This document shows, in pieces, positions 1-64,000 of a DNA stretch of 64,000 nt. How positions within the stretch are numbered: position 1 is the first letter of the stretch; every line of letters starts with the position of its first letter. Origin of the DNA: an uncultured Chloroflexia bacterium (lineage in GTDB: Bacteria; Chloroflexota; Limnocylindria; Limnocylindrales; CSP1-4); NCBI GenBank assembly GCA_963734535.1, contig CAVTHS010000008.1, forward strand, positions 352,001 through 416,000, given 5' to 3'. The position numbers and the translations under genes are program-made. The notes beneath the pieces were generated by a model. The model saw nothing but the letters and a program-made list of their open reading frames with translations. It was not told the DNA's origin and searched no databases.

Positions 1-342
1 GCCCTGGGACGCCGTGAACGTCGTGGCCAGCGCGCCCTTCTGGAGCGCACCGTGGAGGGCGCCGGCCGCGCCGCCCTCGGACTGCAGCTCGACGACGTCG
101 GGGACCTTGCCCCACAGGTTCGGCTTCCCGGCCGCCGACCAGTCGTCGGCGTGCTCCGCCATCGGCGACGCGGGCGTGATCGGGAAGATCGAGATCACCT
201 CGCTCAGGGCATAGGCGATGCGGGCCGCGGCCTCGTTGCCGTCCATGCACACGAAGACCTTGTCGCGGCTCCGGGCGTCTGGTGTGGCGGGGGCGGCGCC
301 CGGTGCGGCAACGGGCCGCTCCAGGGGCGTCTGCAGGGTCAT
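1..342 (-). CDS. nifJ: pyruvate:ferredoxin/flavodoxin oxidoreductase, N-terminal part (runs off window)
   Basis: Manual translation gives MDGNEAAARIAYALSEVISIFPITPASPMAE...QSEGGAAGALHGALQKGALATTFTASQG. GGAGG RBS precedes ATG at 342. Not in the ORF track. Confidence 0.93.
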   Translation of the reverse strand, partial: MTLQTPLERPVAAPGAAPATPDARSRDKVFVCMDGNEAAARIAYALSEVISIFPITPASPMAEHADDWSAAGKPNLWGKVPDVVELQSEGGAAGALHGALQKGALATTFTASQG

Positions 343-725
343 GCTGGACCTCCGATTGCGCGAAGACGGCTGGCGAGACTGCCGCCTTCAACGTGTTTGA
401 GGATTGTGGCGCCGATGCCCGCGTCCCGGGCCTCCCGGGCTTCGTCTGCACCCAGGTACGCGGCGAGAACGACGATGTGATCGCGGGGCGTGACGCCGTC
501 GAGAGCGTCCGCCACCGCACGCCAGCCGCCCCGGAGCGCGCCATCGACGAGGACGAGATCGGGCGCGCAGGTCCGCGCCGCGAGGGCCGCGGAGCCGGCC
601 GAGCGGACCTCGCCGACGACGGCGAAGCCGTGCCGGTTCAGGTGCGCGGCGAGGGCATCGGAAGCGCCGAGGTGGTCGCTCACGATGAGGAGCCGGCGCA
701 CCGGCTGGGGATAGGACGGGAACAT
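339..725 (-). CDS. single-domain receiver (CheY-like) protein, atypical
   Basis: RRLLIVSDH...APDLVLVDGAL...IVVLAAY...ILKH receiver fold pattern. ATGA overlap with nifJ. Confidence 0.7.
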   Translation of the reverse strand: MFPSYPQPVRRLLIVSDHLGASDALAAHLNRHGFAVVGEVRSAGSAALAARTCAPDLVLVDGALRGGWRAVADALDGVTPRDHIVVLAAYLGADEAREARDAGIGATILKHVEGGSLASRLRAIGGPA

Positions 726-782
726 GCCGGTAGCGTCGCCCCGAGCCTCCGGACCGGGCACCCGCGCACCGGCCCCAAGAAG

Positions 783-798
783 GGGGCCATTCGGCCCT
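783..798. promoter_or_regulatory. putative DevR/OsdR-type operator
   Basis: Minus strand AGGGCCGAATGGCCCC is an imperfect palindrome about 60 bp upstream of the receiver-nifJ operon. It resembles the recalled OsdR consensus AGGGCCGATCGGCCCT. Confidence 0.45.
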
Positions 799-879
799 GC
801 CAAGGGTCGCGATCTGCGCGGCACACTGCGGAGCGTGGTGGACGTCGCAGGGGACGCGCGATGTCCACCACTACTCATG

Positions 880-921
880 TTCGGGGCGGGCTGACGCGGC
901 TTCGGGGCAGGCTGACGCGGC
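880..921. repeat. 21-bp direct repeat x2
   Basis: ttcggggc(g/a)ggctgacgcggc occurs twice in tandem. Confidence 0.7.
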
Positions 922-1073
922 GTTGACACGCCGTCCGCGCGGGGCGCGCCCAGCTCGGGGTCGCCCGAGGGCGGATACCCGCGGATCCCCGACGCGCAAC
1001 CCGGCCGATGGCGACGCTCGGCGGTCCCGTGGGACCCGACCCGCCGGATCGGGCTCGTACCCGACGCGCCCGC

Positions 1074-2345
1074 CTACAGGTAGTGCGTTCGACGCGCCTG
1101 GATGGTCAGCTCGTCGCGGAAGTCCGGGTGCGCGATCGCGATCAGCGCGGCCGCACGCTCGCGGATCGACTTCCCGAAGAGCTCCGCGACCCCCCACTCC
1201 GTGACCACCGTCCGGACGTGGGCGCGCGTGGTCACGACGCCCGCACCCTCGGCGAGGAACGGGGTGATCCGCGAGACGGTGCCGCCGGCAGCGGTGGACG
1301 GGAGCGCGATGATCGGGCGCCCGTTCGTTGCGAGGGCCGCGCCGCGGATGAAGTCCATCTGCCCGCCGACCCCGCTGTAGAGGCGCCAACCGATCGAGTC
1401 GGCGCAGACCTGGCCGGTCAGGTCGATCGCGATCGCCGAGTTGATCGCGGTCATCCGGCTGAAGCTCCGGATGACGTGGGTGTCGTTCGTGAAGTCGGTG
1501 GCCCGCATCTCGACCATCGGGTTGTCATGGACGAAGCGGTACAGCTTCCGGGTCCCCATCATGAACGTGGCCACGATCTTGCCGCGGTTGCGCTCCTTGG
1601 CGAGCCCGGTCACGGCGCCAGCCTCCACGAGGTCGACGATGGCGTCGGTCATCAGCTCGGTGTGGATGCCCAGATCGTGCTTGTCCCGGAGGCAGTTGGC
1701 CACGGCGGTCGGGATCGCCCCGATCCCCATCTGGAGCGTGGCGCCGTCCGGGACCAGCTCCGCGACGAACTCACCGATCCGCCGTTCGACGGGGTTGATC
1801 TCGCCGTCCGGCCGTGGATAGGGCGCGATGTCCACCTCGACCGCGTAGTCGATCCGCGAGACGTGGACGAAGCTCTCGCCGAGAGTCCGTGGCATGGCCG
1901 CGTTGACCTGGGCGATGACCGTCTTCGCGGCACGGATCGCGGCCTGCATCGCCTCGACCGACGTGCCGAGCGAGCAGTACCCGTGTGCATCCGGCGGGGA
2001 GACGTTGCACAGCACCGCGTCGAGCGGGAGCAGCCCGGCGTCGAAGAGGTGCGGCACGTCGGACAGGAAGACGGGCACGTAGTCGGCACGGCCCTCGTTC
2101 ACGGCGGCGCGGGCGTTCGGGCCGATGAAGAGCGCGGTGTGGCGGAAGTGACCGGCCATCTCGGGCGCGAGATGCGGGCCAGGCCCCTCGATGTGGAGGT
2201 GGACGATGTCCACGTCCCGCAGCTCCGGGGCGCGCGCGACGAGGGCGTCGAGCAGGGCGGACGGCGCGGCGGACGCGCACTGGACGTAGACCCTGTCGCC
2301 GGAGCGGATCCCGGCGACGGCCTCTTCCGGCGAGACGATCTTCAT
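1074..2345 (-). CDS. acetyl-CoA hydrolase/4-hydroxybutyrate CoA-transferase family protein
   Basis: MKIVSPEEAVAGIRSGDRV..., DGATLQMGIGAIP, DLGIHTE, SGVGGQMDFIRGA, VVTEWGVAEL motifs. Confidence 0.93.
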   Translation of the reverse strand: MKIVSPEEAVAGIRSGDRVYVQCASAAPSALLDALVARAPELRDVDIVHLHIEGPGPHLAPEMAGHFRHTALFIGPNARAAVNEGRADYVPVFLSDVPHLFDAGLLPLDAVLCNVSPPDAHGYCSLGTSVEAMQAAIRAAKTVIAQVNAAMPRTLGESFVHVSRIDYAVEVDIAPYPRPDGEINPVERRIGEFVAELVPDGATLQMGIGAIPTAVANCLRDKHDLGIHTELMTDAIVDLVEAGAVTGLAKERNRGKIVATFMMGTRKLYRFVHDNPMVEMRATDFTNDTHVIRSFSRMTAINSAIAIDLTGQVCADSIGWRLYSGVGGQMDFIRGAALATNGRPIIALPSTAAGGTVSRITPFLAEGAGVVTTRAHVRTVVTEWGVAELFGKSIRERAAALIAIAHPDFRDELTIQARRTHYL

Positions 2346-2380
2346 GGCCGCAGTCTGGGAGGGCCGCTCCGGACTGCAAC

Positions 2381-2396
2381 TGTGCCGACCGGCCCC
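2381..2396. promoter_or_regulatory. putative DevR/OsdR-type operator
   Basis: Minus strand GGGGCCGGTCGGCACA lies 36-51 bp upstream of the CoA-transferase start. Confidence 0.35.
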
Positions 2397-2663
2397 ATTG
2401 GCCGAGCCCATCGGGCCCGAAGGGACGCCATGGTCGGGACGGCTCCAGCGCGGGATTCGATCACGGGACCGCCTGCCGAATGCGGACGCAGGTTGCGAAA
2501 CGTCCATCGAGTCTTCGCCGATCCTCGCCCGTCCTCCGGGTATGCTGCGCCGTCGGTTGGTCTTCGGCGCTCGTCGCCGTGGGCCGTCTCGCCCCGACCC
2601 GCGAGAGGCGGGCCGGCATTGCGCTCCCAGCCCCGGTGCTCGGACCGGCTGCACGGAGGATCC

Positions 2664-3869
2664 ATGGACCACGCCACGAACCACCGGCTGCGCGCCGGGC
2701 TGCTCGCCACCCTGCTCCCGCTCGGGCTCGCCCTCTTCCTGCCCGCCGCCGCGCTCGTCCCGACCGTCGCGGCAGCGGATCCCCTGAGCGTGACGACTCC
2801 ATATCCCAGCGTGGCCGCCCAGCCGGGCGCCAGCGTCTCGTTCCCGATCACGATCACGACGGACGCGACCCGGACCGTCGGGCTCACCGTCGACGGCGTC
2901 CCGCAGGGCGGGTCCGCCCGGCTGACCGGCGGCGGGTTCACGGTCGACGCCGTCCAGGCAGAGTCGGGCAAGCCGGCGACCGTCAGCCTCGACGTCACGC
3001 TGCCCCCGGACGCGAACGGGATCATCACGATGACGGTCCACGCGAAGTCGGGAGGCCTCGCCGCCGATCTCCCCGTGCGGCTCCGGATCGAGGGCGGCGC
3101 GGGCGGCAGCGTGACGATCGATCCGCCGACCGGCCAGAAGGTCGCGGCGGGCGGATCGCTCACGTTCACCCTGACGCTCCACAACAACACCCCGCGCGAC
3201 ACGACGTTCACGTTCTCCACCCAGCAGCCCGACGGCTGGCAGGTCAACGCCCAGCCCGGGGGCTCGAGCCAGGCGACCAGCCTCAAGGTCGCCGCGGCCA
3301 GCACCGGGAGCGTCACCGTCAGCGTCGCCTCGCCCGCCACGGCGACTGCAGGCGACTACAAGGTGGAGCTCGACACGGCAAGCGACGGCGACGTCCAGCC
3401 CGACCCGGTCATCCTCCCGGTGACGATCACCGGGAGCTACTCGGTTGCGTTGACCCAGACCCCCGACGAGACGCTCCAGACGTCCGCCCAGCCCGGTGCA
3501 GGGAAGGCCTACATCTGGGTGGTCCAGAACACCGGATCGGGGCCGCTCGGGAACATCACCGTCAGCGCCACGCCGCCGACGGGCTGGACGGTGACCTTCG
3601 ATTCAGCCACGATCCCCAGCCTGGCGCCCGGCAAGACACAGGACGTGACCGCGACGATCACGCCGTCCGGCAACGCGGTCGCCGGCGACTACACGATCCC
3701 GTTCACCGCCACCGTCCCCAGCAGCGGGAGCGTCCCGGGGGCCACGGCCAGCCAGACCGTCAGGGTGACGGTCCAGGTCGGGCTCAACTGGCTGGTCGTC
3801 GGTGGAGCGCTCATCCTGCTCGTGCTGGTCGGCCTGAGCTGGGTCTTCGGGCGGTTCGGGCGCCGCTGA
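2664..3869 (+). CDS. secreted/membrane-anchored Ig-like (NEW3/COG1470-type) protein of ABC operon
   Basis: GGAGG RBS, signal peptide, repeated beta-sandwich units (PTGWTVTF...LAPG...AVAGDY) and a C-terminal TM helix. Confidence 0.8.
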   Translation: MDHATNHRLRAGLLATLLPLGLALFLPAAALVPTVAAADPLSVTTPYPSVAAQPGASVSFPITITTDATRTVGLTVDGVPQGGSARLTGGGFTVDAVQAESGKPATVSLDVTLPPDANGIITMTVHAKSGGLAADLPVRLRIEGGAGGSVTIDPPTGQKVAAGGSLTFTLTLHNNTPRDTTFTFSTQQPDGWQVNAQPGGSSQATSLKVAAASTGSVTVSVASPATATAGDYKVELDTASDGDVQPDPVILPVTITGSYSVALTQTPDETLQTSAQPGAGKAYIWVVQNTGSGPLGNITVSATPPTGWTVTFDSATIPSLAPGKTQDVTATITPSGNAVAGDYTIPFTATVPSSGSVPGATASQTVRVTVQVGLNWLVVGGALILLVLVGLSWVFGRFGRR

Positions 3870-3872
3870 CCG

Positions 3873-5078
3873 ATGGTCATGCAGGCATCCCCGCTCGCGG
3901 CGCGCGGGCGCGACTCGGCTCTCGAGCCGGTCATCGAGGCCCGGAGCCTGACGAAGCGGTACGGCGACCGGGTGGCCGTGGATGACCTCAGCTTCGAGGT
4001 TCGTCCGGGCGAGGTCTTCGGCCTGCTCGGACCCAACGGGGCCGGCAAGACCACAACGGTGCTCATGCTGCTGGGCCTCACCGAACCGACGTCCGGCGAG
4101 GCGCGCGTGGTCGGTGTCGACCCGATGCGCGACCCGCTGGAGGTGAAACGACACGTCGGCTACATGCCCGACACCGTCGGGTTCTACGACGGGCTGAGCG
4201 CGAGCGAGAACCTGGCCTATACGGCGCGCCTGAACCGTATCCCGCGCGCCGTCGCCGCAGAGAGGATCTCGGATCTGCTGGTCCAGGTGGGTCTCGCCGA
4301 GGTCGCCGCGCAGAAGGTCGACACGTTCTCCCGCGGCATGCGCCAGCGCCTCGGCGTGGCGGACGCGCTGCTCAAGGACCCGTCCGTCCTGATCCTCGAC
4401 GAGCCGACGGCGTCCCTCGACCCGGAGGGCGTCGTCGAGCTGCTCGCCCTCATCGAGCGAATCGCCCTCGAGCGGCGGATCGCCGTGCTCCTCTCGTCCC
4501 ACCTGCTCGACCAGGTCCAGGCGATCTGCCAGCGTGTCGGGATCTTCTACCGGGGCCGCCTCATCGCCCAAGGGTCCGTCCGCGACCTCGCGAGCGAGGG
4601 GTCGCGAACCCAGGATGTCGTCGAGGTGGGGGCCCAGGTCTCCGACGGCCGCCCGGCGGGCGTCGACCTCGTGACGGCCGCGCTGCGCGGCATGCCGGGC
4701 GTCGCCTCCGTGGCACCGGACCCCGGCGCGCCGGGCCGCGTCCTCGTCAGGGGCGCGCCCGGGATCGCCGGCGCGCTGGCCACGGGGCTCGCCGCGACGG
4801 GTCTCCACGCGGTCCACCTCCGGACGCACGAGGAGCGGCTGGACGCGATCTACGCGCGGCTGGTGCACGCCGCGGCCGAGGCCCCGCCTGCCGCGCCCGA
4901 ACGCCGCGCGGTCGGCCGGGCGCCCGCACCGCGACGATCGATCCGCCGGGCCCCCGGGCGCGCCGGTCACCCGCGGTCCGGAGGCAGCGACCAGGACCGT
5001 GGCGACCAGGACCATGGCGACCAGGACCGTGGCGACGGCCACGACCATCGTGCCGACGACGCCGGGGGACCCCGATGA
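3873..5078 (+). CDS. ABC transporter ATP-binding protein
   Basis: [25 protein letters not shown] and SSH motifs. Low-complexity tail with 15-bp DQD(R/H)G repeats. Confidence 0.93.
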
Positions 5079-6133
5079 GCGCGTCCGCGGCGGCTCCGAC
5101 GGGCCCCGCGACGGCGCATCCCCGGCCGGCGACGCGCCCTCCGTCGGGCGGGTGGCGGATCGTCGCGGCGAAGGAGCTCGCGGACCACCTCGGGAGCACC
5201 CGTTTCGTGGTCCTGTTCGTGGTGCTCGGCCTCGCGGGCGCGTCCGCCGTCTACTCGGTCTCGCAGCAGATCGTGAGCGTTGCCGCCGGCGTCAGTTCGA
5301 CCGAGAGTCTCTTCCCGCTGCTCTTCACCCTGAGCGCCTCGGACGTCGCCGCCGCGACGCAGCAATCGGCCAACACGCCACTCCCGTCGTTCGTGGCCCT
5401 GATCTCGCTCCTGGCACCGCTCCTGGGCATCGCCTTCGGGTTCGACGCGGTGAACCGCGAACGGTCCGAGCGAACGCTGCCCCGGCTCCTCGCGCAGCCG
5501 ATCTATCGCGACGACGTCATCAACGGCAAGTTTGCGGCCGGCCTCGCCGCCATCGGGATCGCGCTCGGGGCGGTGCTCGTCGTCATCGCCGCGTGGGGCG
5601 TCATCCAGCTGGGAGTGATTCCCACGGCGGAGGACGTGGCCCGCATCGTGGTCTGGTACGTGGTGGCGATCGTCTACATCGGCTTCTGGCTGGCGCTCGC
5701 CACCCTGTGCTCGGTCGTCATGCGTCGGGCCGCGTCGTCGGCGCTGGTCGCGATCTCCGCCTGGCTGATCGTGTCCCTCTTCGGCGGCCTGCTGATCTCG
5801 ACCGTCGTCGGGTTGCTGGCGCCCGTGAGCGCATCTCCGACGACCGCCGAGGTGATCGCGAACGGCCACCTGCAGGACGCGCTGACGCGGATCAGCCCGG
5901 ATGGCATGTTCCAGATCGCCACCCAGGCCATCCTGGACCCGCACGTGACGGCAGGGATCCTCACGATCGACCAGCGCGTCGCGGTCGCGCAGCAGGGCGC
6001 GGCGGGGTCGATCCTCTCGCTCGACCAGAGCCTGCTGGTGGTCGGCCCGCAGGTGCTGGCCATTGTCGCCCTCAGCGTCGTGTGCTTCGCGCTCGCCTAC
6101 ATCGCGTTCATGCGCCAGGAGGTCCGGGCCTGA
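5075..6133 (+). CDS. ABC-2 type permease
   Basis: KELADHL..., [32 protein letters not shown], multiple TM helices, ATGA coupling. Confidence 0.9.
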
Positions 6134-6342
6134 CGGGCGCTGAGACACAGCTGGATTTCGGGCGCTCTGCCGGCTGGCCCCTCGGCGAGATCGCCCGAGT
6201 CGACATCACGTACCTGGCGTGGCTGGACCGGATGTCGATTCGGGCGGCGCACCCGCGAGGAGGTGGAAGCCGCCCGGTCGCGGCGGGGCGATCAGGGGCG
6301 GCGCCGAGCGTCGCCGGACGCCGAGGCCGGGCCGAGTCGGGG

Positions 6343-7017
6343 CTACGTTCCCGAGCCGGGGAGCCGGTGCTTCGCGACGAACGCCGCGGCCTGTGCCCGG
6401 CGCTGGAGGTTCAGCTTCGAGAGGATCGAGCTGACGTAGTTCTTGACCGTCTTGTCGGAGAGAAAGACCTCCGATGCGATCTCCTTGTTGGTCTTCCCCT
6501 CGGCGACGAGCTGGAGGATCTTCTGTTCCTGGGCCGTGAGCTGGGCGAGCTCGTCGGTGTAGGTTCCCGACGCGATCCGCCGGACGCGCTCCAGGACCTT
6601 CTCCGTGACGGCCGGGTCGAGGAGCGACTCGCCACGTCCAACCGCCTCCAGGGCGGTGACGAGGTCGCGGGCGCGAACCTGCTTGAGGAGGTAGCCGGAC
6701 GCACCCGCGATGATCGCGGAGAGCACGGCCTCCTCGTCGGGGTAGCTCGTGAGCATCACCACGCGTGTCCCGGGCAGCTCGGCCCGGATCTCGCGACAGG
6801 CCTCGATGCCCGATCCGTCCGGGAGGCGGACGTCCATGATCACGAGGTCGGGCTGGAACCTTCGCGCGGCCTCGAGCGCCTCTTCGACCGTGCCCGCTTC
6901 GGCGACGACCTGGAACTTCTCGCGGCGATCGATCAGCGCGACCAGACCCTGTCGCACGACCTCGTGGTCGTCCACGACGAGCAGGCGAAGGGGACGCGGT
7001 TCGGACTGCTCGGTCAT
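6343..7017 (-). CDS. NarL/LuxR-family response regulator (DevR/DosR-like)
   Basis: LLVVDDHEVVRQG, DVRLPDGSGIEACRE, MLTSY, ASGYLLKQ, TNKEIA...KTVKNYVSSILSKL. Confidence 0.93.
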   Translation of the reverse strand: MTEQSEPRPLRLLVVDDHEVVRQGLVALIDRREKFQVVAEAGTVEEALEAARRFQPDLVIMDVRLPDGSGIEACREIRAELPGTRVVMLTSYPDEEAVLSAIIAGASGYLLKQVRARDLVTALEAVGRGESLLDPAVTEKVLERVRRIASGTYTDELAQLTAQEQKILQLVAEGKTNKEIASEVFLSDKTVKNYVSSILSKLNLQRRAQAAAFVAKHRLPGSGT

Positions 7018-7042
7018 GGTCGGGATGGGCCTCCGTCGCGGT

Positions 7043-8407
7043 TCACGCCTCGGCACCCTCGTCGGTCTCATCGACCGAGGGTTCACCGGGTATCCGCACG
7101 ATGATACGCGTCCCGCCATCCGGCGAGCTTTCGATGGCCAGCGTGCCGCCGATGCCGGCGATCCGGGCGTCCATGTTGGCAAGACCCAGGTGACCGAGCC
7201 CGCGCGGCGCGCGCGGATCGAACCCCATGCCGTTGTCGATGATCGTGAGCGTGATCCCCGGCCCTTCCCCGGTCATCCCGACCACGATCTCCGCGCGCGA
7301 CGCCTTCGCATGGCGCGCGATGTTGCTGAGCGCCTCCCGGGCGACGGAGAGGACCTCCAGCGTGCGCTCGGGGCTCAAGGGAACCCCGTCGACGTCCGGG
7401 CCCGCGCGCAGCTCCACGTCGACCATCGTGTTCACCCGGAACTCGTCTGCGAGCGCCGCCAGGCCTTCGACGAGCTCGATGCCGTCGATGAGCTGGGGCC
7501 GGAGACCGAAGATGAAGTTGCGGATGTCGCGGATGGTCTGGTCCAGGCTCTCGATCGCGTGCTCGACCCGCCGGCTCGCCTCCGCAGGCTCCTCCACCAT
7601 GAGGTCCGGCACGTCCTCCAGCGTGAGGCCGACGGCGTAGATCGACTGGATCACGCCATCGTGGAGGTCGCGACCGATGCGCTCTCGCTCCTCGACGATC
7701 GCCAGCCGTTGGACCTGGTCGTGCAGGCGGGCGTTCTCCATGGCGATCGCGGCGTGGCCGGCGAAGAGCTCGACGAGCTGCTGGTCCGTCTCGCTGAAGC
7801 CGCCCTCCTTCTCCGTCAGGTAGAGGTTCCCGATGGTGCGGCCGCGGATCGTGACCGGGACGCCGAGGAACGCGTGCATCTCCGGGTGGTTCGGCGGAAA
7901 GCCAACGCGCCGGGGATCGACCATCAGGTCGGCAAGCCGGTAGGAACGGTTCTCGCGGATGATCAACCCCAGGATGCCGTGGCCGCGCGGCGGCGCGCCG
8001 ATCCGGGCCCGCTCCTGGCGCGGCATCCCCGATGTGATGAACTGCTCGATGACCCCCTCGCTGTCGACGATACCGAGGGCGGCATAGCCGGCTCCGACCA
8101 GGTCGCGCACGCGGTCGACGATCACCTGGAGCACCCGGTCCACGGCCAGGACACCCGCCATTGCCCGGATCGAGGCGTCGAAGGCAGCGAGCCGCTCATC
8201 GGCGAAGGCAATCGCCGCCAGCGCCGTTGCCAAATCGGCATCGGCCGCGAGGCGTTCACCGGCGGGGCGTTCGTCGTCGGCGAGGCGCTCACCGGCCGCG
8301 GGGCGTTCGTCGGCCGCGGGAGGTGCTGCCGACTCGACCCCGCCGGCGCGCTGGCCGGGCAGAGGCCCGTCGGGATCGGCGGCGCGGGGCGCGGCGGCGT
8401 CGGTCAC
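7043..8407 (-). CDS. GAF-domain HisKA_3 sensor histidine kinase (DevS-like, single GAF)
   Basis: GFPPNHPEMHAFLGVPV GAF, ERERIGRDLHDGVIQ H-box, EALSNIARHA, DNGMGF. GTG start chosen from TACCCT -10 located 7 nt upstream. Confidence 0.9.
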   Translation of the reverse strand: MTDAAAPRAADPDGPLPGQRAGGVESAAPPAADERPAAGERLADDERPAGERLAADADLATALAAIAFADERLAAFDASIRAMAGVLAVDRVLQVIVDRVRDLVGAGYAALGIVDSEGVIEQFITSGMPRQERARIGAPPRGHGILGLIIRENRSYRLADLMVDPRRVGFPPNHPEMHAFLGVPVTIRGRTIGNLYLTEKEGGFSETDQQLVELFAGHAAIAMENARLHDQVQRLAIVEERERIGRDLHDGVIQSIYAVGLTLEDVPDLMVEEPAEASRRVEHAIESLDQTIRDIRNFIFGLRPQLIDGIELVEGLAALADEFRVNTMVDVELRAGPDVDGVPLSPERTLEVLSVAREALSNIARHAKASRAEIVVGMTGEGPGITLTIIDNGMGFDPRAPRGLGHLGLANMDARIAGIGGTLAIESSPDGGTRIIVRIPGEPSVDETDEGAEA

Positions 8408-8880
8408 AGCGGCGAGGGTAGCAGGCCGCGACCGCAAGAGCCGGACATGTGCGCGGCCGCCGCGCCGACCGCCGACGCGTACGGCAGGGGCCCCAGTGAC
8501 GGAGCCAAGCGCCCTTCGCCTGCGATCGTGGCGCCGTCCGGCGGGCCGCGCTCCGGAGCACGGCATCGCGGGAAGCGCTGGATCGTGGGGAGCACAGGAC
8601 CGCGGGGAGCACAGCACCGCGAGTATCGGATCTGCCGATGGGATCGCGCGGGTCACGCGTGGAGGTGCGGGCCAAGCCGGGTCTGGCTGCAACGCCCACG
8701 CTCATTCGACCCGAGATGATCGTCAGGGCCGATATTGCCGGCGGGTTCTGTCTCGACCGATCTCGCGCGAAGCGATGGCAGAGCGGAGGTGCCCGGCCGC
8801 CGTGACAATCCTTGGGGCGCCCGGACCCTGGCTCGGCGTGCGCGCATGCGCATGTGTTTTGCCCCTCGGACCCGCCTGAT

Positions 8881-8896
8881 TGTGACAAAGGTCCCA
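8881..8896. promoter_or_regulatory. activator site (DevR- or CRP/FNR-like) upstream of multicopper oxidase
   Basis: TGTGACAAAGGTCCCA (TGTGA-N6-TCcCA), followed by TACCAT -10 at 8919-8924 and ATG at 8933. Confidence 0.5.
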
Positions 8897-8932
8897 TCGG
8901 GGCCACGTTCGCGACGCGTACCATGCCGCCCC

Positions 8933-10360
8933 ATGAAGACGGTCACGCTGCAGGATTTCCAGCCCACGCCCGAGCAGGGCGCTGACGGCGACGCGCACAG
9001 GAGCACGCCGGGCGGCCCGCCCGCAGGGCTGATCGATGCCGCCGTGACCCGCCGCGGATTCCTCCGGGGCGCCGCGCTCGCGGGCACGGGTCTCGTCGCT
9101 GCCACCGTGGCTGCCTGTGCGCCCGCAGCGGGCCAGGCCTGGCAGTACGCCACCTCCAAGCCGCTGGCCAGCGGCAGCCCGGCGCCGGTTGCCTCGGCCG
9201 CGGCCAGCGCGGCGCCGGTTGCCTCGGCCGCGGCCAGCGCCGCCGCGTCGGCGGCGCCGAGCATGAGCATGCCTCCGACGGCGGCCCCCACCGCCGTGCC
9301 GTCCGCGTCGGCGATCGCGAACCTCCCGCCGGGGTGGAGCGAGCACGACATCAACGCCCGCCAGGTGATCCGCCGCTACCTCGGCAAGATCGCTCCGGCC
9401 CTCAAGGGCATCTACGGCGAGGCGGCGTTCGCCAAGCTTGCCGACATGCTGGCGGCCGGCGACAACTACCCCGAGCTCACCGCGATCCCAGAGTTCGCCC
9501 AGGTCACCCAGGGCAACGAGCAAATCGCGCCGAAGATCGTCAACGGCGTGAAGGTCTTCGAGCTGACCATCGACGAGATCGACCACAAGATCGACGCTAC
9601 GAAGGCGCCGCTCAAGGCCCTGGGCTACAACAGGATCTGGCCCGGCCCCCAGCTGCGCGCGACCGAGGGCGACAAGGTCAAGGCGGTCTTCACGAACAAT
9701 CTGAAGGAGACCACCAGCGTCCACTTCCACGGCATCGAGTTCGAGGACTTCTTCCAGGACGGCGTCCCGTTCGTCACGCAGAAGCCGATCGCGCCAGGTG
9801 AGACGTTCACCTACGAGTTCACCGCCACGCCGCACGGCTCGATGATGTACCACTCCCACCACAACGCGACCGACCAGGTCGGGCGGGGGCTCCTCGCCGC
9901 GTTCATCGTCGACCCGAAGGATCCGGCCGAGAGCTACGCCAGGAAATACGGGGTCACCCAGGAGTACACCTGGATCTCGAATGACACCGTCGGCGGCTTC
10001 ACGATCAACGGGCACGGGTTCCCGGCCGTGGCGCCGATCGTCGCCGCGAAGGGCGAGAAGGTTCTCGTCCGCTTCATGAACGAGGGAATCATGATGCACC
10101 CGTGGCACCTACACGGGTACCGGATGCGGGTCGTCGCGCGCGACGGCGCTCGGCTTGGCACTGCCGAGTTCTTCGCCGACACGCTAGGCGTCAACCCCGG
10201 CGAGCGCTACGACGTCATCGTCGATGTCGACCGTCCGGGAGTGTGGGCCTTCCACTGCCACATCCTGCCGCACGTCGAAGGGACCGAGGGAATGTTCGGG
10301 ATGGTCAACACCCTCATCGTCACGCCGACCAAGGTGGACCTGGCGCCGCTCCTGGCGTAG
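8933..10360 (+). CDS. Tat-exported two-domain multicopper oxidase (probable lipoprotein)
   Basis: TRRGFLRG Tat motif and VAAC lipobox. Copper motifs VHFHG, YHSHH, HPWHLHG and HCHILPH...GMFGM. Confidence 0.88.
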   Translation: MKTVTLQDFQPTPEQGADGDAHRSTPGGPPAGLIDAAVTRRGFLRGAALAGTGLVAATVAACAPAAGQAWQYATSKPLASGSPAPVASAAASAAPVASAAASAAASAAPSMSMPPTAAPTAVPSASAIANLPPGWSEHDINARQVIRRYLGKIAPALKGIYGEAAFAKLADMLAAGDNYPELTAIPEFAQVTQGNEQIAPKIVNGVKVFELTIDEIDHKIDATKAPLKALGYNRIWPGPQLRATEGDKVKAVFTNNLKETTSVHFHGIEFEDFFQDGVPFVTQKPIAPGETFTYEFTATPHGSMMYHSHHNATDQVGRGLLAAFIVDPKDPAESYARKYGVTQEYTWISNDTVGGFTINGHGFPAVAPIVAAKGEKVLVRFMNEGIMMHPWHLHGYRMRVVARDGARLGTAEFFADTLGVNPGERYDVIVDVDRPGVWAFHCHILPHVEGTEGMFGMVNTLIVTPTKVDLAPLLA

Positions 10361-10404
10361 GCGTCCGCTCCGCGCCGCAGCACCGAAGACGGGACAACCT
10401 GACC

Positions 10405-10821
10405 ATGGCGCACATCGAGACGATCCTCCTCGCCACCGACGCCTCACGCGCGTCGGAAGCCGCCGAGGAGCAGGCCATCGACCTGGCCGCCCGGCTGGGC
10501 AGCCGACTCGTCGTCGTCTCCGCGGTCTCCGGCTCGCCGGAAGTCCGATCGGGCCGCCTGGTCGCGGTGGAGGGCGTCGTCCAGCGGGCGCGCGCCGGCG
10601 GTGCGAGCGCCGAGGGCCTGACCTGGGACGGTGACGCCGGCGAGTCGATCGTCGAGGCGGCTGCGGCGGAGCATGCCGACCTGATCGTCGTGGGGACGCA
10701 CGAGCGCGGCACTGTCGGGCGCCTCTTCCTGGGCAGCGTCTCGGATCACGTGGTCCGCCATGCCAGGTGCCCGGTCATGGTGGTTCGGCCGACGCACGTG
10801 CTGTCCAGCTCGTCAAGCTGA
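10405..10821 (+). CDS. universal stress protein (UspA family)
   Basis: ILLATDAS..., ADLIVVGTH..G...LFLGSVSDHVVRHARCPVMVV. Confidence 0.93.
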   Translation: MAHIETILLATDASRASEAAEEQAIDLAARLGSRLVVVSAVSGSPEVRSGRLVAVEGVVQRARAGGASAEGLTWDGDAGESIVEAAAAEHADLIVVGTHERGTVGRLFLGSVSDHVVRHARCPVMVVRPTHVLSSSSS

Positions 10822-10862
10822 ACGCGGGGCCGGCAGGGGCAGAGCCTTCGGGTGCGCGCGGG

Positions 10863-11004
10863 CGGGGGCCGGCCCGGGTCGCGTGCGTGCGTGCGTGCGG
10901 CGGCCGGCCCGGGTCGGAGCCGGCGGCGGGGGCCGGCCCGGGTCGGAGCCGGCGGGCGGGGGCCGGCCCGGGTCGCGGCGGCGGGCGGGGGCCGGCCCGG
11001 GTCG
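10863..11004. repeat. GC-rich short repeat array (ggccggcccgggtcg x5)
   Basis: Five copies with short variable linkers. Confidence 0.75.
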
Positions 11005-11078
11005 CGTGCGGGCGCGCCGGGCGGCCGTTGCGTCTGCAACGCTCGAACCGCGGCCCCTTGGTCTCGCCGGCGCGGGTT

Positions 11079-11208
11079 TGGCCTGCACGTCCCAGCACCC
11101 TGGGTGCTGATATCGCAGCCGCGGTGTCTGGCCTGCACGTCCCAGCACCCCGGGTGCTGATATCGCAGCCGCGGTGTCTGGCCTGCACGTCCCAGCACCC
11201 CGGGTGCT
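11079..11208. repeat. 50-bp tandem repeat x2.6 with internal palindrome CAGCACCC-N-GGGTGCTG
   Basis: Units start at 11079, 11129 and 11179 and are near-identical. Confidence 0.9.
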
Positions 11209-11454
11209 CGTATGCGCGCGTCGCGATGCCTCGGGGCCGGCCGGACTCGGGTCGATCCGCGAATCGTGCTCGCGATCGTCCGGATCGGCGGCCCGAGTTG
11301 CGCGAACCGGGTGCAGCCCGGACTTACCAGCACGCTCGTGGCTACCGCGTGCAACCCGACGAGGGACGACCATGACGACGACGCCGCCGTCCGGCGACCC
11401 CGGCCCGCGAGCCCACCCCGGGCTGGGCACGCTGGGATTGGCGCCGCGTCCCGT

Positions 11455-11688
11455 GTGCGATCCCGACCCTTGACCCGCCCGGCGGCAGCGGCCCGCGAGC
11501 ACCCGGCGGAACCAGCGATCCCGACCCCGTCGCCGGCGGAACCAGCGGTCCGGGAGCCGCGTCGCGTCCGGTGTGCGATCCCGACCCCGTCGCCCGGCGG
11601 ATCCAGCGGTCCGGGAGCCACCGGACCGAACGACGCCCGTCGCCCGGCGGAACCAGCGGTCCGGGAGCTATCGGCCCGAACGACGCCA
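11455..11688. repeat. imperfect repeat family (gatcccgaccccgtcgcc(c)ggcggaaccagcggtccgggagc)
   Basis: Three to four partial copies at roughly 60-bp spacing. Confidence 0.7.
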
Positions 11689-11702
11689 CGCGGTGCAGCA
11701 CC

Positions 11703-12524
11703 CTACCTGGTGTACATCCCCTCCGGATCGAGCTCCTCGCGGATGAGCCGGAGCTCCTCCGGTGTCGGCGCGGGCGTCGGAGCGAGCGACGGGGAGACGT
11801 GCGGCTCCCAGCCGAGCGTCGCGCGAACCTCGTCGAGCGTCGCCCCGGGGTGGAGGAAGTCCAGGCGCATCTCGCCGGTCTCGTCGAAGTGCCAGATCCC
11901 GAGGTCCGTGACCACGACGGATGGGCCGCTGCCCAGCCAGCCCTGCTCGCGCCGGATCCGTTCCGACTTCTCGGCGCCGCCCAGGTTCCCGGGCGAGGTC
12001 CGGAAGTCGATCCGTTCCACGAAAGAGCGGGCCGACTGGCGCATGATCACGAAGATCTGGCGCGCGTTGATCGCGATCTCGCAGGCACCGCCCGACCCGG
12101 GGAGCCGCGTCTTCGGGTGCGCGTACTCCCCGATGACGGTCGTGTTGATGTTCCCGAAGCGGTCGATCTGGGCCGCGCCCAGGAAGCCGACGTCGATGAG
12201 GCCGCCCTGCAGGTAGTAGGCGAAGAGCTCCCACATGCTCGTGACCGCCGTCGCGCCGGTGACGATCGTCGGGTCGCCGATCGACAGCGGGAGTCGCGCC
12301 GGGCGCGCGCCGAACACGCCTGCCTCGTAGACGAGCTCCATGTCGGGCGCGATCGTGCGCTTGGCAAGGTTCACGGCGATGTTCGGGAGGCCGACGCCGA
12401 CGAAACAGACCCGCTGCCCGGCGAGCTCGCGGGCAGCTGCCACGATCATCATCTCGGACTTCGAGAATTGAGCCGGGCCGGTGGCCGCGGGCGCGTGACC
12501 GTCTCCGGGGCGCTCGGCAGCCAT
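11703..12524 (-). CDS. CoA-transferase subunit beta (GctB/PcaJ-like)
   Basis: EMMIVAAARELAG, FVGVGLP, LVYEAG, GFLGAAQIDRFGNINTT, RLPGSGGA. Confidence 0.9.
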   Translation of the reverse strand: MAAERPGDGHAPAATGPAQFSKSEMMIVAAARELAGQRVCFVGVGLPNIAVNLAKRTIAPDMELVYEAGVFGARPARLPLSIGDPTIVTGATAVTSMWELFAYYLQGGLIDVGFLGAAQIDRFGNINTTVIGEYAHPKTRLPGSGGACEIAINARQIFVIMRQSARSFVERIDFRTSPGNLGGAEKSERIRREQGWLGSGPSVVVTDLGIWHFDETGEMRLDFLHPGATLDEVRATLGWEPHVSPSLAPTPAPTPEELRLIREELDPEGMYTR

Positions 12525-13444
12525 CAGCGGTACTCCCCGTAGTCGACCACGCCGGACGGGGCGGAGCCGCTCGGCAGGAGTGAGCGCAGTCGCTCCGGGC
12601 CGAGCTTCTCGGCGTATGCCGCGCGGCCATCGAGGTCGTAGACCCAGTCCCGCAGCCACTGCTCGGTGGCAGCGGGATCCCGGCTGATGGGGTCCCAATC
12701 GCGGTAGAAGCGGTTGTCGCGGTCGTAGCGGCCCTGGACGTACGAGGGATGTGCGCCCCAGGGCTCGACCACCACCGCGTCCACGACGATCCCGGGCACG
12801 ATCGTCCGGTTCGGGTCGGCCCGGATGACATCCTCGTCGACGAGCTCCTCCACGACCACGATCACTCGGTCGGCCGCGAAGGCCGCCTCCTTCTGGCAGC
12901 CGAGGAGGCCCCAGACCTGCGTGTTGCCGGCCGCGTCGGAGCGCTGCGCGTGGATCACGGTGACGTCCGGCTTGAGGGGCGGCACCGCGTAGACCATCCC
13001 GTCGCCGTACGGGCTCTCGATCGGCCGGATGAGCGGGTTCGCGACGGGCAGGTCCGTCTCGAAGTACGAGCGGAGCGGCATGAAGGGGAGGTTCGCCGCC
13101 CCGGCCGCGTATCGCGCAACCATCCCGAAGTGGCTGTACTCCTCGAGCTCGAGCGACGTGTCGGCGCCTTCCGTGACACGCCGGATCGCGTTCAGGCCGC
13201 CGACCCCGGGATTGCCGAGCCAGCTGAAGATGAGCTTGCGCGCGACGCCTGCCGCGACCATCTGGTCGTAGATGACGTCGGGCGTCATCCGCGCCAGCAC
13301 CAGGTCGCGCCGGCCCTGCCGGATGATCTCGTGCCCGGCCGCGAAGCTGATGAGGTGGGTGAAGCCCTCGATCGCGACGGTGTCGCCGTCGCGCACGAGG
13401 TCGGCGACGGCGTCGCGCATCGTGGCGACCTTCGAGCCGGACAT
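12524..13444 (-). CDS. CoA-transferase subunit alpha (GctA/PcaI-like)
   Basis: VRDGDTVAIEGFTHLISFAAGHEIIRQ, RMTPDVIYDQM, IHAQRSD, WGAHPSY...YDRD. Confidence 0.9.
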   Translation of the reverse strand: MSGSKVATMRDAVADLVRDGDTVAIEGFTHLISFAAGHEIIRQGRRDLVLARMTPDVIYDQMVAAGVARKLIFSWLGNPGVGGLNAIRRVTEGADTSLELEEYSHFGMVARYAAGAANLPFMPLRSYFETDLPVANPLIRPIESPYGDGMVYAVPPLKPDVTVIHAQRSDAAGNTQVWGLLGCQKEAAFAADRVIVVVEELVDEDVIRADPNRTIVPGIVVDAVVVEPWGAHPSYVQGRYDRDNRFYRDWDPISRDPAATEQWLRDWVYDLDGRAAYAEKLGPERLRSLLPSGSAPSGVVDYGEYR

Positions 13445-13452
13445 GACTGGCC

Positions 13453-14778
13453 TCAGCGGCCGGCGACCGCGGCGACGGCCTCCGCGAAGACGCGACAGCC
13501 GGTGGCGATCTCCCGCTCCGTCACCACGAGCGGCGGGGACATCCGGATGACGTCGTCCCCGGCGGTGAGGACCATCAGGCCGCGTTGGAAGGCCGCGTGC
13601 TCGACGGCGGCGGCCGTGGCACCCGAATCGAACTGGACGCCGATGAGGAGGCCCTTGCCCCGGACCTCCCGGACGTGGCCCGGGTAGGCGGCCACCAGCG
13701 GCCCGAGCGCCGCCTGCATCTGCTCGCCGCGGGTCGCCGCGTTGTCGATCAGGCCCCCCTCGAGCAGGCCGATCGTGGCGAGCGCTGCCGCGCAGCTGAC
13801 CGGGTTCCCGCCGAACGTCGAGCCGTGCGCGCCGGCCGCCCACGTCATCAGGTGCTCCTTGGCGATCATGGCGCCGATCGGCATCCCGGAGGCGAGGCCC
13901 TTGGCAGTCAGGACCACGTCCGGCTCCACGTCCCAGTGCTGGGTGGCCCACATCCGGCCGGTCCGGCCCATGCCGCTCTGCACCTCGTCCGCGACGAGAA
14001 GAATGCCATGCTGGTCGCAGATCCTGCGCAGTCGCGGGAGGAACTCGGCGTCGGGGACCTGGATTCCGCCCTCGCCCTGGATCGGCTCGACGACGATCGC
14101 CGCGACCTCGTTCGCCGGTACCAGGCGGTGGAAGACGCGCTGCTCCAGCTCGTCGAGGCCGGCTGACCCGAACGGCACGTGATAGATGCCCGGCAGCATC
14201 GGGCCGAAATGCGCGTGGTACTTCGCCTTGGAGGCGGTGAGGCTGACGCTCCCGAACGTGCGTCCGTGGAAGCCGCCCAGGAACCCCACGACGTACTGGC
14301 GCCCGGTGGCGTAGCGGGCCAGCTTGAGGGCTGCCTCCACGACCTCGGTTCCGGAGTTCCCCAGGAAGACGCGGGTGGGGCCGTGCATCGGGGCGATCCG
14401 CTCCAGCTCGGCGGCGAGGTGGGCGTAGACCGGCAGGTAGAAGTCCGAGGCGCTGTAATGGAGGAGCTGCGTTGCCTGCTCCTGGATCGCCGCCACGACC
14501 CGGGGGTGGCAATGCCCGGTCACGTTGACCGCGATTCCCGCGCAGAAGTCCAGGAACCGGTTCCCGTCGATGTCCTCGATCGTCGACCCGAGGCCGCGGA
14601 CGGGCACGATCGGGTAGGCGCGCGGCAGCGACGGCGAGGTGTAGCGCTCGTCGAACGCGATGTGCTCGCGCGCCTTCGGACCGGGAAGCTCGGTCACGAG
14701 GTGCGGCGCGTCGAAGCCGGAGGCCGCGTCGGTTGGGACGCCGGTCTTCGCGACATCGCGGACTGCCGCGTGGCTCAT
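13453..14778 (-). CDS. class III PLP aminotransferase (GabT/ArgD-like)
   Basis: DIDGNRFLDF, NSGTEVVEAALK, FHGRT, EPIQGEGG, DEVQSGMGRTG, AKGLASG, STFGGNP. Confidence 0.93.
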   Translation of the reverse strand: MSHAAVRDVAKTGVPTDAASGFDAPHLVTELPGPKAREHIAFDERYTSPSLPRAYPIVPVRGLGSTIEDIDGNRFLDFCAGIAVNVTGHCHPRVVAAIQEQATQLLHYSASDFYLPVYAHLAAELERIAPMHGPTRVFLGNSGTEVVEAALKLARYATGRQYVVGFLGGFHGRTFGSVSLTASKAKYHAHFGPMLPGIYHVPFGSAGLDELEQRVFHRLVPANEVAAIVVEPIQGEGGIQVPDAEFLPRLRRICDQHGILLVADEVQSGMGRTGRMWATQHWDVEPDVVLTAKGLASGMPIGAMIAKEHLMTWAAGAHGSTFGGNPVSCAAALATIGLLEGGLIDNAATRGEQMQAALGPLVAAYPGHVREVRGKGLLIGVQFDSGATAAAVEHAAFQRGLMVLTAGDDVIRMSPPLVVTEREIATGCRVFAEAVAAVAGR

Positions 14779-15005
14779 GGAGCACCTCCCTGGAAACGAG
14801 CGAGCTGCGACGCGTGGGCACGCGGCGAGGCCGGAACGCATAGAAACTATGCAGACTGGATATGGCGAGTATAGCCGGGCACGGTCCGCGAATCGCGGCC
14901 GCACGGCGCACCGGGGGCCATCCCCGCCGCCGGCAGCCAGGGGCGCCCTGCTCCGGTCACGACGACGTGACCGGAGTCAGCGACACGGACTCCGGCGGCG
15001 CGGCG

Positions 15006-16571
15006 TCAGTCGACGACGGTGTGGCTCTGCTCGCGCATGAACTGGACCGGGTAGTACATCGACAGGCCGGCCTTGCCGGTGCTCCCCGAGCCCTTCCAGC
15101 CACCGAACGCCTGGACGCCCGGCCATGCGCCGGTCGTCGCGCCGGCCTGCCGGTTCACGTACAGCACCCCGGCCTCGATCCCCTCGAGGAACTGCGCGAC
15201 CTCCGCGGGGTCCTGGCTGTAGACGCCCGCAGTCAGCCCGAACGCGCTCTCGTTCGCCAGGCCGATCGCCTCGCCAAGGGAGTCCACGGCGGCGACCGCC
15301 GTCAGGGGCACGAACAGCTCGTCCCGGAAGAGCCGGTGGCTCGGCGGCACCTCGACGACGGTCGGCTCGACGTAGAAGCCGTGGCGGAGCGCCCCGTCGT
15401 TGAGGTGCTCGCCGCCGATGTGAACGAGCCCGTCGCGGCGGGCCTCCGTCGCGGCCCGTCCGTAGCGCTCGACCGCGTGCGCATCGATCACCGGGCCGAG
15501 CCAGTTCTCGCGCAGGAGCGGATCCCCGATCGTGAGCTTCTCGGTCTTCTGCACGAGCAGCCGGACCAGCTCGTCCCGGGCGGATCGCTCCACGTAGACG
15601 CGGCTGTTGGCGGAGCACTTCTGGCCACCGAAGCCGAACGCCGAGCGGACGATCCCCTCCGCGGCCTCGTCCAGGTCGGCCCGGGCCGTCACGATCGCCG
15701 GGTTCTTGCCTCCCATCTCGACGATGCAGGGCCTGGGAAACCGCGTCGAGAATCGGCGGAAGAGCTCGAAGCCCACGTCGAAGGAGCCGGTGAAGACGAT
15801 CCCGTCGATCCCAGGATTCGCCTGCAGCTCTTCCCCGACGGTCGCCCCCGGCCCCATCACCAGGTTGAAGACGCCGGCCGGGATGCCGGCGTCGGTGAGG
15901 GCCTCTGCCAGCAGGACGCCCGTCATGGCGCCGGCCGAGGCGGGCTTGAAGATCACCGTGTTGCCGCCCGCGAGGGCCCCGGCTGACGGGCCGGCCGCGA
16001 GGGCCATCGGGAAGTTGAACGGGGAGATGACCGCGAAGACGCCGTACGGGCGAAGGATCGACCGCGTGTGGACGGCCTCGTCGCCGAGGTTGTCCATCGG
16101 GTGGTCGTACCCGTCGTTGTCCTCGAAGATGTCCGCGTAATAGCGCAGCAGGTCGGCTGCCTCCTCGACCTCGCCCAGCGCCTCGAGGCGGTTCTTGCCC
16201 ACCTCGATCGCCATCACCGCGGCGTATTCCATCTGCCGCTCGGAGATCAGCTCGGCGGCCCGCCGCAGGATGGCCAGCCGGTCGCGCCATGGCATCGCTC
16301 GCCAGGCCGGCTGGGCGGCCCGCGCCGCGGCGATCGCGTCGCGGACGTCGTCCGCGGTCCCTTTCGCGAAGGTGCCGACGAGCACGCGCTCGTCGATGGG
16401 CGAGCGGAGCTCGAACGCGCCATCGCCGTCCCGGCCGACGCCGTTCACGAGGTTCTGGTGATACGCGCCGAGGCGCGTTCGCGCCCGGGCGAGGCCCGCC
16501 TCGTACAGCTGGTGGAGCTCCTCGTTGTCGTTGCGGAGCGTTGCGTACGTGATCTTGATCCGCTCGGCCAT
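15006..16571 (-). CDS. aldehyde dehydrogenase (P5C dehydrogenase-like)
   Basis: ISPFNFP, FTGS, EMGGKN, GQKCSA, ELFVP and FGGWKGSG motifs. Confidence 0.92.
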   Translation of the reverse strand: MAERIKITYATLRNDNEELHQLYEAGLARARTRLGAYHQNLVNGVGRDGDGAFELRSPIDERVLVGTFAKGTADDVRDAIAAARAAQPAWRAMPWRDRLAILRRAAELISERQMEYAAVMAIEVGKNRLEALGEVEEAADLLRYYADIFEDNDGYDHPMDNLGDEAVHTRSILRPYGVFAVISPFNFPMALAAGPSAGALAGGNTVIFKPASAGAMTGVLLAEALTDAGIPAGVFNLVMGPGATVGEELQANPGIDGIVFTGSFDVGFELFRRFSTRFPRPCIVEMGGKNPAIVTARADLDEAAEGIVRSAFGFGGQKCSANSRVYVERSARDELVRLLVQKTEKLTIGDPLLRENWLGPVIDAHAVERYGRAATEARRDGLVHIGGEHLNDGALRHGFYVEPTVVEVPPSHRLFRDELFVPLTAVAAVDSLGEAIGLANESAFGLTAGVYSQDPAEVAQFLEGIEAGVLYVNRQAGATTGAWPGVQAFGGWKGSGSTGKAGLSMYYPVQFMREQSHTVVD

Positions 16572-16687
16572 TGGCGATCCCCTCGTGCGCGTCGTCGGCG
16601 AATCGGGCGCGGGCGGACCGGTCGCGGAGGACCCGCGAGCGTGGTCGGGACGGCGCCCGGACGCCGGATGGTGCGGTCCGGTGGCCT

Positions 16688-17602
16688 TCAGTCTAGCGCG
16701 GCGACGACCTCGGCCAGCGAGGGCGCCACCGAGTCCGGGACGGCCCGCGATCGCCGGACGGCGGCCGTCCCGGTCCGCGCAACGTCGAGCAGCGTTGCTG
16801 CCTCGGCGGCGCTCGTCTTGCCGGTCAGCAGCAGCACGCTGCGCATGCCCAGCCGGCGGGCGCCGGCGATGTCCTGGGCAGGATCGTCCCCGACCATCGC
16901 GACGTCGCGCACCGGCACGCGCCGCCCGAGATCCGCGGCCAGGCCGGCGAGCGCGGTCCGGAACATGATCGGGCCGGGCTTGCCGCACAGCACCGCGTGC
17001 GCGCCGGTGGCGAACTCGAGCGCGACGACGAAGGCGCCACTGTCGAGCGTCGGGCCCCGTGGCGTGAACCACCACGGGTTCCGGTGCATCGCGAGGAGCG
17101 CGGCGCCGCCGCGGACGAGCCGGAAGGCGCGGTCGAGATTCGCGAAGCTCAGGTCCTCGGCGCCATCCCCGATCACCACCGCGGCGGCCCGTGCGCCCGG
17201 CGCGTCGGCCTCCTCGTAGGGCATCAGGTGCTGCCCGTCGAACTCGCGCCGACCGTCCGGCTTCGTGATCACGAAGAGCGGCTGGCCGGGAAAGGTTGCC
17301 GCGGTGTGCGCGGCCGTTGCGCTGGCCGCGGTCACGATCCGCTCCCACGGGACCCGCAGGCCGTCCCCCTGGAACCGCGCCGCGAGCGTCGCCCGGTGGG
17401 CCCCCGAGAAGTTGGTGGCGATCCGGAAGGGAATGCCCTTCGCCTCGAGCGCGCCGAGGGCCTCGACCGCCCCGGGAAGGGCCCTGCCCTTCAGGACGAT
17501 CACGCCGTCCGCGTCGAGCACGAGCGCACGGACGCCCGCCAGGGCCTCGCGGAGACTCGGGTGGGTGGCGGGCTTGCCGGCGGCCGGCATGGTCGCGTCC
17601 AT
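16688..17602 (-). CDS. HAD-IIA family hydrolase (NagD-like)
   Basis: LDADGVI, ATN, GKPGP, MVGDD...DIAGA, LTGK. Confidence 0.88.
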   Translation of the reverse strand: MDATMPAAGKPATHPSLREALAGVRALVLDADGVIVLKGRALPGAVEALGALEAKGIPFRIATNFSGAHRATLAARFQGDGLRVPWERIVTAASATAAHTAATFPGQPLFVITKPDGRREFDGQHLMPYEEADAPGARAAAVVIGDGAEDLSFANLDRAFRLVRGGAALLAMHRNPWWFTPRGPTLDSGAFVVALEFATGAHAVLCGKPGPIMFRTALAGLAADLGRRVPVRDVAMVGDDPAQDIAGARRLGMRSVLLLTGKTSAAEAATLLDVARTGTAAVRRSRAVPDSVAPSLAEVVAALD

Positions 17603-17802
17603 CGGCGCGACAGTACCAAGGCCCGCGGTGTCCGTCATCGGCGGATCGTCGGCCGCCGTGCGCGGCCCGCTCGCGGTCGAGGCGCCCGTCCGCCGTCCGC
17701 GACCGTGACGCCTGCCCGCGGCCGAGGCGCGAGGCCGCGCCCCGGGTAGGATGTCGCGACACGCGCCAGACCGGCGTGCAGCGCTGCAGGAGATGGCGAC
17801 CG

Positions 17803-18591
<789 letters not shown>

Positions 18592-18632
18592 CGGCGGCGT
18601 CCACCCGCCCCTCCGCCAGCGCGCCGGCGCGC

Positions 18633-19100
18633 TCAGCGGCAGGATCGACAGCGCCCCACGATCGTCACGTGGGAGAGGTCGACAGCGAACCCTCGAGCGG
18701 CTTCGAGGGACGCCACGATCGTGGCGCCCTCATCCTTCGTGATCTCCCAGGCAGCGCCGCATGCCCGGCAGTGCAGGTGCCCGTGCTCGGCATCCGGGAG
18801 GACGTGGTACTCCTCGCGACCGTCCGGGCCGTGGCCATGGCGCACGATGCCCAGGTCCTCGAGGACGTCCAGCGTCCGGTAGACGGTGGACGGGATCGTC
18901 GACGGGTCCTGCTCGCGGCAGCGCTCGATCAGGTCCGCACCGGTCACGTGGCCGCGGGTCTGCGAGAGCACCGCGACCAGCGCCCTCCGCTGGGGAGTCC
19001 AGCGCAGGCCGCGCGCGCGGAGTCGATCCCGAACCGATTCCCAGGCGGCGACGTCGTCCGCCCGGGATTCGCTGCGGGGGTGCGATCCGGCGGGCTGCAT
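18633..19100 (-). CDS. Fur-family metalloregulator (possibly Nur-like)
   Basis: GLRWTPQR, STVYRTL and HGHLHCRACG...GRCRSC. Divergent from the Ni/Co transporter. TATACT -10 lies 7 nt before ATG. Confidence 0.9.
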   Translation of the reverse strand: MQPAGSHPRSESRADDVAAWESVRDRLRARGLRWTPQRRALVAVLSQTRGHVTGADLIERCREQDPSTIPSTVYRTLDVLEDLGIVRHGHGPDGREEYHVLPDAEHGHLHCRACGAAWEITKDEGATIVASLEAARGFAVDLSHVTIVGRCRSCR

Positions 19101-19136
19101 CGCGCGAAGTATAGGTGGGATGGGCGCCCGCGACCG

Positions 19137-19158
19137 TTGTTGCAACTGATTGCAGCAA
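19137..19158. promoter_or_regulatory. palindromic operator candidate for the Fur-family regulator
   Basis: TTGTTGCAA-CTGA-TTGCAGCAA is an AT-rich inverted repeat (1 mismatch) between the divergent fur and cbiM genes. Confidence 0.6.
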
Positions 19159-19245
19159 GCGGCCTTCTCGCCTAGACTTCGGCAGGTCCGCCGCGCGCGT
19201 GGCCGATTTGCCTGCCAGCTTGTCCGAGGTCGACCGGAGCGCTCC

Positions 19246-21426
19246 ATGCACATCCCGGATGGCTACCTGAGCCCAATCGTCTCCGTCGGCCTGGGTGCCG
19301 CGACGCTCCCCGCCTGGGGAATCGCGTCCCAGAAGGTCAAGGCGATCCTCGACAACCGGACCATCCCGCTCCTCGCCATCTTCGCCGCGCTCAGCTTCAC
19401 GATCATGATGTTCAACATCCCGGTACCGGGGGGCACGACGGCCCACGGGGTCGGCGGGACGCTGATCGCGATCGTGCTGGGTCCCTGGGCGGCGGTGATC
19501 GCGGTGAGCGTCGCGCTGGTCATCCAGGCGCTCTTCTTCGGGGACGGCGGGGTCCTGGCGATCTTCGCGAACTGCCTGAACATGGGCGTCCTCCTGCCGT
19601 TCGTCGGCTACGCCGTCTACCGGCTTCTTGCCGGGGGCTCGCCGCTGCTCTCGTCGCGGCGTGCCGTCGCGGCCGGAATTGCGGCGTATGTCGCGATCAC
19701 CGCGTCCGCGCTCGCCGTCGGGATCGAGCTGGGAATCCAGCCGCTCCTCTTCAGCGACGCGTCGGGACGGCCGCTCTACTCCCCCTACGACCTCAACGCG
19801 GCGATCCCGGCGATGCTCCTCGCGCACACCCTGGGGGCCTCGATCGTGGAGGGACTCATCACCTACCTCGGGGTCGCCTACCTCCAGAAGCGCCATCCGG
19901 CCTACCTGACGTCGCTCCGCGGCGTCTACGCGCCGGGCGTGGACGACGACGGCGTCGCTCCATCGCGGCCCTTCCGGCAGGTGTTGGCCGCGACCGCGGG
20001 CGGCGCGCTGATCGTGCTCGTGGCGGTCGGGCTGGTCCTCGGGGGCGGCGATCCCGGGAGGCTCTTCGGCGCGAACTGGTCCAGCGTCAACTGGGCCGAC
20101 GTCGCGACGATGCTCCTCGTCACCGGGGTCATCGGGGCCGTGGGCGTGCCGCTCGCCTATCTCGTGCTGCCGTCGCGACTCAAACGGGTGGGGGCCGCGT
20201 TCACGCTCGGGGCCGTGATCGCGCCGCTCGGCCTGATCGCGCCCGGCTTCGCGTACGGGGAGGGCGGCACGGCGGACGTGCAGGCCGCGTTCGGCTACAT
20301 CCCGCAGGGCCTCCAGCACCTGTCCGGCTTCTTCAGCGCGCCGCTGTCCGGGTACACGATCCCCCTGCCGTTCTTCGAAGGGGCGAACGCGACGCTGTGG
20401 CATGCGGCCGTCGGCTACCAGGCGGCCGGGATCATCGGGATCCTGCTCTGTGGCGGGGTCGTGCTGGCTGTCACGCGGCTGGTCGGCCGGCGCGGCGCGG
20501 CGCCCGGGAGCGCCGCCCCGGCTCCCGATCCCGGAGCCGCCGAGGCCGCTGCGACGGCACCCCGATCCGCGGCCGAGGTCGCCGGGCGCCGCGAGGGCCG
20601 AGTGGGCTGGCTCGAGCAGACGCTCGGCGGGATCACGACGTCCATCGAGCACGCCATCTTCACGGAGCAGCATGCCCGCACGGACGGGTGGCTGCAGCGG
20701 CGCGATCCGCGGGCCAAGCTCGGGATGTTCCTGGTGCTGGTGCTCGCGGCCAGCCTCACGTCCTCCGTCGCGGTCCTCGCCGCGCTCTACGCGCTCACGC
20801 TGGCGGCGGCGCGTGCCAGCCACGTGCCATTCTCGTTCTTCGTGAGGCGGGTCTGGCTGGGAATCCCCCTGTTCGCGGGGATCGTGGTCATCCCGGCCCT
20901 GTTCATCGTCCCCGGGCCGCGCCTCTTCGACCTTGCGTTCGGGCCGTTGCACCTCGCGCTCTCCGCGCCCGGCTGCGCCGGCGCGGTCCTCTTCCTCGCC
21001 CGGGTCGGCGTATCGGTCTCGGTCGCGGTGCTCCTCGTGATGACGACGCCGTGGGCGGACATCCTCAAGAGCCTGCGCGCCCTGCGCGTGCCCCAGGTGT
21101 TCGTGCTCGTCCTCTCGATGACCTACCGCTACATCTTCCTCTTCCTCCATACCGCGAACGGGATCCTGCTCGCCCGCAAGAGCCGGGTCGTTGCCCGGAC
21201 GACCGGAGGCGAGCAGCGCCGCTGGATCAGCGGGACCATGGGGAACCTGATGAGCCGGGCCTTCAAGATGAGCAACGACGTCTATGCCGCGATGCTGGCG
21301 CGCGGCTTCTCCGGGGAGATGCGGGCCCGATCGGTGCGCCGGATGCGGACCGCGGACTGGGCGGCGCTCGGGGGCGTGGTCGCGGTCGCGGCGGTCACGC
21401 TCGTCGGCGGTCGGATGCTGCCGTGA
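19246..21426 (+). CDS. cbiM: fused ECF Ni/Co transporter CbiM/NikM + N-like + CbiQ/NikQ
   Basis: N-terminal MHIPDGYL and GGTTAH. Middle GLIAPGFAYGEG...APLSGY. C-terminal DPRAKL...LRVP...YRYIF...AMLARGF (T component). One continuous 726-aa ORF. Confidence 0.85.
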   Translation: MHIPDGYLSPIVSVGLGAATLPAWGIASQKVKAILDNRTIPLLAIFAALSFTIMMFNIPVPGGTTAHGVGGTLIAIVLGPWAAVIAVSVALVIQALFFGDGGVLAIFANCLNMGVLLPFVGYAVYRLLAGGSPLLSSRRAVAAGIAAYVAITASALAVGIELGIQPLLFSDASGRPLYSPYDLNAAIPAMLLAHTLGASIVEGLITYLGVAYLQKRHPAYLTSLRGVYAPGVDDDGVAPSRPFRQVLAATAGGALIVLVAVGLVLGGGDPGRLFGANWSSVNWADVATMLLVTGVIGAVGVPLAYLVLPSRLKRVGAAFTLGAVIAPLGLIAPGFAYGEGGTADVQAAFGYIPQGLQHLSGFFSAPLSGYTIPLPFFEGANATLWHAAVGYQAAGIIGILLCGGVVLAVTRLVGRRGAAPGSAAPAPDPGAAEAAATAPRSAAEVAGRREGRVGWLEQTLGGITTSIEHAIFTEQHARTDGWLQRRDPRAKLGMFLVLVLAASLTSSVAVLAALYALTLAAARASHVPFSFFVRRVWLGIPLFAGIVVIPALFIVPGPRLFDLAFGPLHLALSAPGCAGAVLFLARVGVSVSVAVLLVMTTPWADILKSLRALRVPQVFVLVLSMTYRYIFLFLHTANGILLARKSRVVARTTGGEQRRWISGTMGNLMSRAFKMSNDVYAAMLARGFSGEMRARSVRRMRTADWAALGGVVAVAAVTLVGGRMLP

Positions 21427-22325
21427 TCGAACCCGTCGTCGAACCGCACGGCGAGCCGGTCTTCGAGCTCGCCGGCGTCCGCTACGTCTACAACGACCGC
21501 CAGGTGGCGCTCGACGGCATCGACCTGGTCGTGCGTCCGGGCGAGCAGGTCGTCCTGCTCGGCGCGAACGGGTCCGGCAAGTCCACGCTCCTCAAGCTCC
21601 TCGACGGGATCATCGCGCCCTCGAGCGGTCGCATGCGGGCGATGGGCCTGGAGATCGCGTCGGTCGTCGATGGCATCGGCGCGTTCCGGTTCCATCGCCA
21701 GGTGGGCCTCGTCTTCCAGGACCCGGACATCCAGCTGTTCAGCGCCACCGTGCTCGACGACGTGGCCTTCGGGCCGCTCCAGCTGGGCCTCCCGGCAGCG
21801 GAGGTCGAGGCGCGCTGCGACGAGGCGCTGGGCATGATGGAGATCGGGCACCTGGCCAACCGGGCGCCCTTCGAGCTCTCGGGCGGCGAGAAGAAGCGGG
21901 CGGCGATCGCCTCCGTCCTGTCACTGCGACCTGACGTGATCCTTCTCGACGAGCCGACGGCGGCGCTCGATCCCCGCACGAAATGGGTCCTCGTGAACCT
22001 CATCCGGCGCCTCGGCGAGGCCGGCCGGACCGTGATCACGGCCACCCACGAGCTGGACATCGTCCCCGTCATCGCGGACCGGGTGGTGGTCCTCGGCGAG
22101 GACCGGCGCGTCCACGCCGACGGCACGCCCGCCGCCGTCCTGGGCAACCGCGACCTGCTCATCGCCGCCAACCTGATCCACGAGCACCTGCACGAGCATG
22201 GCGGGGTCCGCCACTCGCACCCGCACGCGACCGACGAATCGCACGACGGGCCGGACGCGGACGAGGACGGGGTCCCCGGGATCAGGCCGGATGGCGTCGC
22301 CTGGACGGCAGGCCCGGCCCGCTGA
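21423..22325 (+). CDS. cbiO: ECF transporter ATPase CbiO/NikO with His-rich tail
   Basis: GANGSGKST, VFQDPDIQLF, LSGGEKKR, DEPT and HEHLHEHGGVRHSHPH. GTGA overlap with cbiM. Confidence 0.9.
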   Translation: MIEPVVEPHGEPVFELAGVRYVYNDRQVALDGIDLVVRPGEQVVLLGANGSGKSTLLKLLDGIIAPSSGRMRAMGLEIASVVDGIGAFRFHRQVGLVFQDPDIQLFSATVLDDVAFGPLQLGLPAAEVEARCDEALGMMEIGHLANRAPFELSGGEKKRAAIASVLSLRPDVILLDEPTAALDPRTKWVLVNLIRRLGEAGRTVITATHELDIVPVIADRVVVLGEDRRVHADGTPAAVLGNRDLLIAANLIHEHLHEHGGVRHSHPHATDESHDGPDADEDGVPGIRPDGVAWTAGPAR

Positions 22326-22432
22326 TCGCGCCCCGCGCCACCTCCGGGGACCGGGCGCCGGGTCGAGCCGCACGCGGTGCCGGCCGCACGCGGGCCTGGG
22401 ACGGGCGTTCCCGGGCGGCACCGGCCCTCGAG

Positions 22433-23458
22433 CTAGGGTGCGGCGCTCGCGGAGGCGCTCGCGGAGGCGCCCGGGGACGCTGACGGCGGCGGGATCACGA
22501 GCTTCTGGCCGACGAAGATCAGGTTCGGGTTGGCAATCCCGTTCGCGGCCTGGAGCGCCTGGAGGGTGATCCCGAACAACGCCGCGATCCGGCCGAGCTG
22601 GTCGCCCCTGACGACGACATAGATGCGGGCCGTCGCGGTCGGTGTCGGGGCCGCACTCGGGGGAGCCGACGGGGACGCGGCCGGCGCCGGTGAGGTGGCC
22701 ACGCTCGGGACAGGTGTCGCGGACGGCACGGCGCCGCTGGGGGCGGGCGAGACGATGGGCGTGTCGCCGGTCGGAAGCGGCATGAGCAGGGGAAGGGCCA
22801 TCCCGATGACGAAACCGCCGACGCCGACGACCACGAGAATCAGCAGCCCGAGGAGGACCGAGACGACAGGCGACCGGCGGCGTGGCCGGGGTGCAGCATC
22901 CTCGGGAAGCGGCGGGACCGTCCGGTAGATCGTCCCGGGCTGCGGGGTCGGCTCGAGATCGCCGCCCTCGGCGGACTCGGCAGGCGCATCGGCCGCATCG
23001 GCCGTCTCGGCCGCATCGGCCGTCTCGGCCGCATCGACCGTCTCGGCCGTCTCGGCCGGAGCGATCGCCGCGGGAGTGACCGGGACCGGCGCGACTGCCG
23101 CCGGAGGGATCGCGACCGGAATGACCTGCGCGGCGAGGGGTGCCGTCGTCGCGGGGCCTGCACTCCCGTCCACGACGGTCGTCGCCGGAACGGTCGCGGC
23201 ATCCGCCCCATCGCCGAGCGCCTCGTCGCGGAACCAGCCGGGCGGTTCGTCCAGGGGGCCTGGCAGCAGGTCGCCGCCCGGACGACCCGGCGACCCGGGC
23301 CACGAAGCGGCCTCCGCCTCCGCGGCTGCCTCGGCAGCGGCCTCGGCCGCGGCGGCTGCCTCGGCTCCCAGGCCCTCGCCGGCCGCGGGCGTGCCGGGGG
23401 TCCCGGCCATATCCGCGGAACGGGAGCGCCTGGGTCGGTATGGGTGTGGCTTCGGCAC
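22433..23458 (-). CDS. single-pass membrane protein with C-terminal LysM domain
   Basis: Acidic low-complexity N-terminus (AETADA repeats), TM helix, YVVVRGDQLGRIAALFG...NPNLIFVGQKLVIP. TACAAT -10 lies 7 nt before GTG. Confidence 0.85.
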   Translation of the reverse strand: MPKPHPYRPRRSRSADMAGTPGTPAAGEGLGAEAAAAAEAAAEAAAEAEAASWPGSPGRPGGDLLPGPLDEPPGWFRDEALGDGADAATVPATTVVDGSAGPATTAPLAAQVIPVAIPPAAVAPVPVTPAAIAPAETAETVDAAETADAAETADAADAPAESAEGGDLEPTPQPGTIYRTVPPLPEDAAPRPRRRSPVVSVLLGLLILVVVGVGGFVIGMALPLLMPLPTGDTPIVSPAPSGAVPSATPVPSVATSPAPAASPSAPPSAAPTPTATARIYVVVRGDQLGRIAALFGITLQALQAANGIANPNLIFVGQKLVIPPPSASPGASASASASAAP

Positions 23459-23529
23459 GGGCCGGATTGTACGGGCCGGAGGCTCCGGCCGTGGGCGGGA
23501 TGCCGCGGGCGCGTATCTACCCGGCGCCT

Positions 23530-24375
23530 CTACCCAGCGTCCGAGACCTCGAACCGCGCAAGGCGCCGCGCCCCGAGCCAGAACGCGACGACCGTCACGA
23601 CGGCCGCCAGGGCCAACCCGGTCACCGCCGTGACGTCACGGCTGAGCGTGCCAGCCTCCGAGCCGGCGATCCCGGCGGCAACGGCCAGCCCGTACTCGCG
23701 GATCGAGAGGAGCCGCGTGCCGGAGAAGAACGTGGCGACCAGGCCCTCCCAGAGAAGGACGTACGCGAGCCCGGCAATGAGCGCCCGGCCCGTCCACACG
23801 GACAGCGTGACGAAGACGGCCGTGTAGGCCATCACGGAGACAACGACGCCCGCCAGCATGCCCAGGAGCAGCCCGGGCAAATCGAGGCGCACGAGCAGCA
23901 GGCCCGTGAGCAGGATCGAGGTCCCGCACAGGATGACGCCGGCACTCCCGGCAACGAGCATCTTGGCCAGGATGATCCAGCCGCGCCCAACCGGCTTGGA
24001 GAGGAGATGGACCACCGTCCCATCGTCGATCTCGGCCCCGATCGCGGTCGTCCCGAGGATGAGCGCCACGAGCGGGACCACCGTGGTCATGACCAGCGAG
24101 TCGTAGAGCTGGCGGGTGATCTGTGCCGTCGTGCCGAGGCCCCCGCCGACGACGAGGATGGCCGCGACCCCGACGGGCGCGACCGCGAGGAGGCCGACGA
24201 GCAGGATCCGCCGCCTGCCCAGGAGCCCCCGCATCGTGACGTCGACGAGCGGACCGAGGACCGACGCGCCGAGCACGGGCGCGGATGGGCGACGCGGAAT
24301 GGGCGGCGGTGACGGCGCCGCCGCGGGCCAGCCTGGCACGGGGTCGCGACGGGATGGAGGGGCCCCGCTGCTCAT
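23530..24375 (-). CDS. ABC-2 type permease
   Basis: GAEIDDGTVVHLLSKPVGR...AK and multiple TM helices. Confidence 0.85.
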   Translation of the reverse strand: MSSGAPPSRRDPVPGWPAAAPSPPPIPRRPSAPVLGASVLGPLVDVTMRGLLGRRRILLVGLLAVAPVGVAAILVVGGGLGTTAQITRQLYDSLVMTTVVPLVALILGTTAIGAEIDDGTVVHLLSKPVGRGWIILAKMLVAGSAGVILCGTSILLTGLLLVRLDLPGLLLGMLAGVVVSVMAYTAVFVTLSVWTGRALIAGLAYVLLWEGLVATFFSGTRLLSIREYGLAVAAGIAGSEAGTLSRDVTAVTGLALAAVVTVVAFWLGARRLARFEVSDAG

Positions 24376-25301
24376 CGGCGCACCAGGTAGTCGAAGACCG
24401 ACTCGAGCGACTCGTCGGCGGGGGCCAGCTCGAAGATCGAGACGCCGGCGTCGCGTGCCATGACCGGGAGCTCCCGGGTGAACGTCGCGAAGTCCGCCGT
24501 TCGCACGTCGAGCCTGCCGTCCTCGAAGGTGAGCCCGGAGACCGTGGGCCGGCCCGCCAGGCGCCCCGCCAGCGCGCGATCGTCGGACGTGCGGAGCGTG
24601 AAGGAGTGCGGGCGATCGGTCATCAACCGCCGGATCTCGCGAAAGTCGCCCGACGCCGCCAGTCGCCCCGACACGACCACGAGGACGCGCTCGGCGACAC
24701 GCTCCACCTCCTCGAGGATGTGCGACGAGAAGAGGATCACGCGGCCCTCGTTGGCCAGCGTCCGGAGGAGCGACATCATGTGGAGGCGCTGGCGCGGATC
24801 CATCCCGTTGAACGGCTCGTCCAGGATCAGCACGGCCGGGTCATGGACCAGGGCGGCCGCGACCTTCGCCCGCTGGCGCATCCCCTTCGAGTAGGTCGCG
24901 AGCTCGCGGTCGGCTGCCGCTGCGAGCTCCACCGTACCAAGCGCCCGGTCGACGGCGCCGGTTCCGACGGGCAGACCCTGGAGCTGCGCGCTGAGCCGGA
25001 CGAACTCGCGGGCGGTCAGGTACGGGAAGACGGCCTCGCGCTCCGGGACGAGGCCAACGCGCCGGTAGACGGCCGGGTCGCCGAACGTCGGCCGCCCGTC
25101 CACGCTGACGTTCCCGGCCGAGGGACGCAGGAGCCCCGCGACGAGGTGGAGGAGGGTGCTCTTGCCGGCCCCGTTCGGCCCCAGGAGGCCCGTCACGCCC
25201 GGCTCGAGGGTGAAGGTGATGTCGTTCACGGCCACGACGTTGCCGTACCACTTCGCGACCGCGCTGACCTCGACGCTCGGGGTCGCTGCGAGCAGGCTCA
25301 C
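24372..25301 (-). CDS. ABC transporter ATP-binding protein
   Basis: GPNGAGKST, YSKGMRQR, LDEPFNG. Confidence 0.93.
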   Translation of the reverse strand: MSLLAATPSVEVSAVAKWYGNVVAVNDITFTLEPGVTGLLGPNGAGKSTLLHLVAGLLRPSAGNVSVDGRPTFGDPAVYRRVGLVPEREAVFPYLTAREFVRLSAQLQGLPVGTGAVDRALGTVELAAAADRELATYSKGMRQRAKVAAALVHDPAVLILDEPFNGMDPRQRLHMMSLLRTLANEGRVILFSSHILEEVERVAERVLVVVSGRLAASGDFREIRRLMTDRPHSFTLRTSDDRALAGRLAGRPTVSGLTFEDGRLDVRTADFATFTRELPVMARDAGVSIFELAPADESLESVFDYLVRR

Positions 25302-26212
25302 GCCTCGATCCGGCGGTATCGCATGACCAGAACGACGAGCGTCACGACGGCGACCACCACCGCACCGGCCGCGAAGACGGCCGGGTCGATCCCGGAGCGC
25401 GTGACGGTCACGTTTCGCCCGACGCCACCGAACATCGTCGTGGCGAGCCCGTCGAGAAGCGCGTACGGGTCCAGCAGCGCGACGTAGCGGAACGGGTCCC
25501 GCAGGCGGCCCTGGACGACGAGGACCTGCACCACGCCGCTCAGCACGAGGAACGTGGCCACGATCGCGCCCGCCGAGAAGGCGCGCCGGGGAACGAACGC
25601 GGCGATCACGAGGCCTACGCCGGAGAAGAACGCCGCGGCGACGAGCGTGCTCGCGAGGATCGGCCAGACGAGCGGCAGGGCCTCGGCGAAGCCGGCACCC
25701 AGGTCGATCGAGGCGAACACGATCCCGAGCAGGAGGATCAGCTGCGGCACGAAGAGGACGATGGCCAGCGCCGAGACAAGCGCCCCGTACTTGGCCAGGG
25801 CATAGTCCGTGCGCTCCAGGGCGCGGCTGAAGTAGAGGGTCAGGACGTGGTGGCGCTGGTCACGCCCCAGCAGCTCGGGCGCCTGCGCGGTCACGAAGAA
25901 GGCGATGAAGGTCTGCACGAAGGTGAGGTAGTTCTCCGGCGTGATCGGCGACACTCGTTCCGTTGCCTGCCCGGCGAGCGCCCGGAAGCCGACGGCGAGG
26001 ATCGCGGGAAGCAGGGTCAGCCCCGCCAGCGCGAAGGGCGCGATCTTGGCGCGACCACCCCGGCCGATCCCGAACGTCCACTTCAGCGATTGGGTGAAAA
26101 GCGTGGTGATCGCGTGCCGGCGGCCCAGGCGGGGACCGTCGTAGCCGCGGTAGCCCAGGTCGAAGATGGAGCCCGTCGCGCTTCCCGCCACGAGGTCAGG
26201 CGGCTGAGCCAT
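25298..26212 (-). CDS. ABC-2 type permease
   Basis: IFDLGYRGYDGPRLG, APELLGRD...LYFSRAL...DY and TM helices. Confidence 0.85.
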   Translation of the reverse strand: MAQPPDLVAGSATGSIFDLGYRGYDGPRLGRRHAITTLFTQSLKWTFGIGRGGRAKIAPFALAGLTLLPAILAVGFRALAGQATERVSPITPENYLTFVQTFIAFFVTAQAPELLGRDQRHHVLTLYFSRALERTDYALAKYGALVSALAIVLFVPQLILLLGIVFASIDLGAGFAEALPLVWPILASTLVAAAFFSGVGLVIAAFVPRRAFSAGAIVATFLVLSGVVQVLVVQGRLRDPFRYVALLDPYALLDGLATTMFGGVGRNVTVTRSGIDPAVFAAGAVVVAVVTLVVLVMRYRRIEA

Positions 26213-27140
26213 CGGCGCCCTCCTCATCGGGATCGTCGCGGAACAGGTCCTCCACCCGGTGTCGTGCCGCCTCGATGCGGATCAGCGCGAGCCCGCGGGA
26301 CGCGGCCGCGTCCCGGATGACGTCGTAGGGGCGCACGTCGCCGGGGGCGACCAGGACCCGTCTTGGCCCGTCCACCTTGGCGCGGAAGCCGGCCGCCACG
26401 AGATCGGCGGCCAGGTCGTCGGCCCCTTCGTCCACCTCGACGATGAGCGTCCCGGTCCGGCCCGTGAAGCTGGCCAGCGGCGCAGACCGCAGGAGCCGCC
26501 CGCCATCGATCGCCACGACATGGTCGCAGACGCGCTCGATCTCGCCGAGCAGGTGCGAGCAGACGAGGACGGCGATCCCGAACTCGGTCCCGGTTCGGCG
26601 GATCAGGTCCAGCATCTCGTCGCGCCCGGCGGGATCGAGGCCGTTGGTCGGCTCGTCGAGAAGGAGGAGCCGCGGGTCGTGGACGAGCGCCTGGGCAAGC
26701 TTCACGCGCTGCCGCATCCCGGTCGAGTAGCCGCCGATCGGCCTGTAGCGCTCCTCGAAGAGCCCCACGTGGCGAAGGACGTCTGCTGTCCGCTCGCGGG
26801 CAGCGGTCCGGGGGAGACCGCTCATCTCCGCGAGGTGCGCCACGAGATCGGTGGCGGTCAGGTCGGGCGGCAGCACGTCGTGCTCGGGCATGTACCCGAC
26901 CCGCTCGCGGATGCGGCCGCCATGCGTCGCGGTGTCGAGACCCAGGACCGATGCCCGCCCGCTGGTCGGCGCCAGGAGCCCCAGCAGGATCCGCAGGAAC
27001 GTGCTCTTGCCGGCCCCGTTCGCCCCGACCAGGCCCACGATCCCGGGCTCGATCTCGACCGTCAGCGCGTCGAGCGCAAGGACGCCGCCGGCCGGCCCCG
27101 GGTAGCGCTTGGTGAGGTTCTCCGTCGCGATCAGCGGCAC
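26196..27140 (-). CDS. ABC transporter ATP-binding protein
   Basis: GANGAGKST, YSTGMRQR, LDEPTNG. Confidence 0.93.
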   Translation of the reverse strand: MPLIATENLTKRYPGPAGGVLALDALTVEIEPGIVGLVGANGAGKSTFLRILLGLLAPTSGRASVLGLDTATHGGRIRERVGYMPEHDVLPPDLTATDLVAHLAEMSGLPRTAARERTADVLRHVGLFEERYRPIGGYSTGMRQRVKLAQALVHDPRLLLLDEPTNGLDPAGRDEMLDLIRRTGTEFGIAVLVCSHLLGEIERVCDHVVAIDGGRLLRSAPLASFTGRTGTLIVEVDEGADDLAADLVAAGFRAKVDGPRRVLVAPGDVRPYDVIRDAAASRGLALIRIEAARHRVEDLFRDDPDEEGADGSAA

Positions 27141-27186
27141 CCGGGCAGTGTACCGGTGCCCCGGTGCCCCGGTGCCGCGGCCGGGA

Positions 27187-27250
27187 CGGGCTCGACGCTC
27201 CCGGGCCGGGCTCGACGCTGCCGGGCGGGGCTGGGCTCGACGCTCCCGGG
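27187..27250. repeat. short direct repeats (gggctcgacgct x3)
   Basis: Three copies in the intergenic region. Confidence 0.6.
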
Positions 27251-27276
27251 ACGGCGGCGGACGCCATGCGCCGCCG

Positions 27277-28716
27277 TCACACGGCCGGCTTGACCGCCAC
27301 GATCGACTGGCCCAGCGACCAGAGCGTGGTCGCGGTCAGCGCGACCATGAAGACCGCCAGCGGCAGCTGGCGCAGTCGCAGCGACCGAAGCGTCCCCGGG
27401 GAGTCGGCGTCGAGGTCCCGCGCGGCCGCGGCATGGCCGGCCACCGCTCCGAGCATGTGGCCGCCGACGACGACGCCGAGCTGGACCGCCCAGACGATGC
27501 CGGGCGGGAGCCATCCGCTGCTCGGCGTGAAGAACGCGAGGCCACCGAGGTTCCAGCCCTGCAGGAACGGGTCGCCCAGGGCGATCAGGATCTTCTGGCC
27601 ATCGATGAGCACGAAGGTGAGGTAGTGGCCCGCGATATACCCCGCCGCGATCGGGACGAGACCGGCGCCGACCGCCGCGACGCCGACGGCAGCGCCGGAC
27701 GATCCGGCGACCACGCGCGCCACGCCGAGCGCGAGGATGACGGCGATGCCGAGGAAGACCGACAGCGTGAGCGTCCCACCCGCGATCCCGGTCAGCCCCA
27801 CCGTGTTGTACCAGAGCTGCGTCTGCGAGAGACCGTCGTAGAGGACGCCGGCCACCCCGAGGGCGCCAAGGGCGACGTCGGCGCGCCCCCAGCCAGGCTC
27901 GAGGAGCCCGGCACCGAACGATCGACGGCGGACGACGCCGGCCACCGGCGGGCCGGCCAGGGCGATCGGGGCGATCCGCCCCAGCAGCCCGAACCAGACG
28001 CTGAACACCTCTGCTCGAGCCCGCCACTCGTCCCGGCCGAACTGCACCATCCCGAGGAGCGTGATCGCCAGGTAGGCCAGGAACGCCCCCACGAGAATCC
28101 GGCCACCGCCACCGCCGGTCACGATCAGCTCCAGCCAGACGAAGACGGCGTAGCCGGCCGCGGCGGGCGCGCGGCCGAGCCGTCTCGGATAGGGCGCCGG
28201 CTCCCACGGGGCGACGCCGAGACGCCGCACGATCCACGCGCCGGCGTCGAAGAGGGTCGTGAACGGGTCGAGCCACGCCCAGACCGGGCCCACGAGCGCG
28301 GAGATGAGCGCCAGGCCGACCCAGCCGTAGATCCAGAGGAACAGGACGCCCACGTCGCCGTCGCTTGCCCCGCCGACGACGCCCTGCGCCACGATCCAGC
28401 CGACGGCGATGACGCCCGCCAGCCGCAACGCAGTCCGGAGCCACCCGGGCACGGTCCGCGGCCGGTCGTCGCCGGCCCCGAACGGGCGCACGTCCCGCAC
28501 GAAGACGATCGCGAACGAGAGTCCCACCGCCGCGGCCGCCCCGGCCAGGTAGACGGGGAGCGGGATCGGCGATTCGAAGAGCCCCACCAGCTGATGGCCG
28601 AGCGCCGCTCCGGGGAACGCGAGCAGCGCGAGCGTCACCGCCCCGCTGATCCCCGCGAGGCGCGCCGCCGCGCGACGCACACGCGTGTCCGGTCGCCTCA
28701 CGTCGGCTGCGCCCAT
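27277..28716 (-). CDS. polytopic membrane protein of CopC cluster (uncharacterised)
   Basis: Signal peptide followed by His (LGHQLVGLFESPIPL), about 10 TM segments, PIAAGYIAGHYL and GHMLG motifs. Confidence 0.75.
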   Translation of the reverse strand: MGAADVRRPDTRVRRAAARLAGISGAVTLALLAFPGAALGHQLVGLFESPIPLPVYLAGAAAAVGLSFAIVFVRDVRPFGAGDDRPRTVPGWLRTALRLAGVIAVGWIVAQGVVGGASDGDVGVLFLWIYGWVGLALISALVGPVWAWLDPFTTLFDAGAWIVRRLGVAPWEPAPYPRRLGRAPAAAGYAVFVWLELIVTGGGGGRILVGAFLAYLAITLLGMVQFGRDEWRARAEVFSVWFGLLGRIAPIALAGPPVAGVVRRRSFGAGLLEPGWGRADVALGALGVAGVLYDGLSQTQLWYNTVGLTGIAGGTLTLSVFLGIAVILALGVARVVAGSSGAAVGVAAVGAGLVPIAAGYIAGHYLTFVLIDGQKILIALGDPFLQGWNLGGLAFFTPSSGWLPPGIVWAVQLGVVVGGHMLGAVAGHAAAARDLDADSPGTLRSLRLRQLPLAVFMVALTATTLWSLGQSIVAVKPAV

Positions 28717-29072
28717 GGCGCGTCCACCATTCGATACACCACGTTTCGGCCGCCTTCCTCGCGGTAGGCCACCGCGATGGGCCCGAGCGTTGCGGCATGC
28801 ACCGCCAGGTGCGAGGCGGGGAAGGCCGCCCCGTCGGTTTCCAGCGTGCCCACCGCGAACGGGATGACCTGGCCGTCGGTCGTCCGCAGCGTGAAGCTGG
28901 TCACCTGTCCGCCCGTCGCATCGATCGCGAGCACCACTCCCGCGGCGGTCTTCCCGGAAGCGCCACAGCCGACCAGCGCGACCGCCATCGCAACCGCGAG
29001 CGCCAGCGGCGCGCGACGACGCGCCCGTGATCGCTCGGGCGTGGCGGCGCGGATACCGCGAACCTGTTCCAC
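28698..29072 (-). CDS. small lipoprotein
   Basis: LVGC lipobox and FPASHLAVH. Start position is uncertain. Confidence 0.65.
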   Translation of the reverse strand: MEQVRGIRAATPERSRARRRAPLALAVAMAVALVGCGASGKTAAGVVLAIDATGGQVTSFTLRTTDGQVIPFAVGTLETDGAAFPASHLAVHAATLGPIAVAYREEGGRNVVYRMVDAPWAQPT

Positions 29073-29076
29073 CTGA

Positions 29077-29655
29077 TCAGCGCGACCGGCGCAGGAACCA
29101 GGCCAGTCCTGCAATGACCAGGGAAGCCAGGACCACGAGCGCCACTGCGATATCTCCGGACCCGCCCGAGCTGCCGCCAGCCGCAGCGCCCGGAGACGCG
29201 ATGGGGGTGGCGGCCGTGCCGGGCGATGCAGACCCCGCCTGGACGGATCCTTCCGCGGGAGCCGCAATCGTGAACCTGAACGTTCCCCGCTCGATCCCGT
29301 TGTCGTCCGGCGTGATCGTGGTCCAGCGAACGCTGTAGACCCCGGGCGCGAGCGTGCCGTAGCCGGAGATCGTCATGGATTCGGCAGTCGCCGAGGTCAC
29401 GGCGGCGTTCGCCGCAAGCGTCGAACCATCGGGACCGAGCAGCTCCATCGAGCTCCTGCCCGTGTCGAATGCCTCGGCGAAGGTCGCGCTGATCGATGCC
29501 GGGGAGGCCGTGAGCGTCGTGCCGTCCGCCGGATCGGAGCTGGCCAGCGACGCGTGCGCCAGCGCGGCGGCGACCGGCGTGAGGATCAGGAGGGCAAGCG
29601 CGAACGCCGATGCCCAGAGCCACGGGCGCGCGAGTCGAGCCGATCGAGGGATCAT
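29077..29655 (-). CDS. copC: CopC-like copper-binding protein with C-terminal TM anchor
   Basis: Signal peptide then HASLASSDPADG, and PGVYSVRW...DD.G...GTFRFT. Confidence 0.82.
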   Translation of the reverse strand: MIPRSARLARPWLWASAFALALLILTPVAAALAHASLASSDPADGTTLTASPASISATFAEAFDTGRSSMELLGPDGSTLAANAAVTSATAESMTISGYGTLAPGVYSVRWTTITPDDNGIERGTFRFTIAAPAEGSVQAGSASPGTAATPIASPGAAAGGSSGGSGDIAVALVVLASLVIAGLAWFLRRSR

Positions 29656-29749
29656 CGCGCGGCACGGTAGCAGGAACCGCGCCGGCGGACGTTTGTGCGC
29701 CCGCGGCACGGGACGACCGTCCATCGGCCGCACTCGAAGCGCAGCCGAG

Positions 29750-30667
29750 TCAGCGAATCCCGGTGTCGTAGGAGAGATCGACGCGAACCCAGGCGCCGGC
29801 GCCGGGCGGCACGACCACTTCGATCGGCGCGGGCGCATGCATCAGCCCGGCCGCAGGGGCCGCCTCGACGCGCACGCTGCCGGCGGGGACGGCCATGCGG
29901 TACGAGCCATCCGGGGCCGTTGTCGTGCTGGCGATCTGGCCTCCCCCGGCGTCGCGAACGATGATCGTCGCCCCGCCGACGGGCTTCGGGGCGCAGCCGG
30001 GAAGGGGCGGGTTGCTCTCGACAGGGCATGTGGGGCCGGCGGTCGCCACGCCGACGATCCACGGCCCGCCGCTCGATGGGATCCCGACCGAGGGGGTGCT
30101 GGAAGCTCGTGGGGTCGGCACGAGTGTCGGGCGTGGCGTGGGTTGCCGGGTGAACGTCGGGGGCACTGTCGGAGAGAGCATCGGCGACACCGTCGGAGCG
30201 GGCGTCGGGCTGGCCTGCGCCAGCGCGCTCGGGGCGGGCTGGGCGCTCGCGATCGGGCCGCTCGCCGCGGGAAGCGCATCACCGGCCTCGCTCACCTTCG
30301 AGGCAACCCCATCGGACGTCACGGCGTACACCCACGTGTGGTGGGAGATGCAGCCGGCCGGACAATCGCCCCAGCCCACCTGGACCGTGACGCTCCAGGC
30401 GGGCGCGGCCGGCATGACCTCGTACCACGAACCCTGGCCGACCATGCCCGCGTCGCGCGGGCCGATCCCGGCGAAGCGGGCGTCCAGCGCGACGACGATT
30501 GCGGCGGCTTCGGATGCGGTGATCGCGCTGGCGCGAGCCGTCGGCGTGACGGCCGGCGTCGAGGTCGGAGCGCCGGGGCTCCCGGCGGCCGGGGCGCTGC
30601 ACGCCGCGACCACAAGCCCCACGATGAGCAGGCTGGCGAGTACGGCAGGTCGGGATGGGACGCGCAC
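29750..30667 (-). CDS. lipoprotein with Cys/His motif and carboxypeptidase-regulatory-like domain
   Basis: VAAC lipobox, GWGDCPAGCISHHTW, AGPTCPVE...C, TTAPDGSYRMAVPAG. Confidence 0.7.
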   Translation of the reverse strand: MRVPSRPAVLASLLIVGLVVAACSAPAAGSPGAPTSTPAVTPTARASAITASEAAAIVVALDARFAGIGPRDAGMVGQGSWYEVMPAAPAWSVTVQVGWGDCPAGCISHHTWVYAVTSDGVASKVSEAGDALPAASGPIASAQPAPSALAQASPTPAPTVSPMLSPTVPPTFTRQPTPRPTLVPTPRASSTPSVGIPSSGGPWIVGVATAGPTCPVESNPPLPGCAPKPVGGATIIVRDAGGGQIASTTTAPDGSYRMAVPAGSVRVEAAPAAGLMHAPAPIEVVVPPGAGAWVRVDLSYDTGIR

Positions 30668-30812
30668 GGTTCGATGACGGTAACGCCGTCGGCGCGGTTC
30701 CGCACGCGGCGCGGTTCCGCACGCGGCGTGCCGTTCGGCGACCGGTTCGGATCCGAACGGCCGTCTCGCGGGTCACCACGGCGACGTACCGTCGGGGCGC
30801 TGGAGGTACGCA

Positions 30813-31335
30813 CATGCACGGACGATCGCGCCGCCCCGGGCCGCCGCTTCTCAGCGTGCCCGCACCGGCGCCGGCGCCGCCGATCCCTGCCGGGCCGGCG
30901 AGCACGGCGATCCCACGGCGATGGCCTTCCGTCGAACCTCCCCGTGCCCCCGGCCAGCGGACCACGAGTCCAGGAGCGACGGGCGCGACCGTGGCCACGC
31001 TGCCCCATCGCCCATCCGGCGGCGCGGTGGTGCATCTCGGCGGATCGGGAGCGCGGGTGGCCCGCGATCGGGTGGCCGGCGGCGCCGAGATCGTGTCCGT
31101 CCCGCGGCGGTCGCGAGCGCGCAGCCCGGAGCCCTACCTGGTCCGGATCCTCCACGCGGTCGGCGACCGCTCACCCGTCGTGATCGCCGGAATCCCGGAC
31201 GAACGGACCGCTCTCGAGCGTGAGTACGTCCGGATCGGCCATCACCCCGAACGATTCGTCGAGGACCCGCACCTCGATGCAGCCGACGGCGCGCTCCGCG
31301 CGCGCCTCCGGGCGCTTCGCTCGCACCCCGGCTGA
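30813..31335 (+). CDS. hypothetical protein (start uncertain)
   Basis: C-terminal half looks globular (YLVRILHAVGDRSPVVIAG...ALEREYVRIGHHPERFV). Confidence 0.45.
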
Positions 31336-31479
31336 CACGGCGTCGCCGGCCGGCGACGCTCGAATCGGGATCCGAACCACCCGCTTGATTCCGGGGCTGG
31401 ACCGGCGCGTCCCGCGCGGCCACAATGGCGTCTCGCACCGGCGCTCGACCGGTGGGCTGGGGGGCCGGCATCACCTGAC

Positions 31480-34400
31480 ATGGGGATGGGACCGCAGTCC
31501 ACGCGGCCAGCTGCAGGGAACGGTCACGCCGGCGGCGCGGTCGTCCCCGCGAAGGTTCGGGCGCCACGCGTTCGGTGGCTGCCTCGCGAGCGCCTCGACA
31601 AGCTCCTGCCGCAGCTGTGGGCGCATCGCCTGGCGCTCGTCGTGGCTCCGGCCGGGTCGGGGAAGACCACCCTCCTGGCCGGCTGGGCCGCGATGTCCGA
31701 TCAACCGGTGGCGTGGTATCGGGCCGAGAGCACCGACGGGAGCGAGGCGGAGCTGGTCGCCTGCCTCGAGGCGGCCTTCGCACCGGCGATCGTCGACCTG
31801 CCGCGCGGGTGGACGAGCGTCGAGGACGCCGTGGCCGCGCTCGAAGCCGCCGCGACGACGAACGTCCTGCTGATCGTCGACGACCTCCACACGCTGACGG
31901 GGTCCCCCGCCGAGACTGCATTCGAGCGCTTCATCGACTACGCACCGCCGACGCTCGCGGTCCTCGCCGGCTCCCGGACATTCCCGCCCTTCAACCTCTC
32001 GCGGCGCCGTGTCTCCGGTGCGCTGCTGGAGATCAGCGTCGACGACCTGCGGTTTCGGTCGTGGGAGGTGGAGCGGCTCTTCCGCGACTTCTACGACGAC
32101 GCCCTCCGCCCGGACGAGCTCGCCCGGCTCGCCCGAAGGACCGAGGGCTGGGCCGCCGGGCTGCAGCTCTTCCACCTCGCCACCCGCGGCAAGCCACGCG
32201 ACGAGCGACTGCGGATCCTCGCGGGCCTCGGCTCCAGCCCCCGGTTCGTGCGCGACTACCTGGCCCGCAACGTCGTCGCGGAGCTCCCCGACGAGCTGCG
32301 CGACTTCCTGGTCCGGACCAGCGTCCTGCGCCGGCTGAGCGGGCCACTCTGCGATGCGCTCCTCGCACGGTCGGGGAGCCGGGCCCTGCTCGAGGAGCTC
32401 GAGCGACGCAGCGTCTTCACGGTTGCGCTCGACGACGAGGGGACGTTCCGCTATCACGAGGTCCTGCGCAGCCATCTCGAGGCCATGCTCGTCGCGGAAG
32501 CCGGCGAGCAGGGCGCGCGGGAGCAGGCACGCCGGGCCGCGGAGCTGCTGGTGGCCGTGGGAGCCGTGGCGGAGGCCCTTGCCGCCTTCAGCCGCGCCGA
32601 GGACTGGGCCGCGGTGGATCGACTCCTCGAACGGCACGGGGCGCGGATCGTCGACGGCCACGGGGCGTGGATCGACAGCCTCCCGGCGGCGCTCCTGGTG
32701 CAGGATCCGTGGCTCACGCTCGCCACTGCCCGGCGCCACCGCGCCGAGGGACGCTGGGGCCAGGCCCTCGACGCGTACGCAAGCGCCGAGGCGCTCTTCG
32801 GGGCGGGCGACTCCGGGGCCGCATGCCGGCGCGAGCGGGTGGCGCTCGCCGCGTGGCTCGACCCGCATCCGGCGCCGAGCACCGAGTGGACGGGCTGGCT
32901 GCGGGCCGCGGTCGCCCGCGATCCGCTTTCGCGGCGCGGACCCGTGGTGGCCGGCGCCGCCACGGCCGACCACACGCCAGGCTCCGGGCCGACGTCGCCG
33001 GGCACGGGCGAGCTGCTGGCGACAGGGCTCTCCGCGCTGGTCGCCGGACGGGTCAGGGACGCCAGGTCGCTCCTCGACGAGGCGGCGCGGGCCGCGGTGG
33101 ACGCCCCGACGCTCGCCGCGGCTGCTGCACTCGGCGGAGCGGTCGCCGGACTCCTCGCGGGCGACGCACGGGAGGCCATCGAGGCCGAGGCGGCCGTGGC
33201 GGCCGCCGAGCGGCTCGGCGTCCCGTGGCTGGCCCAGGTCGGACGGGCCGCGCTCGCGATCTCGCGAAGCCCGATCGGCAGCGAGTATGGACGGGCCGAC
33301 GCGTCGGCCGTCCGGGTCGCCGCCGGCCGCGAGCAGGACCCGTGGGGAGAGGCGCTGGCCGCGCTCGCCGAAGGATGGGCCTCGCTCGAGGAGCCGGCGG
33401 AGGCGGGTCCATCGCTGGAGATCGCCGTTGCGCGGTTCCGCGCGCTCGGTGCGTCCTCCCTCGAGGCCTGGGCACGATCGCTCGCCGCCGGCTGCCTGGC
33501 AATCGAGGACGCCCCCGGCGCCCGCGAGGCTGCCCTGGCCGCCGAGGCGTTCGCGCGGACGGCCGGCACGCCGGGACCGCATGCCCTTGCCTACGCGGCC
33601 CTCGCCATCGCCGATCCGGCGCATGCGCCGGATCTCCGCGCCCTTGCGGATGCCCTCTACGACGATACCGGGCTTTCCGAGCCTGAGGCACTCCGACCGG
33701 CGGGTCTTCGATCGCACGTGCCCGAGATCGGCGCCGCTGCGCGCGAGCCTTCGGACGGGGTCCCGCCGCTGGAGATCCGGTGCTTCGGCGCGTTCGCGAT
33801 CTCGGTCGCGGGCCGTGCCGTCGACCTTGCGTCGCTGAAGCCGCGTCCCCGGGCGGTGCTGCGCCTGCTGGCCGTGAACGCCGGCCGACCCGTCCATCGC
33901 GAGGTGATCCAGGATGCGCTCTGGCGGGACGCCGACCCCGAGGCCGGGGCGCGGAGCCTCCATGTCGCGCTCTCGGCGCTCCGCCGGGAGCTCGAGCCGG
34001 CCGAGGGCCGCGTCAGCCGCGAGATCCTGCTTCGCGACGGCGACGCCTACCGGCTCGCGATCCCGCGTGGCTCCCGCGTCGACGTGCTCGCGTTCGAGGA
34101 GGCCATGAGCCGCGGACGATCGGCTCGCGGACGCGACGACCGCGCCACCATCGCGGCGTTCCGGGCGGCCGTGGCGGAATACGCCGGCGACCTGCTGCCG
34201 GAGGATGGCCCGGCCGACTGGGTCGTCGCTCGGCGCGAGCGGGCGCGTGCCGACTATGTCGAGGCGGCGCTCGGCCTCGCCGAGCTCGTCCTCGTCGAGC
34301 GGCCCGGGGAGGCTGCGGCCGTGTGCGTCGCGGCGCTCGGCATCGACCCGTACCACGACCCGCTCTGGCGGCTGCTCATCGATGCGCGGGAGCGCGCCGG

Positions 34401-34557
34401 TGATCGCGCGGCAGCCGCGAGCGCTCGTGCGAGCTACGCCCGCATGCTTGCCGATCTCGGGCTCGCCGAATCTGCCGGCGAGGCCCGCGCGACCGCAGGC
34501 ACCCGCCCGGCCGAGTCCGTGCCGCTCACTTCGCCGCGCGGAACTCCACCTCGGTGA
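31480..34557 (+). CDS. large ATP-binding transcriptional regulator: MalT-like NTPase + TPR-like region + winged HTH + BTAD
   Basis: [41 protein letters not shown]-terminal IRCFGAF...LW.D...[31 protein letters not shown]. Confidence 0.88.
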
Positions 34558-36650
34558 TCGCGACGTTCGTGCCGCCGCTCGAGGCATAGACGGACTTCAC
34601 GGTCAACCGGAAGGTCGTTGCTCCCTTGGCGGACACGTCGAACGACTGCGGGTCCTTGACGTCCTTGAGCTCGAGATCCTTGGACGCGACGGCCGCGCCC
34701 GACGCGTCGAGGAACTCGACGCTGATGTCGTGCGGGCGCGGGCTGCCCTGGAAATCGGGGACGGCGCCCGAGGTGACGAGGATCTTCGCGATGTCCGTCG
34801 CCGGGCTGAAGCCGGCGCTGATGGCCGGGGCCGCCCCGCCCGTCACCGGAGCTGCCCAGTACGTGTTGCTGAACCCATCGAACGCCGCCTGGGCCGGGTG
34901 CCCCTTGACGGCCGGCCCGGTCGCCTGGCCGGCGCTGTGGACCGGGACCAGGTTCGGCGCAACCGTCTGCCGAATGGACGAGATGAACGAGTTGACGCCG
35001 TCGCGCCAGTCGGGGACCACGGCGTACCCGACGACCGCGCCGACGAGCGCCGCCACGACCACGACCTGGATCACGAGGGTAAGCAGCCGTCCGATCGAGA
35101 GCCCGCGCCGGCCCGCGCGACCGTCGGTGCGCATGCTCTTCGGCCGCTCGCCGGCGGCAGCCGTCGTTCGACGCCGGCGGAAGATCCGCCGGTACCAGGG
35201 CACCTTCGGCGCCACCGCGACGACGGCCTCGGCCAGGGATTGGCCGCAGCGCCGGCAGAAGCGCCGGGTCGGATCGTTGCCGATCCGGCAGTTCCCGCAG
35301 ATGAGATCGCCGGGGTTTGCCGGCGGCGTCTCGGCCTGCGCCTGGCGGGCCGCCTGTCGGGCATGTTCCGGGCCGGGCCGAACCGCGACGGGCTGCCGGG
35401 AGGCAGGCTGCTCCGGCATCGGCACCGGCACGACGGCCGCGGGCTGGACTGCCGGACTCACGACCGGTGCTGGCGGCGCGACCTGGCGAACCGGGCGGGC
35501 TGCGGGCGGCTGGGCGGGTGGGAGGGCGACGGGCCGAGCGGCTGGCGGCTGAGCTGTCGGAAGGCTCGCCGTCGGCTCGGCGAGGGGCGGGGTCGCGACG
35601 ATCGGCGGTGGGGTCGGACGGGCTGCCTCGAAGAGCGGACGTGGTCGCGGGATCGTGCCTCCGGGGCCCCCCAGGGCAGGCCGAATGCGCGGCGTCGCGG
35701 GCACCACTGGAGCGGGTGCCAGGGTCGGCGCGGCAGAGGGCCCCGGTTCGGGGATGGGTCCGGGTTCGGCAGCTGGCGCCGTGGTCGGTGTCGGCCCAGG
35801 CTCGAGCACCGGCTCGGCCACGACCTGGGGCCCGGGCTCGGGTGTCGAGGCCATTGCCTCGACTGGCTCGGCCACGGTGGACGGCGCGGGCACGGCCGCG
35901 GGCGACGGGGCGGGTGCCATTGTTGCGATCGGTTCTGGCTCCGGTGCGGAGTGGCGGTTCGGGCAACGGCGCTGGCTCGGGTTCGGGCAACGGCGCTGGC
36001 TCGGGTTCGGGCAACGGCGCCGGCTCGGGTTCGGGCAACGGCGCTGGCTCGGGTTCGGGCAACGGCGCCGGCTCGGGTTCGGGCAACGGCGCTGGCTCGG
36101 GTTCGGGCAACGGCGCCGGCTCGGGTTCGGGCAACGGCGCTGGCTCGGGTTCGGGCAACGGCGCCGGCTCGGGTTCGGGCAACGGCGCCGGCTCGGGTTC
36201 GGGCAACGGCGCCGGCTCGGGTTCGGGCAACGGCGCCGGCTCGGGTTCGGGCTCCGCCATCCGATAGACACGGGTACCGGAGACGATCACCGGTGCGGTC
36301 GGGGCTCCCGAGGAACCAGCCTGCGATGTTGCCGCGCCGGCAGCGTCCGCCGCCTCACGAGATCCTGGCGTCTCTCCTGCGCCGGGCTGGGCCGAAGAAG
36401 CGCCGGCCGGCTCGGCTCCGGTCCCAGCCGGTGCTGACCCGGCGCTGCCCAGGCCGACGGCATCGCGCACGCGGCCAACGAAGGTCAGGTGCTCGGGCTC
36501 GACGGGCTGCGGCGCTTCGGGTTCCGGCACGACCGGCTCGGGCGCCGCTTCGGCCACCTTCGACCCGGTCCATTCGAGGAAGCTGCCGCACGATCCGCAG
36601 AAGCTGTCCGCGGCGGTGTTCTGGAACCCGCACTTGGTGCAGACGATCAC
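34526..36650 (-). CDS. CisA-like zinc-ribbon / Pro-rich / TM / discoidin (NADase-type glycan-binding) protein, frameshifted near 35953
   Basis: GTG at 36650 with GAGGGAG RBS: [27 protein letters not shown]. Then (PEPEPAPL)n and a frame switch. Then [21 protein letters not shown] helix and [15 protein letters not shown]...VAITEVEF. Confidence 0.8.
35956..36252 (-). repeat. 24-bp tandem repeat x12 encoding PEPEPAPL
   Basis: ggttcgggcaacggcgc(c/t)ggctcg; 12 copies counted. Confidence 0.95.
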
Positions 36651-36783
36651 GTGGCGCTCCCTCGACAGCCAGCCTGCCCGCGTGCTCGCGGTGCGCCCCG
36701 ACGGTTGGTCCGGCCGCGCGCGACCGGACCGGCGGAACGTGCGCGCATCGTAGCAAGCGGGCCGCGTCGAGCGAGCGCGCGGC

Positions 36784-37323
36784 TCACCCCTTGACGATCT
36801 CGATCCGGTGCGGCACGTGTGCCGGCTTGGCCGTCGAGACCAGCGCCTCCAGGCCCGACGCGGAGAGGCTCGCCGGATCCTTGACCCGAACCCGGATGAA
36901 GAGGTCCTCCGAGGTTCCAGCCGGGATCGGTCCGCCCGCATCGTGCGACCAGGCCGTTGCGCCCGGCTCGGCGATCTCCACCTCGCCGCCGCTGAAGACC
37001 GCGACGTGCGCCGCCAGGCCGCCGACGGTGCCCCGGATCCTGAAGAGATCGACGGCCGACGCCACGAAGGCCCGGCGCCGCTCGATGGGCCAGGTCTCGT
37101 CGAGCGCGGCTCCGGTCCACCCACCCAGCCATTCGAGGAAGTCCTCGGGCGCGAGCGCCGGATCGAGGTAGGCGGGGAAGCAGTCGAGCACCTGGACGAC
37201 ACCCGCCAGCACCTCGTCGAACGCCGCGGTGAGACGCTGGGTCATGTCGTCGTCACGGTAGACGCCCGGGAGATGCTCCCCGAGCGGGTGCGGCGAACGG
37301 AGCCCGGGAATGTGCCCCCGCAT
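36784..37323 (-). CDS. CIS baseplate protein, phage P2 tail-I-like
   Basis: LPGVY...AFDEVLA...[17 protein letters not shown]...RGT...KPAHV. Confidence 0.85.
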
Positions 37324-37327
37324 TGCC

Positions 37328-39277
37328 CTACGCCCCCTCGACGAGGAGCTGGTGCTCGTAGCTGAAGACCAGCGCATGCGGCTCGAGGTCGAGGCGCTGG
37401 GTCACCTGGCCGCGCTGGCCGGTGACAGGGTCCGCCCCGAAGAGACGAACGTCCTCCACGAGCTCCGTCCCGCGCAGCCCCTGGAGCACCGCGTACACCT
37501 CGCCCACCTGGACAGGGCGGCCGAACGGCCAGCCGGTGCCCTCCGGGCCGCCCGTGATCGGGTGGAAGTATCCGTAGATGGCACGCATCGCCTCGTCCTG
37601 GAGGCGCGTGGGGTTGACGCGAGGGCGTGCCCGGAGGCGCGCCACGATCGTGATGCCCCGGTAGGCCGGCGGCTCGACCAGCACGCGCGTGCCGACGACC
37701 CGGCATTCGTCGAGCCGGGCGGCGACCCGCGCGAGCGTCTCATCCGACGGCAGCAGCTGGTCGAAGCGGAGCCGCCCGGCGTCGGCCTCGGCAGCCGGCA
37801 CGACGAGGACGCGGACGGAGCCAGCGTCGACCCCGTCGCCCGCGGCCACGGCGCGCACCCGCGCCAGCTCCGGCGCCGCCTCGAGCGCGATGTGCTCGAA
37901 GTCCTCCGTGGTCACGGCGCGGCCGCGTGTGCGGAGCGAGATCGGGCCGCGCAGCTTCGCGTTCTCGATGTCCTCGCCGTCCACGCCGCCCGCCATGGGC
38001 CGGCGGTTCTCGACCCGGGAGACGTAGGCGATCGAGCTCTTGAGCACGCTGATCGCCCGCGGCGCGAGGTTCCCCTCCCGCCCGCCGCCCGTGAGGTACG
38101 CATCGACGCGGATGCGGGCACCCTTCGGCGGGACTCCGCCGTACTGGCGGACGGTCCCATCCTGCTCGCGGACTGCGGGCCCGAACGAGATCTCGCCCGC
38201 CACGGCATCGAGGACGAAGTGACGGTCGTCCGGCCCGGAGTCGGCGAAGTCCGGGACCTGGGTCCATTCCTGCCAGCCGGCCTCGTCGTCGGAGACGCCG
38301 AGCGTCATGGGCCGGTCGCCGGGCACGATGGGGCGATGCCTGACGGGGAACCGGCCGCCGGCAACGCCCTCCGCCGCGCCGAGAATCTCGTCGACGATCA
38401 CGTCGGCATGCACGGCCGCCGCCGTTCCGCCGATCGTGGCTGCCTCCAGGCCACGCACGTTCGGCGACGCGGAGTAGAAGGGCTGACCTTCCTCCGCTTC
38501 CGTGACACGCGCGCGGACCCAGCCCGCCCGTGTCTTCTCGATCACCGAGGCTGAATGGCCCGCCGGCAGGTGGACGACCACGTCGCCGTCCCGGTTCAGG
38601 CCGCCGGTGGTGTCGAGGTCGAGATCGCAGGCCTCCCAGTCCTCGCCCGTCCAGGCCTCCCAGGCGAGCGGCGGCCACGTTGGGTCCACCCCCACGCCCT
38701 CGATCGTGCACTTGAAGCGCAGCCGGAGCGCGTTCGACGGCGCCGGGTCGGAGAGGCCGATGAGAAGGAGGTCGCCTGGCTTCGGCTGGGTCTCGAACGC
38801 CAGGAAGTCGCGCGCGTTGAGCGCCTCGGTGGTGCGGTCGGCGTACTTCTTCCCATCCGCGGAGGTGAACGCGGCCGTGACCGCGACCGGCACGATCGGG
38901 AGGTCGTCGAGGGTCGTGAAGACGATTGCCTGGTCGGCCTCGGTGCGAATCGTCGCGGCCTGCGTCCCGCCGGGGATGCGGAGCGCCTGCGGCTGCGGGC
39001 CGGAGAGCCAGAACGTGACGTCGCCGCGCGCCGCGGACGGCGGGAAGAGCCGGATCCCGATCAGCTCCAGGAACTTGACGTAGTTGCGGTCCGGGACGCG
39101 ATTGACCCGGTAGAGGAGCTGGTCGGTCATCCAGGCGAAGAGCTCGATCAGGGTCACGCCCGGGTCGGAGACGTTGTGGTCGGTCCACTCGGGGCAGCGC
39201 TGCTGGACGAGCCGCTTCGCGTCGTCGACGAGGTCCTGGAAGCGGCGATCGTCCAGGTTGGGGACCGGCAGGGCCAT
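37328..39277 (-). CDS. CIS baseplate J-like wedge protein (Afp11-like)
   Basis: LPVPNLDDRRFQDLVD...WTDHNVSDPGVTLIELFAW, GGVDGE, RAVTTEDFE, GWPFGR. Confidence 0.93.
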   Translation of the reverse strand: MALPVPNLDDRRFQDLVDDAKRLVQQRCPEWTDHNVSDPGVTLIELFAWMTDQLLYRVNRVPDRNYVKFLELIGIRLFPPSAARGDVTFWLSGPQPQALRIPGGTQAATIRTEADQAIVFTTLDDLPIVPVAVTAAFTSADGKKYADRTTEALNARDFLAFETQPKPGDLLLIGLSDPAPSNALRLRFKCTIEGVGVDPTWPPLAWEAWTGEDWEACDLDLDTTGGLNRDGDVVVHLPAGHSASVIEKTRAGWVRARVTEAEEGQPFYSASPNVRGLEAATIGGTAAAVHADVIVDEILGAAEGVAGGRFPVRHRPIVPGDRPMTLGVSDDEAGWQEWTQVPDFADSGPDDRHFVLDAVAGEISFGPAVREQDGTVRQYGGVPPKGARIRVDAYLTGGGREGNLAPRAISVLKSSIAYVSRVENRRPMAGGVDGEDIENAKLRGPISLRTRGRAVTTEDFEHIALEAAPELARVRAVAAGDGVDAGSVRVLVVPAAEADAGRLRFDQLLPSDETLARVAARLDECRVVGTRVLVEPPAYRGITIVARLRARPRVNPTRLQDEAMRAIYGYFHPITGGPEGTGWPFGRPVQVGEVYAVLQGLRGTELVEDVRLFGADPVTGQRGQVTQRLDLEPHALVFSYEHQLLVEGA

Positions 39278-39280
39278 CGC

Positions 39281-39682
39281 TCACTCCTCCGCGGGGATCA
39301 TGTAGAAGGGAAAGACGAGGTTCCGCGGGTCGTTCGATGACCCGACGGCGTAGCGGATGTCGATGTAGAGGGTCGCGGGCTCGTCGGGGTCGCGCGTGAC
39401 CTCCACCTCGCGCACGTCGATCCGGGGCTCCCAGCGACGAAGCGCGCCTCGAACGTCTGCCGCGATCCGGCCGAACGTGGACGGGTCGATCGCAGCGAAG
39501 ACCTCGTCGTGGATGCCGCACCCGAACTCGGGGCGCATCGGGCGCTCGCCGTAGGCAGTCCCCAGAACGAGCCGGATGCTCTCCTCGATCTCGCGCTCGT
39601 GCGTCACGAGGGCGATCCCGCCGGCAGCGTTGGTCCGGAGCGGGAAGGCCCAGCCGGCGCCGATGAACTCGTCGTTGACCAT
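39281..39682 (-). CDS. GPW/gp25 family baseplate protein (Afp9-like)
   Basis: GAGWAFP, GERPMRPEFGC, WEPRI, RNLVFPFY. Confidence 0.93.
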   Translation of the reverse strand: MVNDEFIGAGWAFPLRTNAAGGIALVTHEREIEESIRLVLGTAYGERPMRPEFGCGIHDEVFAAIDPSTFGRIAADVRGALRRWEPRIDVREVEVTRDPDEPATLYIDIRYAVGSSNDPRNLVFPFYMIPAEE

Positions 39683-39693
39683 GTCCGTCCTCC

Positions 39694-41448
39694 TCAGCCC
39701 AGCGAGACCATGGAGCCCTTGACGGACGTGATGCCGCTGGACTCGAGGGAGAGCTGGCCTTCGCCGCTCACCTTGGTGCTCGCCGGCGAGCTGATCTCGA
39801 CCCCGCCCAGGCCCTTGATCTTCAACGAACCCTGGCAGTCGATCGTGAAGTCGCCCCCGGTCTTCATCTCGACCGTGCCGCTGCCGTCGGCCGTGACCAC
39901 GACCTTCTTGTTGGCGGCGTCCACGTGGATCTGGATCGTCCCGTCGGCCGAGGAGAGCAGGATCCCCTCGCTGCCGGACTCGTCGGAGAAGACCATCTTC
40001 TGGCCGGTCCGGCTGACGAGCTGGCGCGCCTTGAGCTTCTTGTCGCCGTCGATGTCGAACGGCGGCGGCTTGTCGACGCCGTTCCAGAGCCCGCCCAGCA
40101 CGTAGGGCTCGCTGACGTCACCCTGGTGGAACGCCACGAGCACCTCGTCCTGGACCTCGGGGAGCCAGACCAGGCCCCGGTTCGGGCCGTTGCCGGGAGC
40201 GACGACCCTGGCCCAGTCCGTGACGAAGTCGTGCCCGAGGTATGGCAGCTGGACGCGGACCCGCCCGAGGTCCGACGGGTCGGCGTTGTCCGACACGATC
40301 CCGATCTGCACGCCGGCCATGCCGCCACCCTGGCCGCTGCTGCCGCCACTCCCCGTGGTCAGCCCCAGCAGCGTCCGCTCCTGGCGCCCGCTCACCTCGA
40401 ACTGGGTTCGATATCCCTTCTTGTCGAAGATGTGGCGGGTGTGGGTGAGGGTGTAGCTCCCCGCGAAGGGAGCAGCAACCTCGGAGACGCTGACGGTGCT
40501 CCCAGCCTTGAGCTTCGGGTTGCCCGTGGCGGTGCCACTCGCCTCCGCGAATGCGCTGCCGACCTGCTCCGCGAGGGCCTTCGACGCGCTTTCAACCATC
40601 GGCTGCGTCGTGCGCGGCCGGTTCCCGCTCACGTAGCCGGGCAGACCGAAGATCGCGGCGATCGAGGCCGGCGTGTCGGGCAGCTGCACGCTCGTGGTCG
40701 CCGTGGGCTGCTCCGAGGTCAGCTCCGTCCTGCCGGACATGTCCCAGCCCCGAACGGTGACGGTGGCGACCTGGCCCCCTGCGGTCACGCGCGGCCGGAA
40801 CTCCTTCAGGTTCTGCCCGAAGACGAGCTGGAGGGCATTCGTGCTGTTCAGGTCACCGGCGGCCGGGGCGGTGGACGCATCCGGTGGCGGGGCGAAGCTG
40901 AACTTGCCGTCCGTGACCGCGACCTGGAAGCGGCGCTCACGGCCCAGGTCGGTGAGGAACTCCCAGTCGGTCTGGCCCGCCTGCAGGACGTACTCGAGGA
41001 CGTCGCGCGAGTCGGCGATGGTCCCCACCTCGAGGCCCAGGTCGGACGCGATGGTCCGTGCGATGTCCGAGTACTTCACCTGGCGGTAGACGGCCGAGCG
41101 CCTCGCATGCATGAGCCGGTGGCCCTGGTCGTAGCCGCGGACAACGAGCGTCGGTGCCTTGGACTCGTGGTAGACGCCTTCGAGCGCGGTGACCTCGCCC
41201 GTGATGAGGGGCGCCGGCGCGTCATCCTGGAGCGCTCTCCCCGAGATCACGATCTTCGCCCCGACCTTGAGGTGCGCCTTCGTCGCCACGTCCTTGCCCG
41301 GCGTCTCCTGGAAGACGATCTCGAACGTGTCGGGAAGCAGGAGGTGATCGTCCACGGTGACCTGCAGGACGCTGGGCTCCACGGCAGGGTCGAGCGGCTG
41401 ACCATCGACCTCGATCCGGACGGCGGTTGCGATCGGGGAGTCGGGCAT
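39694..41448 (-). CDS. vgrG: VgrG-like spike (Afp8-like)
   Basis: TDWEFL, DPSDLGRVRV, WAR...G...LPEVQDEVLVAF.QGD...PYVLGGLWNG and a beta-helix C-terminus. Confidence 0.92.
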   Translation of the reverse strand: MPDSPIATAVRIEVDGQPLDPAVEPSVLQVTVDDHLLLPDTFEIVFQETPGKDVATKAHLKVGAKIVISGRALQDDAPAPLITGEVTALEGVYHESKAPTLVVRGYDQGHRLMHARRSAVYRQVKYSDIARTIASDLGLEVGTIADSRDVLEYVLQAGQTDWEFLTDLGRERRFQVAVTDGKFSFAPPPDASTAPAAGDLNSTNALQLVFGQNLKEFRPRVTAGGQVATVTVRGWDMSGRTELTSEQPTATTSVQLPDTPASIAAIFGLPGYVSGNRPRTTQPMVESASKALAEQVGSAFAEASGTATGNPKLKAGSTVSVSEVAAPFAGSYTLTHTRHIFDKKGYRTQFEVSGRQERTLLGLTTGSGGSSGQGGGMAGVQIGIVSDNADPSDLGRVRVQLPYLGHDFVTDWARVVAPGNGPNRGLVWLPEVQDEVLVAFHQGDVSEPYVLGGLWNGVDKPPPFDIDGDKKLKARQLVSRTGQKMVFSDESGSEGILLSSADGTIQIHVDAANKKVVVTADGSGTVEMKTGGDFTIDCQGSLKIKGLGGVEISSPASTKVSGEGQLSLESSGITSVKGSMVSLG

Positions 41449-41451
41449 CGC

Positions 41452-42177
41452 TCAGGGCTCCCGAGCGGAGAGCTGCTTGGCCTCGACGACGGACGGCACG
41501 AGGACGCGCGTCCCGGCTGCCATCCGCAGCGGGTCGTCGATCTCGTTGAAGGCGGCGATCCCGCGCCAGAGGTTCGGGTCGCCGTACTCGCGGTAGGCGA
41601 TCCCGGCGAGGCTGTCGCCGTCGTCGAGCACGACACTGCGCCGGCTCTCGCGCGACCCCGATGTCGGGTTCTGCGCCGGCGTCTCCTCCGGGACCTCCTC
41701 GAGGGCGATCGTGCAGCTGGCGCGGATCGGCGTGCCATCCGATTTGAACAGGATGTACTTGGCGGAGACGGACTTCAGGAAGCAGCGGTAGTCCTGGAAG
41801 ATGCGGCTCGCACCCCACTCGAAGCGCAGGATCGGCGGCTGCGGGACGTGGCGGTCCATCGAGGCCCTGGTGGGCTTGGTCCAGTTGAGAAGCGCCTTGA
41901 CGCTCGTCGTGATGTCCGCGTCGGGGCTGTCCCAGGCGTCGAACCAGATCTCCATCTGGACGCTCTGCGGGCCGGCTCCGTGATACTCGGGCCGGCTCGA
42001 CGACCGCGCGCCGCGCGCCGGCGGGCGGTTCCAGTTCGCGGCCTTGCTGGTCGTGATCTCGGCCGGGTTGTACATGAAGCGGAGCTCGCCGACGGGCGCG
42101 CCACCGTCCGCGGGTGCCTGCGGGCCGCCTTCGACCCGCAGGACCGCGTGCTCCAGCTGGCCGCCGCCGTTGAGCAT
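41452..42177 (-). CDS. CIS tube initiator with LysM domain (Afp7-like)
   Basis: FMYNPAEI, PPILRFEWG, LFKSDGTPIRA, QNPTSG, GDSLAGIAYREYGDPNLWRGIA..N.IDDP. Confidence 0.9.
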   Translation of the reverse strand: MLNGGGQLEHAVLRVEGGPQAPADGGAPVGELRFMYNPAEITTSKAANWNRPPARGARSSSRPEYHGAGPQSVQMEIWFDAWDSPDADITTSVKALLNWTKPTRASMDRHVPQPPILRFEWGASRIFQDYRCFLKSVSAKYILFKSDGTPIRASCTIALEEVPEETPAQNPTSGSRESRRSVVLDDGDSLAGIAYREYGDPNLWRGIAAFNEIDDPLRMAAGTRVLVPSVVEAKQLSAREP

Positions 42178-42602
42178 CAGCGCGTGAACCCGTTGTGGAC
42201 GAGCTCGAGGACCTCGAGCGCGACCTGGCTGGTGCCGGTGTCGAGGGTCGGCCCGGTCCACTTGGCGGGGTAGACGCCGGCGAGCTTCCACGAGGTGACC
42301 TTGGTGCCGCCCGAGTCGAGCAGCTCGATCTCCGCGGTGGAGCGCTTCGGGTCGCTCGCGACGGACGCCAGCCACACCGCCACCTTGCCGGTGTCCTTGT
42401 CGATCGGCCGGGTCAGCTTGATGTTCTGGTACTTCGCGCGGCCCGGCACGCGATGGACGAAGTCGTTCTGGCCACCCTCCTTGATCTCCTGGACGTCGTA
42501 CTCGACGGTCAGCCCCTCGCACTTGGTCCAGGCGCCAAGGTCCGTGTGGTCGTCCAGGGTGACCTTGAAGCGAAGGACGAGGCCGTACCCGGGATCGCTC
42601 AT
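42177..42602 (-). CDS. CIS tail tube protein 2 (T4 gp19-like, Afp5-like)
   Basis: CEGL...EGGQNDFVHRVPGR.KY.NIKLTR, W.L..VYPAKWTGP.LD, VALEVLELVH.G. Confidence 0.92.
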   Translation of the reverse strand: MSDPGYGLVLRFKVTLDDHTDLGAWTKCEGLTVEYDVQEIKEGGQNDFVHRVPGRAKYQNIKLTRPIDKDTGKVAVWLASVASDPKRSTAEIELLDSGGTKVTSWKLAGVYPAKWTGPTLDTGTSQVALEVLELVHNGFTR

Positions 42603-42636
42603 GGTGACCTCCGGGCGACGACGGTTGTCATGCTTC

Positions 42637-44985
42637 TCACGCGTCGACCAGCGTCCCGGCGCGCTCGCGGTCCAGGAGGAGCTCTGTCGTCAGGCGGGCA
42701 CGGATCCGGTCGTAGAGCTGGTCCGCGAGCTCCTCGTAGTCGGTGCCGGCGCCTCCCCCGGCCGCCGCCGCCGCTCCGGTCGAGCCGGACTGGCCTGCCG
42801 CGGCGGCGCCCGACTCCCCCGCGCCTGCTCCCCCGCCATCCGGCGTGACCGCAACCTCGTCGATCTGGACGGCACGCTGGACCGACGGGCCAGGGATCGG
42901 GGCGACGCTCGTGAACCCGGCCGCGGATGTCCAGCCGAGCGCCCCGCCAGGTCCGGCCGGGATCGTGTCCGGCCCGGACGCCCAGGACGACCCGGCCGCG
43001 CCGGCCGCCGCGCGCGCCACGGGAAGCGCGGAGAGCACGGCCGACGTCGGGCCTCGACCGGCATCCAGCGCGGCGCGGGAGACGACCGGACGCTCATCCC
43101 GCCGGAGGGCGCCGCCCGGAGCGGACGGGAAGCCCGGATGACCGGTCCACGTGGAGTCGGGGCCCGGGGTGCCGTATGGAGCGCCCCCATCGAACGACGG
43201 GAGCGCGATCCGCGCGATGACGGGCGTCGATTCGTCCACGGCGCGACGTGCCGGGCCGGCGATCGATGCCGTCGGGCCCGAACGCATGGCGCGCGCGGCG
43301 ACCATGGGCGCCATCGCGGGCGTTGCGCTTCTCGTGGCCGACGGTACCGGGGCAGACGATCCGGCTCCGGCCCACGCTGCGGCGGCGCGCTGGACGGCTG
43401 CGACGCCCCCGACCTCGGATCCCCCGCCGCTCGCGGGATCGCGGAGGGAGGCTGTGCTCGTCCATCCGGGTCCCGTCGCGCCAGCCGGCTGGCCCGCGCC
43501 CGGGACAACCGCCGAGCTGCTCGCGCGCTGGAGGGCGCCGACGCCCGGCTCCGCGGGTGCTTCCGCGTCGGACTCCGTGTCCTGGTCCTCCCGGGCAAGG
43601 CGCGCCACACCGATCGGCGACTCGCCCACGAGCGGTCGCACCGGGCGCGGCGCGTCGGGGGCCGTGTCCCCGGGGGACGCGTCGGTGGACGAGTCGACCG
43701 CGACGTCGGAGGGCACCTGCTCGGCCGGCGCAGACGAGCCCAGCCCGGACGAGACGGCCGGCGCAGACGAGCCCGGCGCACCGGATGACGCGGGCGCGGC
43801 GATCGGCGGGATCGCGGCGGTCGTGGTCGCGGACGCCGTCGCCGCGCGCCGCGCGACCACGAGGCGAGGCAGTGGCGAGGACGCGGCCGCGGCCGGGACC
43901 ATGCCCGGCAGCGCGGCCGGGTCCGGGGCCGTCGAGAGCATGGCGTCCCCGGTGCGGGCGCGCCGCATCACCGGCAGGTCGAACCGCGCGGCGTCCCGCG
44001 TCGCCGACGGAGGCGGGCCGACCAGCGGCGCCCCGAGGCCGAGGCGCCGGGACTCCCCGAGCGTCCGCCTCGTGACCGCCTGGGGATGATCGTCGGGTCG
44101 GCTCGGTGCGGCCGGCACCACCTCCGCCAGGTTCGGTCGGGAGCCGGCCGCGGGCTCCCCGGCGGCCTGCCCGCCCGCGGTCGCGTCAGCCGTCGCAGCA
44201 GCCGTCGCCGGCACGGGCGTCGCGGCCGCCGCGTCGCCATGGAGCGGCGATCCGGACGCGATGACCCGGGCCAGCGCCAGGACCGGGAGCGGCGCGCTCG
44301 TAGCGGCAACGCGCGTCGCCGCGATGGCCGGCGTGTCCGCCGCGAGCCGCGCGACGGGCAGCACGCGAAGTCCGGGGCCGGGAGCATCACTCGCCGAGAT
44401 CCCGGATGGCGCGCGGCGCTCGGCTGCGTCGGCTGCTTCGGCTGCGTCGGCTGCTTCGGCGCCCGTTTCGTCCTTGGGCCCGCGGACATCGGGGCCAGCT
44501 TCGAGCCCGGGATCCGCGGCCCCATGCCGTGGCAGCGTGGCCACCGTCGTGACCCCGCGCTGCGCGCTGGGCCGACCGCGCCGTGGAGTCGCCGCGGAAG
44601 GCATCGGCGGCGCGACCCGCGGGTCGGAGCCGGATGGCACGCGCTGGACCAGCGGCACCGTGATGCCGCTCACGAGACCCGCCGGACCGTCGGACGTCAC
44701 GTCGTGGCCGAGCGGCGCCAGGATCGGGTCGGGCGCGCGGCGGCTCGCCAGGTCGCGGGCGAAGGCTGCGCTCGGCGCGGTGAGGGGCGCCGCGCCGACG
44801 GTCCGCTGAACCGGGGCCAGGTCGCGCCAGGCGGAGGGACGCGATTCCACGCGCGGCCCCGGCCCGGGACCCGGCGGCGCGGACAACCCTCCCGCGGGCG
44901 CGGTGGGCGCGGCCTCGGGTGCGCCGGGCGCCGGATCGTCCCGGGCCGGTGCGCCGCGAAGCCAGTTCATGAAGGGCCAGCGCAC
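42637..44985 (-). CDS. Ala/Pro-rich low-complexity CIS protein, candidate tape measure or lumenal cargo
   Basis: Follows the chaperone pair. N-terminal AWRDLAPVQRT...LGH motif, many xQR/xAR motifs, C-terminal helix ELADQLYDRIRARLTTELLLDRERAG. Confidence 0.7.
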   Translation of the reverse strand: MRWPFMNWLRGAPARDDPAPGAPEAAPTAPAGGLSAPPGPGPGPRVESRPSAWRDLAPVQRTVGAAPLTAPSAAFARDLASRRAPDPILAPLGHDVTSDGPAGLVSGITVPLVQRVPSGSDPRVAPPMPSAATPRRGRPSAQRGVTTVATLPRHGAADPGLEAGPDVRGPKDETGAEAADAAEAADAAERRAPSGISASDAPGPGLRVLPVARLAADTPAIAATRVAATSAPLPVLALARVIASGSPLHGDAAAATPVPATAAATADATAGGQAAGEPAAGSRPNLAEVVPAAPSRPDDHPQAVTRRTLGESRRLGLGAPLVGPPPSATRDAARFDLPVMRRARTGDAMLSTAPDPAALPGMVPAAAASSPLPRLVVARRAATASATTTAAIPPIAAPASSGAPGSSAPAVSSGLGSSAPAEQVPSDVAVDSSTDASPGDTAPDAPRPVRPLVGESPIGVARLAREDQDTESDAEAPAEPGVGALQRASSSAVVPGAGQPAGATGPGWTSTASLRDPASGGGSEVGGVAAVQRAAAAWAGAGSSAPVPSATRSATPAMAPMVAARAMRSGPTASIAGPARRAVDESTPVIARIALPSFDGGAPYGTPGPDSTWTGHPGFPSAPGGALRRDERPVVSRAALDAGRGPTSAVLSALPVARAAAGAAGSSWASGPDTIPAGPGGALGWTSAAGFTSVAPIPGPSVQRAVQIDEVAVTPDGGGAGAGESGAAAAGQSGSTGAAAAAGGGAGTDYEELADQLYDRIRARLTTELLLDRERAGTLVDA

Positions 44986-44992
44986 GACGAAC

Positions 44993-45151
44993 TCACTCCT
45001 CTTCGGTCAGGCGCCGGTTGATCCCCGCGATCTCGTCGACGAAGCGGTGCCGGTCCGGGTGCTCCAGGTCGAGGATCTCGTCCATGGACCAGTGAAGGTG
45101 GTAGGCGACGTACGCGACCTCCTCGAAGAGGCGGTCGGCCGCGTACGTCAG
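44993..45151 (-). CDS. DUF6760-like small ORF without ATG/GTG start; probable -1 frameshift extension of the chaperone
   Basis: Manual translation LTYAADRLFEEVAYVAYHLHWSMDEILDLEHPDRHRFVDEIAGINRRLTEEE. Begins CTG, in the -1 frame relative to the upstream gene. Confidence 0.8.
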   Translation of the reverse strand: MTYAADRLFEEVAYVAYHLHWSMDEILDLEHPDRHRFVDEIAGINRRLTEEE

Positions 45152-45585
45152 GATTCCCCCGGCGACGCGCCCCCGATCTCGACGCTGAACTCGTGGCGGC
45201 AGGCCGGACAGGTCACGGACGCCTGGGACGTCCCCTCCTGGTTGACGCGGCGGTAGAGATCCTGGAGGAACGCGAGGTCCGAGGCGAACATCCCCTCGAT
45301 GACCTGCGGCGTGATCATGGGGACGGTCCCCAGCCGGGAAACCACCCGGCTGAGCAGGATCACCGTGAGGTACGCCTCGTTCTCCCGGACGCGCGGATCG
45401 CGCAGCGGGAGGATCTCGTCGCGAGCCGTCGCCAGGCGCATCGCGCCCTCACGGTGGAGGGTGCCCGCGTCGTCGACATAGCCACGCGGCAGGACGAACG
45501 GGAACTCGGTCCGCAGGCCCGCCGGCGCGGGGCCGGACGCGCCGCCGGAGGCGGCTGCCGGCCCCGCGATCAGGTCGAGCGCCAC
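45148..45585 (-). CDS. CIS tail assembly chaperone-like protein
   Basis: TEFPFVLPRGYVD..G.LHREG.MRLATARDEILP..DPRV..N.AYL, DLAFLQDLYRR.N and CPAC. Directly follows the tube gene. Confidence 0.85.
   Translation of the reverse strand: MALDLIAGPAAASGGASGPAPAGLRTEFPFVLPRGYVDDAGTLHREGAMRLATARDEILPLRDPRVRENEAYLTVILLSRVVSRLGTVPMITPQVIEGMFASDLAFLQDLYRRVNQEGTSQASVTCPACRHEFSVEIGGASPGES
45154..45160 (-). other. slippery heptamer G GGG GAA (candidate programmed -1 frameshift site)
   Basis: CCG GGG GAA TCC TGA in frame 0. A -1 slip gives GGA ATC CTG ACG TAC, entering the DUF6760 frame. Confidence 0.65.
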
Positions 45586-45586
45586 G

Positions 45587-46048
45587 TCACTTGATCCGCT
45601 CGAGCCGCTCGCAGACGATCGTGACGCTCTCGACCGACGGCGTGTTGTCCCCGGCCTTCATCCCGGTCGCCTCGAACTTCGAGATCCACGCGTGGAAGAA
45701 GTTGTACCGGGCAACCTCGCCGCCGGCGAAGTCGTACTGGACGATCGAGCCGTCCTTGCGGGCGCCGGTGATGGCGCCGTCGAGGGCAGCCTTGTGCCAG
45801 TTGTAGAGATCCATGCTCGAGTCGGCGGCGCGCTTCAGGGTGATGGTCGGCGGCTTCGTCGCCCCGATCATCTTCTTGAGGATGGGCTTGCCGAGGGCAT
45901 CATTCGCCTTCAGCTCCACGACCTCGATCTCGGAGCTGATGCCGCCCACCTCCTGGAAGGAAGCGATCGTGACGCCCCCGATCTCGATCTTGAAGCGCTG
46001 GGCGACGAGCGAGTCGAAGGGCGTCGCCGAGGGGAGTCCGGCTGCCAT
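45587..46048 (-). CDS. CIS main tail tube protein (T4 gp19-like, Afp1-like)
   Basis: FQEVGGI..E, ITLKR, W...., RKDGSI..YD, RYNF..AW.SK, VESVTIVCE. Confidence 0.92.
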   Translation of the reverse strand: MAAGLPSATPFDSLVAQRFKIEIGGVTIASFQEVGGISSEIEVVELKANDALGKPILKKMIGATKPPTITLKRAADSSMDLYNWHKAALDGAITGARKDGSIVQYDFAGGEVARYNFFHAWISKFEATGMKAGDNTPSVESVTIVCERLERIK

Positions 46049-46098
46049 GGATGTGGATCCTCCAGTCTGTCGTCAGGCAGGGTGGTTGGGCGTCCTCG

Positions 46099-47616
46099 TC
46101 ACTCGCTGAGCGACGTGCCGCCGGAGAACTGGGCGAGGCGGAAGATCACGAACTCGGCCGGCTTCACCGGGGCAACCCCGATGTCGACGATGAGCTGGCC
46201 GGCATCGATCGACTCCGCGGTGTTGTTCTCGCCGTCGCACTTGACGAAGAAGGCTTCGGCCGGCGACGCCCCGAAGAGCGCCCCGTCGCGCCACGTGCGG
46301 ACGAGGAACGACCCGACCGTGCGCTTCACGCGCTCCCAGAGGTCCATGTCGTTCGGCTCGAAGACAACCCACTGCGTCCCGAGCAGGATCGACTCCTCCA
46401 TGTAGTTGAACAGGCGTCGCACGTTGAGGTAGCGCCATGCCGGGTCCGACGAGAGCGTCCGGGCGCCCCAGACGCGGATCCCGCGACCGGGGAAGGTGCG
46501 GATGCAGTTGACCCCGATCGGGTTGAGCTGGTCGTGCTCCGCGCGGGTCAGGTTCAGCTCGAGCGAGATGGCACCCCGCACGATCTCGTTGGCGGGCGCC
46601 TTGTGCACCCCCCGCTCGCCGTCGCTGCGGGCCCAGATGCCGGCCATGTGACCGGACGGCGGCACGAACGCGGCCTGGCCCGCGATCGGATCGAAGACCT
46701 TGATCCACGGCCAGTAGAGCGTGGCGTACTTGGAATCGTAGCCCGCCTTGTCCTGGCGCCACTCCTTGATCTGCTGGGCGTTGTAGTCCGGTGGGGCGTC
46801 GAGGATCGCGACGCGATCGCCCATCAGCTCGCAGTGGGCCATGATCGCGAGCTGGACCGCCTTGACCCCTTCGAGGTCGATGACGCCCCGCTGGTAGAGC
46901 GCCATCAGGTCCGGCGCCGCCACCATCGTGATCTCCTCGACCGCCTCGAGGCCGCCGAACCCGGTCCGGTCCGCGGTGCTCCCAACGTATTCGTCGGGGG
47001 TGACGCGTGCGGGCGTGGCGCTCGTCCCGCCGGCCAGCATCGCCTTCGTCCCGGTGGCGGGGGCGAGGTCGCCCTTCGCGGTCTCCTCCAGGCGGACCAG
47101 CTTCGAGGTCTTCGTCGCGGTGAAGACGTTGTTGCGGCCCTTCTTGAGGCTGACGTTGTCGTAGACCTCGGTCTCGCTGCCGCGCGTCACGACCAGCTTG
47201 AAGACGCCCTCGCCGGGCTCGCCCGGGTCGCTCACCTCGACGGACACGTCGTTGCCGGTGGCGCCCGCGTCGAGCGCGACCACGCGGAAGGCCGCCTGGC
47301 CCTTGTCGGTGGAGCTCGGCAGCTCGAGGCGTGCGGTCGGGGCACCGGCGCCATCGGCGCCGATCCGGACGATGTAGGCGGTCGTGCCCCCGTTGAGGAA
47401 GAACCCGTAGACGGAGTGGGCCAGGTAGGACCCCTCCATGAAGTCGCCGAACGAGGCGACGAACTGGGTCCAGTTCGTGACCATCACCGGCGTGTTGGCG
47501 GGCCCCTTCTGGGCCAGGCCGACGAAGGCCGCGACGGCCGTCCCGACCCCCTCGATCGGGCGCGAGGCGGCCTGGACCTCCTCGACGTAGACGCCGGGCG
47601 AAAGGTAGTTCGGCAT
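46099..47616 (-). CDS. CIS contractile tail sheath protein
   Basis: MPNYLSPGVYVEEV, GFFLNGG, DRVAILDAP, YWPW, PPSGHMAG, GVHKAPANE, VWGARTL, FEPND, APVKPAEFV. Confidence 0.96.
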   Translation of the reverse strand: MPNYLSPGVYVEEVQAASRPIEGVGTAVAAFVGLAQKGPANTPVMVTNWTQFVASFGDFMEGSYLAHSVYGFFLNGGTTAYIVRIGADGAGAPTARLELPSSTDKGQAAFRVVALDAGATGNDVSVEVSDPGEPGEGVFKLVVTRGSETEVYDNVSLKKGRNNVFTATKTSKLVRLEETAKGDLAPATGTKAMLAGGTSATPARVTPDEYVGSTADRTGFGGLEAVEEITMVAAPDLMALYQRGVIDLEGVKAVQLAIMAHCELMGDRVAILDAPPDYNAQQIKEWRQDKAGYDSKYATLYWPWIKVFDPIAGQAAFVPPSGHMAGIWARSDGERGVHKAPANEIVRGAISLELNLTRAEHDQLNPIGVNCIRTFPGRGIRVWGARTLSSDPAWRYLNVRRLFNYMEESILLGTQWVVFEPNDMDLWERVKRTVGSFLVRTWRDGALFGASPAEAFFVKCDGENNTAESIDAGQLIVDIGVAPVKPAEFVIFRLAQFSGGTSLSE

Positions 47617-47650
47617 GCGGATCGGCCCTCCCGGGCTGCGAAGGTAGGGA

Positions 47651-47843
47651 CCGGTCGAGCGTGGCACCGGGGGCACGATCGCGGCAACGGGCGACCGGAC
47701 AGCCGAAGGGGCCGGTCGAGCTGCCCGATGGGGCACCGGGGGCGACCCGATCGGCTGCCCCAGGGCGGCTTGCCGCACGACGGACACCTTGCGAGGCTGA
47801 CCCAGGCGGGTCGACGTGCCCGCGGCCGAATGCGCGCCTGCCC
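47651..47843. promoter_or_regulatory. divergent CIS promoter region with TGCCC/GGGCA boxes
   Basis: Palindrome TGCCC-GATG-GGGCA at 47722-47735 plus four further half-sites. TACCTT -10 for the sheath at 47641-47646. Confidence 0.45.
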
Positions 47844-47906
47844 GGACCCGCGATCGGGGTCGGCCGGCGACCAGCGTCCCGCGACGGACCACCAGGGGTG
47901 CACCGG

Positions 47907-48659
47907 ATGATCGAGGAAGTCGACGAGACGCTTCGGGGCCTGATCCGGACCGAGGTCCTGAGCGGAAGCCAGGTGGAGGTCTCGTTCGACGCCCCCACCA
48001 AGGACTGGGCGTCGCGGCGCAACGCGCCGACGATCAACCTCTACCTCTACGACATCCGCGAGGACCTGTCGCGGCGCGACGCCGCGTGGGCACCGGTGTA
48101 CGCCGCGGAGGGCTACGTCACCGGCCACCAGCCTCCGCCGCGGCACTACAAGCTCCAGTACATGGTCACCGCGTGGACGCAGCGTCCGGAGGACGAACAC
48201 CGGCTCCTCTCCGCGTGCCTCGGGGCGTTCCTCCGCCACGAGACGCTGGGCCCATCCGAGATGACGGGCGCGCTCGCCGAGCAGCCGCTGCCGGCCATGC
48301 TGAGCGTGGGCCTGCCGCTCGGGCCGGACCGCTCCATCGCCGACGTCTGGTCGGCCCTCGGCGGGGAGCTGAAGCCGTCTCTCGACGTCATCTTCAACGC
48401 GCCGTTCGTGGTCGGTCGGAGCCTGTCTGCCGGGGCACCCGTTCGCGAGCTGCCGCGGCTCTCGATCGCCCGTGCCGACGATCGCGGCGAGCCCGAGCGC
48501 CCGGCACGCGCCATGGCGGGCCGCGGGAACGCCTCGGTCCGCCGGAGCAGGCCGCTGTCCCCCGACGAGACGCCCGTTGCCCAGGACGAGACCGTGGTCG
48601 GCGGGACGAAGGCGAAACCCGGACGCACGTACCGGATCCGCGGCTATCCGCGGCCCTGA
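47907..48659 (+). CDS. DUF4255 / Afp16-Pvc16-like tail cap protein
   Basis: VSFDAPTKDW...PTINLYLYDIRED, PPR...L.YMVTAW...EDEHRLL, WSALGGELKPSL. Confidence 0.9.
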   Translation: MIEEVDETLRGLIRTEVLSGSQVEVSFDAPTKDWASRRNAPTINLYLYDIREDLSRRDAAWAPVYAAEGYVTGHQPPPRHYKLQYMVTAWTQRPEDEHRLLSACLGAFLRHETLGPSEMTGALAEQPLPAMLSVGLPLGPDRSIADVWSALGGELKPSLDVIFNAPFVVGRSLSAGAPVRELPRLSIARADDRGEPERPARAMAGRGNASVRRSRPLSPDETPVAQDETVVGGTKAKPGRTYRIRGYPRP

Positions 48660-48682
48660 CCGTCCATGACCGGCGGCCCAGC

Positions 48683-50770
48683 ATGACCCTCGCGTCCCCC
48701 GTCACCGACGCGTCCGTCCGCCACCTTGCCGCTCGACTCGAGCTGGTCGAGGCCCGGATCCGGGTCGCGGTCGCTCGCCGGCGGGCCACCGACCCCGACC
48801 CCGACGACCGGTTCCGGGGCCTCTACGTCTCCGACGTGCAGGTCGACGAGATGCTGGCCGGCGCGCCCGTGCCACTCCTGCCCGCGGCCCCCGACGCGGA
48901 GGCGACGGCGCGGCTGGAGGCCATCGAGGCGGGCGCGGACGCGGCCGAGGCGGCGGGGGTCGACGTGCGACTGCGCCGGCTGATCCGGTCGTTCGCGCTC
49001 GAGCAGCTCGACGTGGAGCTCCTGCTCGTCGCGCTGGCGCCGGACCTCGACCCGCGCTTCGAGCGGCTCTACGGCTACCTCCACGACGATGTCTCGCGCC
49101 GACGGGCGAGCATCGGCCTGGCCCTGGAGCTGGTCGGTGCAGGCGGCGCGTCGGGCGCCGGCCGGGCGCGGCTCGGGCCGTCGGGACCGCTCATCGCGGG
49201 CGGGCTGCTGATCGTCGAGGACGTCGACCGGCCCTTCCTGACACGTGCGCTCCGCGTGCCGGACCGCGTCGCCGGCCATCTCGTCGGCGACGACACGACC
49301 GATCCGCTCGTGGCCGCCCTCGAGGTGACGCCGTCCGGGAGGGATCTCGCGGGCGCCGAGCCGCTGGAGCGCGGCCTGCGCGCAGGGGCGCGCCTCGCGT
49401 ATGTCCGCGAGCGCATCGGCACGGCCCCGCTCACCGTGGCCGCCCGCGCGCTGGCGCGCCTCGGGCCGCCGCCCATCGTCGTCGACCTGGGCCGCCTGGG
49501 GCCGCACGAGGAGATCGGGGAAGCGGCGACGGCCGCGATCCGCGAGGCACGGCTCCGCGGCGCCGGCCTGCTGGCGGGTCCCGTCGAGGTGCTCGCAGAA
49601 CGGGGCGCCGCTGCCGTCCGCGCCTTCGCGGAAGCCGGCTGCGTGACCGTGCTGCACGGCGCGCGCGGCTGGGATCCCGCCTGGTCGCGAACGGTCGCCT
49701 TCCTCGTCGAGGCGGAGCTCCCGACGGCGACCGAGCGCCGCGACGTCTGGCTGGCCGCCCTGGACGGGTCGGCGTCGGACGAGATGGCGGCGGCGATCGC
49801 CGCGCTCCCCTACCGGCTGGCGCCCGAACAGGTCGAACGCGCAGCCGAGGCGGGCCGCCTCACCGCGGCGGCATCCGGCCGGGCGGTGGGCGTCGCGGAC
49901 GTCGCGGCCGGCGCTCGATCCCAGAACGCGGCCGGCCTGGATCGCCTCGCGCGCCGGATCGATCCGCGCGTCGGCTGGGCGGACCTGGTCCTGCCGGCTC
50001 CGGTCGTGGAGCAGCTCGGCGAGCTGACCGCGCGGGCGCGCCACCGCGACCGCGTCCTCGATGATTGGGGACTCGCCCGCACGTCGCTCAAGGGACGTGG
50101 CGTGACTGCCCTGTTCGCGGGCGACTCCGGCACGGGCAAGACCATGTCGGCGGAGGTGATCGCCCGGTCGCTCGGCCTGGACCTCTACGTGATCGACCTC
50201 TCGACGATCGTGGACAAGTACATCGGCGAGACCGAGAAGAACCTGGACCGCGTCTTCAACGAGGCCGACCGGGTCAACGGCGTCCTCCTCTTCGACGAGG
50301 CCGATGCGATCTTCGGCAAGCGCTCGGAGGTGAAGGACGCCCGCGACCGCTATGCGAACGTGGAGGTTGCCTACCTGCTCCAGCGGATGGAGGTGTTCGA
50401 CGGGATGGCGATCCTCACCACGAACCTCCGCGCCAACGTGGACGAGGCGTTCCTGCGCCGGCTCGACGCGATCGTCGAGTTCCCGGTACCCGACGTCGAC
50501 GATCGCCGGCGCCTCTGGGAACGCAACCTCCCCGGGGCGCTCCCGACGACGGACGACATCGACCTCGACTTCCTGGCGCGCCGCTTCACGCTCTCGGGCG
50601 GGAACATCCGGAACGTGGCGGTGGGCGCCGCCTTCCGCGCCGCCGAGGGCGAACGGCGCGTGGCCATGGCCGACCTGGTCCGGGAGACGGCCCGGGAGTA
50701 TCGCAAGCTGGGCCGCCTCTGCGTGGAGGCCGAGTTCGGCTCGTGGTTCGGCGTGGTCGCGAGCGCCTGA
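48683..50770 (+). CDS. CIS AAA+ ATPase (Afp15-like)
   Basis: DLDPRFERLYGYLHDDVSRRR, FAGDSGTGKT, DKYIGETEKNL, FDEADAIFGKRSEVKDARDRYAN. Confidence 0.95.
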   Translation: MTLASPVTDASVRHLAARLELVEARIRVAVARRRATDPDPDDRFRGLYVSDVQVDEMLAGAPVPLLPAAPDAEATARLEAIEAGADAAEAAGVDVRLRRLIRSFALEQLDVELLLVALAPDLDPRFERLYGYLHDDVSRRRASIGLALELVGAGGASGAGRARLGPSGPLIAGGLLIVEDVDRPFLTRALRVPDRVAGHLVGDDTTDPLVAALEVTPSGRDLAGAEPLERGLRAGARLAYVRERIGTAPLTVAARALARLGPPPIVVDLGRLGPHEEIGEAATAAIREARLRGAGLLAGPVEVLAERGAAAVRAFAEAGCVTVLHGARGWDPAWSRTVAFLVEAELPTATERRDVWLAALDGSASDEMAAAIAALPYRLAPEQVERAAEAGRLTAAASGRAVGVADVAAGARSQNAAGLDRLARRIDPRVGWADLVLPAPVVEQLGELTARARHRDRVLDDWGLARTSLKGRGVTALFAGDSGTGKTMSAEVIARSLGLDLYVIDLSTIVDKYIGETEKNLDRVFNEADRVNGVLLFDEADAIFGKRSEVKDARDRYANVEVAYLLQRMEVFDGMAILTTNLRANVDEAFLRRLDAIVEFPVPDVDDRRRLWERNLPGALPTTDDIDLDFLARRFTLSGGNIRNVAVGAAFRAAEGERRVAMADLVRETAREYRKLGRLCVEAEFGSWFGVVASA

Positions 50771-50826
50771 GATGGAGACGCACCGGCGGCACGCGCGGCC
50801 GAGCAGGGATTGACGGGAGCGGGACG

Positions 50827-51750
50827 ATGTCAGACGACGCCACGGCCATGCGGGAGGACGCGAGCATGCACCGCCACGAGCACGAGCGGGAGACGCCGCC
50901 ACGCCGCCCGATCCGGCGCTCCGGCGATGAAGCCGCCGCGACGGCGCTCGCGGCCCGGGCCGCTGCCGCAGGACGAACGGACGCGCTCGGCCCGGCTTCG
51001 GTCCTGCGCCTCCAGCGTGCGGCGGGCAATGCCGGTGTCGCCGGACTCTTCGATGGCGCGTCGGAGCCGGAATCGCCGGTGAAGGACGTGGTCGGCCGTG
51101 GAGGCGGAGCCCCGCTCGCGCCCGCCGTCCGGGAGCGCATGGAGTCGAGCTTCGGGACCGACTTCTCCGACGTCCGGGTCCACAGCGGCGGGGGCGCGGC
51201 GGCGTCGGCCCGCGCCGTCGATGCGCACGCCTACACCGTCGGCAACGAGATCGTCCTGGGCGACGGCCACGCCGAGGGCTCGTCGGCGCACGAGCGGACG
51301 CTGGCCCACGAGCTGACCCACGTGGTCCAGCAGCGATCCGGGCCCGTGGATGGCACCCCCGCCCCCGGCGGGATCTCGGTCAGCAGCCCGAGCGATCGCT
51401 TCGAGCGCGCCGCCGAGACGACCGCCGATCAGGTCATCTCGACGGGACGAGCCGGCGACGGCGCGGGACACGCAGCACCGGCGATCCAGCGCGAGGCCGC
51501 CCCCGAGGATGAGAACGAGGTCCAGGAGCTCGCGATCCAGCGTCGCGACGAGTCGGAGGACGTGCCGGACGAGGTGCCGACGCCCGGGGATGAGCCGCAC
51601 GACGTCCAGCGGCCCGAGGAAGGGCCGGCGCCGGCCGGCGCTTCGGAGGTCCAGCGGCCCGAGGAGGAACAGGACGAGGTCCAGCAGCTCGCGATCCAGC
51701 GCCGGGCCTCGCGGCGGACGGGTGGCGGGGCCGCGGCTGGGCAGCTGTAG
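50827..51750 (+). CDS. DUF4157 (eCIS core domain) protein with acidic QR-repeat tail
   Basis: LQRAAGN, MESSFGTDFSDVRVH, AHAYTVG..I, LAHELTHVVQQ, S.PSDRFE..A. Confidence 0.9.
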   Translation: MSDDATAMREDASMHRHEHERETPPRRPIRRSGDEAAATALAARAAAAGRTDALGPASVLRLQRAAGNAGVAGLFDGASEPESPVKDVVGRGGGAPLAPAVRERMESSFGTDFSDVRVHSGGGAAASARAVDAHAYTVGNEIVLGDGHAEGSSAHERTLAHELTHVVQQRSGPVDGTPAPGGISVSSPSDRFERAAETTADQVISTGRAGDGAGHAAPAIQREAAPEDENEVQELAIQRRDESEDVPDEVPTPGDEPHDVQRPEEGPAPAGASEVQRPEEEQDEVQQLAIQRRASRRTGGGAAAGQL

Positions 51751-51774
51751 CGGGAATGTCGGCGGCGGCGCGCC

Positions 51775-52455
51775 TCAGATGAGGCCCTGGCGGATCGCGT
51801 AGGCGACCGCATGGGTCCGGTTGCGAAGGTCAAGGCGCGACGTCACGTCGTGGATGACGTTCTTCACGGTCCGCTCGGAGAAGTACAGCCGGCGGCCGAC
51901 CTCGGCGGTGTCGTGGCCCTCGGCCAGCAGCCGCAGGACGGCGATCTCCCGCTCCGTGAGGCCGGCGAACGTGAGCCCGCGCGGGTGCAGCACCTGGCGC
52001 TGGAGGCGCCCGACCTGGGACAGGAGCCTGCCCAGGAGATCGGGCGGAAGGGTCCCCTCCCCGACCGCCGCGGCCCGGATCGCGGTGGCAAGGTGGCCCG
52101 CTGTCGCCTGGCTGCGCCTGACCACGCCGCTCACGCCCGCCTCGACCGCCGCGAGCAGCCCGGCGTCGTCGACCTTCGCGACCAGGAGGACCAGGCGCTC
52201 GTGGCCTGCGGCCCGGAGACCGCGCAGCTCGCGGGTCGTCTCCTCGTCCACGTCGTCGGCGACGACCACCATGACCGCGGCGGCCTCGGCGGCGGACTCG
52301 GGGACGACGTCGATTCCGGCCTGGTCGCGGAGGTGGGCCGCGAGGCCGGCGCGCGACAGGGGGTCGGCGCTGGCGATCGCGACGGCGATGCGGTCGACCC
52401 GGGCCGCCAGCGCCGCGGCGGTGGGACGGATGGAGATCGGCGCGGCGGTCAACAT
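51775..52455 (-). CDS. LuxR-type regulator with degenerate receiver domain (CIS-associated)
   Basis: DPLSRAG, LPPDLLGRLL.QVGRLQR.VL.PRGL...LTERE...G.DT.E....SERTVKNVIH...RNRTHAVAYAIRQGLI. Confidence 0.9.
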   Translation of the reverse strand: MLTAAPISIRPTAAALAARVDRIAVAIASADPLSRAGLAAHLRDQAGIDVVPESAAEAAAVMVVVADDVDEETTRELRGLRAAGHERLVLLVAKVDDAGLLAAVEAGVSGVVRRSQATAGHLATAIRAAAVGEGTLPPDLLGRLLSQVGRLQRQVLHPRGLTFAGLTEREIAVLRLLAEGHDTAEVGRRLYFSERTVKNVIHDVTSRLDLRNRTHAVAYAIRQGLI

Positions 52456-52713
52456 CTCGATGGCCCCTTCCCCCTGCGCCGCCGCGGCAGTCCCGTTCCG
52501 GACCGGATCTCGCGACGAGCGCGACAAGGGTGCGCCTGCGGCACATCCGGGCACTTAACGCCGGCATAACGGGCCGCTCTTCGGGCACTCGTCAGGGGTC
52601 GGGCGGACGCCGCCTGCGCGGGCCGGTTCCACGGGACGCCGTGATACGGAGTCCCTCGTGACCTTCCGGTCAGGCGCGCGCTGACCGGGTCCGCCGGGAC
52701 GACGGCCGCCTGA

Positions 52714-52735
52714 TCGGGCAGCCGAACCTGCCCGA
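52714..52735. promoter_or_regulatory. inverted repeat TCGGGCAG-N6-CTGCCCGA upstream of accessory operon
   Basis: Perfect 8-bp arms. TACACT -10 at 52787-52792. Confidence 0.45.
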
Positions 52736-52800
52736 CGGTCGTCGCGTGAACCGACACGGATGCTGGCGCGGCCCGAGCGCGGCCCCTACACTCCGCCACC

Positions 52801-54066
52801 ATGGGAGCACTCGTCACCCTCGCCTCGAAGGCGCTCGAGGTCGTGCCCGGCTCGGTCGCGTCGTGCACGGTGACCGTCAAGAACACCGGCACGGTCGTGG
52901 ACCAGTTCACGATCGACGTCCTGGGCGACCCTGGCGCGTTTGCCTCGGCCGAACCGCCGGCGCTCTCGCTCTTCCCGGGCGCCGAGGGCACCGCGGTGGT
53001 CACGTTCGCACCTCCCCGCGAGGCCGCCACACCGGCGGGCGCACTCCCATTCGGGATCCGCGCGCGGTCGCAGGAGGATCCGGGAGGCTCGGCGGTCGAG
53101 GAGGGCGTCCTCGCGGTCGGGACGTTCAGCGACACGTTCGCCGAGCTCGTCCCGCGGGCATCCCGCGGCAGCCGAGGCGCGACCCACGAGCTTGCCGTCG
53201 ACAATCGCGGCAACGCCCGCCTCAATGCCTCGATCACGGCCGCGGACCCGGACCAGCTGCTCGGATTCGATGTGCAGCCGCCGGGGCTGGTGGTCGACCC
53301 GGGCACGGCCGGGTTCGCGAAGGTCCGGGTCAGGCCCGCGAAGCGCTTCTGGCGCGGCCAGCCGAAGACGCGACCCTTCAAGGTCGCCGTTTCCGGTGAC
53401 GACGGGCGGCCGATCGTCCTCGACGGCACGATGCTCCAGGAGGCGATCCTCCCGCGCTGGCTCGTGCCGGCGCTCCTGGCGCTGCTCGGCCTGCTCCTCC
53501 TTGCCGCGATCCTGTGGGCCACCATCCTCCAGCCGGCGATCAGGAGCGCCACGACGCAGGCGCTTGCCGATGCCGGGTTCACGCCGATCCCGAGCCTGGC
53601 CTCGGGAGGCGGTGGTGGTGGCGCAAGCCCCGCACCCGGCGGCGGCTCACCATCTCCGGCGGCCTCGCTCGCGCCGGGCGCCTCGCCGAGCCCGGCCGCC
53701 TCGCCGAGCCCGGCCGCCTCGGCCGGCCCTCCCACGCCCACGCCGGCCCCGGTCGGCAACGGCGTGCCGCAGGATGGCCGGCTGGCCGCGGACGGGTCCA
53801 ACCCGCCGTCGGCGAAGTTCACCTCGACCTTCTACATGACGGACCTCGTCTTCGCGAACCCGAACGGCCGGGCCGGGACTCTTCAGCTCCTGCGGGACGG
53901 GTTCGTCCTGATCACGCTGCGGCTCGAGAACTTCCGTGATCTCGACTTCCACTACGTGACCCCGATCGTCATCCAGAAGGGGCAGACGCTGAGCTTCGCG
54001 GCCAGCTGCACGTCGTCCGGTGCGTGCGACCCATCCGTCTACTACTCGGGGTTCGTCCGCCCCTGA
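52801..54066 (+). CDS. CIS-associated membrane protein (two Ig-like/COG1470 domains, TM, extracellular domain)
   Basis: VKNTGTVVDQF...P.LSLFPG...PFG...SAVEEG...ELVPR..RG....H.LAVDNRGN, TM helix, then LENFRDLDFHYVTPI. Confidence 0.8.
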   Translation: MGALVTLASKALEVVPGSVASCTVTVKNTGTVVDQFTIDVLGDPGAFASAEPPALSLFPGAEGTAVVTFAPPREAATPAGALPFGIRARSQEDPGGSAVEEGVLAVGTFSDTFAELVPRASRGSRGATHELAVDNRGNARLNASITAADPDQLLGFDVQPPGLVVDPGTAGFAKVRVRPAKRFWRGQPKTRPFKVAVSGDDGRPIVLDGTMLQEAILPRWLVPALLALLGLLLLAAILWATILQPAIRSATTQALADAGFTPIPSLASGGGGGGASPAPGGGSPSPAASLAPGASPSPAASPSPAASAGPPTPTPAPVGNGVPQDGRLAADGSNPPSAKFTSTFYMTDLVFANPNGRAGTLQLLRDGFVLITLRLENFRDLDFHYVTPIVIQKGQTLSFAASCTSSGACDPSVYYSGFVRP

Positions 54067-54091
54067 GGCGGCCCGGGAGCCGGTGACAGGC

Positions 54092-56288
54092 ATGACCTCA
54101 CGCGGCCGCGCCGGCATCGCGGTCGCGGCGTGGTTCGCCCTGGCCATCACCGTGGTGCCGGCACTTGCAGCGGTCACGAGCCAGGGCCGCGGCATTCCCG
54201 GCAGGGGCCCGGCAGCGCCGATCGCGATCTCGCTCGAGCCGGGCGCGAACACCCGGGTGTCGGTCAACGACGACGGATCCCAGCTCCTCCGGATCGCGTC
54301 GGACGAGGCCGCGGTGAGCCCGGACGGCCGCTGGGTCACCTACCGGGCCTCGCTGGTCGGGGCGAACGTCAGGTCGGACAACGTGATGCTCGCGGATCGC
54401 GCGGCGGGGACGACCACGCGGATCTTCCCGGCTACCAGCGCCCCGGTCGCCGGGACACTCGACGGGCCGGTCGGGCCGGTCACGGTCGAGGAGCCGAGCG
54501 TCTCCGGGGACGGCTCGCTCGTGGCTTTCGGGCTGGCCAGCGGCAACCAGACGCCCACGATCATTCTCTGGCGTCGCGAGGGCGGCCTCACGTTCCCGTT
54601 GAGCGGGGCCCTGACCGGGAACGTGCCGGGGCTTGCCAACCTGCGGTACTCGGCGCTCCACCACCCACGGCTCTCGGCCGACGGAAGCGTCCTCGCGTTC
54701 CAGTCGGACGGCTACGCCCCGCTGACCAGACTGGCGGTTGTCACGCCGCTGCCCGCCGGCTTCTACGTCCTCGTGCTGGCGACCGGACAGGTCGAGGCGG
54801 TGAGCGCACCCACGGGCTCGACCACCCCGGGACCGATCGGGCGGCAGTACGGTTCCCTCGCCGTGTCGGGCGATGGCTCCGTGGTCGCATTCGCCTCGAG
54901 CCAGAACCTGCTCCCGCCAGGGGCGGCCGGCGGGGCGAACATCCGAGGCGTCCTGACGTCGATGCAGGTCTGGCGCCGCGATCGGTCCTCGCTGACGACC
55001 ACGCTCGTCTCCGCGGCGGACGGCGCACCGGCGGCCGGGACGAGCGACCACCCCGCCCTCTCGTCGGACGGCGGCGTCGTCGCGTTCGAGTCGGACGCCG
55101 CCAACCTGGTCCCCGGTGACACGAACGAGACCATCGACGTCTTCGCCTGGACGGCCGATGCGGGCGTCCGCCGCATCTCGACCGCCCCCGACGGGACGGA
55201 GGCCAACGATTCCAGCGCGTGGCCTGCCGTGTCAGCCGACGGTCGCTCGATTGCGTTCGCCTCGCGCGCCTCCAACCTCGTGCCGGGCGACACGAACGGC
55301 AACTGCCTTCGCCCAGACGGACCGGGCAACCCCGTTCGACATCTTCGTGGCCGGGCCCGAGACCGACCGGCTGGCGCGCGTCAGCGTCGGCGTCGGGCCG
55401 ACCGAGGCCGATGACACGAGCCTGCGGCCATCGCTCGCCCTGGGGGCCCGCCTCGTCTTCTTCGAGTCGCTGGCGACGAACCTGGTTCGCGGCGACACGA
55501 ACGGCAACTCCGACATCTTCGTCCGGGAGCGGCGCCCCCCGCAGCCGACGCCGTCTCCGTCACCGTCGCCGACCCCCACCCCGACGCCGACACCCACGCC
55601 GATCGTGAAGCCCGCGATCATCGTCTCGCCCAACCCCGTCGACTTCGGCAGCGTCCCGATCGGCACGCTCGGCACGTCGCGGAATGCGTCGATCCTGAGC
55701 GTGGGGACGGGCCCGGCGGACATCGGCGCCATCGCGATCAGCGGCACCAACGCGGGTGACTTCCTGGTCAGCGCAAACCCGTGCACGGGGACCAGCCTGG
55801 CGCCGGGAGCCTCGTGCGTCATCGGGATCCTCTTCATCGGCACGGCGACCGGGACACGGACGGCGATTCTCTCGGTGGCCTCGAACGCAGGACCCCCCGA
55901 GACCGTCCCGCTCGTCGCCGCGGTCGGCGTTGGCATCCTCCGCCTCGACCCCGCGACCGGCCCGACCGGCACCGTCACGATCGCAACGGGCGCCGGCTTC
56001 CCGGCGAACGCGCCGGTCGTGCTCACCTGGTCCGTCGGGATCACGCCCACGCCTCTCCAGGCGATCTTCACCGACACGAACGGTTCGTTCACGGCGCAGG
56101 TCCTGGTGCTGCCGAAGGATCGCGAGGGGCCCCGGACGCTCAGCGCCGTGGCCACGCTCTCCGGCGTCCCGGCGCCACCCGCGACCGCGCGCTTCCTCGT
56201 CGTCGCCGGGACGGCAGCGCCGCCCGTCAGCGGCCTGATCCAGGTCTTCCGCGACTCGTTCGGCCAGCCGATCATCCTGCGCCGGTGA
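54092..56288 (+). CDS. secreted TolB-like beta-propeller + ASH/choice-of-anchor-D Ig protein, frameshifted near 55300
   Basis: Signal peptide, repeated P..S.DG..VAF and NLVPGDTN...DIF, PT linker, VSPNPVDFG...C.G..LAPGASC. Frame switch between ORFs 54020 and 55116. Confidence 0.78.
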
Positions 56289-56373
56289 GCGAAGACCGCG
56301 TGGCCGCGCCATCCCCCACCGGGTGGGCTACGCTGCATCCGACGAGCGAGCGATGGAGGCGAACGCCAGCAGG

Positions 56374-57738
56374 ATGATCTGCGCGAAATGCGGCACGCAG
56401 AATGCGGCCGGGGACGCCTTCTGCGGCAGCTGCGGCGCGTTCCTCGAGTTCGCGGCCGAGGAGGCCGGCTCGCCCGGGACCGCGGCAGCCGAACCGCAGC
56501 CCGGGGCGTCCACGTCCGCGCAGGCCGCGCTCCCGACGGCGGCCGCGCCGACGCCGATGGGCGCTGCGCCGGCCGTGGACGCTCCCCCACCCGCCCCGCA
56601 GGCCCCGGCACCGGTCGCAGCCTCCGTGCCCGCGGTGGCGCCGTCGCTGGCGCCGTCGGGTCCCACCTGCCCGGCCTGCGGCCGTGCCAACCCAGCGGGT
56701 CGGACGTTCTGCATCTCGTGCGGCGAGCGCCTGCCCGCCGCGGGACGGGTGACCACGTCAGGCGCGCGCCCGGGGACGGCATCGCACCCGGCGGGACCGA
56801 TCGCCGCGGCGCCCATCGCAGCGGCGACGCGCCCTACCGCGCCGGCCCCCGTTCCGCCCGCCCCGCTCGCGTCGGCCCCGGCCCCAACGGCCGCTCCTGT
56901 CGCGCCGCCGCAGCCGGCCGCAGCGGCGTGGGAGTTCCCGACGGCGCCCGGCCGGCCGGTCGTTCCGCCGGGCGCCCGGCCCGGTGCCGGACCCGAGACG
57001 CCCGCGCCGGCCACGACCCGGCGCCGCGGCGGGAGCCCGCTCCCGTTGATCGTCGGCGCCGGCGTCCTGTTCCTCGTCCTCGCCGGCGGCGGTGCGGCCG
57101 TCCTGCTCGGCGGGAAGCCAGGCCCGACGGCGTCGGCGCCGGTCGCGTCGGCGCCGGTCGCATCGGGCGGCTCGGCGGCGGCGAGCGCTGCGGTCCCCGG
57201 TGCCTCTGCAGCTGCAGCGTCCGCGGGTGGAGCCTCGTTCGCGCCGTCCGCCGCCCCCGCCACGCTCCCGCCCGGCCCCTCGATCGGGCTGACCCTGACA
57301 GCCGCAACTGCCTCGTCGTCGCTCGCGGGCCATGCCGCATCGGCGGCCACCGACAACGACCCGACCACGGCCTGGAAGACGGGCGGATCGGATCCGTCCG
57401 ACCAGTGGATCGAGATCACGTTCGCGCCCGCCGCCGTGACGCGCGTCCAGCTGTGGAACGGCTGGCAGCGCACGCAGGACTACTTCGCCGGCAACCGGCG
57501 GCCGCGCAACGTCACGCTCCGCTTCGATTCCGAGACACCGATCCCGCTCAAGCTCGTGGACGTGTACGGATCCCAGCGCGTGGACATCCCCCCGGAGCTC
57601 GGGATCGTCGGCGTGACCCGTCTCCGGATCGCGATCCTCGACTGGTACCCGGCGAAGAAGACCCCGGCGGCCGGGAGCCCCACCACGCAGGCCGCGATCA
57701 GCGAGATCCGCCTCTATGGCATCCCGATGACACCATGA
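56374..57738 (+). CDS. second CisA-like zinc-ribbon / TM / discoidin (NADase-type glycan-binding) protein
   Basis: MICAKCGTQNAAGDAFCGSCGAFLEF, CPACGRANPAGRTFCISCG, TM helix, ATDNDPTTAW...QWIEITF...LWNGWQ...NRRPR...AISEI. Confidence 0.85.
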   Translation: MICAKCGTQNAAGDAFCGSCGAFLEFAAEEAGSPGTAAAEPQPGASTSAQAALPTAAAPTPMGAAPAVDAPPPAPQAPAPVAASVPAVAPSLAPSGPTCPACGRANPAGRTFCISCGERLPAAGRVTTSGARPGTASHPAGPIAAAPIAAATRPTAPAPVPPAPLASAPAPTAAPVAPPQPAAAAWEFPTAPGRPVVPPGARPGAGPETPAPATTRRRGGSPLPLIVGAGVLFLVLAGGGAAVLLGGKPGPTASAPVASAPVASGGSAAASAAVPGASAAAASAGGASFAPSAAPATLPPGPSIGLTLTAATASSSLAGHAASAATDNDPTTAWKTGGSDPSDQWIEITFAPAAVTRVQLWNGWQRTQDYFAGNRRPRNVTLRFDSETPIPLKLVDVYGSQRVDIPPELGIVGVTRLRIAILDWYPAKKTPAAGSPTTQAAISEIRLYGIPMTP

Positions 57739-60700
57739 GCAGGCGCGAGTTCCACGTCTCGTCCGAGGCCCGGGCCCGCTACCGCCTGAACGAGACGCTC
57801 TTCGAGCTGTCGGGGAACGTCATCCTGGCGAACCTGCGAGCGGTCCGGGGCCTGGCCGCGGAGATGACCGCGCGCCGGCGCGCCGATGGCGTGGCCGACG
57901 CGACGATCAGCCCGGGCGAGCTCAACGCGCTCGGCCTCGTCGACGAGATCCTGCACGCCGTCGTCGGCATCTACCGCGAGCAGGAGGATCCGGAGGCGAT
58001 CGACGACGCGCTCGACCACCTCGACGAGGTCCTCGGCGCGGACGCCGTCGACGCGACGCTCGCCCGGTTCACCACGCGGTTTCCGCCGCTGGCGGTCCAC
58101 CGCGGGGAGCTGACGCCCCTCGACTACCTGGCCGGCGAGACCGACGGCACGCCCAACCGGGAGGTCGCCCTCGAGGAGCTCGCCAACTGCTGGCTCGCCA
58201 ACGCGAACCCGGCGGCCGACCCGTTCCGCGAGCTGTTCGATGACGCCGACCTGGCGGCCGCCACGCGTTATCGGGCCGTCATCGCGGAGATCGGTCGCTT
58301 CTTCGCCATGCGGACGCCGTTCGGGCCCCAGAGCCAGGACCTGGTGACGATGCTGCGCGCGCCGGCCGTGGCGGAACCGGCGAGCCTGGGCGGCCAGCTG
58401 CGCTGGATCCGCACCCACTGGGGTGCCTTCCTCGCGGCGGCGCTCGGGGACCGGTTCGGCGCGCTGCTGGACCGGCTGGTCATGGGCATCGACATCGCGG
58501 CCGAGGACGAGCGCGCCCTCTGGCTCCGCTTCCATGGCGGCCCCGGCGGGGGCGCCGCCGCCGAACCACCCGACTTCGGGGAGCTGGATGTGGAACCCGA
58601 GCGATTCTCGGAGGACAAGGCGTGGATGCCGCGCGCCGTCCTCATGGCCAAGAGCACCTACGTCTGGCTGGACCAGCTCTCGAAGTCGTACGGGCGCCCG
58701 ATCGGGCGTCTCGACGAGATCCCCGACGAGGAGCTGGACCGGCTCGCGCGCTGGGGGTTCGGCGGGCTCTGGCTGATCGGGCTCTGGGAGCGCAGCCTTG
58801 CGTCGCAGCGGATCAAGCAGCGCCGCGGGAACCCCGATGCCGTGGCGTCCGCCTACTCTCTGCGCGACTACGCGATCGCGGAGGACCTCGGCGGCGAGGC
58901 CGCCTACTCGAACCTGCGGGACCGCGCCTGGGCGCGCGGCATCCGCCTCGCGTCGGACATGGTCCCGAACCACATGGGGATCGACTCGCGGTGGGTGATG
59001 GAGCACCCGGACTGGTTCCTCTCGCGGCCGGACGCGCCGTACCCCGCGTACAGCTTCAGCGGCCCCGACCTCTCGGACGACCCGCGCGTGGGCGTCTACC
59101 TCGAGGACCACTACTGGGACGCCACGGACGCGGCGGTCGTCTTCAAGCGCGAGGACCGCGGGTCCGGCCACGTGCGCTACGTCTACCACGGCAACGATGG
59201 GACCAGCATGCCGTGGAACGACACGGCGCAGCTCGACTACCTTCGCGCCGACGTCCGGGAGGCGGTCATCCAGACGATCCTGGCCGTCGCCCGGCGCTTC
59301 CCGATCATCCGCTTCGACGCTGCCATGACGCTCGCCAAGAAGCACATCGAGCGGCTCTGGTACCCGGAGCCCGGGCAGGGCGGCGCGATCCCGTCACGCG
59401 CGGAATCGGCGATGTCGAAGGAGGCGTTCGACGCCGCGATCCCCGTCGAGTTCTGGCGCGAGGTCGTGGACCGGGTCGCCGCGGAGGTCCCCGACACGCT
59501 CCTCCTGGCCGAGGCGTTCTGGCTCATGGAGGGCTACTTCGTCCGGACGCTCGGCATGCACCGCGTCTACAACAGCGCCTTCATGAACATGCTCCGGGAC
59601 GAGAAGAACGCCGAGTATCGCCTCGTCGTCAGGAACACCCTCGAGTTCGACCCGGAGATCCTCAAGCGCTACGTGAACTTCATGAACAACCCCGACGAGA
59701 AGACCGCCGTGGAGCAGTTCGGGACCGGCGACAAGTACTTCGGGATCGCCACCGTGATGTCCACGATGCCGGGCCTGCCCATGTTCGGGCACGGCCAGGT
59801 GGAGGGCTTCGCCGAGAAGTACGGGATGGAGTTCCGCCGCGCCTACTGGGACGAGCGCCCGAACGAGGGTCTCGTGAGCCGTCACGAGTGGCAGATCTTC
59901 CCGCTCCTCCACCGCCGCCGGCTCTTCGCCGAGGTCCGCGACTTCCGCCTGTACGACGTCATCGACGACGGCGGCCATGTCAACGAGGATGTCTTCGCCT
60001 ACTCGAACCGGAGCGGCGACGAGCGGGCGCTCGTCGTCTACCACAACCGGTTCGGGTCGATGCACGGCCGCATCCGCCAGAGCGTCGCGTTCGCGGAGAA
60101 GGACGCCGACGGCGAGAAGCGCCTGGTCCGGTCCACGCTCGCGGAGGGCCTGGGCCTGGCCGACGCGCCCGGGGCGGTGGTGGTCTATCGCGACGTGCTC
60201 GCCGGGCTGGAGCACGTCCGCGAGATCTCCGACCTGCGGGCCCACGGGTTCCGGGTGGTCCTCGACGCGTACGCCACGCATGTCTACCTCGGCTGGCGCG
60301 AGGTCGCCGGCGAGGCCGCGGCGGAATACCGGGCGCTCGCCGGCGAGCTGGCAGGCGCTGGCGTGCCCAGCGTCGAGGCGGCCCTCGCCGAGCGGCGCCT
60401 CCGCCCGCTCCACGACGCGGTCGCCATCGTGATGAACGAGGGCCAGCTCCGCGACATCGTCGACGCGGTCGGGGCAACGCTCGCCGGGCATGCCCGCGCG
60501 GCGAAGGCGGTGTCCGGCGCGTTGCCCGCCACGTCGGTCATTCCCGGCGAACCGGGCGGATTCCCGGCGGCATCACCGACGCACCCGGCTCCGGGCGCAT
60601 CGGATGCGTCCGCTTCGGAGCAGGCGCCGGCATCCCCGACCGCGGAGCCCCCGCTCGCCCTCCCCGACCTCGATGGGATCGCGGCGTCGGCCGCGGCGCG

Positions 60701-61485
60701 CTGCGCGGACGCGCTCCGGGGTGCCCGCGCGGTGACGCACGCGGTCGTGGACGACGGGGCGATCGATGCGCTCGCGTCGCGCTTCGGTGCGCGGCTCCGG
60801 AGCGCGCTCCTGCTTGCCACGGACCCGGGCTCTGGTCGCGGGCCCGGCTCCGCCACCGGGGAGCCGGCCGAGGCAGCGGCGCTTGCCCACGCCCGGACGA
60901 ACGGTCGCCGACGCCCTGCCGCCCGACACCGCCACGTGGGGCGCGCTCCTGGGCTGGCTCGTGGCCGATGCGCTCGGCGGCATCCTGGAGCCCGACGACT
61001 CGGCGCGTCGAGCCCGCGGCTGGTTCGACCGGGCGAGCCTGGGCCGGGTGATGGCGGATGCCTACCGCTGGCGCGGGCTCGACGAGGGTGCCGCGTGGTG
61101 GACGGTGGAGGCCGTGCGCCACCTGCTGGCGCGGCCCGGGGACGCGGCCCTCGCCGCTCCCGAGGAGCAGCGGGCCGGCCGGCTGGTCCGGGCATGGTTC
61201 GCGGACGACGATCTGGGCCGCTGGCTCGGCGTCAACCGCCATGACGGAATCGCCTACGTGAACCGCGAATCGCTCGAGCGGGCGCTCCGCTGGATCGTCG
61301 TGGTGGCCGCCGTCGAGGGCGGCCTGGAAGCTGCCGGGGCCAGGGGCGCGGCGGGCAGCGGCGCGACGGGCGTGGATGCGATCGCGCGCGTGGTCGCGGC
61401 CGACGAGCTGAGCGTGCTCCTGGCGCGGGAGGCGGCAGCAGTCGGCTACCAGGTGGGCCGGCTCGTCGAGCACGTCACCCGCTGA
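57735..61485 (+). CDS. large GH13 alpha-amylase-family protein, frameshifted near 60900
   Basis: GLWLIGLWERS, SAYSL.DY, DMVPNH, PWNDTAQL, IRFDAAM, LLAEAFW, FMNNPDE, PGLPM. C-terminus continues in ORF 60766..61485. Confidence 0.87.
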
Positions 61486-61562
61486 GGCCCGGGCGTCCCG
61501 CGGACGGGGACGTCAGGCGCGGGCGGCCAGTCCAGCATCCCGCGTCGGCGCGCGGGACGGGA

Positions 61563-61823
61563 TCACCGTTCGCGACGACCGCGCGCGGGCTCCCGCTCCT
61601 TGATCTTCGGCTCGTGACCGGGGCGTGGCGGCCGCGGGAGCGTCCCGGGCGCCATGTCCGGCCGGCGCGGCTCGGGGCCCCGCGCGCGCGCCGCCTCGAC
61701 GCTCGTCGCGAACGCCTTGGCGACGGCAGGCGGGAGGCTGCCGATCCATGCGGCCTCGATCTGCTTGACCCGCTCCGTCTCCTCGGCGCGCCGCTCGCGC
61801 TCGCGCTTCGAGTGCTTCGTCAT
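61563..61823 (-). CDS. small basic hypothetical protein
   Basis: AGGAGAGGAA RBS before MTKHSKRERERRAEETERVKQIEAAW... Confidence 0.6.
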   Translation of the reverse strand: MTKHSKRERERRAEETERVKQIEAAWIGSLPPAVAKAFATSVEAARARGPEPRRPDMAPGTLPRPPRPGHEPKIKEREPARGRRER

Positions 61824-61914
61824 CCGTTCCTCTCCTGAGCCGAACCGGTGCGATCGCTGACCGGGGTGAGAGTGTACCGCTCGGGCGCCGATCGGGGCGC
61901 TATCGTTGGATGCG

Positions 61915-62802
61915 ATGTCCGGCCAGCTCGCTCTGCCCGTCTCGTTCACCGCGTACGGCGCCCGGTCCATGACCGCACCGCTCGTCGACGTCCTCGTCCA
62001 GCGCCCGGGGCGGGCCTTCGGTCGCGCGTTCGACGATCCGGCGCACGGCTTCCTCCACGCCGTCGATCTCGAGCGGGCGCAGCACGAGCACGACGCGTTC
62101 GTGGCGCTCCTGCGGCGGCTGGGCGTCATCGTCCACGAGCTGGGATCGGATTCCTGGCACCCGGACCTCGCGTACACGTTCGACCCCCTCCTCGTCACCG
62201 ATCGGGGCGCCATCCCCCTGCGCTCCGGCAAGCCGACCCGGCGCGGGGAGGAGGCCGAGCTCGAGCGGTGGATGAACGTTCGCGGAATCCCGACGCTGGG
62301 CCGGGTACGGGCGCCCGGGACCGTCGACGGCGGGGACACGTTCTGGCTTCGGCCCGACCTCTTCTGCATTGCGAGGACGCTCCGCTCCAACGACGCCGGG
62401 TCGCGCCAGCTCGCGGCGATCGTCGGCGGCGATGTCCGTGTCTTCGATGTCCCGTACTGGCGCGGGCCTGCCGAGCTGCTCCATCTCCTGTCCGTGATCT
62501 CGCCCGTCGCGGATGACCTCGCGGTCGTCTACCTGCCCCTCCTGCCGGCCGGGCTGTGGGAGCTCCTCGGGGACCTCGGGATCCGGCTCATCACCGTCCC
62601 CGACGAGGAGCTCCCAACCCTCGGCTGCAACGTCCTCGCGGTCCGGCCCGGCGTCTGCGTCGTGGCGGATGGCAACCCGGTCACTCGACGCGCACTCGAG
62701 GCGGCCGGCTGCGAGGTCCACGCGTACGCGGCACAGGAGATCGGGATCAACGGCTCGGGCGGCCCGACCTGCCTGGCCCGGCCGATCCTCCGGCTCGAAT
62801 GA
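61915..62802 (+). CDS. dimethylarginine dimethylaminohydrolase / amidinotransferase family protein
   Basis: HPDLAYTFDP, RRGE, DGGD, LHL.S and GSGGPTCL catalytic Cys. Confidence 0.88.
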   Translation: MSGQLALPVSFTAYGARSMTAPLVDVLVQRPGRAFGRAFDDPAHGFLHAVDLERAQHEHDAFVALLRRLGVIVHELGSDSWHPDLAYTFDPLLVTDRGAIPLRSGKPTRRGEEAELERWMNVRGIPTLGRVRAPGTVDGGDTFWLRPDLFCIARTLRSNDAGSRQLAAIVGGDVRVFDVPYWRGPAELLHLLSVISPVADDLAVVYLPLLPAGLWELLGDLGIRLITVPDEELPTLGCNVLAVRPGVCVVADGNPVTRRALEAAGCEVHAYAAQEIGINGSGGPTCLARPILRLE

Positions 62803-64000
62803 CCGACCGCCCCGCGGCCGGCGACCGGCAGGCCGACCCGGTCCGGCTGCGCCCGTCGCAGCGCCTCGCGGCAGGAGCGGTCGATCCAGCGGCCGTCGCC
62901 GAAGACCTCCTCGCGCTCTGCGCGATCCCGTCGGTCACGGGCGACGAGACCGCGGCCCGCGACCATCTCGCGCGTGCCCTCGAGCGGGCAGGCCTCGGGG
63001 TGCACGCGTGGGACGAAGACCCGGCAGCCCTTGCGACCGATCCGGCATTCCCGGGGATGGAGGTTCCCCGCACGGTCCTGCCGCTGGTGGCGGGGACGCT
63101 GCGGGGCGTGCTGCCGGGAAAGCGGCTCCTGCTCGTGGCGCACACCGACGTCGTGCCGCCTGGCGATCCGGCGACCTGGACGACACCGCCGTTCGCGCCC
63201 GAGGTCCGCGACGGCTGCGTGGTCGGCCGCGGCGCCTGCGACATGAAGGGCGGCCTGGTCGCCGCGCTCGCCGCCATCGGGGCGGTCGCGACGGCCGTCG
63301 GGGCGTCGGGGCTCGCGGGCGAGGTGGTCCTCGTCGGGGTCCCGTCCGAGGAGGACGGCGGAGCCGGCACGTTCGCCGCGATTCGGGCCGGCTACGTGGG
63401 CGACGCGGCCGTCATCCCGGAGCCCACCCGGCTGGAGATCGTCACGGTGTCCGCGGGCGCGATCACGTTCCGCCTGACGGTCCCGGGTCGTGCCGCGCAT
63501 GCGTCGACGCGCCGTGAGGGCGTCTCCGCGCTCGACAACCTCGAGCTGCTGCATGCGGCGCTCCGTGCGGACGAGAGTGTTCGCAACGCGTCGGAGACAC
63601 GGCCCGAGATGCGCGTGCTCGGGCTCCCCTATGCCACCATGATCGGGACGGTCCACGGCGGCGACTGGCCGTCCAGCCTGCCGGACCGGCTCGTCGCCGA
63701 GGGCCGCTACGGCGTCCGGGCGGGACAGACGGCGGCAGCGGCCGAGGCCGAGCTGCGGGCCGTGGTCGGCGCCGCATGTGCCGGTGACCCCTGGCTTCGC
63801 GATCATCCGGCCAGGCTCGACGTCTGGGGAGGACGCTTCTCGTCGTGCGAGGTGCCGGCCGGGCACCCGCTCGCTGCCGGCCTTGCGGACGCGGCCGCCG
63901 CGGTGATGGGCCATCGGCCGGCGCTCGTCGGCGTTCCCTACGGTTCCGACATGCGGCTGCTGGTCAACGAGGGCGGAACGCCGTGCGTCCTGTTCGGCCC
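62799..64000 (+). CDS. M20 family ArgE/DapE-like deacylase (runs off window)
   Basis: Manual translation: AHTDVVPPGD, PPF, GRGACDMKGG, SEEDGG, PEPT, GRAAHAS, YGSDMR. ATGA overlap with the upstream gene. Confidence 0.9.
   Translation, partial: MTDRPAAGDRQADPVRLRPSQRLAAGAVDPAAVAEDLLALCAIPSVTGDETAARDHLARALERAGLGVHAWDEDPAALATDPAFPGMEVPRTVLPLVAGTLRGVLPGKRLLLVAHTDVVPPGDPATWTTPPFAPEVRDGCVVGRGACDMKGGLVAALAAIGAVATAVGASGLAGEVVLVGVPSEEDGGAGTFAAIRAGYVGDAAVIPEPTRLEIVTVSAGAITFRLTVPGRAAHASTRREGVSALDNLELLHAALRADESVRNASETRPEMRVLGLPYATMIGTVHGGDWPSSLPDRLVAEGRYGVRAGQTAAAAEAELRAVVGAACAGDPWLRDHPARLDVWGGRFSSCEVPAGHPLAAGLADAAAAVMGHRPALVGVPYGSDMRLLVNEGGTPCVLFG

Follow-up and report, generated by a model that had tools for sequence, protein, structure and literature searches.

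A probable −1 ribosomal frameshift between a tail assembly chaperone and DUF6760 in Streptomyces-type contractile injection systems

Within the window, the whole stretch of 64,000 nt of DNA analyzed here, a gene for a tail assembly chaperone (G) is followed in the −1 frame by a reading frame for a DUF6760 domain (T), and the two are very probably joined by −1 ribosomal frameshifting into a G-T fusion of about 196 aa, in the manner of the G/GT pair of phage lambda. This reading is drawn from the sequence, because the junction combines a slippery heptamer, a −1 phase between the two frames, a downstream hairpin whose arms covary, a missing start codon for T at many loci and a slip site that is already known from actinobacteriophages. 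Taken as an explanation of the G/T junction overall, a frameshift module of Streptomyces-type contractile injection systems (CIS) is judged likely. The original prediction knew of no description of such a frameshift for CIS, and the literature search is in agreement with this, as no paper describing a −1 frameshift of a chaperone gene in contractile injection systems was found, nor any paper on DUF6760. Papers that bring CIS together with chaperone frameshifting appeared unrelated from their titles and abstracts, papers that join the terms 'contractile injection' and 'ribosomal frameshift' offered passages on phage SPP1, and for frameshifting of a tailocin chaperone the paper listed was on a megaphage.

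Organization of the locus

The locus consists of two divergent arms with genes for sheath, tube, spike, gp25, baseplate J, AAA ATPase and eCIS-core proteins, and its nearest relatives are Streptomyces-type loci. By its gene content it is a Streptomyces-type contractile injection system of class IId, a class label that was taken from published papers. On the minus strand, a sheath protein (46099..47892; PHROG 23 tail sheath, E 5.8e-87, along with Pfam Phage_sheath_1 and Phage_sheath_1C) and a Phage_T4_gp19 tube protein (45587..46048; Pfam E 2.4e-28) are followed by G (45148..45585), T (44993..45160) and an ORF for a long Pro/Ala/Gly-rich protein of 782 aa (42637..44985). After these, on the same strand, come a CIS_tube-domain protein that may be a tube initiator or hub-like (41452..42522; Pfam PF19266, E 3.3e-23), a VgrG/gpD-like spike (39694..41448; Pfam Phage_base_V and Phage_GPD) and a baseplate block (36784..39682) made up of gp25-like (39281..39682), Baseplate_J (37328..39277) and Tail_P2_I (36784..37377) genes. 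The divergent arm on the plus strand (47816..51750) encodes an AAA ATPase with a winged-helix domain (47816..50770, ORF limits as listed) and an eCIS-core (DUF4157) protein within 50065..51750, the listed ORF limits of which overlap the ATPase ORF. The order of tube, G, T and 782-aa ORF was kept in the loci examined. The placement of T between the tube gene and a long protein, as originally predicted, is confirmed; the 782-aa ORF comes directly after G/T, and the hub and baseplate genes follow it.

The chaperone gene and the DUF6760 frame

The length of G, 145 aa, is counted from the GTG at 45585, and its real start may sit slightly downstream. G matched PHROG 508 'tail assembly chaperone' (E 3.3e-07), as did 22 of 22 aligned relatives (best E 1.1e-09), for which this was the only family found at E ≤ 0.001. 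Sub-threshold echoes of the Pfam families Phage_TAC_7 and Gp41_Mu were seen in three and two of these 22 relatives, respectively. The G family comprises 1,279 representatives at E ≤ 0.001, and the Streptomyces copies, with which G shares 58–71% identity, have the same junction. On the strength of this homology, G is a phage-type tail assembly chaperone. A tblastn search of cultured phage genomes (50,697 phage records) gave no homologue of G at E ≤ 0.01, and Foldseek comparison of the G model (pLDDT 68.5) with viral models and the PDB gave nothing at E ≤ 0.001, the best viral match having an E of 0.039 and a TM of 0.19.

Counted from the G-run, the T frame has 55 codons and a stop. It matched Pfam PF20546 with an E of 1.5e-14, scoring 54.3 bits (53.6 when the genome was scanned) where the cut-off is 27. 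Members of the T family also match PHROG 10636 (9/22) and PHROG 1756 'tail protein' (5/22). The T model is a three-helix domain (pLDDT 89.2) of which the first seven residues are unstructured, and it had no match among viral structures at E ≤ 0.001. It should also be noted, as a lead only, that this model superposes closely on small myovirus proteins, and that the top 16 viral matches include one named 'tape measure chaperone' and two named 'tail assembly chaperone'.

Slippery heptamer and phase of the junction

The 3′ end of G reads CCG GGG GAA TCC TGA, with its stop at 45150..45148, and the next ORF is in the −1 frame; re-reading of the coordinates bore out the original prediction on both points. 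The heptamer G GGG GAA (45160..45154, minus strand) is in phase, with GGG GAA as zero-frame codons, and lies 3 nt before the TGA. Its occurrence at the end of G is beyond chance. The motif GGGGGRR is depleted in the 64-kb window (11 observed vs 90 ± 12 in shuffles), and among 1,637 coding-like ORFs of the source genome only five, G included, carry it in phase within the last 12 codons. An in-phase X XXY YYZ of any kind was found at 35 of these 1,637 ORF ends.

Conservation of the junction was examined in 160 loci, from which 150 distinct chaperone-DUF6760 junctions were obtained after removal of five duplicates, four loci with G but without an adjacent T and one locus without a match to the G profile. 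These junctions come from five samples, covering several phyla, which are not independent of each other, and one of which (set C) is mostly Streptomyces. The −1 phase was present in 150/150 junctions, which alone is little proof since an NTGA start, sharing bases with the stop, imposes this phase too. An in-phase slippery heptamer of any kind was present in 148/150, and it should be kept in mind that all these junction counts overstate independence because the loci are related and were probably spread by transfer. In 144 junctions the heptamer is GGGGGRR, namely GGGGGAA (97), GGGGGGG (30), GGGGGGA (16) or GGGGGAG (1), and in four it is another X XXY YYZ (GGGAAAA, CCCTTTA, CCCGGGG and AAATTTT). 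The distance from heptamer to stop was 0 or 3 nt in 140 of the 144 G-run junctions. Heptamer and phase, for which the original prediction had proposed an alignment across CIS loci, are thus both conserved. Removal of three unpublished genomes (L024, L140 and L147) leaves 147 junctions, all of them −1, of which 141 have the G-run and 47 are without a start codon. The two junctions without a heptamer (L149 and L155) both have an ATGA start, and no junction among the 150 was found to be without both heptamer and start.

The downstream hairpin

A 14-bp RNA hairpin is predicted at 45106..45150 on the minus strand, with arms 45150..45137 and 45119..45106 and a loop at 45136..45120. It begins 3–4 nt past the heptamer and has a z of −2.35 against dinucleotide shuffles. 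Family-wide, the spacer between heptamer and hairpin is 3–5 nt; this is short, and counts against the slippage reading. A hairpin of at least 9 bp was found in 103/106 real loci and also in 85% of synonymous-resampled controls, so that its presence is little proof, and presence or absence of the hairpin was discarded as a test on this account.

The hairpin occurs in two sequence registers, here termed the 'GYP' and 'TYA' groups, and in both of them the arms covary. In the TYA group (78 sequences), 89.7% of cells were paired as opposed to 11–45% when the arms were slid, with 22 double-change cells vs 4.6 ± 1.8 in shuffles (0/500). In the GYP group (15 sequences), 90% were paired as opposed to 33–65%, and the pairing Val codon of this group is the rare GTA in 16/18 cases against a background of 29/1,152. 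RNAalifold on the GYP group favored another pairing, that of the G-run with CCCCC. Across 106 loci, the stability of the hairpin over that dictated by the encoded peptide had a mean z of −1.55. The stem was absent in all three loci with an ATG start, two of which are without a heptamer while one has GGGGGGC. This conserved hairpin, which was missed in the original prediction, supports the proposed slippage as a further predicted signal.

Start codons of T and alternative explanations

It was originally claimed that T lacks an ATG or GTG start and has CTG only. This holds for the window, where a CTG overlaps the stop of G (CTGA) and no ATG, GTG or TTG was found at the head of T before an internal ATG 65 nt past the stop. 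Forty-seven of the 150 junctions are without a canonical start, defined as the lack of ATG, GTG or TTG between a point 30 nt ahead of the stop and position 8 of the profile. The other 103 have one, which in 97 is a GTG or ATG overlapping the stop (NTGA) and in six is another nearby.

These overlapping codons bring up the alternative that DUF6760 is always a small protein on its own, re-initiated at the codon on the stop (mostly GTG or ATG, in the window CTG or ATC), with the G-run acting as a Shine-Dalgarno sequence and the hairpin masking the start until a ribosome arriving from upstream opens the stem. This alternative is considered unlikely. The 97 NTGA junctions would be suited to it, as would L149 and L155 with their ATGA start and no heptamer, but the 47 start-less junctions are not. 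A near-cognate codon (CTG, ATH) is available in 41 of 45 start-less loci checked, yet four of the 45 have none, and the codon varies in the way of a sense codon (V, L, I, A, M). In a single genus, eight loci have GTG on the stop and seven have CTG, with the heptamer kept in 15/15. The Pfam model of DUF6760 begins around the overlapping codon; however, the conserved peptide of the −1 frame (GG, I/V, hydrophobic, then Y...) starts two to three codons ahead of it, exactly at the G-run. No conserved residues were found in the −1 frame upstream of the G-run, and in several loci this frame has stops 1–4 codons ahead of the heptamer. A Shine-Dalgarno-like G-run does lie 4 nt ahead of the V/L codon, but a ribosome-binding site needs no strict heptamer phase, and CCCTTTA and AAATTTT, which stand in for the G-run, allow slippage without resembling a Shine-Dalgarno sequence. 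The hairpin covers the V/L codon and also suits translational coupling, but it is absent where a true ATG exists. Alongside frameshifting, free DUF6760 may also be made at approximately two thirds of the loci by way of the GTG or ATG on the stop, and DUF6760 can apparently work unfused, since L149 and L155 have the ATGA start only. The original statement that DUF6760 is made mainly as a fusion therefore fits the window and the 47 start-less loci, whereas at the 97 junctions with a GTG or ATG overlapping the stop some of the DUF6760 may be free.

A second alternative, which is regarded as very improbable, is that RNA polymerase slips on the G-run, such that some mRNAs would gain or lose one base and encode the fusion directly. 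Homopolymer runs of 5–7 G could allow for this, but the run in the window has five G only, the substitute heptamers are not homopolymers, and the strict codon phase in 148/150 junctions is a ribosomal signature. Three RNA-library contigs from three studies (X15, X19 and X20) span the junction with no base gained or lost, although such contigs have rare variants dropped and come from libraries that are perhaps not RNA-only, and show presence and bridging only. Fused-looking proteins do exist in the databases, but these are singletons with further frame errors; all 19 longer DUF6760 proteins are singletons, most of the 12 that were read have extra frame errors, and natural in-frame fusions were hence rejected as evidence.

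Lastly, one gene could have been split, or the DUF6760 start broken, by faulty sequencing or assembly or by a recent mutation. This could be suspected from a 14-contig assembly of 90% completeness and from error-prone homopolymers, but the comparative data for practical purposes exclude it, with the two-frame layout in 150/150 junctions, complete genomes of cultured Streptomyces included, and both domains in one frame in only five of the best 150 G representatives, which appear to be error-ridden in the same way as the fused database proteins and were likewise not counted as evidence.

Proposed mechanism of frameshifting

In the proposed frameshift, most ribosomes would stop at the TGA and give G alone, while some would move back by one base at G GGG GAA. 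The P-site tRNA-Gly would re-pair perfectly on GGG and the A-site tRNA-Glu on GGA with one G:U pair, and the 14-bp hairpin lying 3–4 nt downstream would promote the slip. The slipped ribosomes would then translate through DUF6760. The fusion as originally predicted is supported, but its length would be about 196 aa if G starts at GTG 45585 and not about 197 aa. The junction residue, given as Gly in the predicted peptide, would be Glu under classical tandem slippage. By analogy with lambda gpG/gpGT and P2 gpE/gpE+E′, it is suspected that the three-helix DUF6760 domain would grip the long Pro/Ala-rich protein while the G part would bring in tube subunits, and the tube would be built around the long protein.

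Comparison with known systems

A −1 frameshift in tail assembly chaperone genes is textbook knowledge for tailed phages. The lambda gpG/gpGT case is said to have been described by Levin in 1993, and the conservation of the −1 frameshift in tail assembly chaperone genes was reportedly set out by Xu, Hendrix and Duda in 2004. As in lambda G/GT, two overlapping frames are found between the tube gene and a long next gene, the first of them encodes a chaperone homologue and has an in-phase heptamer a few codons ahead of its stop, and the extension does not have its own start codon in the window or at 47 junctions. Unlike lambda, the genes belong to a chromosomal injection machine and not to a virus, the extension is of another family (DUF6760), two thirds of the CIS loci have a start overlapping the stop, and the partner is not recognizable as a tape measure protein. 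P2 gpE/gpE+E′ and Mu gp41 are chaperones of contractile tails. The CIS resembles them in being a contractile tail-type machine and in the sub-cut-off matches of G relatives to Phage_TAC_7 and Gp41_Mu, but the sequence similarity of P2 and Mu chaperones to G is marginal.

Closer likeness in the slip site itself is seen with the actinobacteriophages. According to the accessible passages of one study, GGGGGAA is the sole sequence of the 'five-two' slip motif among roughly 1,000 frameshifts annotated in actinobacteriophages, and it follows the same G:U logic (PMC10885494); corynephage phi16 is described in the available text of another as using GGGGGAA with a downstream structure, a pseudoknot (PMC5506516). 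These passages bear out, for actinobacteriophage chaperone genes, the statement in the original prediction that some mycobacteriophages use this heptamer. Set beside these excerpts (PRFect, phi16), the CIS loci have the identical heptamer and would have the same re-pairing of tRNA-Glu on GGA through a G:U pair, and a GG-rich upstream stretch in part of the G family recalls the internal Shine-Dalgarno of phi16. The downstream RNA structure differs, being a pseudoknot in phi16 and a hairpin in the CIS loci, and unlike the siphophage genes treated in those passages, the signal is found in CIS loci of Chloroflexota, Actinomycetota, Acidobacteriota and others. A further paper (PMC3091744) has GGGGGAA only among its listed ribosome-binding sites and has no bearing on the slip site.

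Within the CIS, the cluster type and the junction are the same as in CIS-Sc of S. coelicolor and SLP of S. lividans, both of class IId, going by the available portions of the papers on these systems (PMC10066040, PMC10020575, PMC12237407, PMC10286715), and those portions name no chaperone or frameshift for the G/T slot.

The long Pro/Ala-rich protein as a tape measure candidate

The 782-aa ORF gave no match to a tape-measure or other family in Pfam, PHROG or NCBIfam, and the atlas clusters found for it are all unnamed. Across loci, the long protein ranges from 430 to over 1,279 aa, with a conserved N-terminus and C-terminal helix. A chaperone pair of the G/GT kind normally serves the protein encoded next, which implies that the 782-aa protein may be the tape-measure-like partner that has been reported missing. 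In the available text on CIS-Sc, the particles are all of one length although 'the corresponding gene is absent' (PMC12237407), and absence of the tape measure gene is likewise stated in the accessible parts of two other papers (PMC10066040, PMC10286715).

It is only tentatively suggested that the long protein could be the 'missing' length ruler, or a lumen-filling cargo, of class IId systems, CIS-Sc included, in which case it would be loaded by the G and G-T pair at a ratio set by the frameshift, with DUF6760 gripping it, most likely at the conserved C-terminal helix. Such a ruler, unlike the helical tape measures of phages, would work as an extended chain that is mostly not helical. In the available excerpts on Tme and Sle1 (PMC11126660, PMC13277306), a long and largely disordered protein is similarly encoded just upstream of baseplate genes. 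These differ in that Tme has DUF4157 and nuclease domains, as opposed to the 782-aa protein with no recognized domain, and in that the Sle1 gene sits upstream of the sheath gene, as far as these excerpts go.

Implications

If the frameshift reading is true, hundreds of CIS loci, those of the Streptomyces model systems included, would encode an unannotated protein of about 196 aa, DUF6760 would gain a function, and many annotated DUF6760 starts would be secondary or wrong. The puzzle of CIS-Sc length would become testable, and, if the long protein is indeed the ruler, its spread in length predicts species-specific particle lengths. For the engineering of CIS for delivery, yield could suffer where an assembly factor is missing or the G:GT ratio is disturbed.

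The chaperone-DUF6760 junction

The window neighbourhood is a phage-tail-like contractile injection system (CIS), one arm of which encodes, in order, a sheath, a tube, the chaperone/DUF6760 pair, a 782-aa ORF (42637..44985, minus strand), a CIS_tube-domain protein, a VgrG-like spike, gp25, baseplate J and a P2-I-like protein, with an AAA ATPase and an eCIS-core (DUF4157) protein on the divergent arm. The chaperone ORF (45148..45585, minus strand; 145 aa) ends CCG GGG GAA TCC TGA, and the reading frame open past its stop is the −1 frame. From the G-run of the heptamer G GGG GAA (45160..45154, minus strand) onward this frame (44993..45160, minus strand) encodes 55 residues matching Pfam DUF6760 (E 1.5e-14, 54.3 bits, cut-off 27). 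No ATG, GTG or TTG was found at its head, the first being an internal ATG 65 nt past the stop. The arrangement is real and is as the original prediction had read it. Its best explanation, and a very probable one, is a programmed −1 ribosomal frameshift yielding a chaperone-DUF6760 fusion of approximately 196 aa. The closest relatives of the chaperone are from Chloroflexota (‘Candidatus Limnocylindrales’) assemblies; many Streptomyces, Micromonospora and other Actinomycetota carry copies at 58–71% identity.

Conservation of the probable slip site

A comparison set of 160 loci was assembled from five samples: 15 from the window's own genus; 30 chosen by DUF6760 among 401 genomes drawn from the phylum; 80 chosen by the chaperone only, with one genome per species (at least 595 exist); 14 from IMG/VR chosen by the chaperone; and 23 chosen by DUF6760 from two more phylum draws of 301 genomes each. 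After removal of five duplicates, a profile-anchored script gave 150 distinct junctions, leaving out four chaperones without an adjacent DUF6760 and one locus without a chaperone-profile match. Three junctions (L024, L140 and L147) come from genomes marked as unpublished; none of the claims rests on them.

In this comparison across CIS loci, which the original prediction had proposed as a check, the phase was −1 at all 150 junctions and GGGGGRR was present in the phase NNG GGG GRR at 144, with a gap of 0 or 3 nt to the stop in 140 of these. At four others the in-phase heptamer is another canonical one (G GGA AAA, C CCT TTA, C CCG GGG and A AAT TTT) and the remaining two have none, both with an ATGA start; no locus among the 150 lacked both heptamer and start. 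The phase alone does not discriminate, being imposed by any start that overlaps the stop; the heptamer and its substitutes do. Within the last 12 codons of the 1,637 coding-like ORFs of the same genome, an in-phase G-run was found in five (one being the chaperone itself) and any X XXY YYZ in 35, while in the window GGGGGRR is eight-fold depleted (11 copies over both strands, where dinucleotide-preserving shuffles give 90 ± 12).

Three of these 11 copies cluster near the 3′ end of the gene for the 782-aa protein (42753..42834). Outside the window, a 240-codon ORF of the same genome (contig C8, 119681..120403, minus strand) carries GGGGGGG in phase, 6 nt ahead of its stop, with the −1 frame open for 485 codons, which may simply be the overlapping next gene. 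In three near-identical, low-GC IMG/VR loci (L134, L135 and L136) the chaperone homologue is the last gene, followed by a terminator-like hairpin and no DUF6760, an absence that only L134 (~1 kb) is long enough to judge. The fourth chaperone without an adjacent DUF6760 is an odd third copy within one genome. Genome G437 has three DUF6760 copies (L145, L158 and L160), hence probably several CIS loci; L160 scores below the Pfam cut-off with its match placed 167 nt upstream of the chaperone stop computed there, and is possibly a decayed copy.

The use of GGGGGAA as a slip site by phages, on which the original prediction drew, is borne out by two papers: PRFect reports the ‘five-two’ motif as GGGGGAA in all of ~1,000 annotated actinobacteriophage frameshifts, ascribing A-site re-pairing on GGA to a G:U pair (PMC10885494), and in the tail assembly genes of corynephage phi16 GGGGGAA is described together with an internal Shine-Dalgarno sequence and a pseudoknot (PMC5506516). 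When the loci were sorted by their −1 frame peptide (T-Y-A or G-Y-P), the TYA group showed a GG-rich pentamer (GGTGG, GGGAG, GGCGG) 7–11 nt before the heptamer (alignment A5 columns 2–6; ~45167..45171 in the window), which also codes for Gly-Gly and is not conserved in the GYP group. The pentamer recalls the internal Shine-Dalgarno stimulator of phi16 (PMC5506516). Such a stimulator is also present in dnaX.

Predicted hairpin downstream of the heptamer

A 14-bp stem starting 3–4 nt past the heptamer was predicted in the window, and a stem is predicted at the same place in almost all loci in two registers, GACGTACGCG paired with CGCGTACGTC in the TYA group and GGCTACC paired with GGTAGCC in the GYP group. 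The GYP register requires the rare Val codon GTA, which makes up 16 of 18 Val codons at the pairing site against 29 of 1,152 in the background, with GTC at 35 of 39 and GTA never used in the TYA group, 11 loci not matched by the pattern being left out of this count. Among 78 TYA sequences 89.7% of cells were paired (11–45% with the partner slid), with double changes in 22 cells and five pairs against 4.6 ± 1.8 cells in shuffles (0/500), and among 15 GYP sequences 90% were paired (33–65% with the partner slid), with double changes in four pairs (3/500 shuffles), the structures being derived from the very sequences counted and the sequences being related. Some of these compensations alter both amino acids (T-Y-P with G-Y). 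The stems were more stable than those of controls resampled synonymously (mean z −1.55, with 81% below −1), although some hairpin also forms in 85% of these controls, and RNAalifold favoured a different pairing in one of the two groups.

The GTG/CTG codon lies within the stem too, which would suit a coupling device. Speaking against such a role, three true-ATG loci (two without a heptamer and one with GGGGGGC), a small sample, lack a comparable stem (−16.4, −12.1 and −8.6 against −28.5, −21.3 and −26.4 kcal/mol).

Entry into the DUF6760 frame

Separate initiation of DUF6760 was considered as an alternative to the frameshift. A start overlapping the chaperone stop was found at 97 of the 150 junctions, mostly GTGA, as in most Streptomyces, and another start at six; at 47, the stretch running from 30 nt ahead of the stop to profile position 8 holds no ATG, GTG or TTG. 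In these start-less loci DUF6760 may be begun at a near-cognate codon, with CTG or ATH close by in 41 of 45 examined and none in the other four; part of this count arises because the heptamer's own A followed by T makes an Ile codon. Across the family the stop-overlap codon varies among V, L, I, A and M, like a sense codon, and in the window's genus it is GTG in eight loci and CTG in seven, with the heptamer retained in all 15. The conserved −1 frame peptide begins at the two glycines of the G-run, with no conservation in that frame upstream of them. Several loci also have a −1 frame stop 1–4 codons ahead of the heptamer; entry must therefore be at the heptamer. The claim that DUF6760 is made mainly as a fusion thus stands in part: fusion by −1 frameshifting is the best explanation, but separate initiation probably coexists with it in many lineages. 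In a divergent DUF6760 subfamily (L149, L155 and also L152) a true ATG overlaps or follows the chaperone stop, the heptamer is absent in two of three and the hairpin in all; from these sequences, DUF6760 there seems to be made unfused.

Transcriptional slippage at the G-run is argued against weakly by RNA-library contigs, which say nothing on translation: the window stretch was found in six metatranscriptome runs from four studies, and in three of the four the junction is crossed without an indel. The sole change within the heptamer in these contigs is a switch of AA to GG that turns one slippery form into another. It occurs at 45154..45155 in soil/peat contigs of related strains, both A changing together (GGGGGAA to GGGGGGG; X17 at 157.7 of 190.2 depth, also X19), and the two forms also alternate inside the window's genus. 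Hard-wired fusions are rare or absent, as in phages, since the database proteins that join both domains in a single frame are singletons carrying additional frame errors.

The chaperone, DUF6760 and the long protein

PHROG 508, ‘tail assembly chaperone’, matched the window chaperone (E 3.3e-07) and all 22 aligned relatives, with no other family at E ≤ 0.001 among these 22. Pfam gave no match to the window chaperone at E 0.01, and sub-threshold matches among the relatives were to Phage_TAC_7 (3/22) and Gp41_Mu (2/22). The structure model (pLDDT 68.5) gave no significant fold match. The family has 1,279 representatives at E ≤ 0.001, the best 150 of which include 11 tandem ‘double chaperone’ proteins of 210–417 aa with two chaperone domains (P0022–P0026, P0028, P0029, P0032, P0037, P0050 and P0116).

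DUF6760 was modelled as a confident three-helix domain with its first seven residues, which represent the junction, unstructured. Structural comparison put phage entries named ‘tape measure chaperone’ and ‘tail assembly chaperone’ among its best look-alikes, none of which is significant. The 782-aa protein encoded next has no family match; its first 700 residues are 10–19% Pro and 18–31% Ala, and its size across loci ranges from 430 to over 1,279 aa. A short stretch at the N-terminus is conserved, and so, strongly, is a C-terminal helix that ends in DRER.G. Together with the ORFs after DUF6760 in L045–L122 it forms a conserved, unannotated family with a Pro/Ala/Gly-rich body of very variable length and an internal W..LPP.QR motif. 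By analogy with the lambda and P2 paradigm, DUF6760 may grip this long protein.

Implications for contractile injection systems

The Streptomyces gene sco4251 may, going by gene order, be the chaperone. In the accessible Streptomyces CIS literature its sole listing is as a protein of unknown function recovered in a purification. The available text of four Streptomyces CIS papers (PMC10066040, PMC10020575, PMC12237407, PMC10286715) names neither a chaperone nor a frameshift for this slot, and likewise that of two effector papers (PMC11126660, PMC13277306). Three of them state, in the parts available, that a tape measure gene is absent (PMC10066040, PMC12237407, PMC10286715), despite which the particles are all of one length (PMC12237407). 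No description of a chaperone-DUF6760 frameshift for CIS was found in the literature searched, in agreement with the original prediction. This kind of recoding is well known and seems to have been overlooked in CIS; its recognition would bring the ‘no tape measure’ puzzle posed by class IId injection systems within reach of ordinary experiments.
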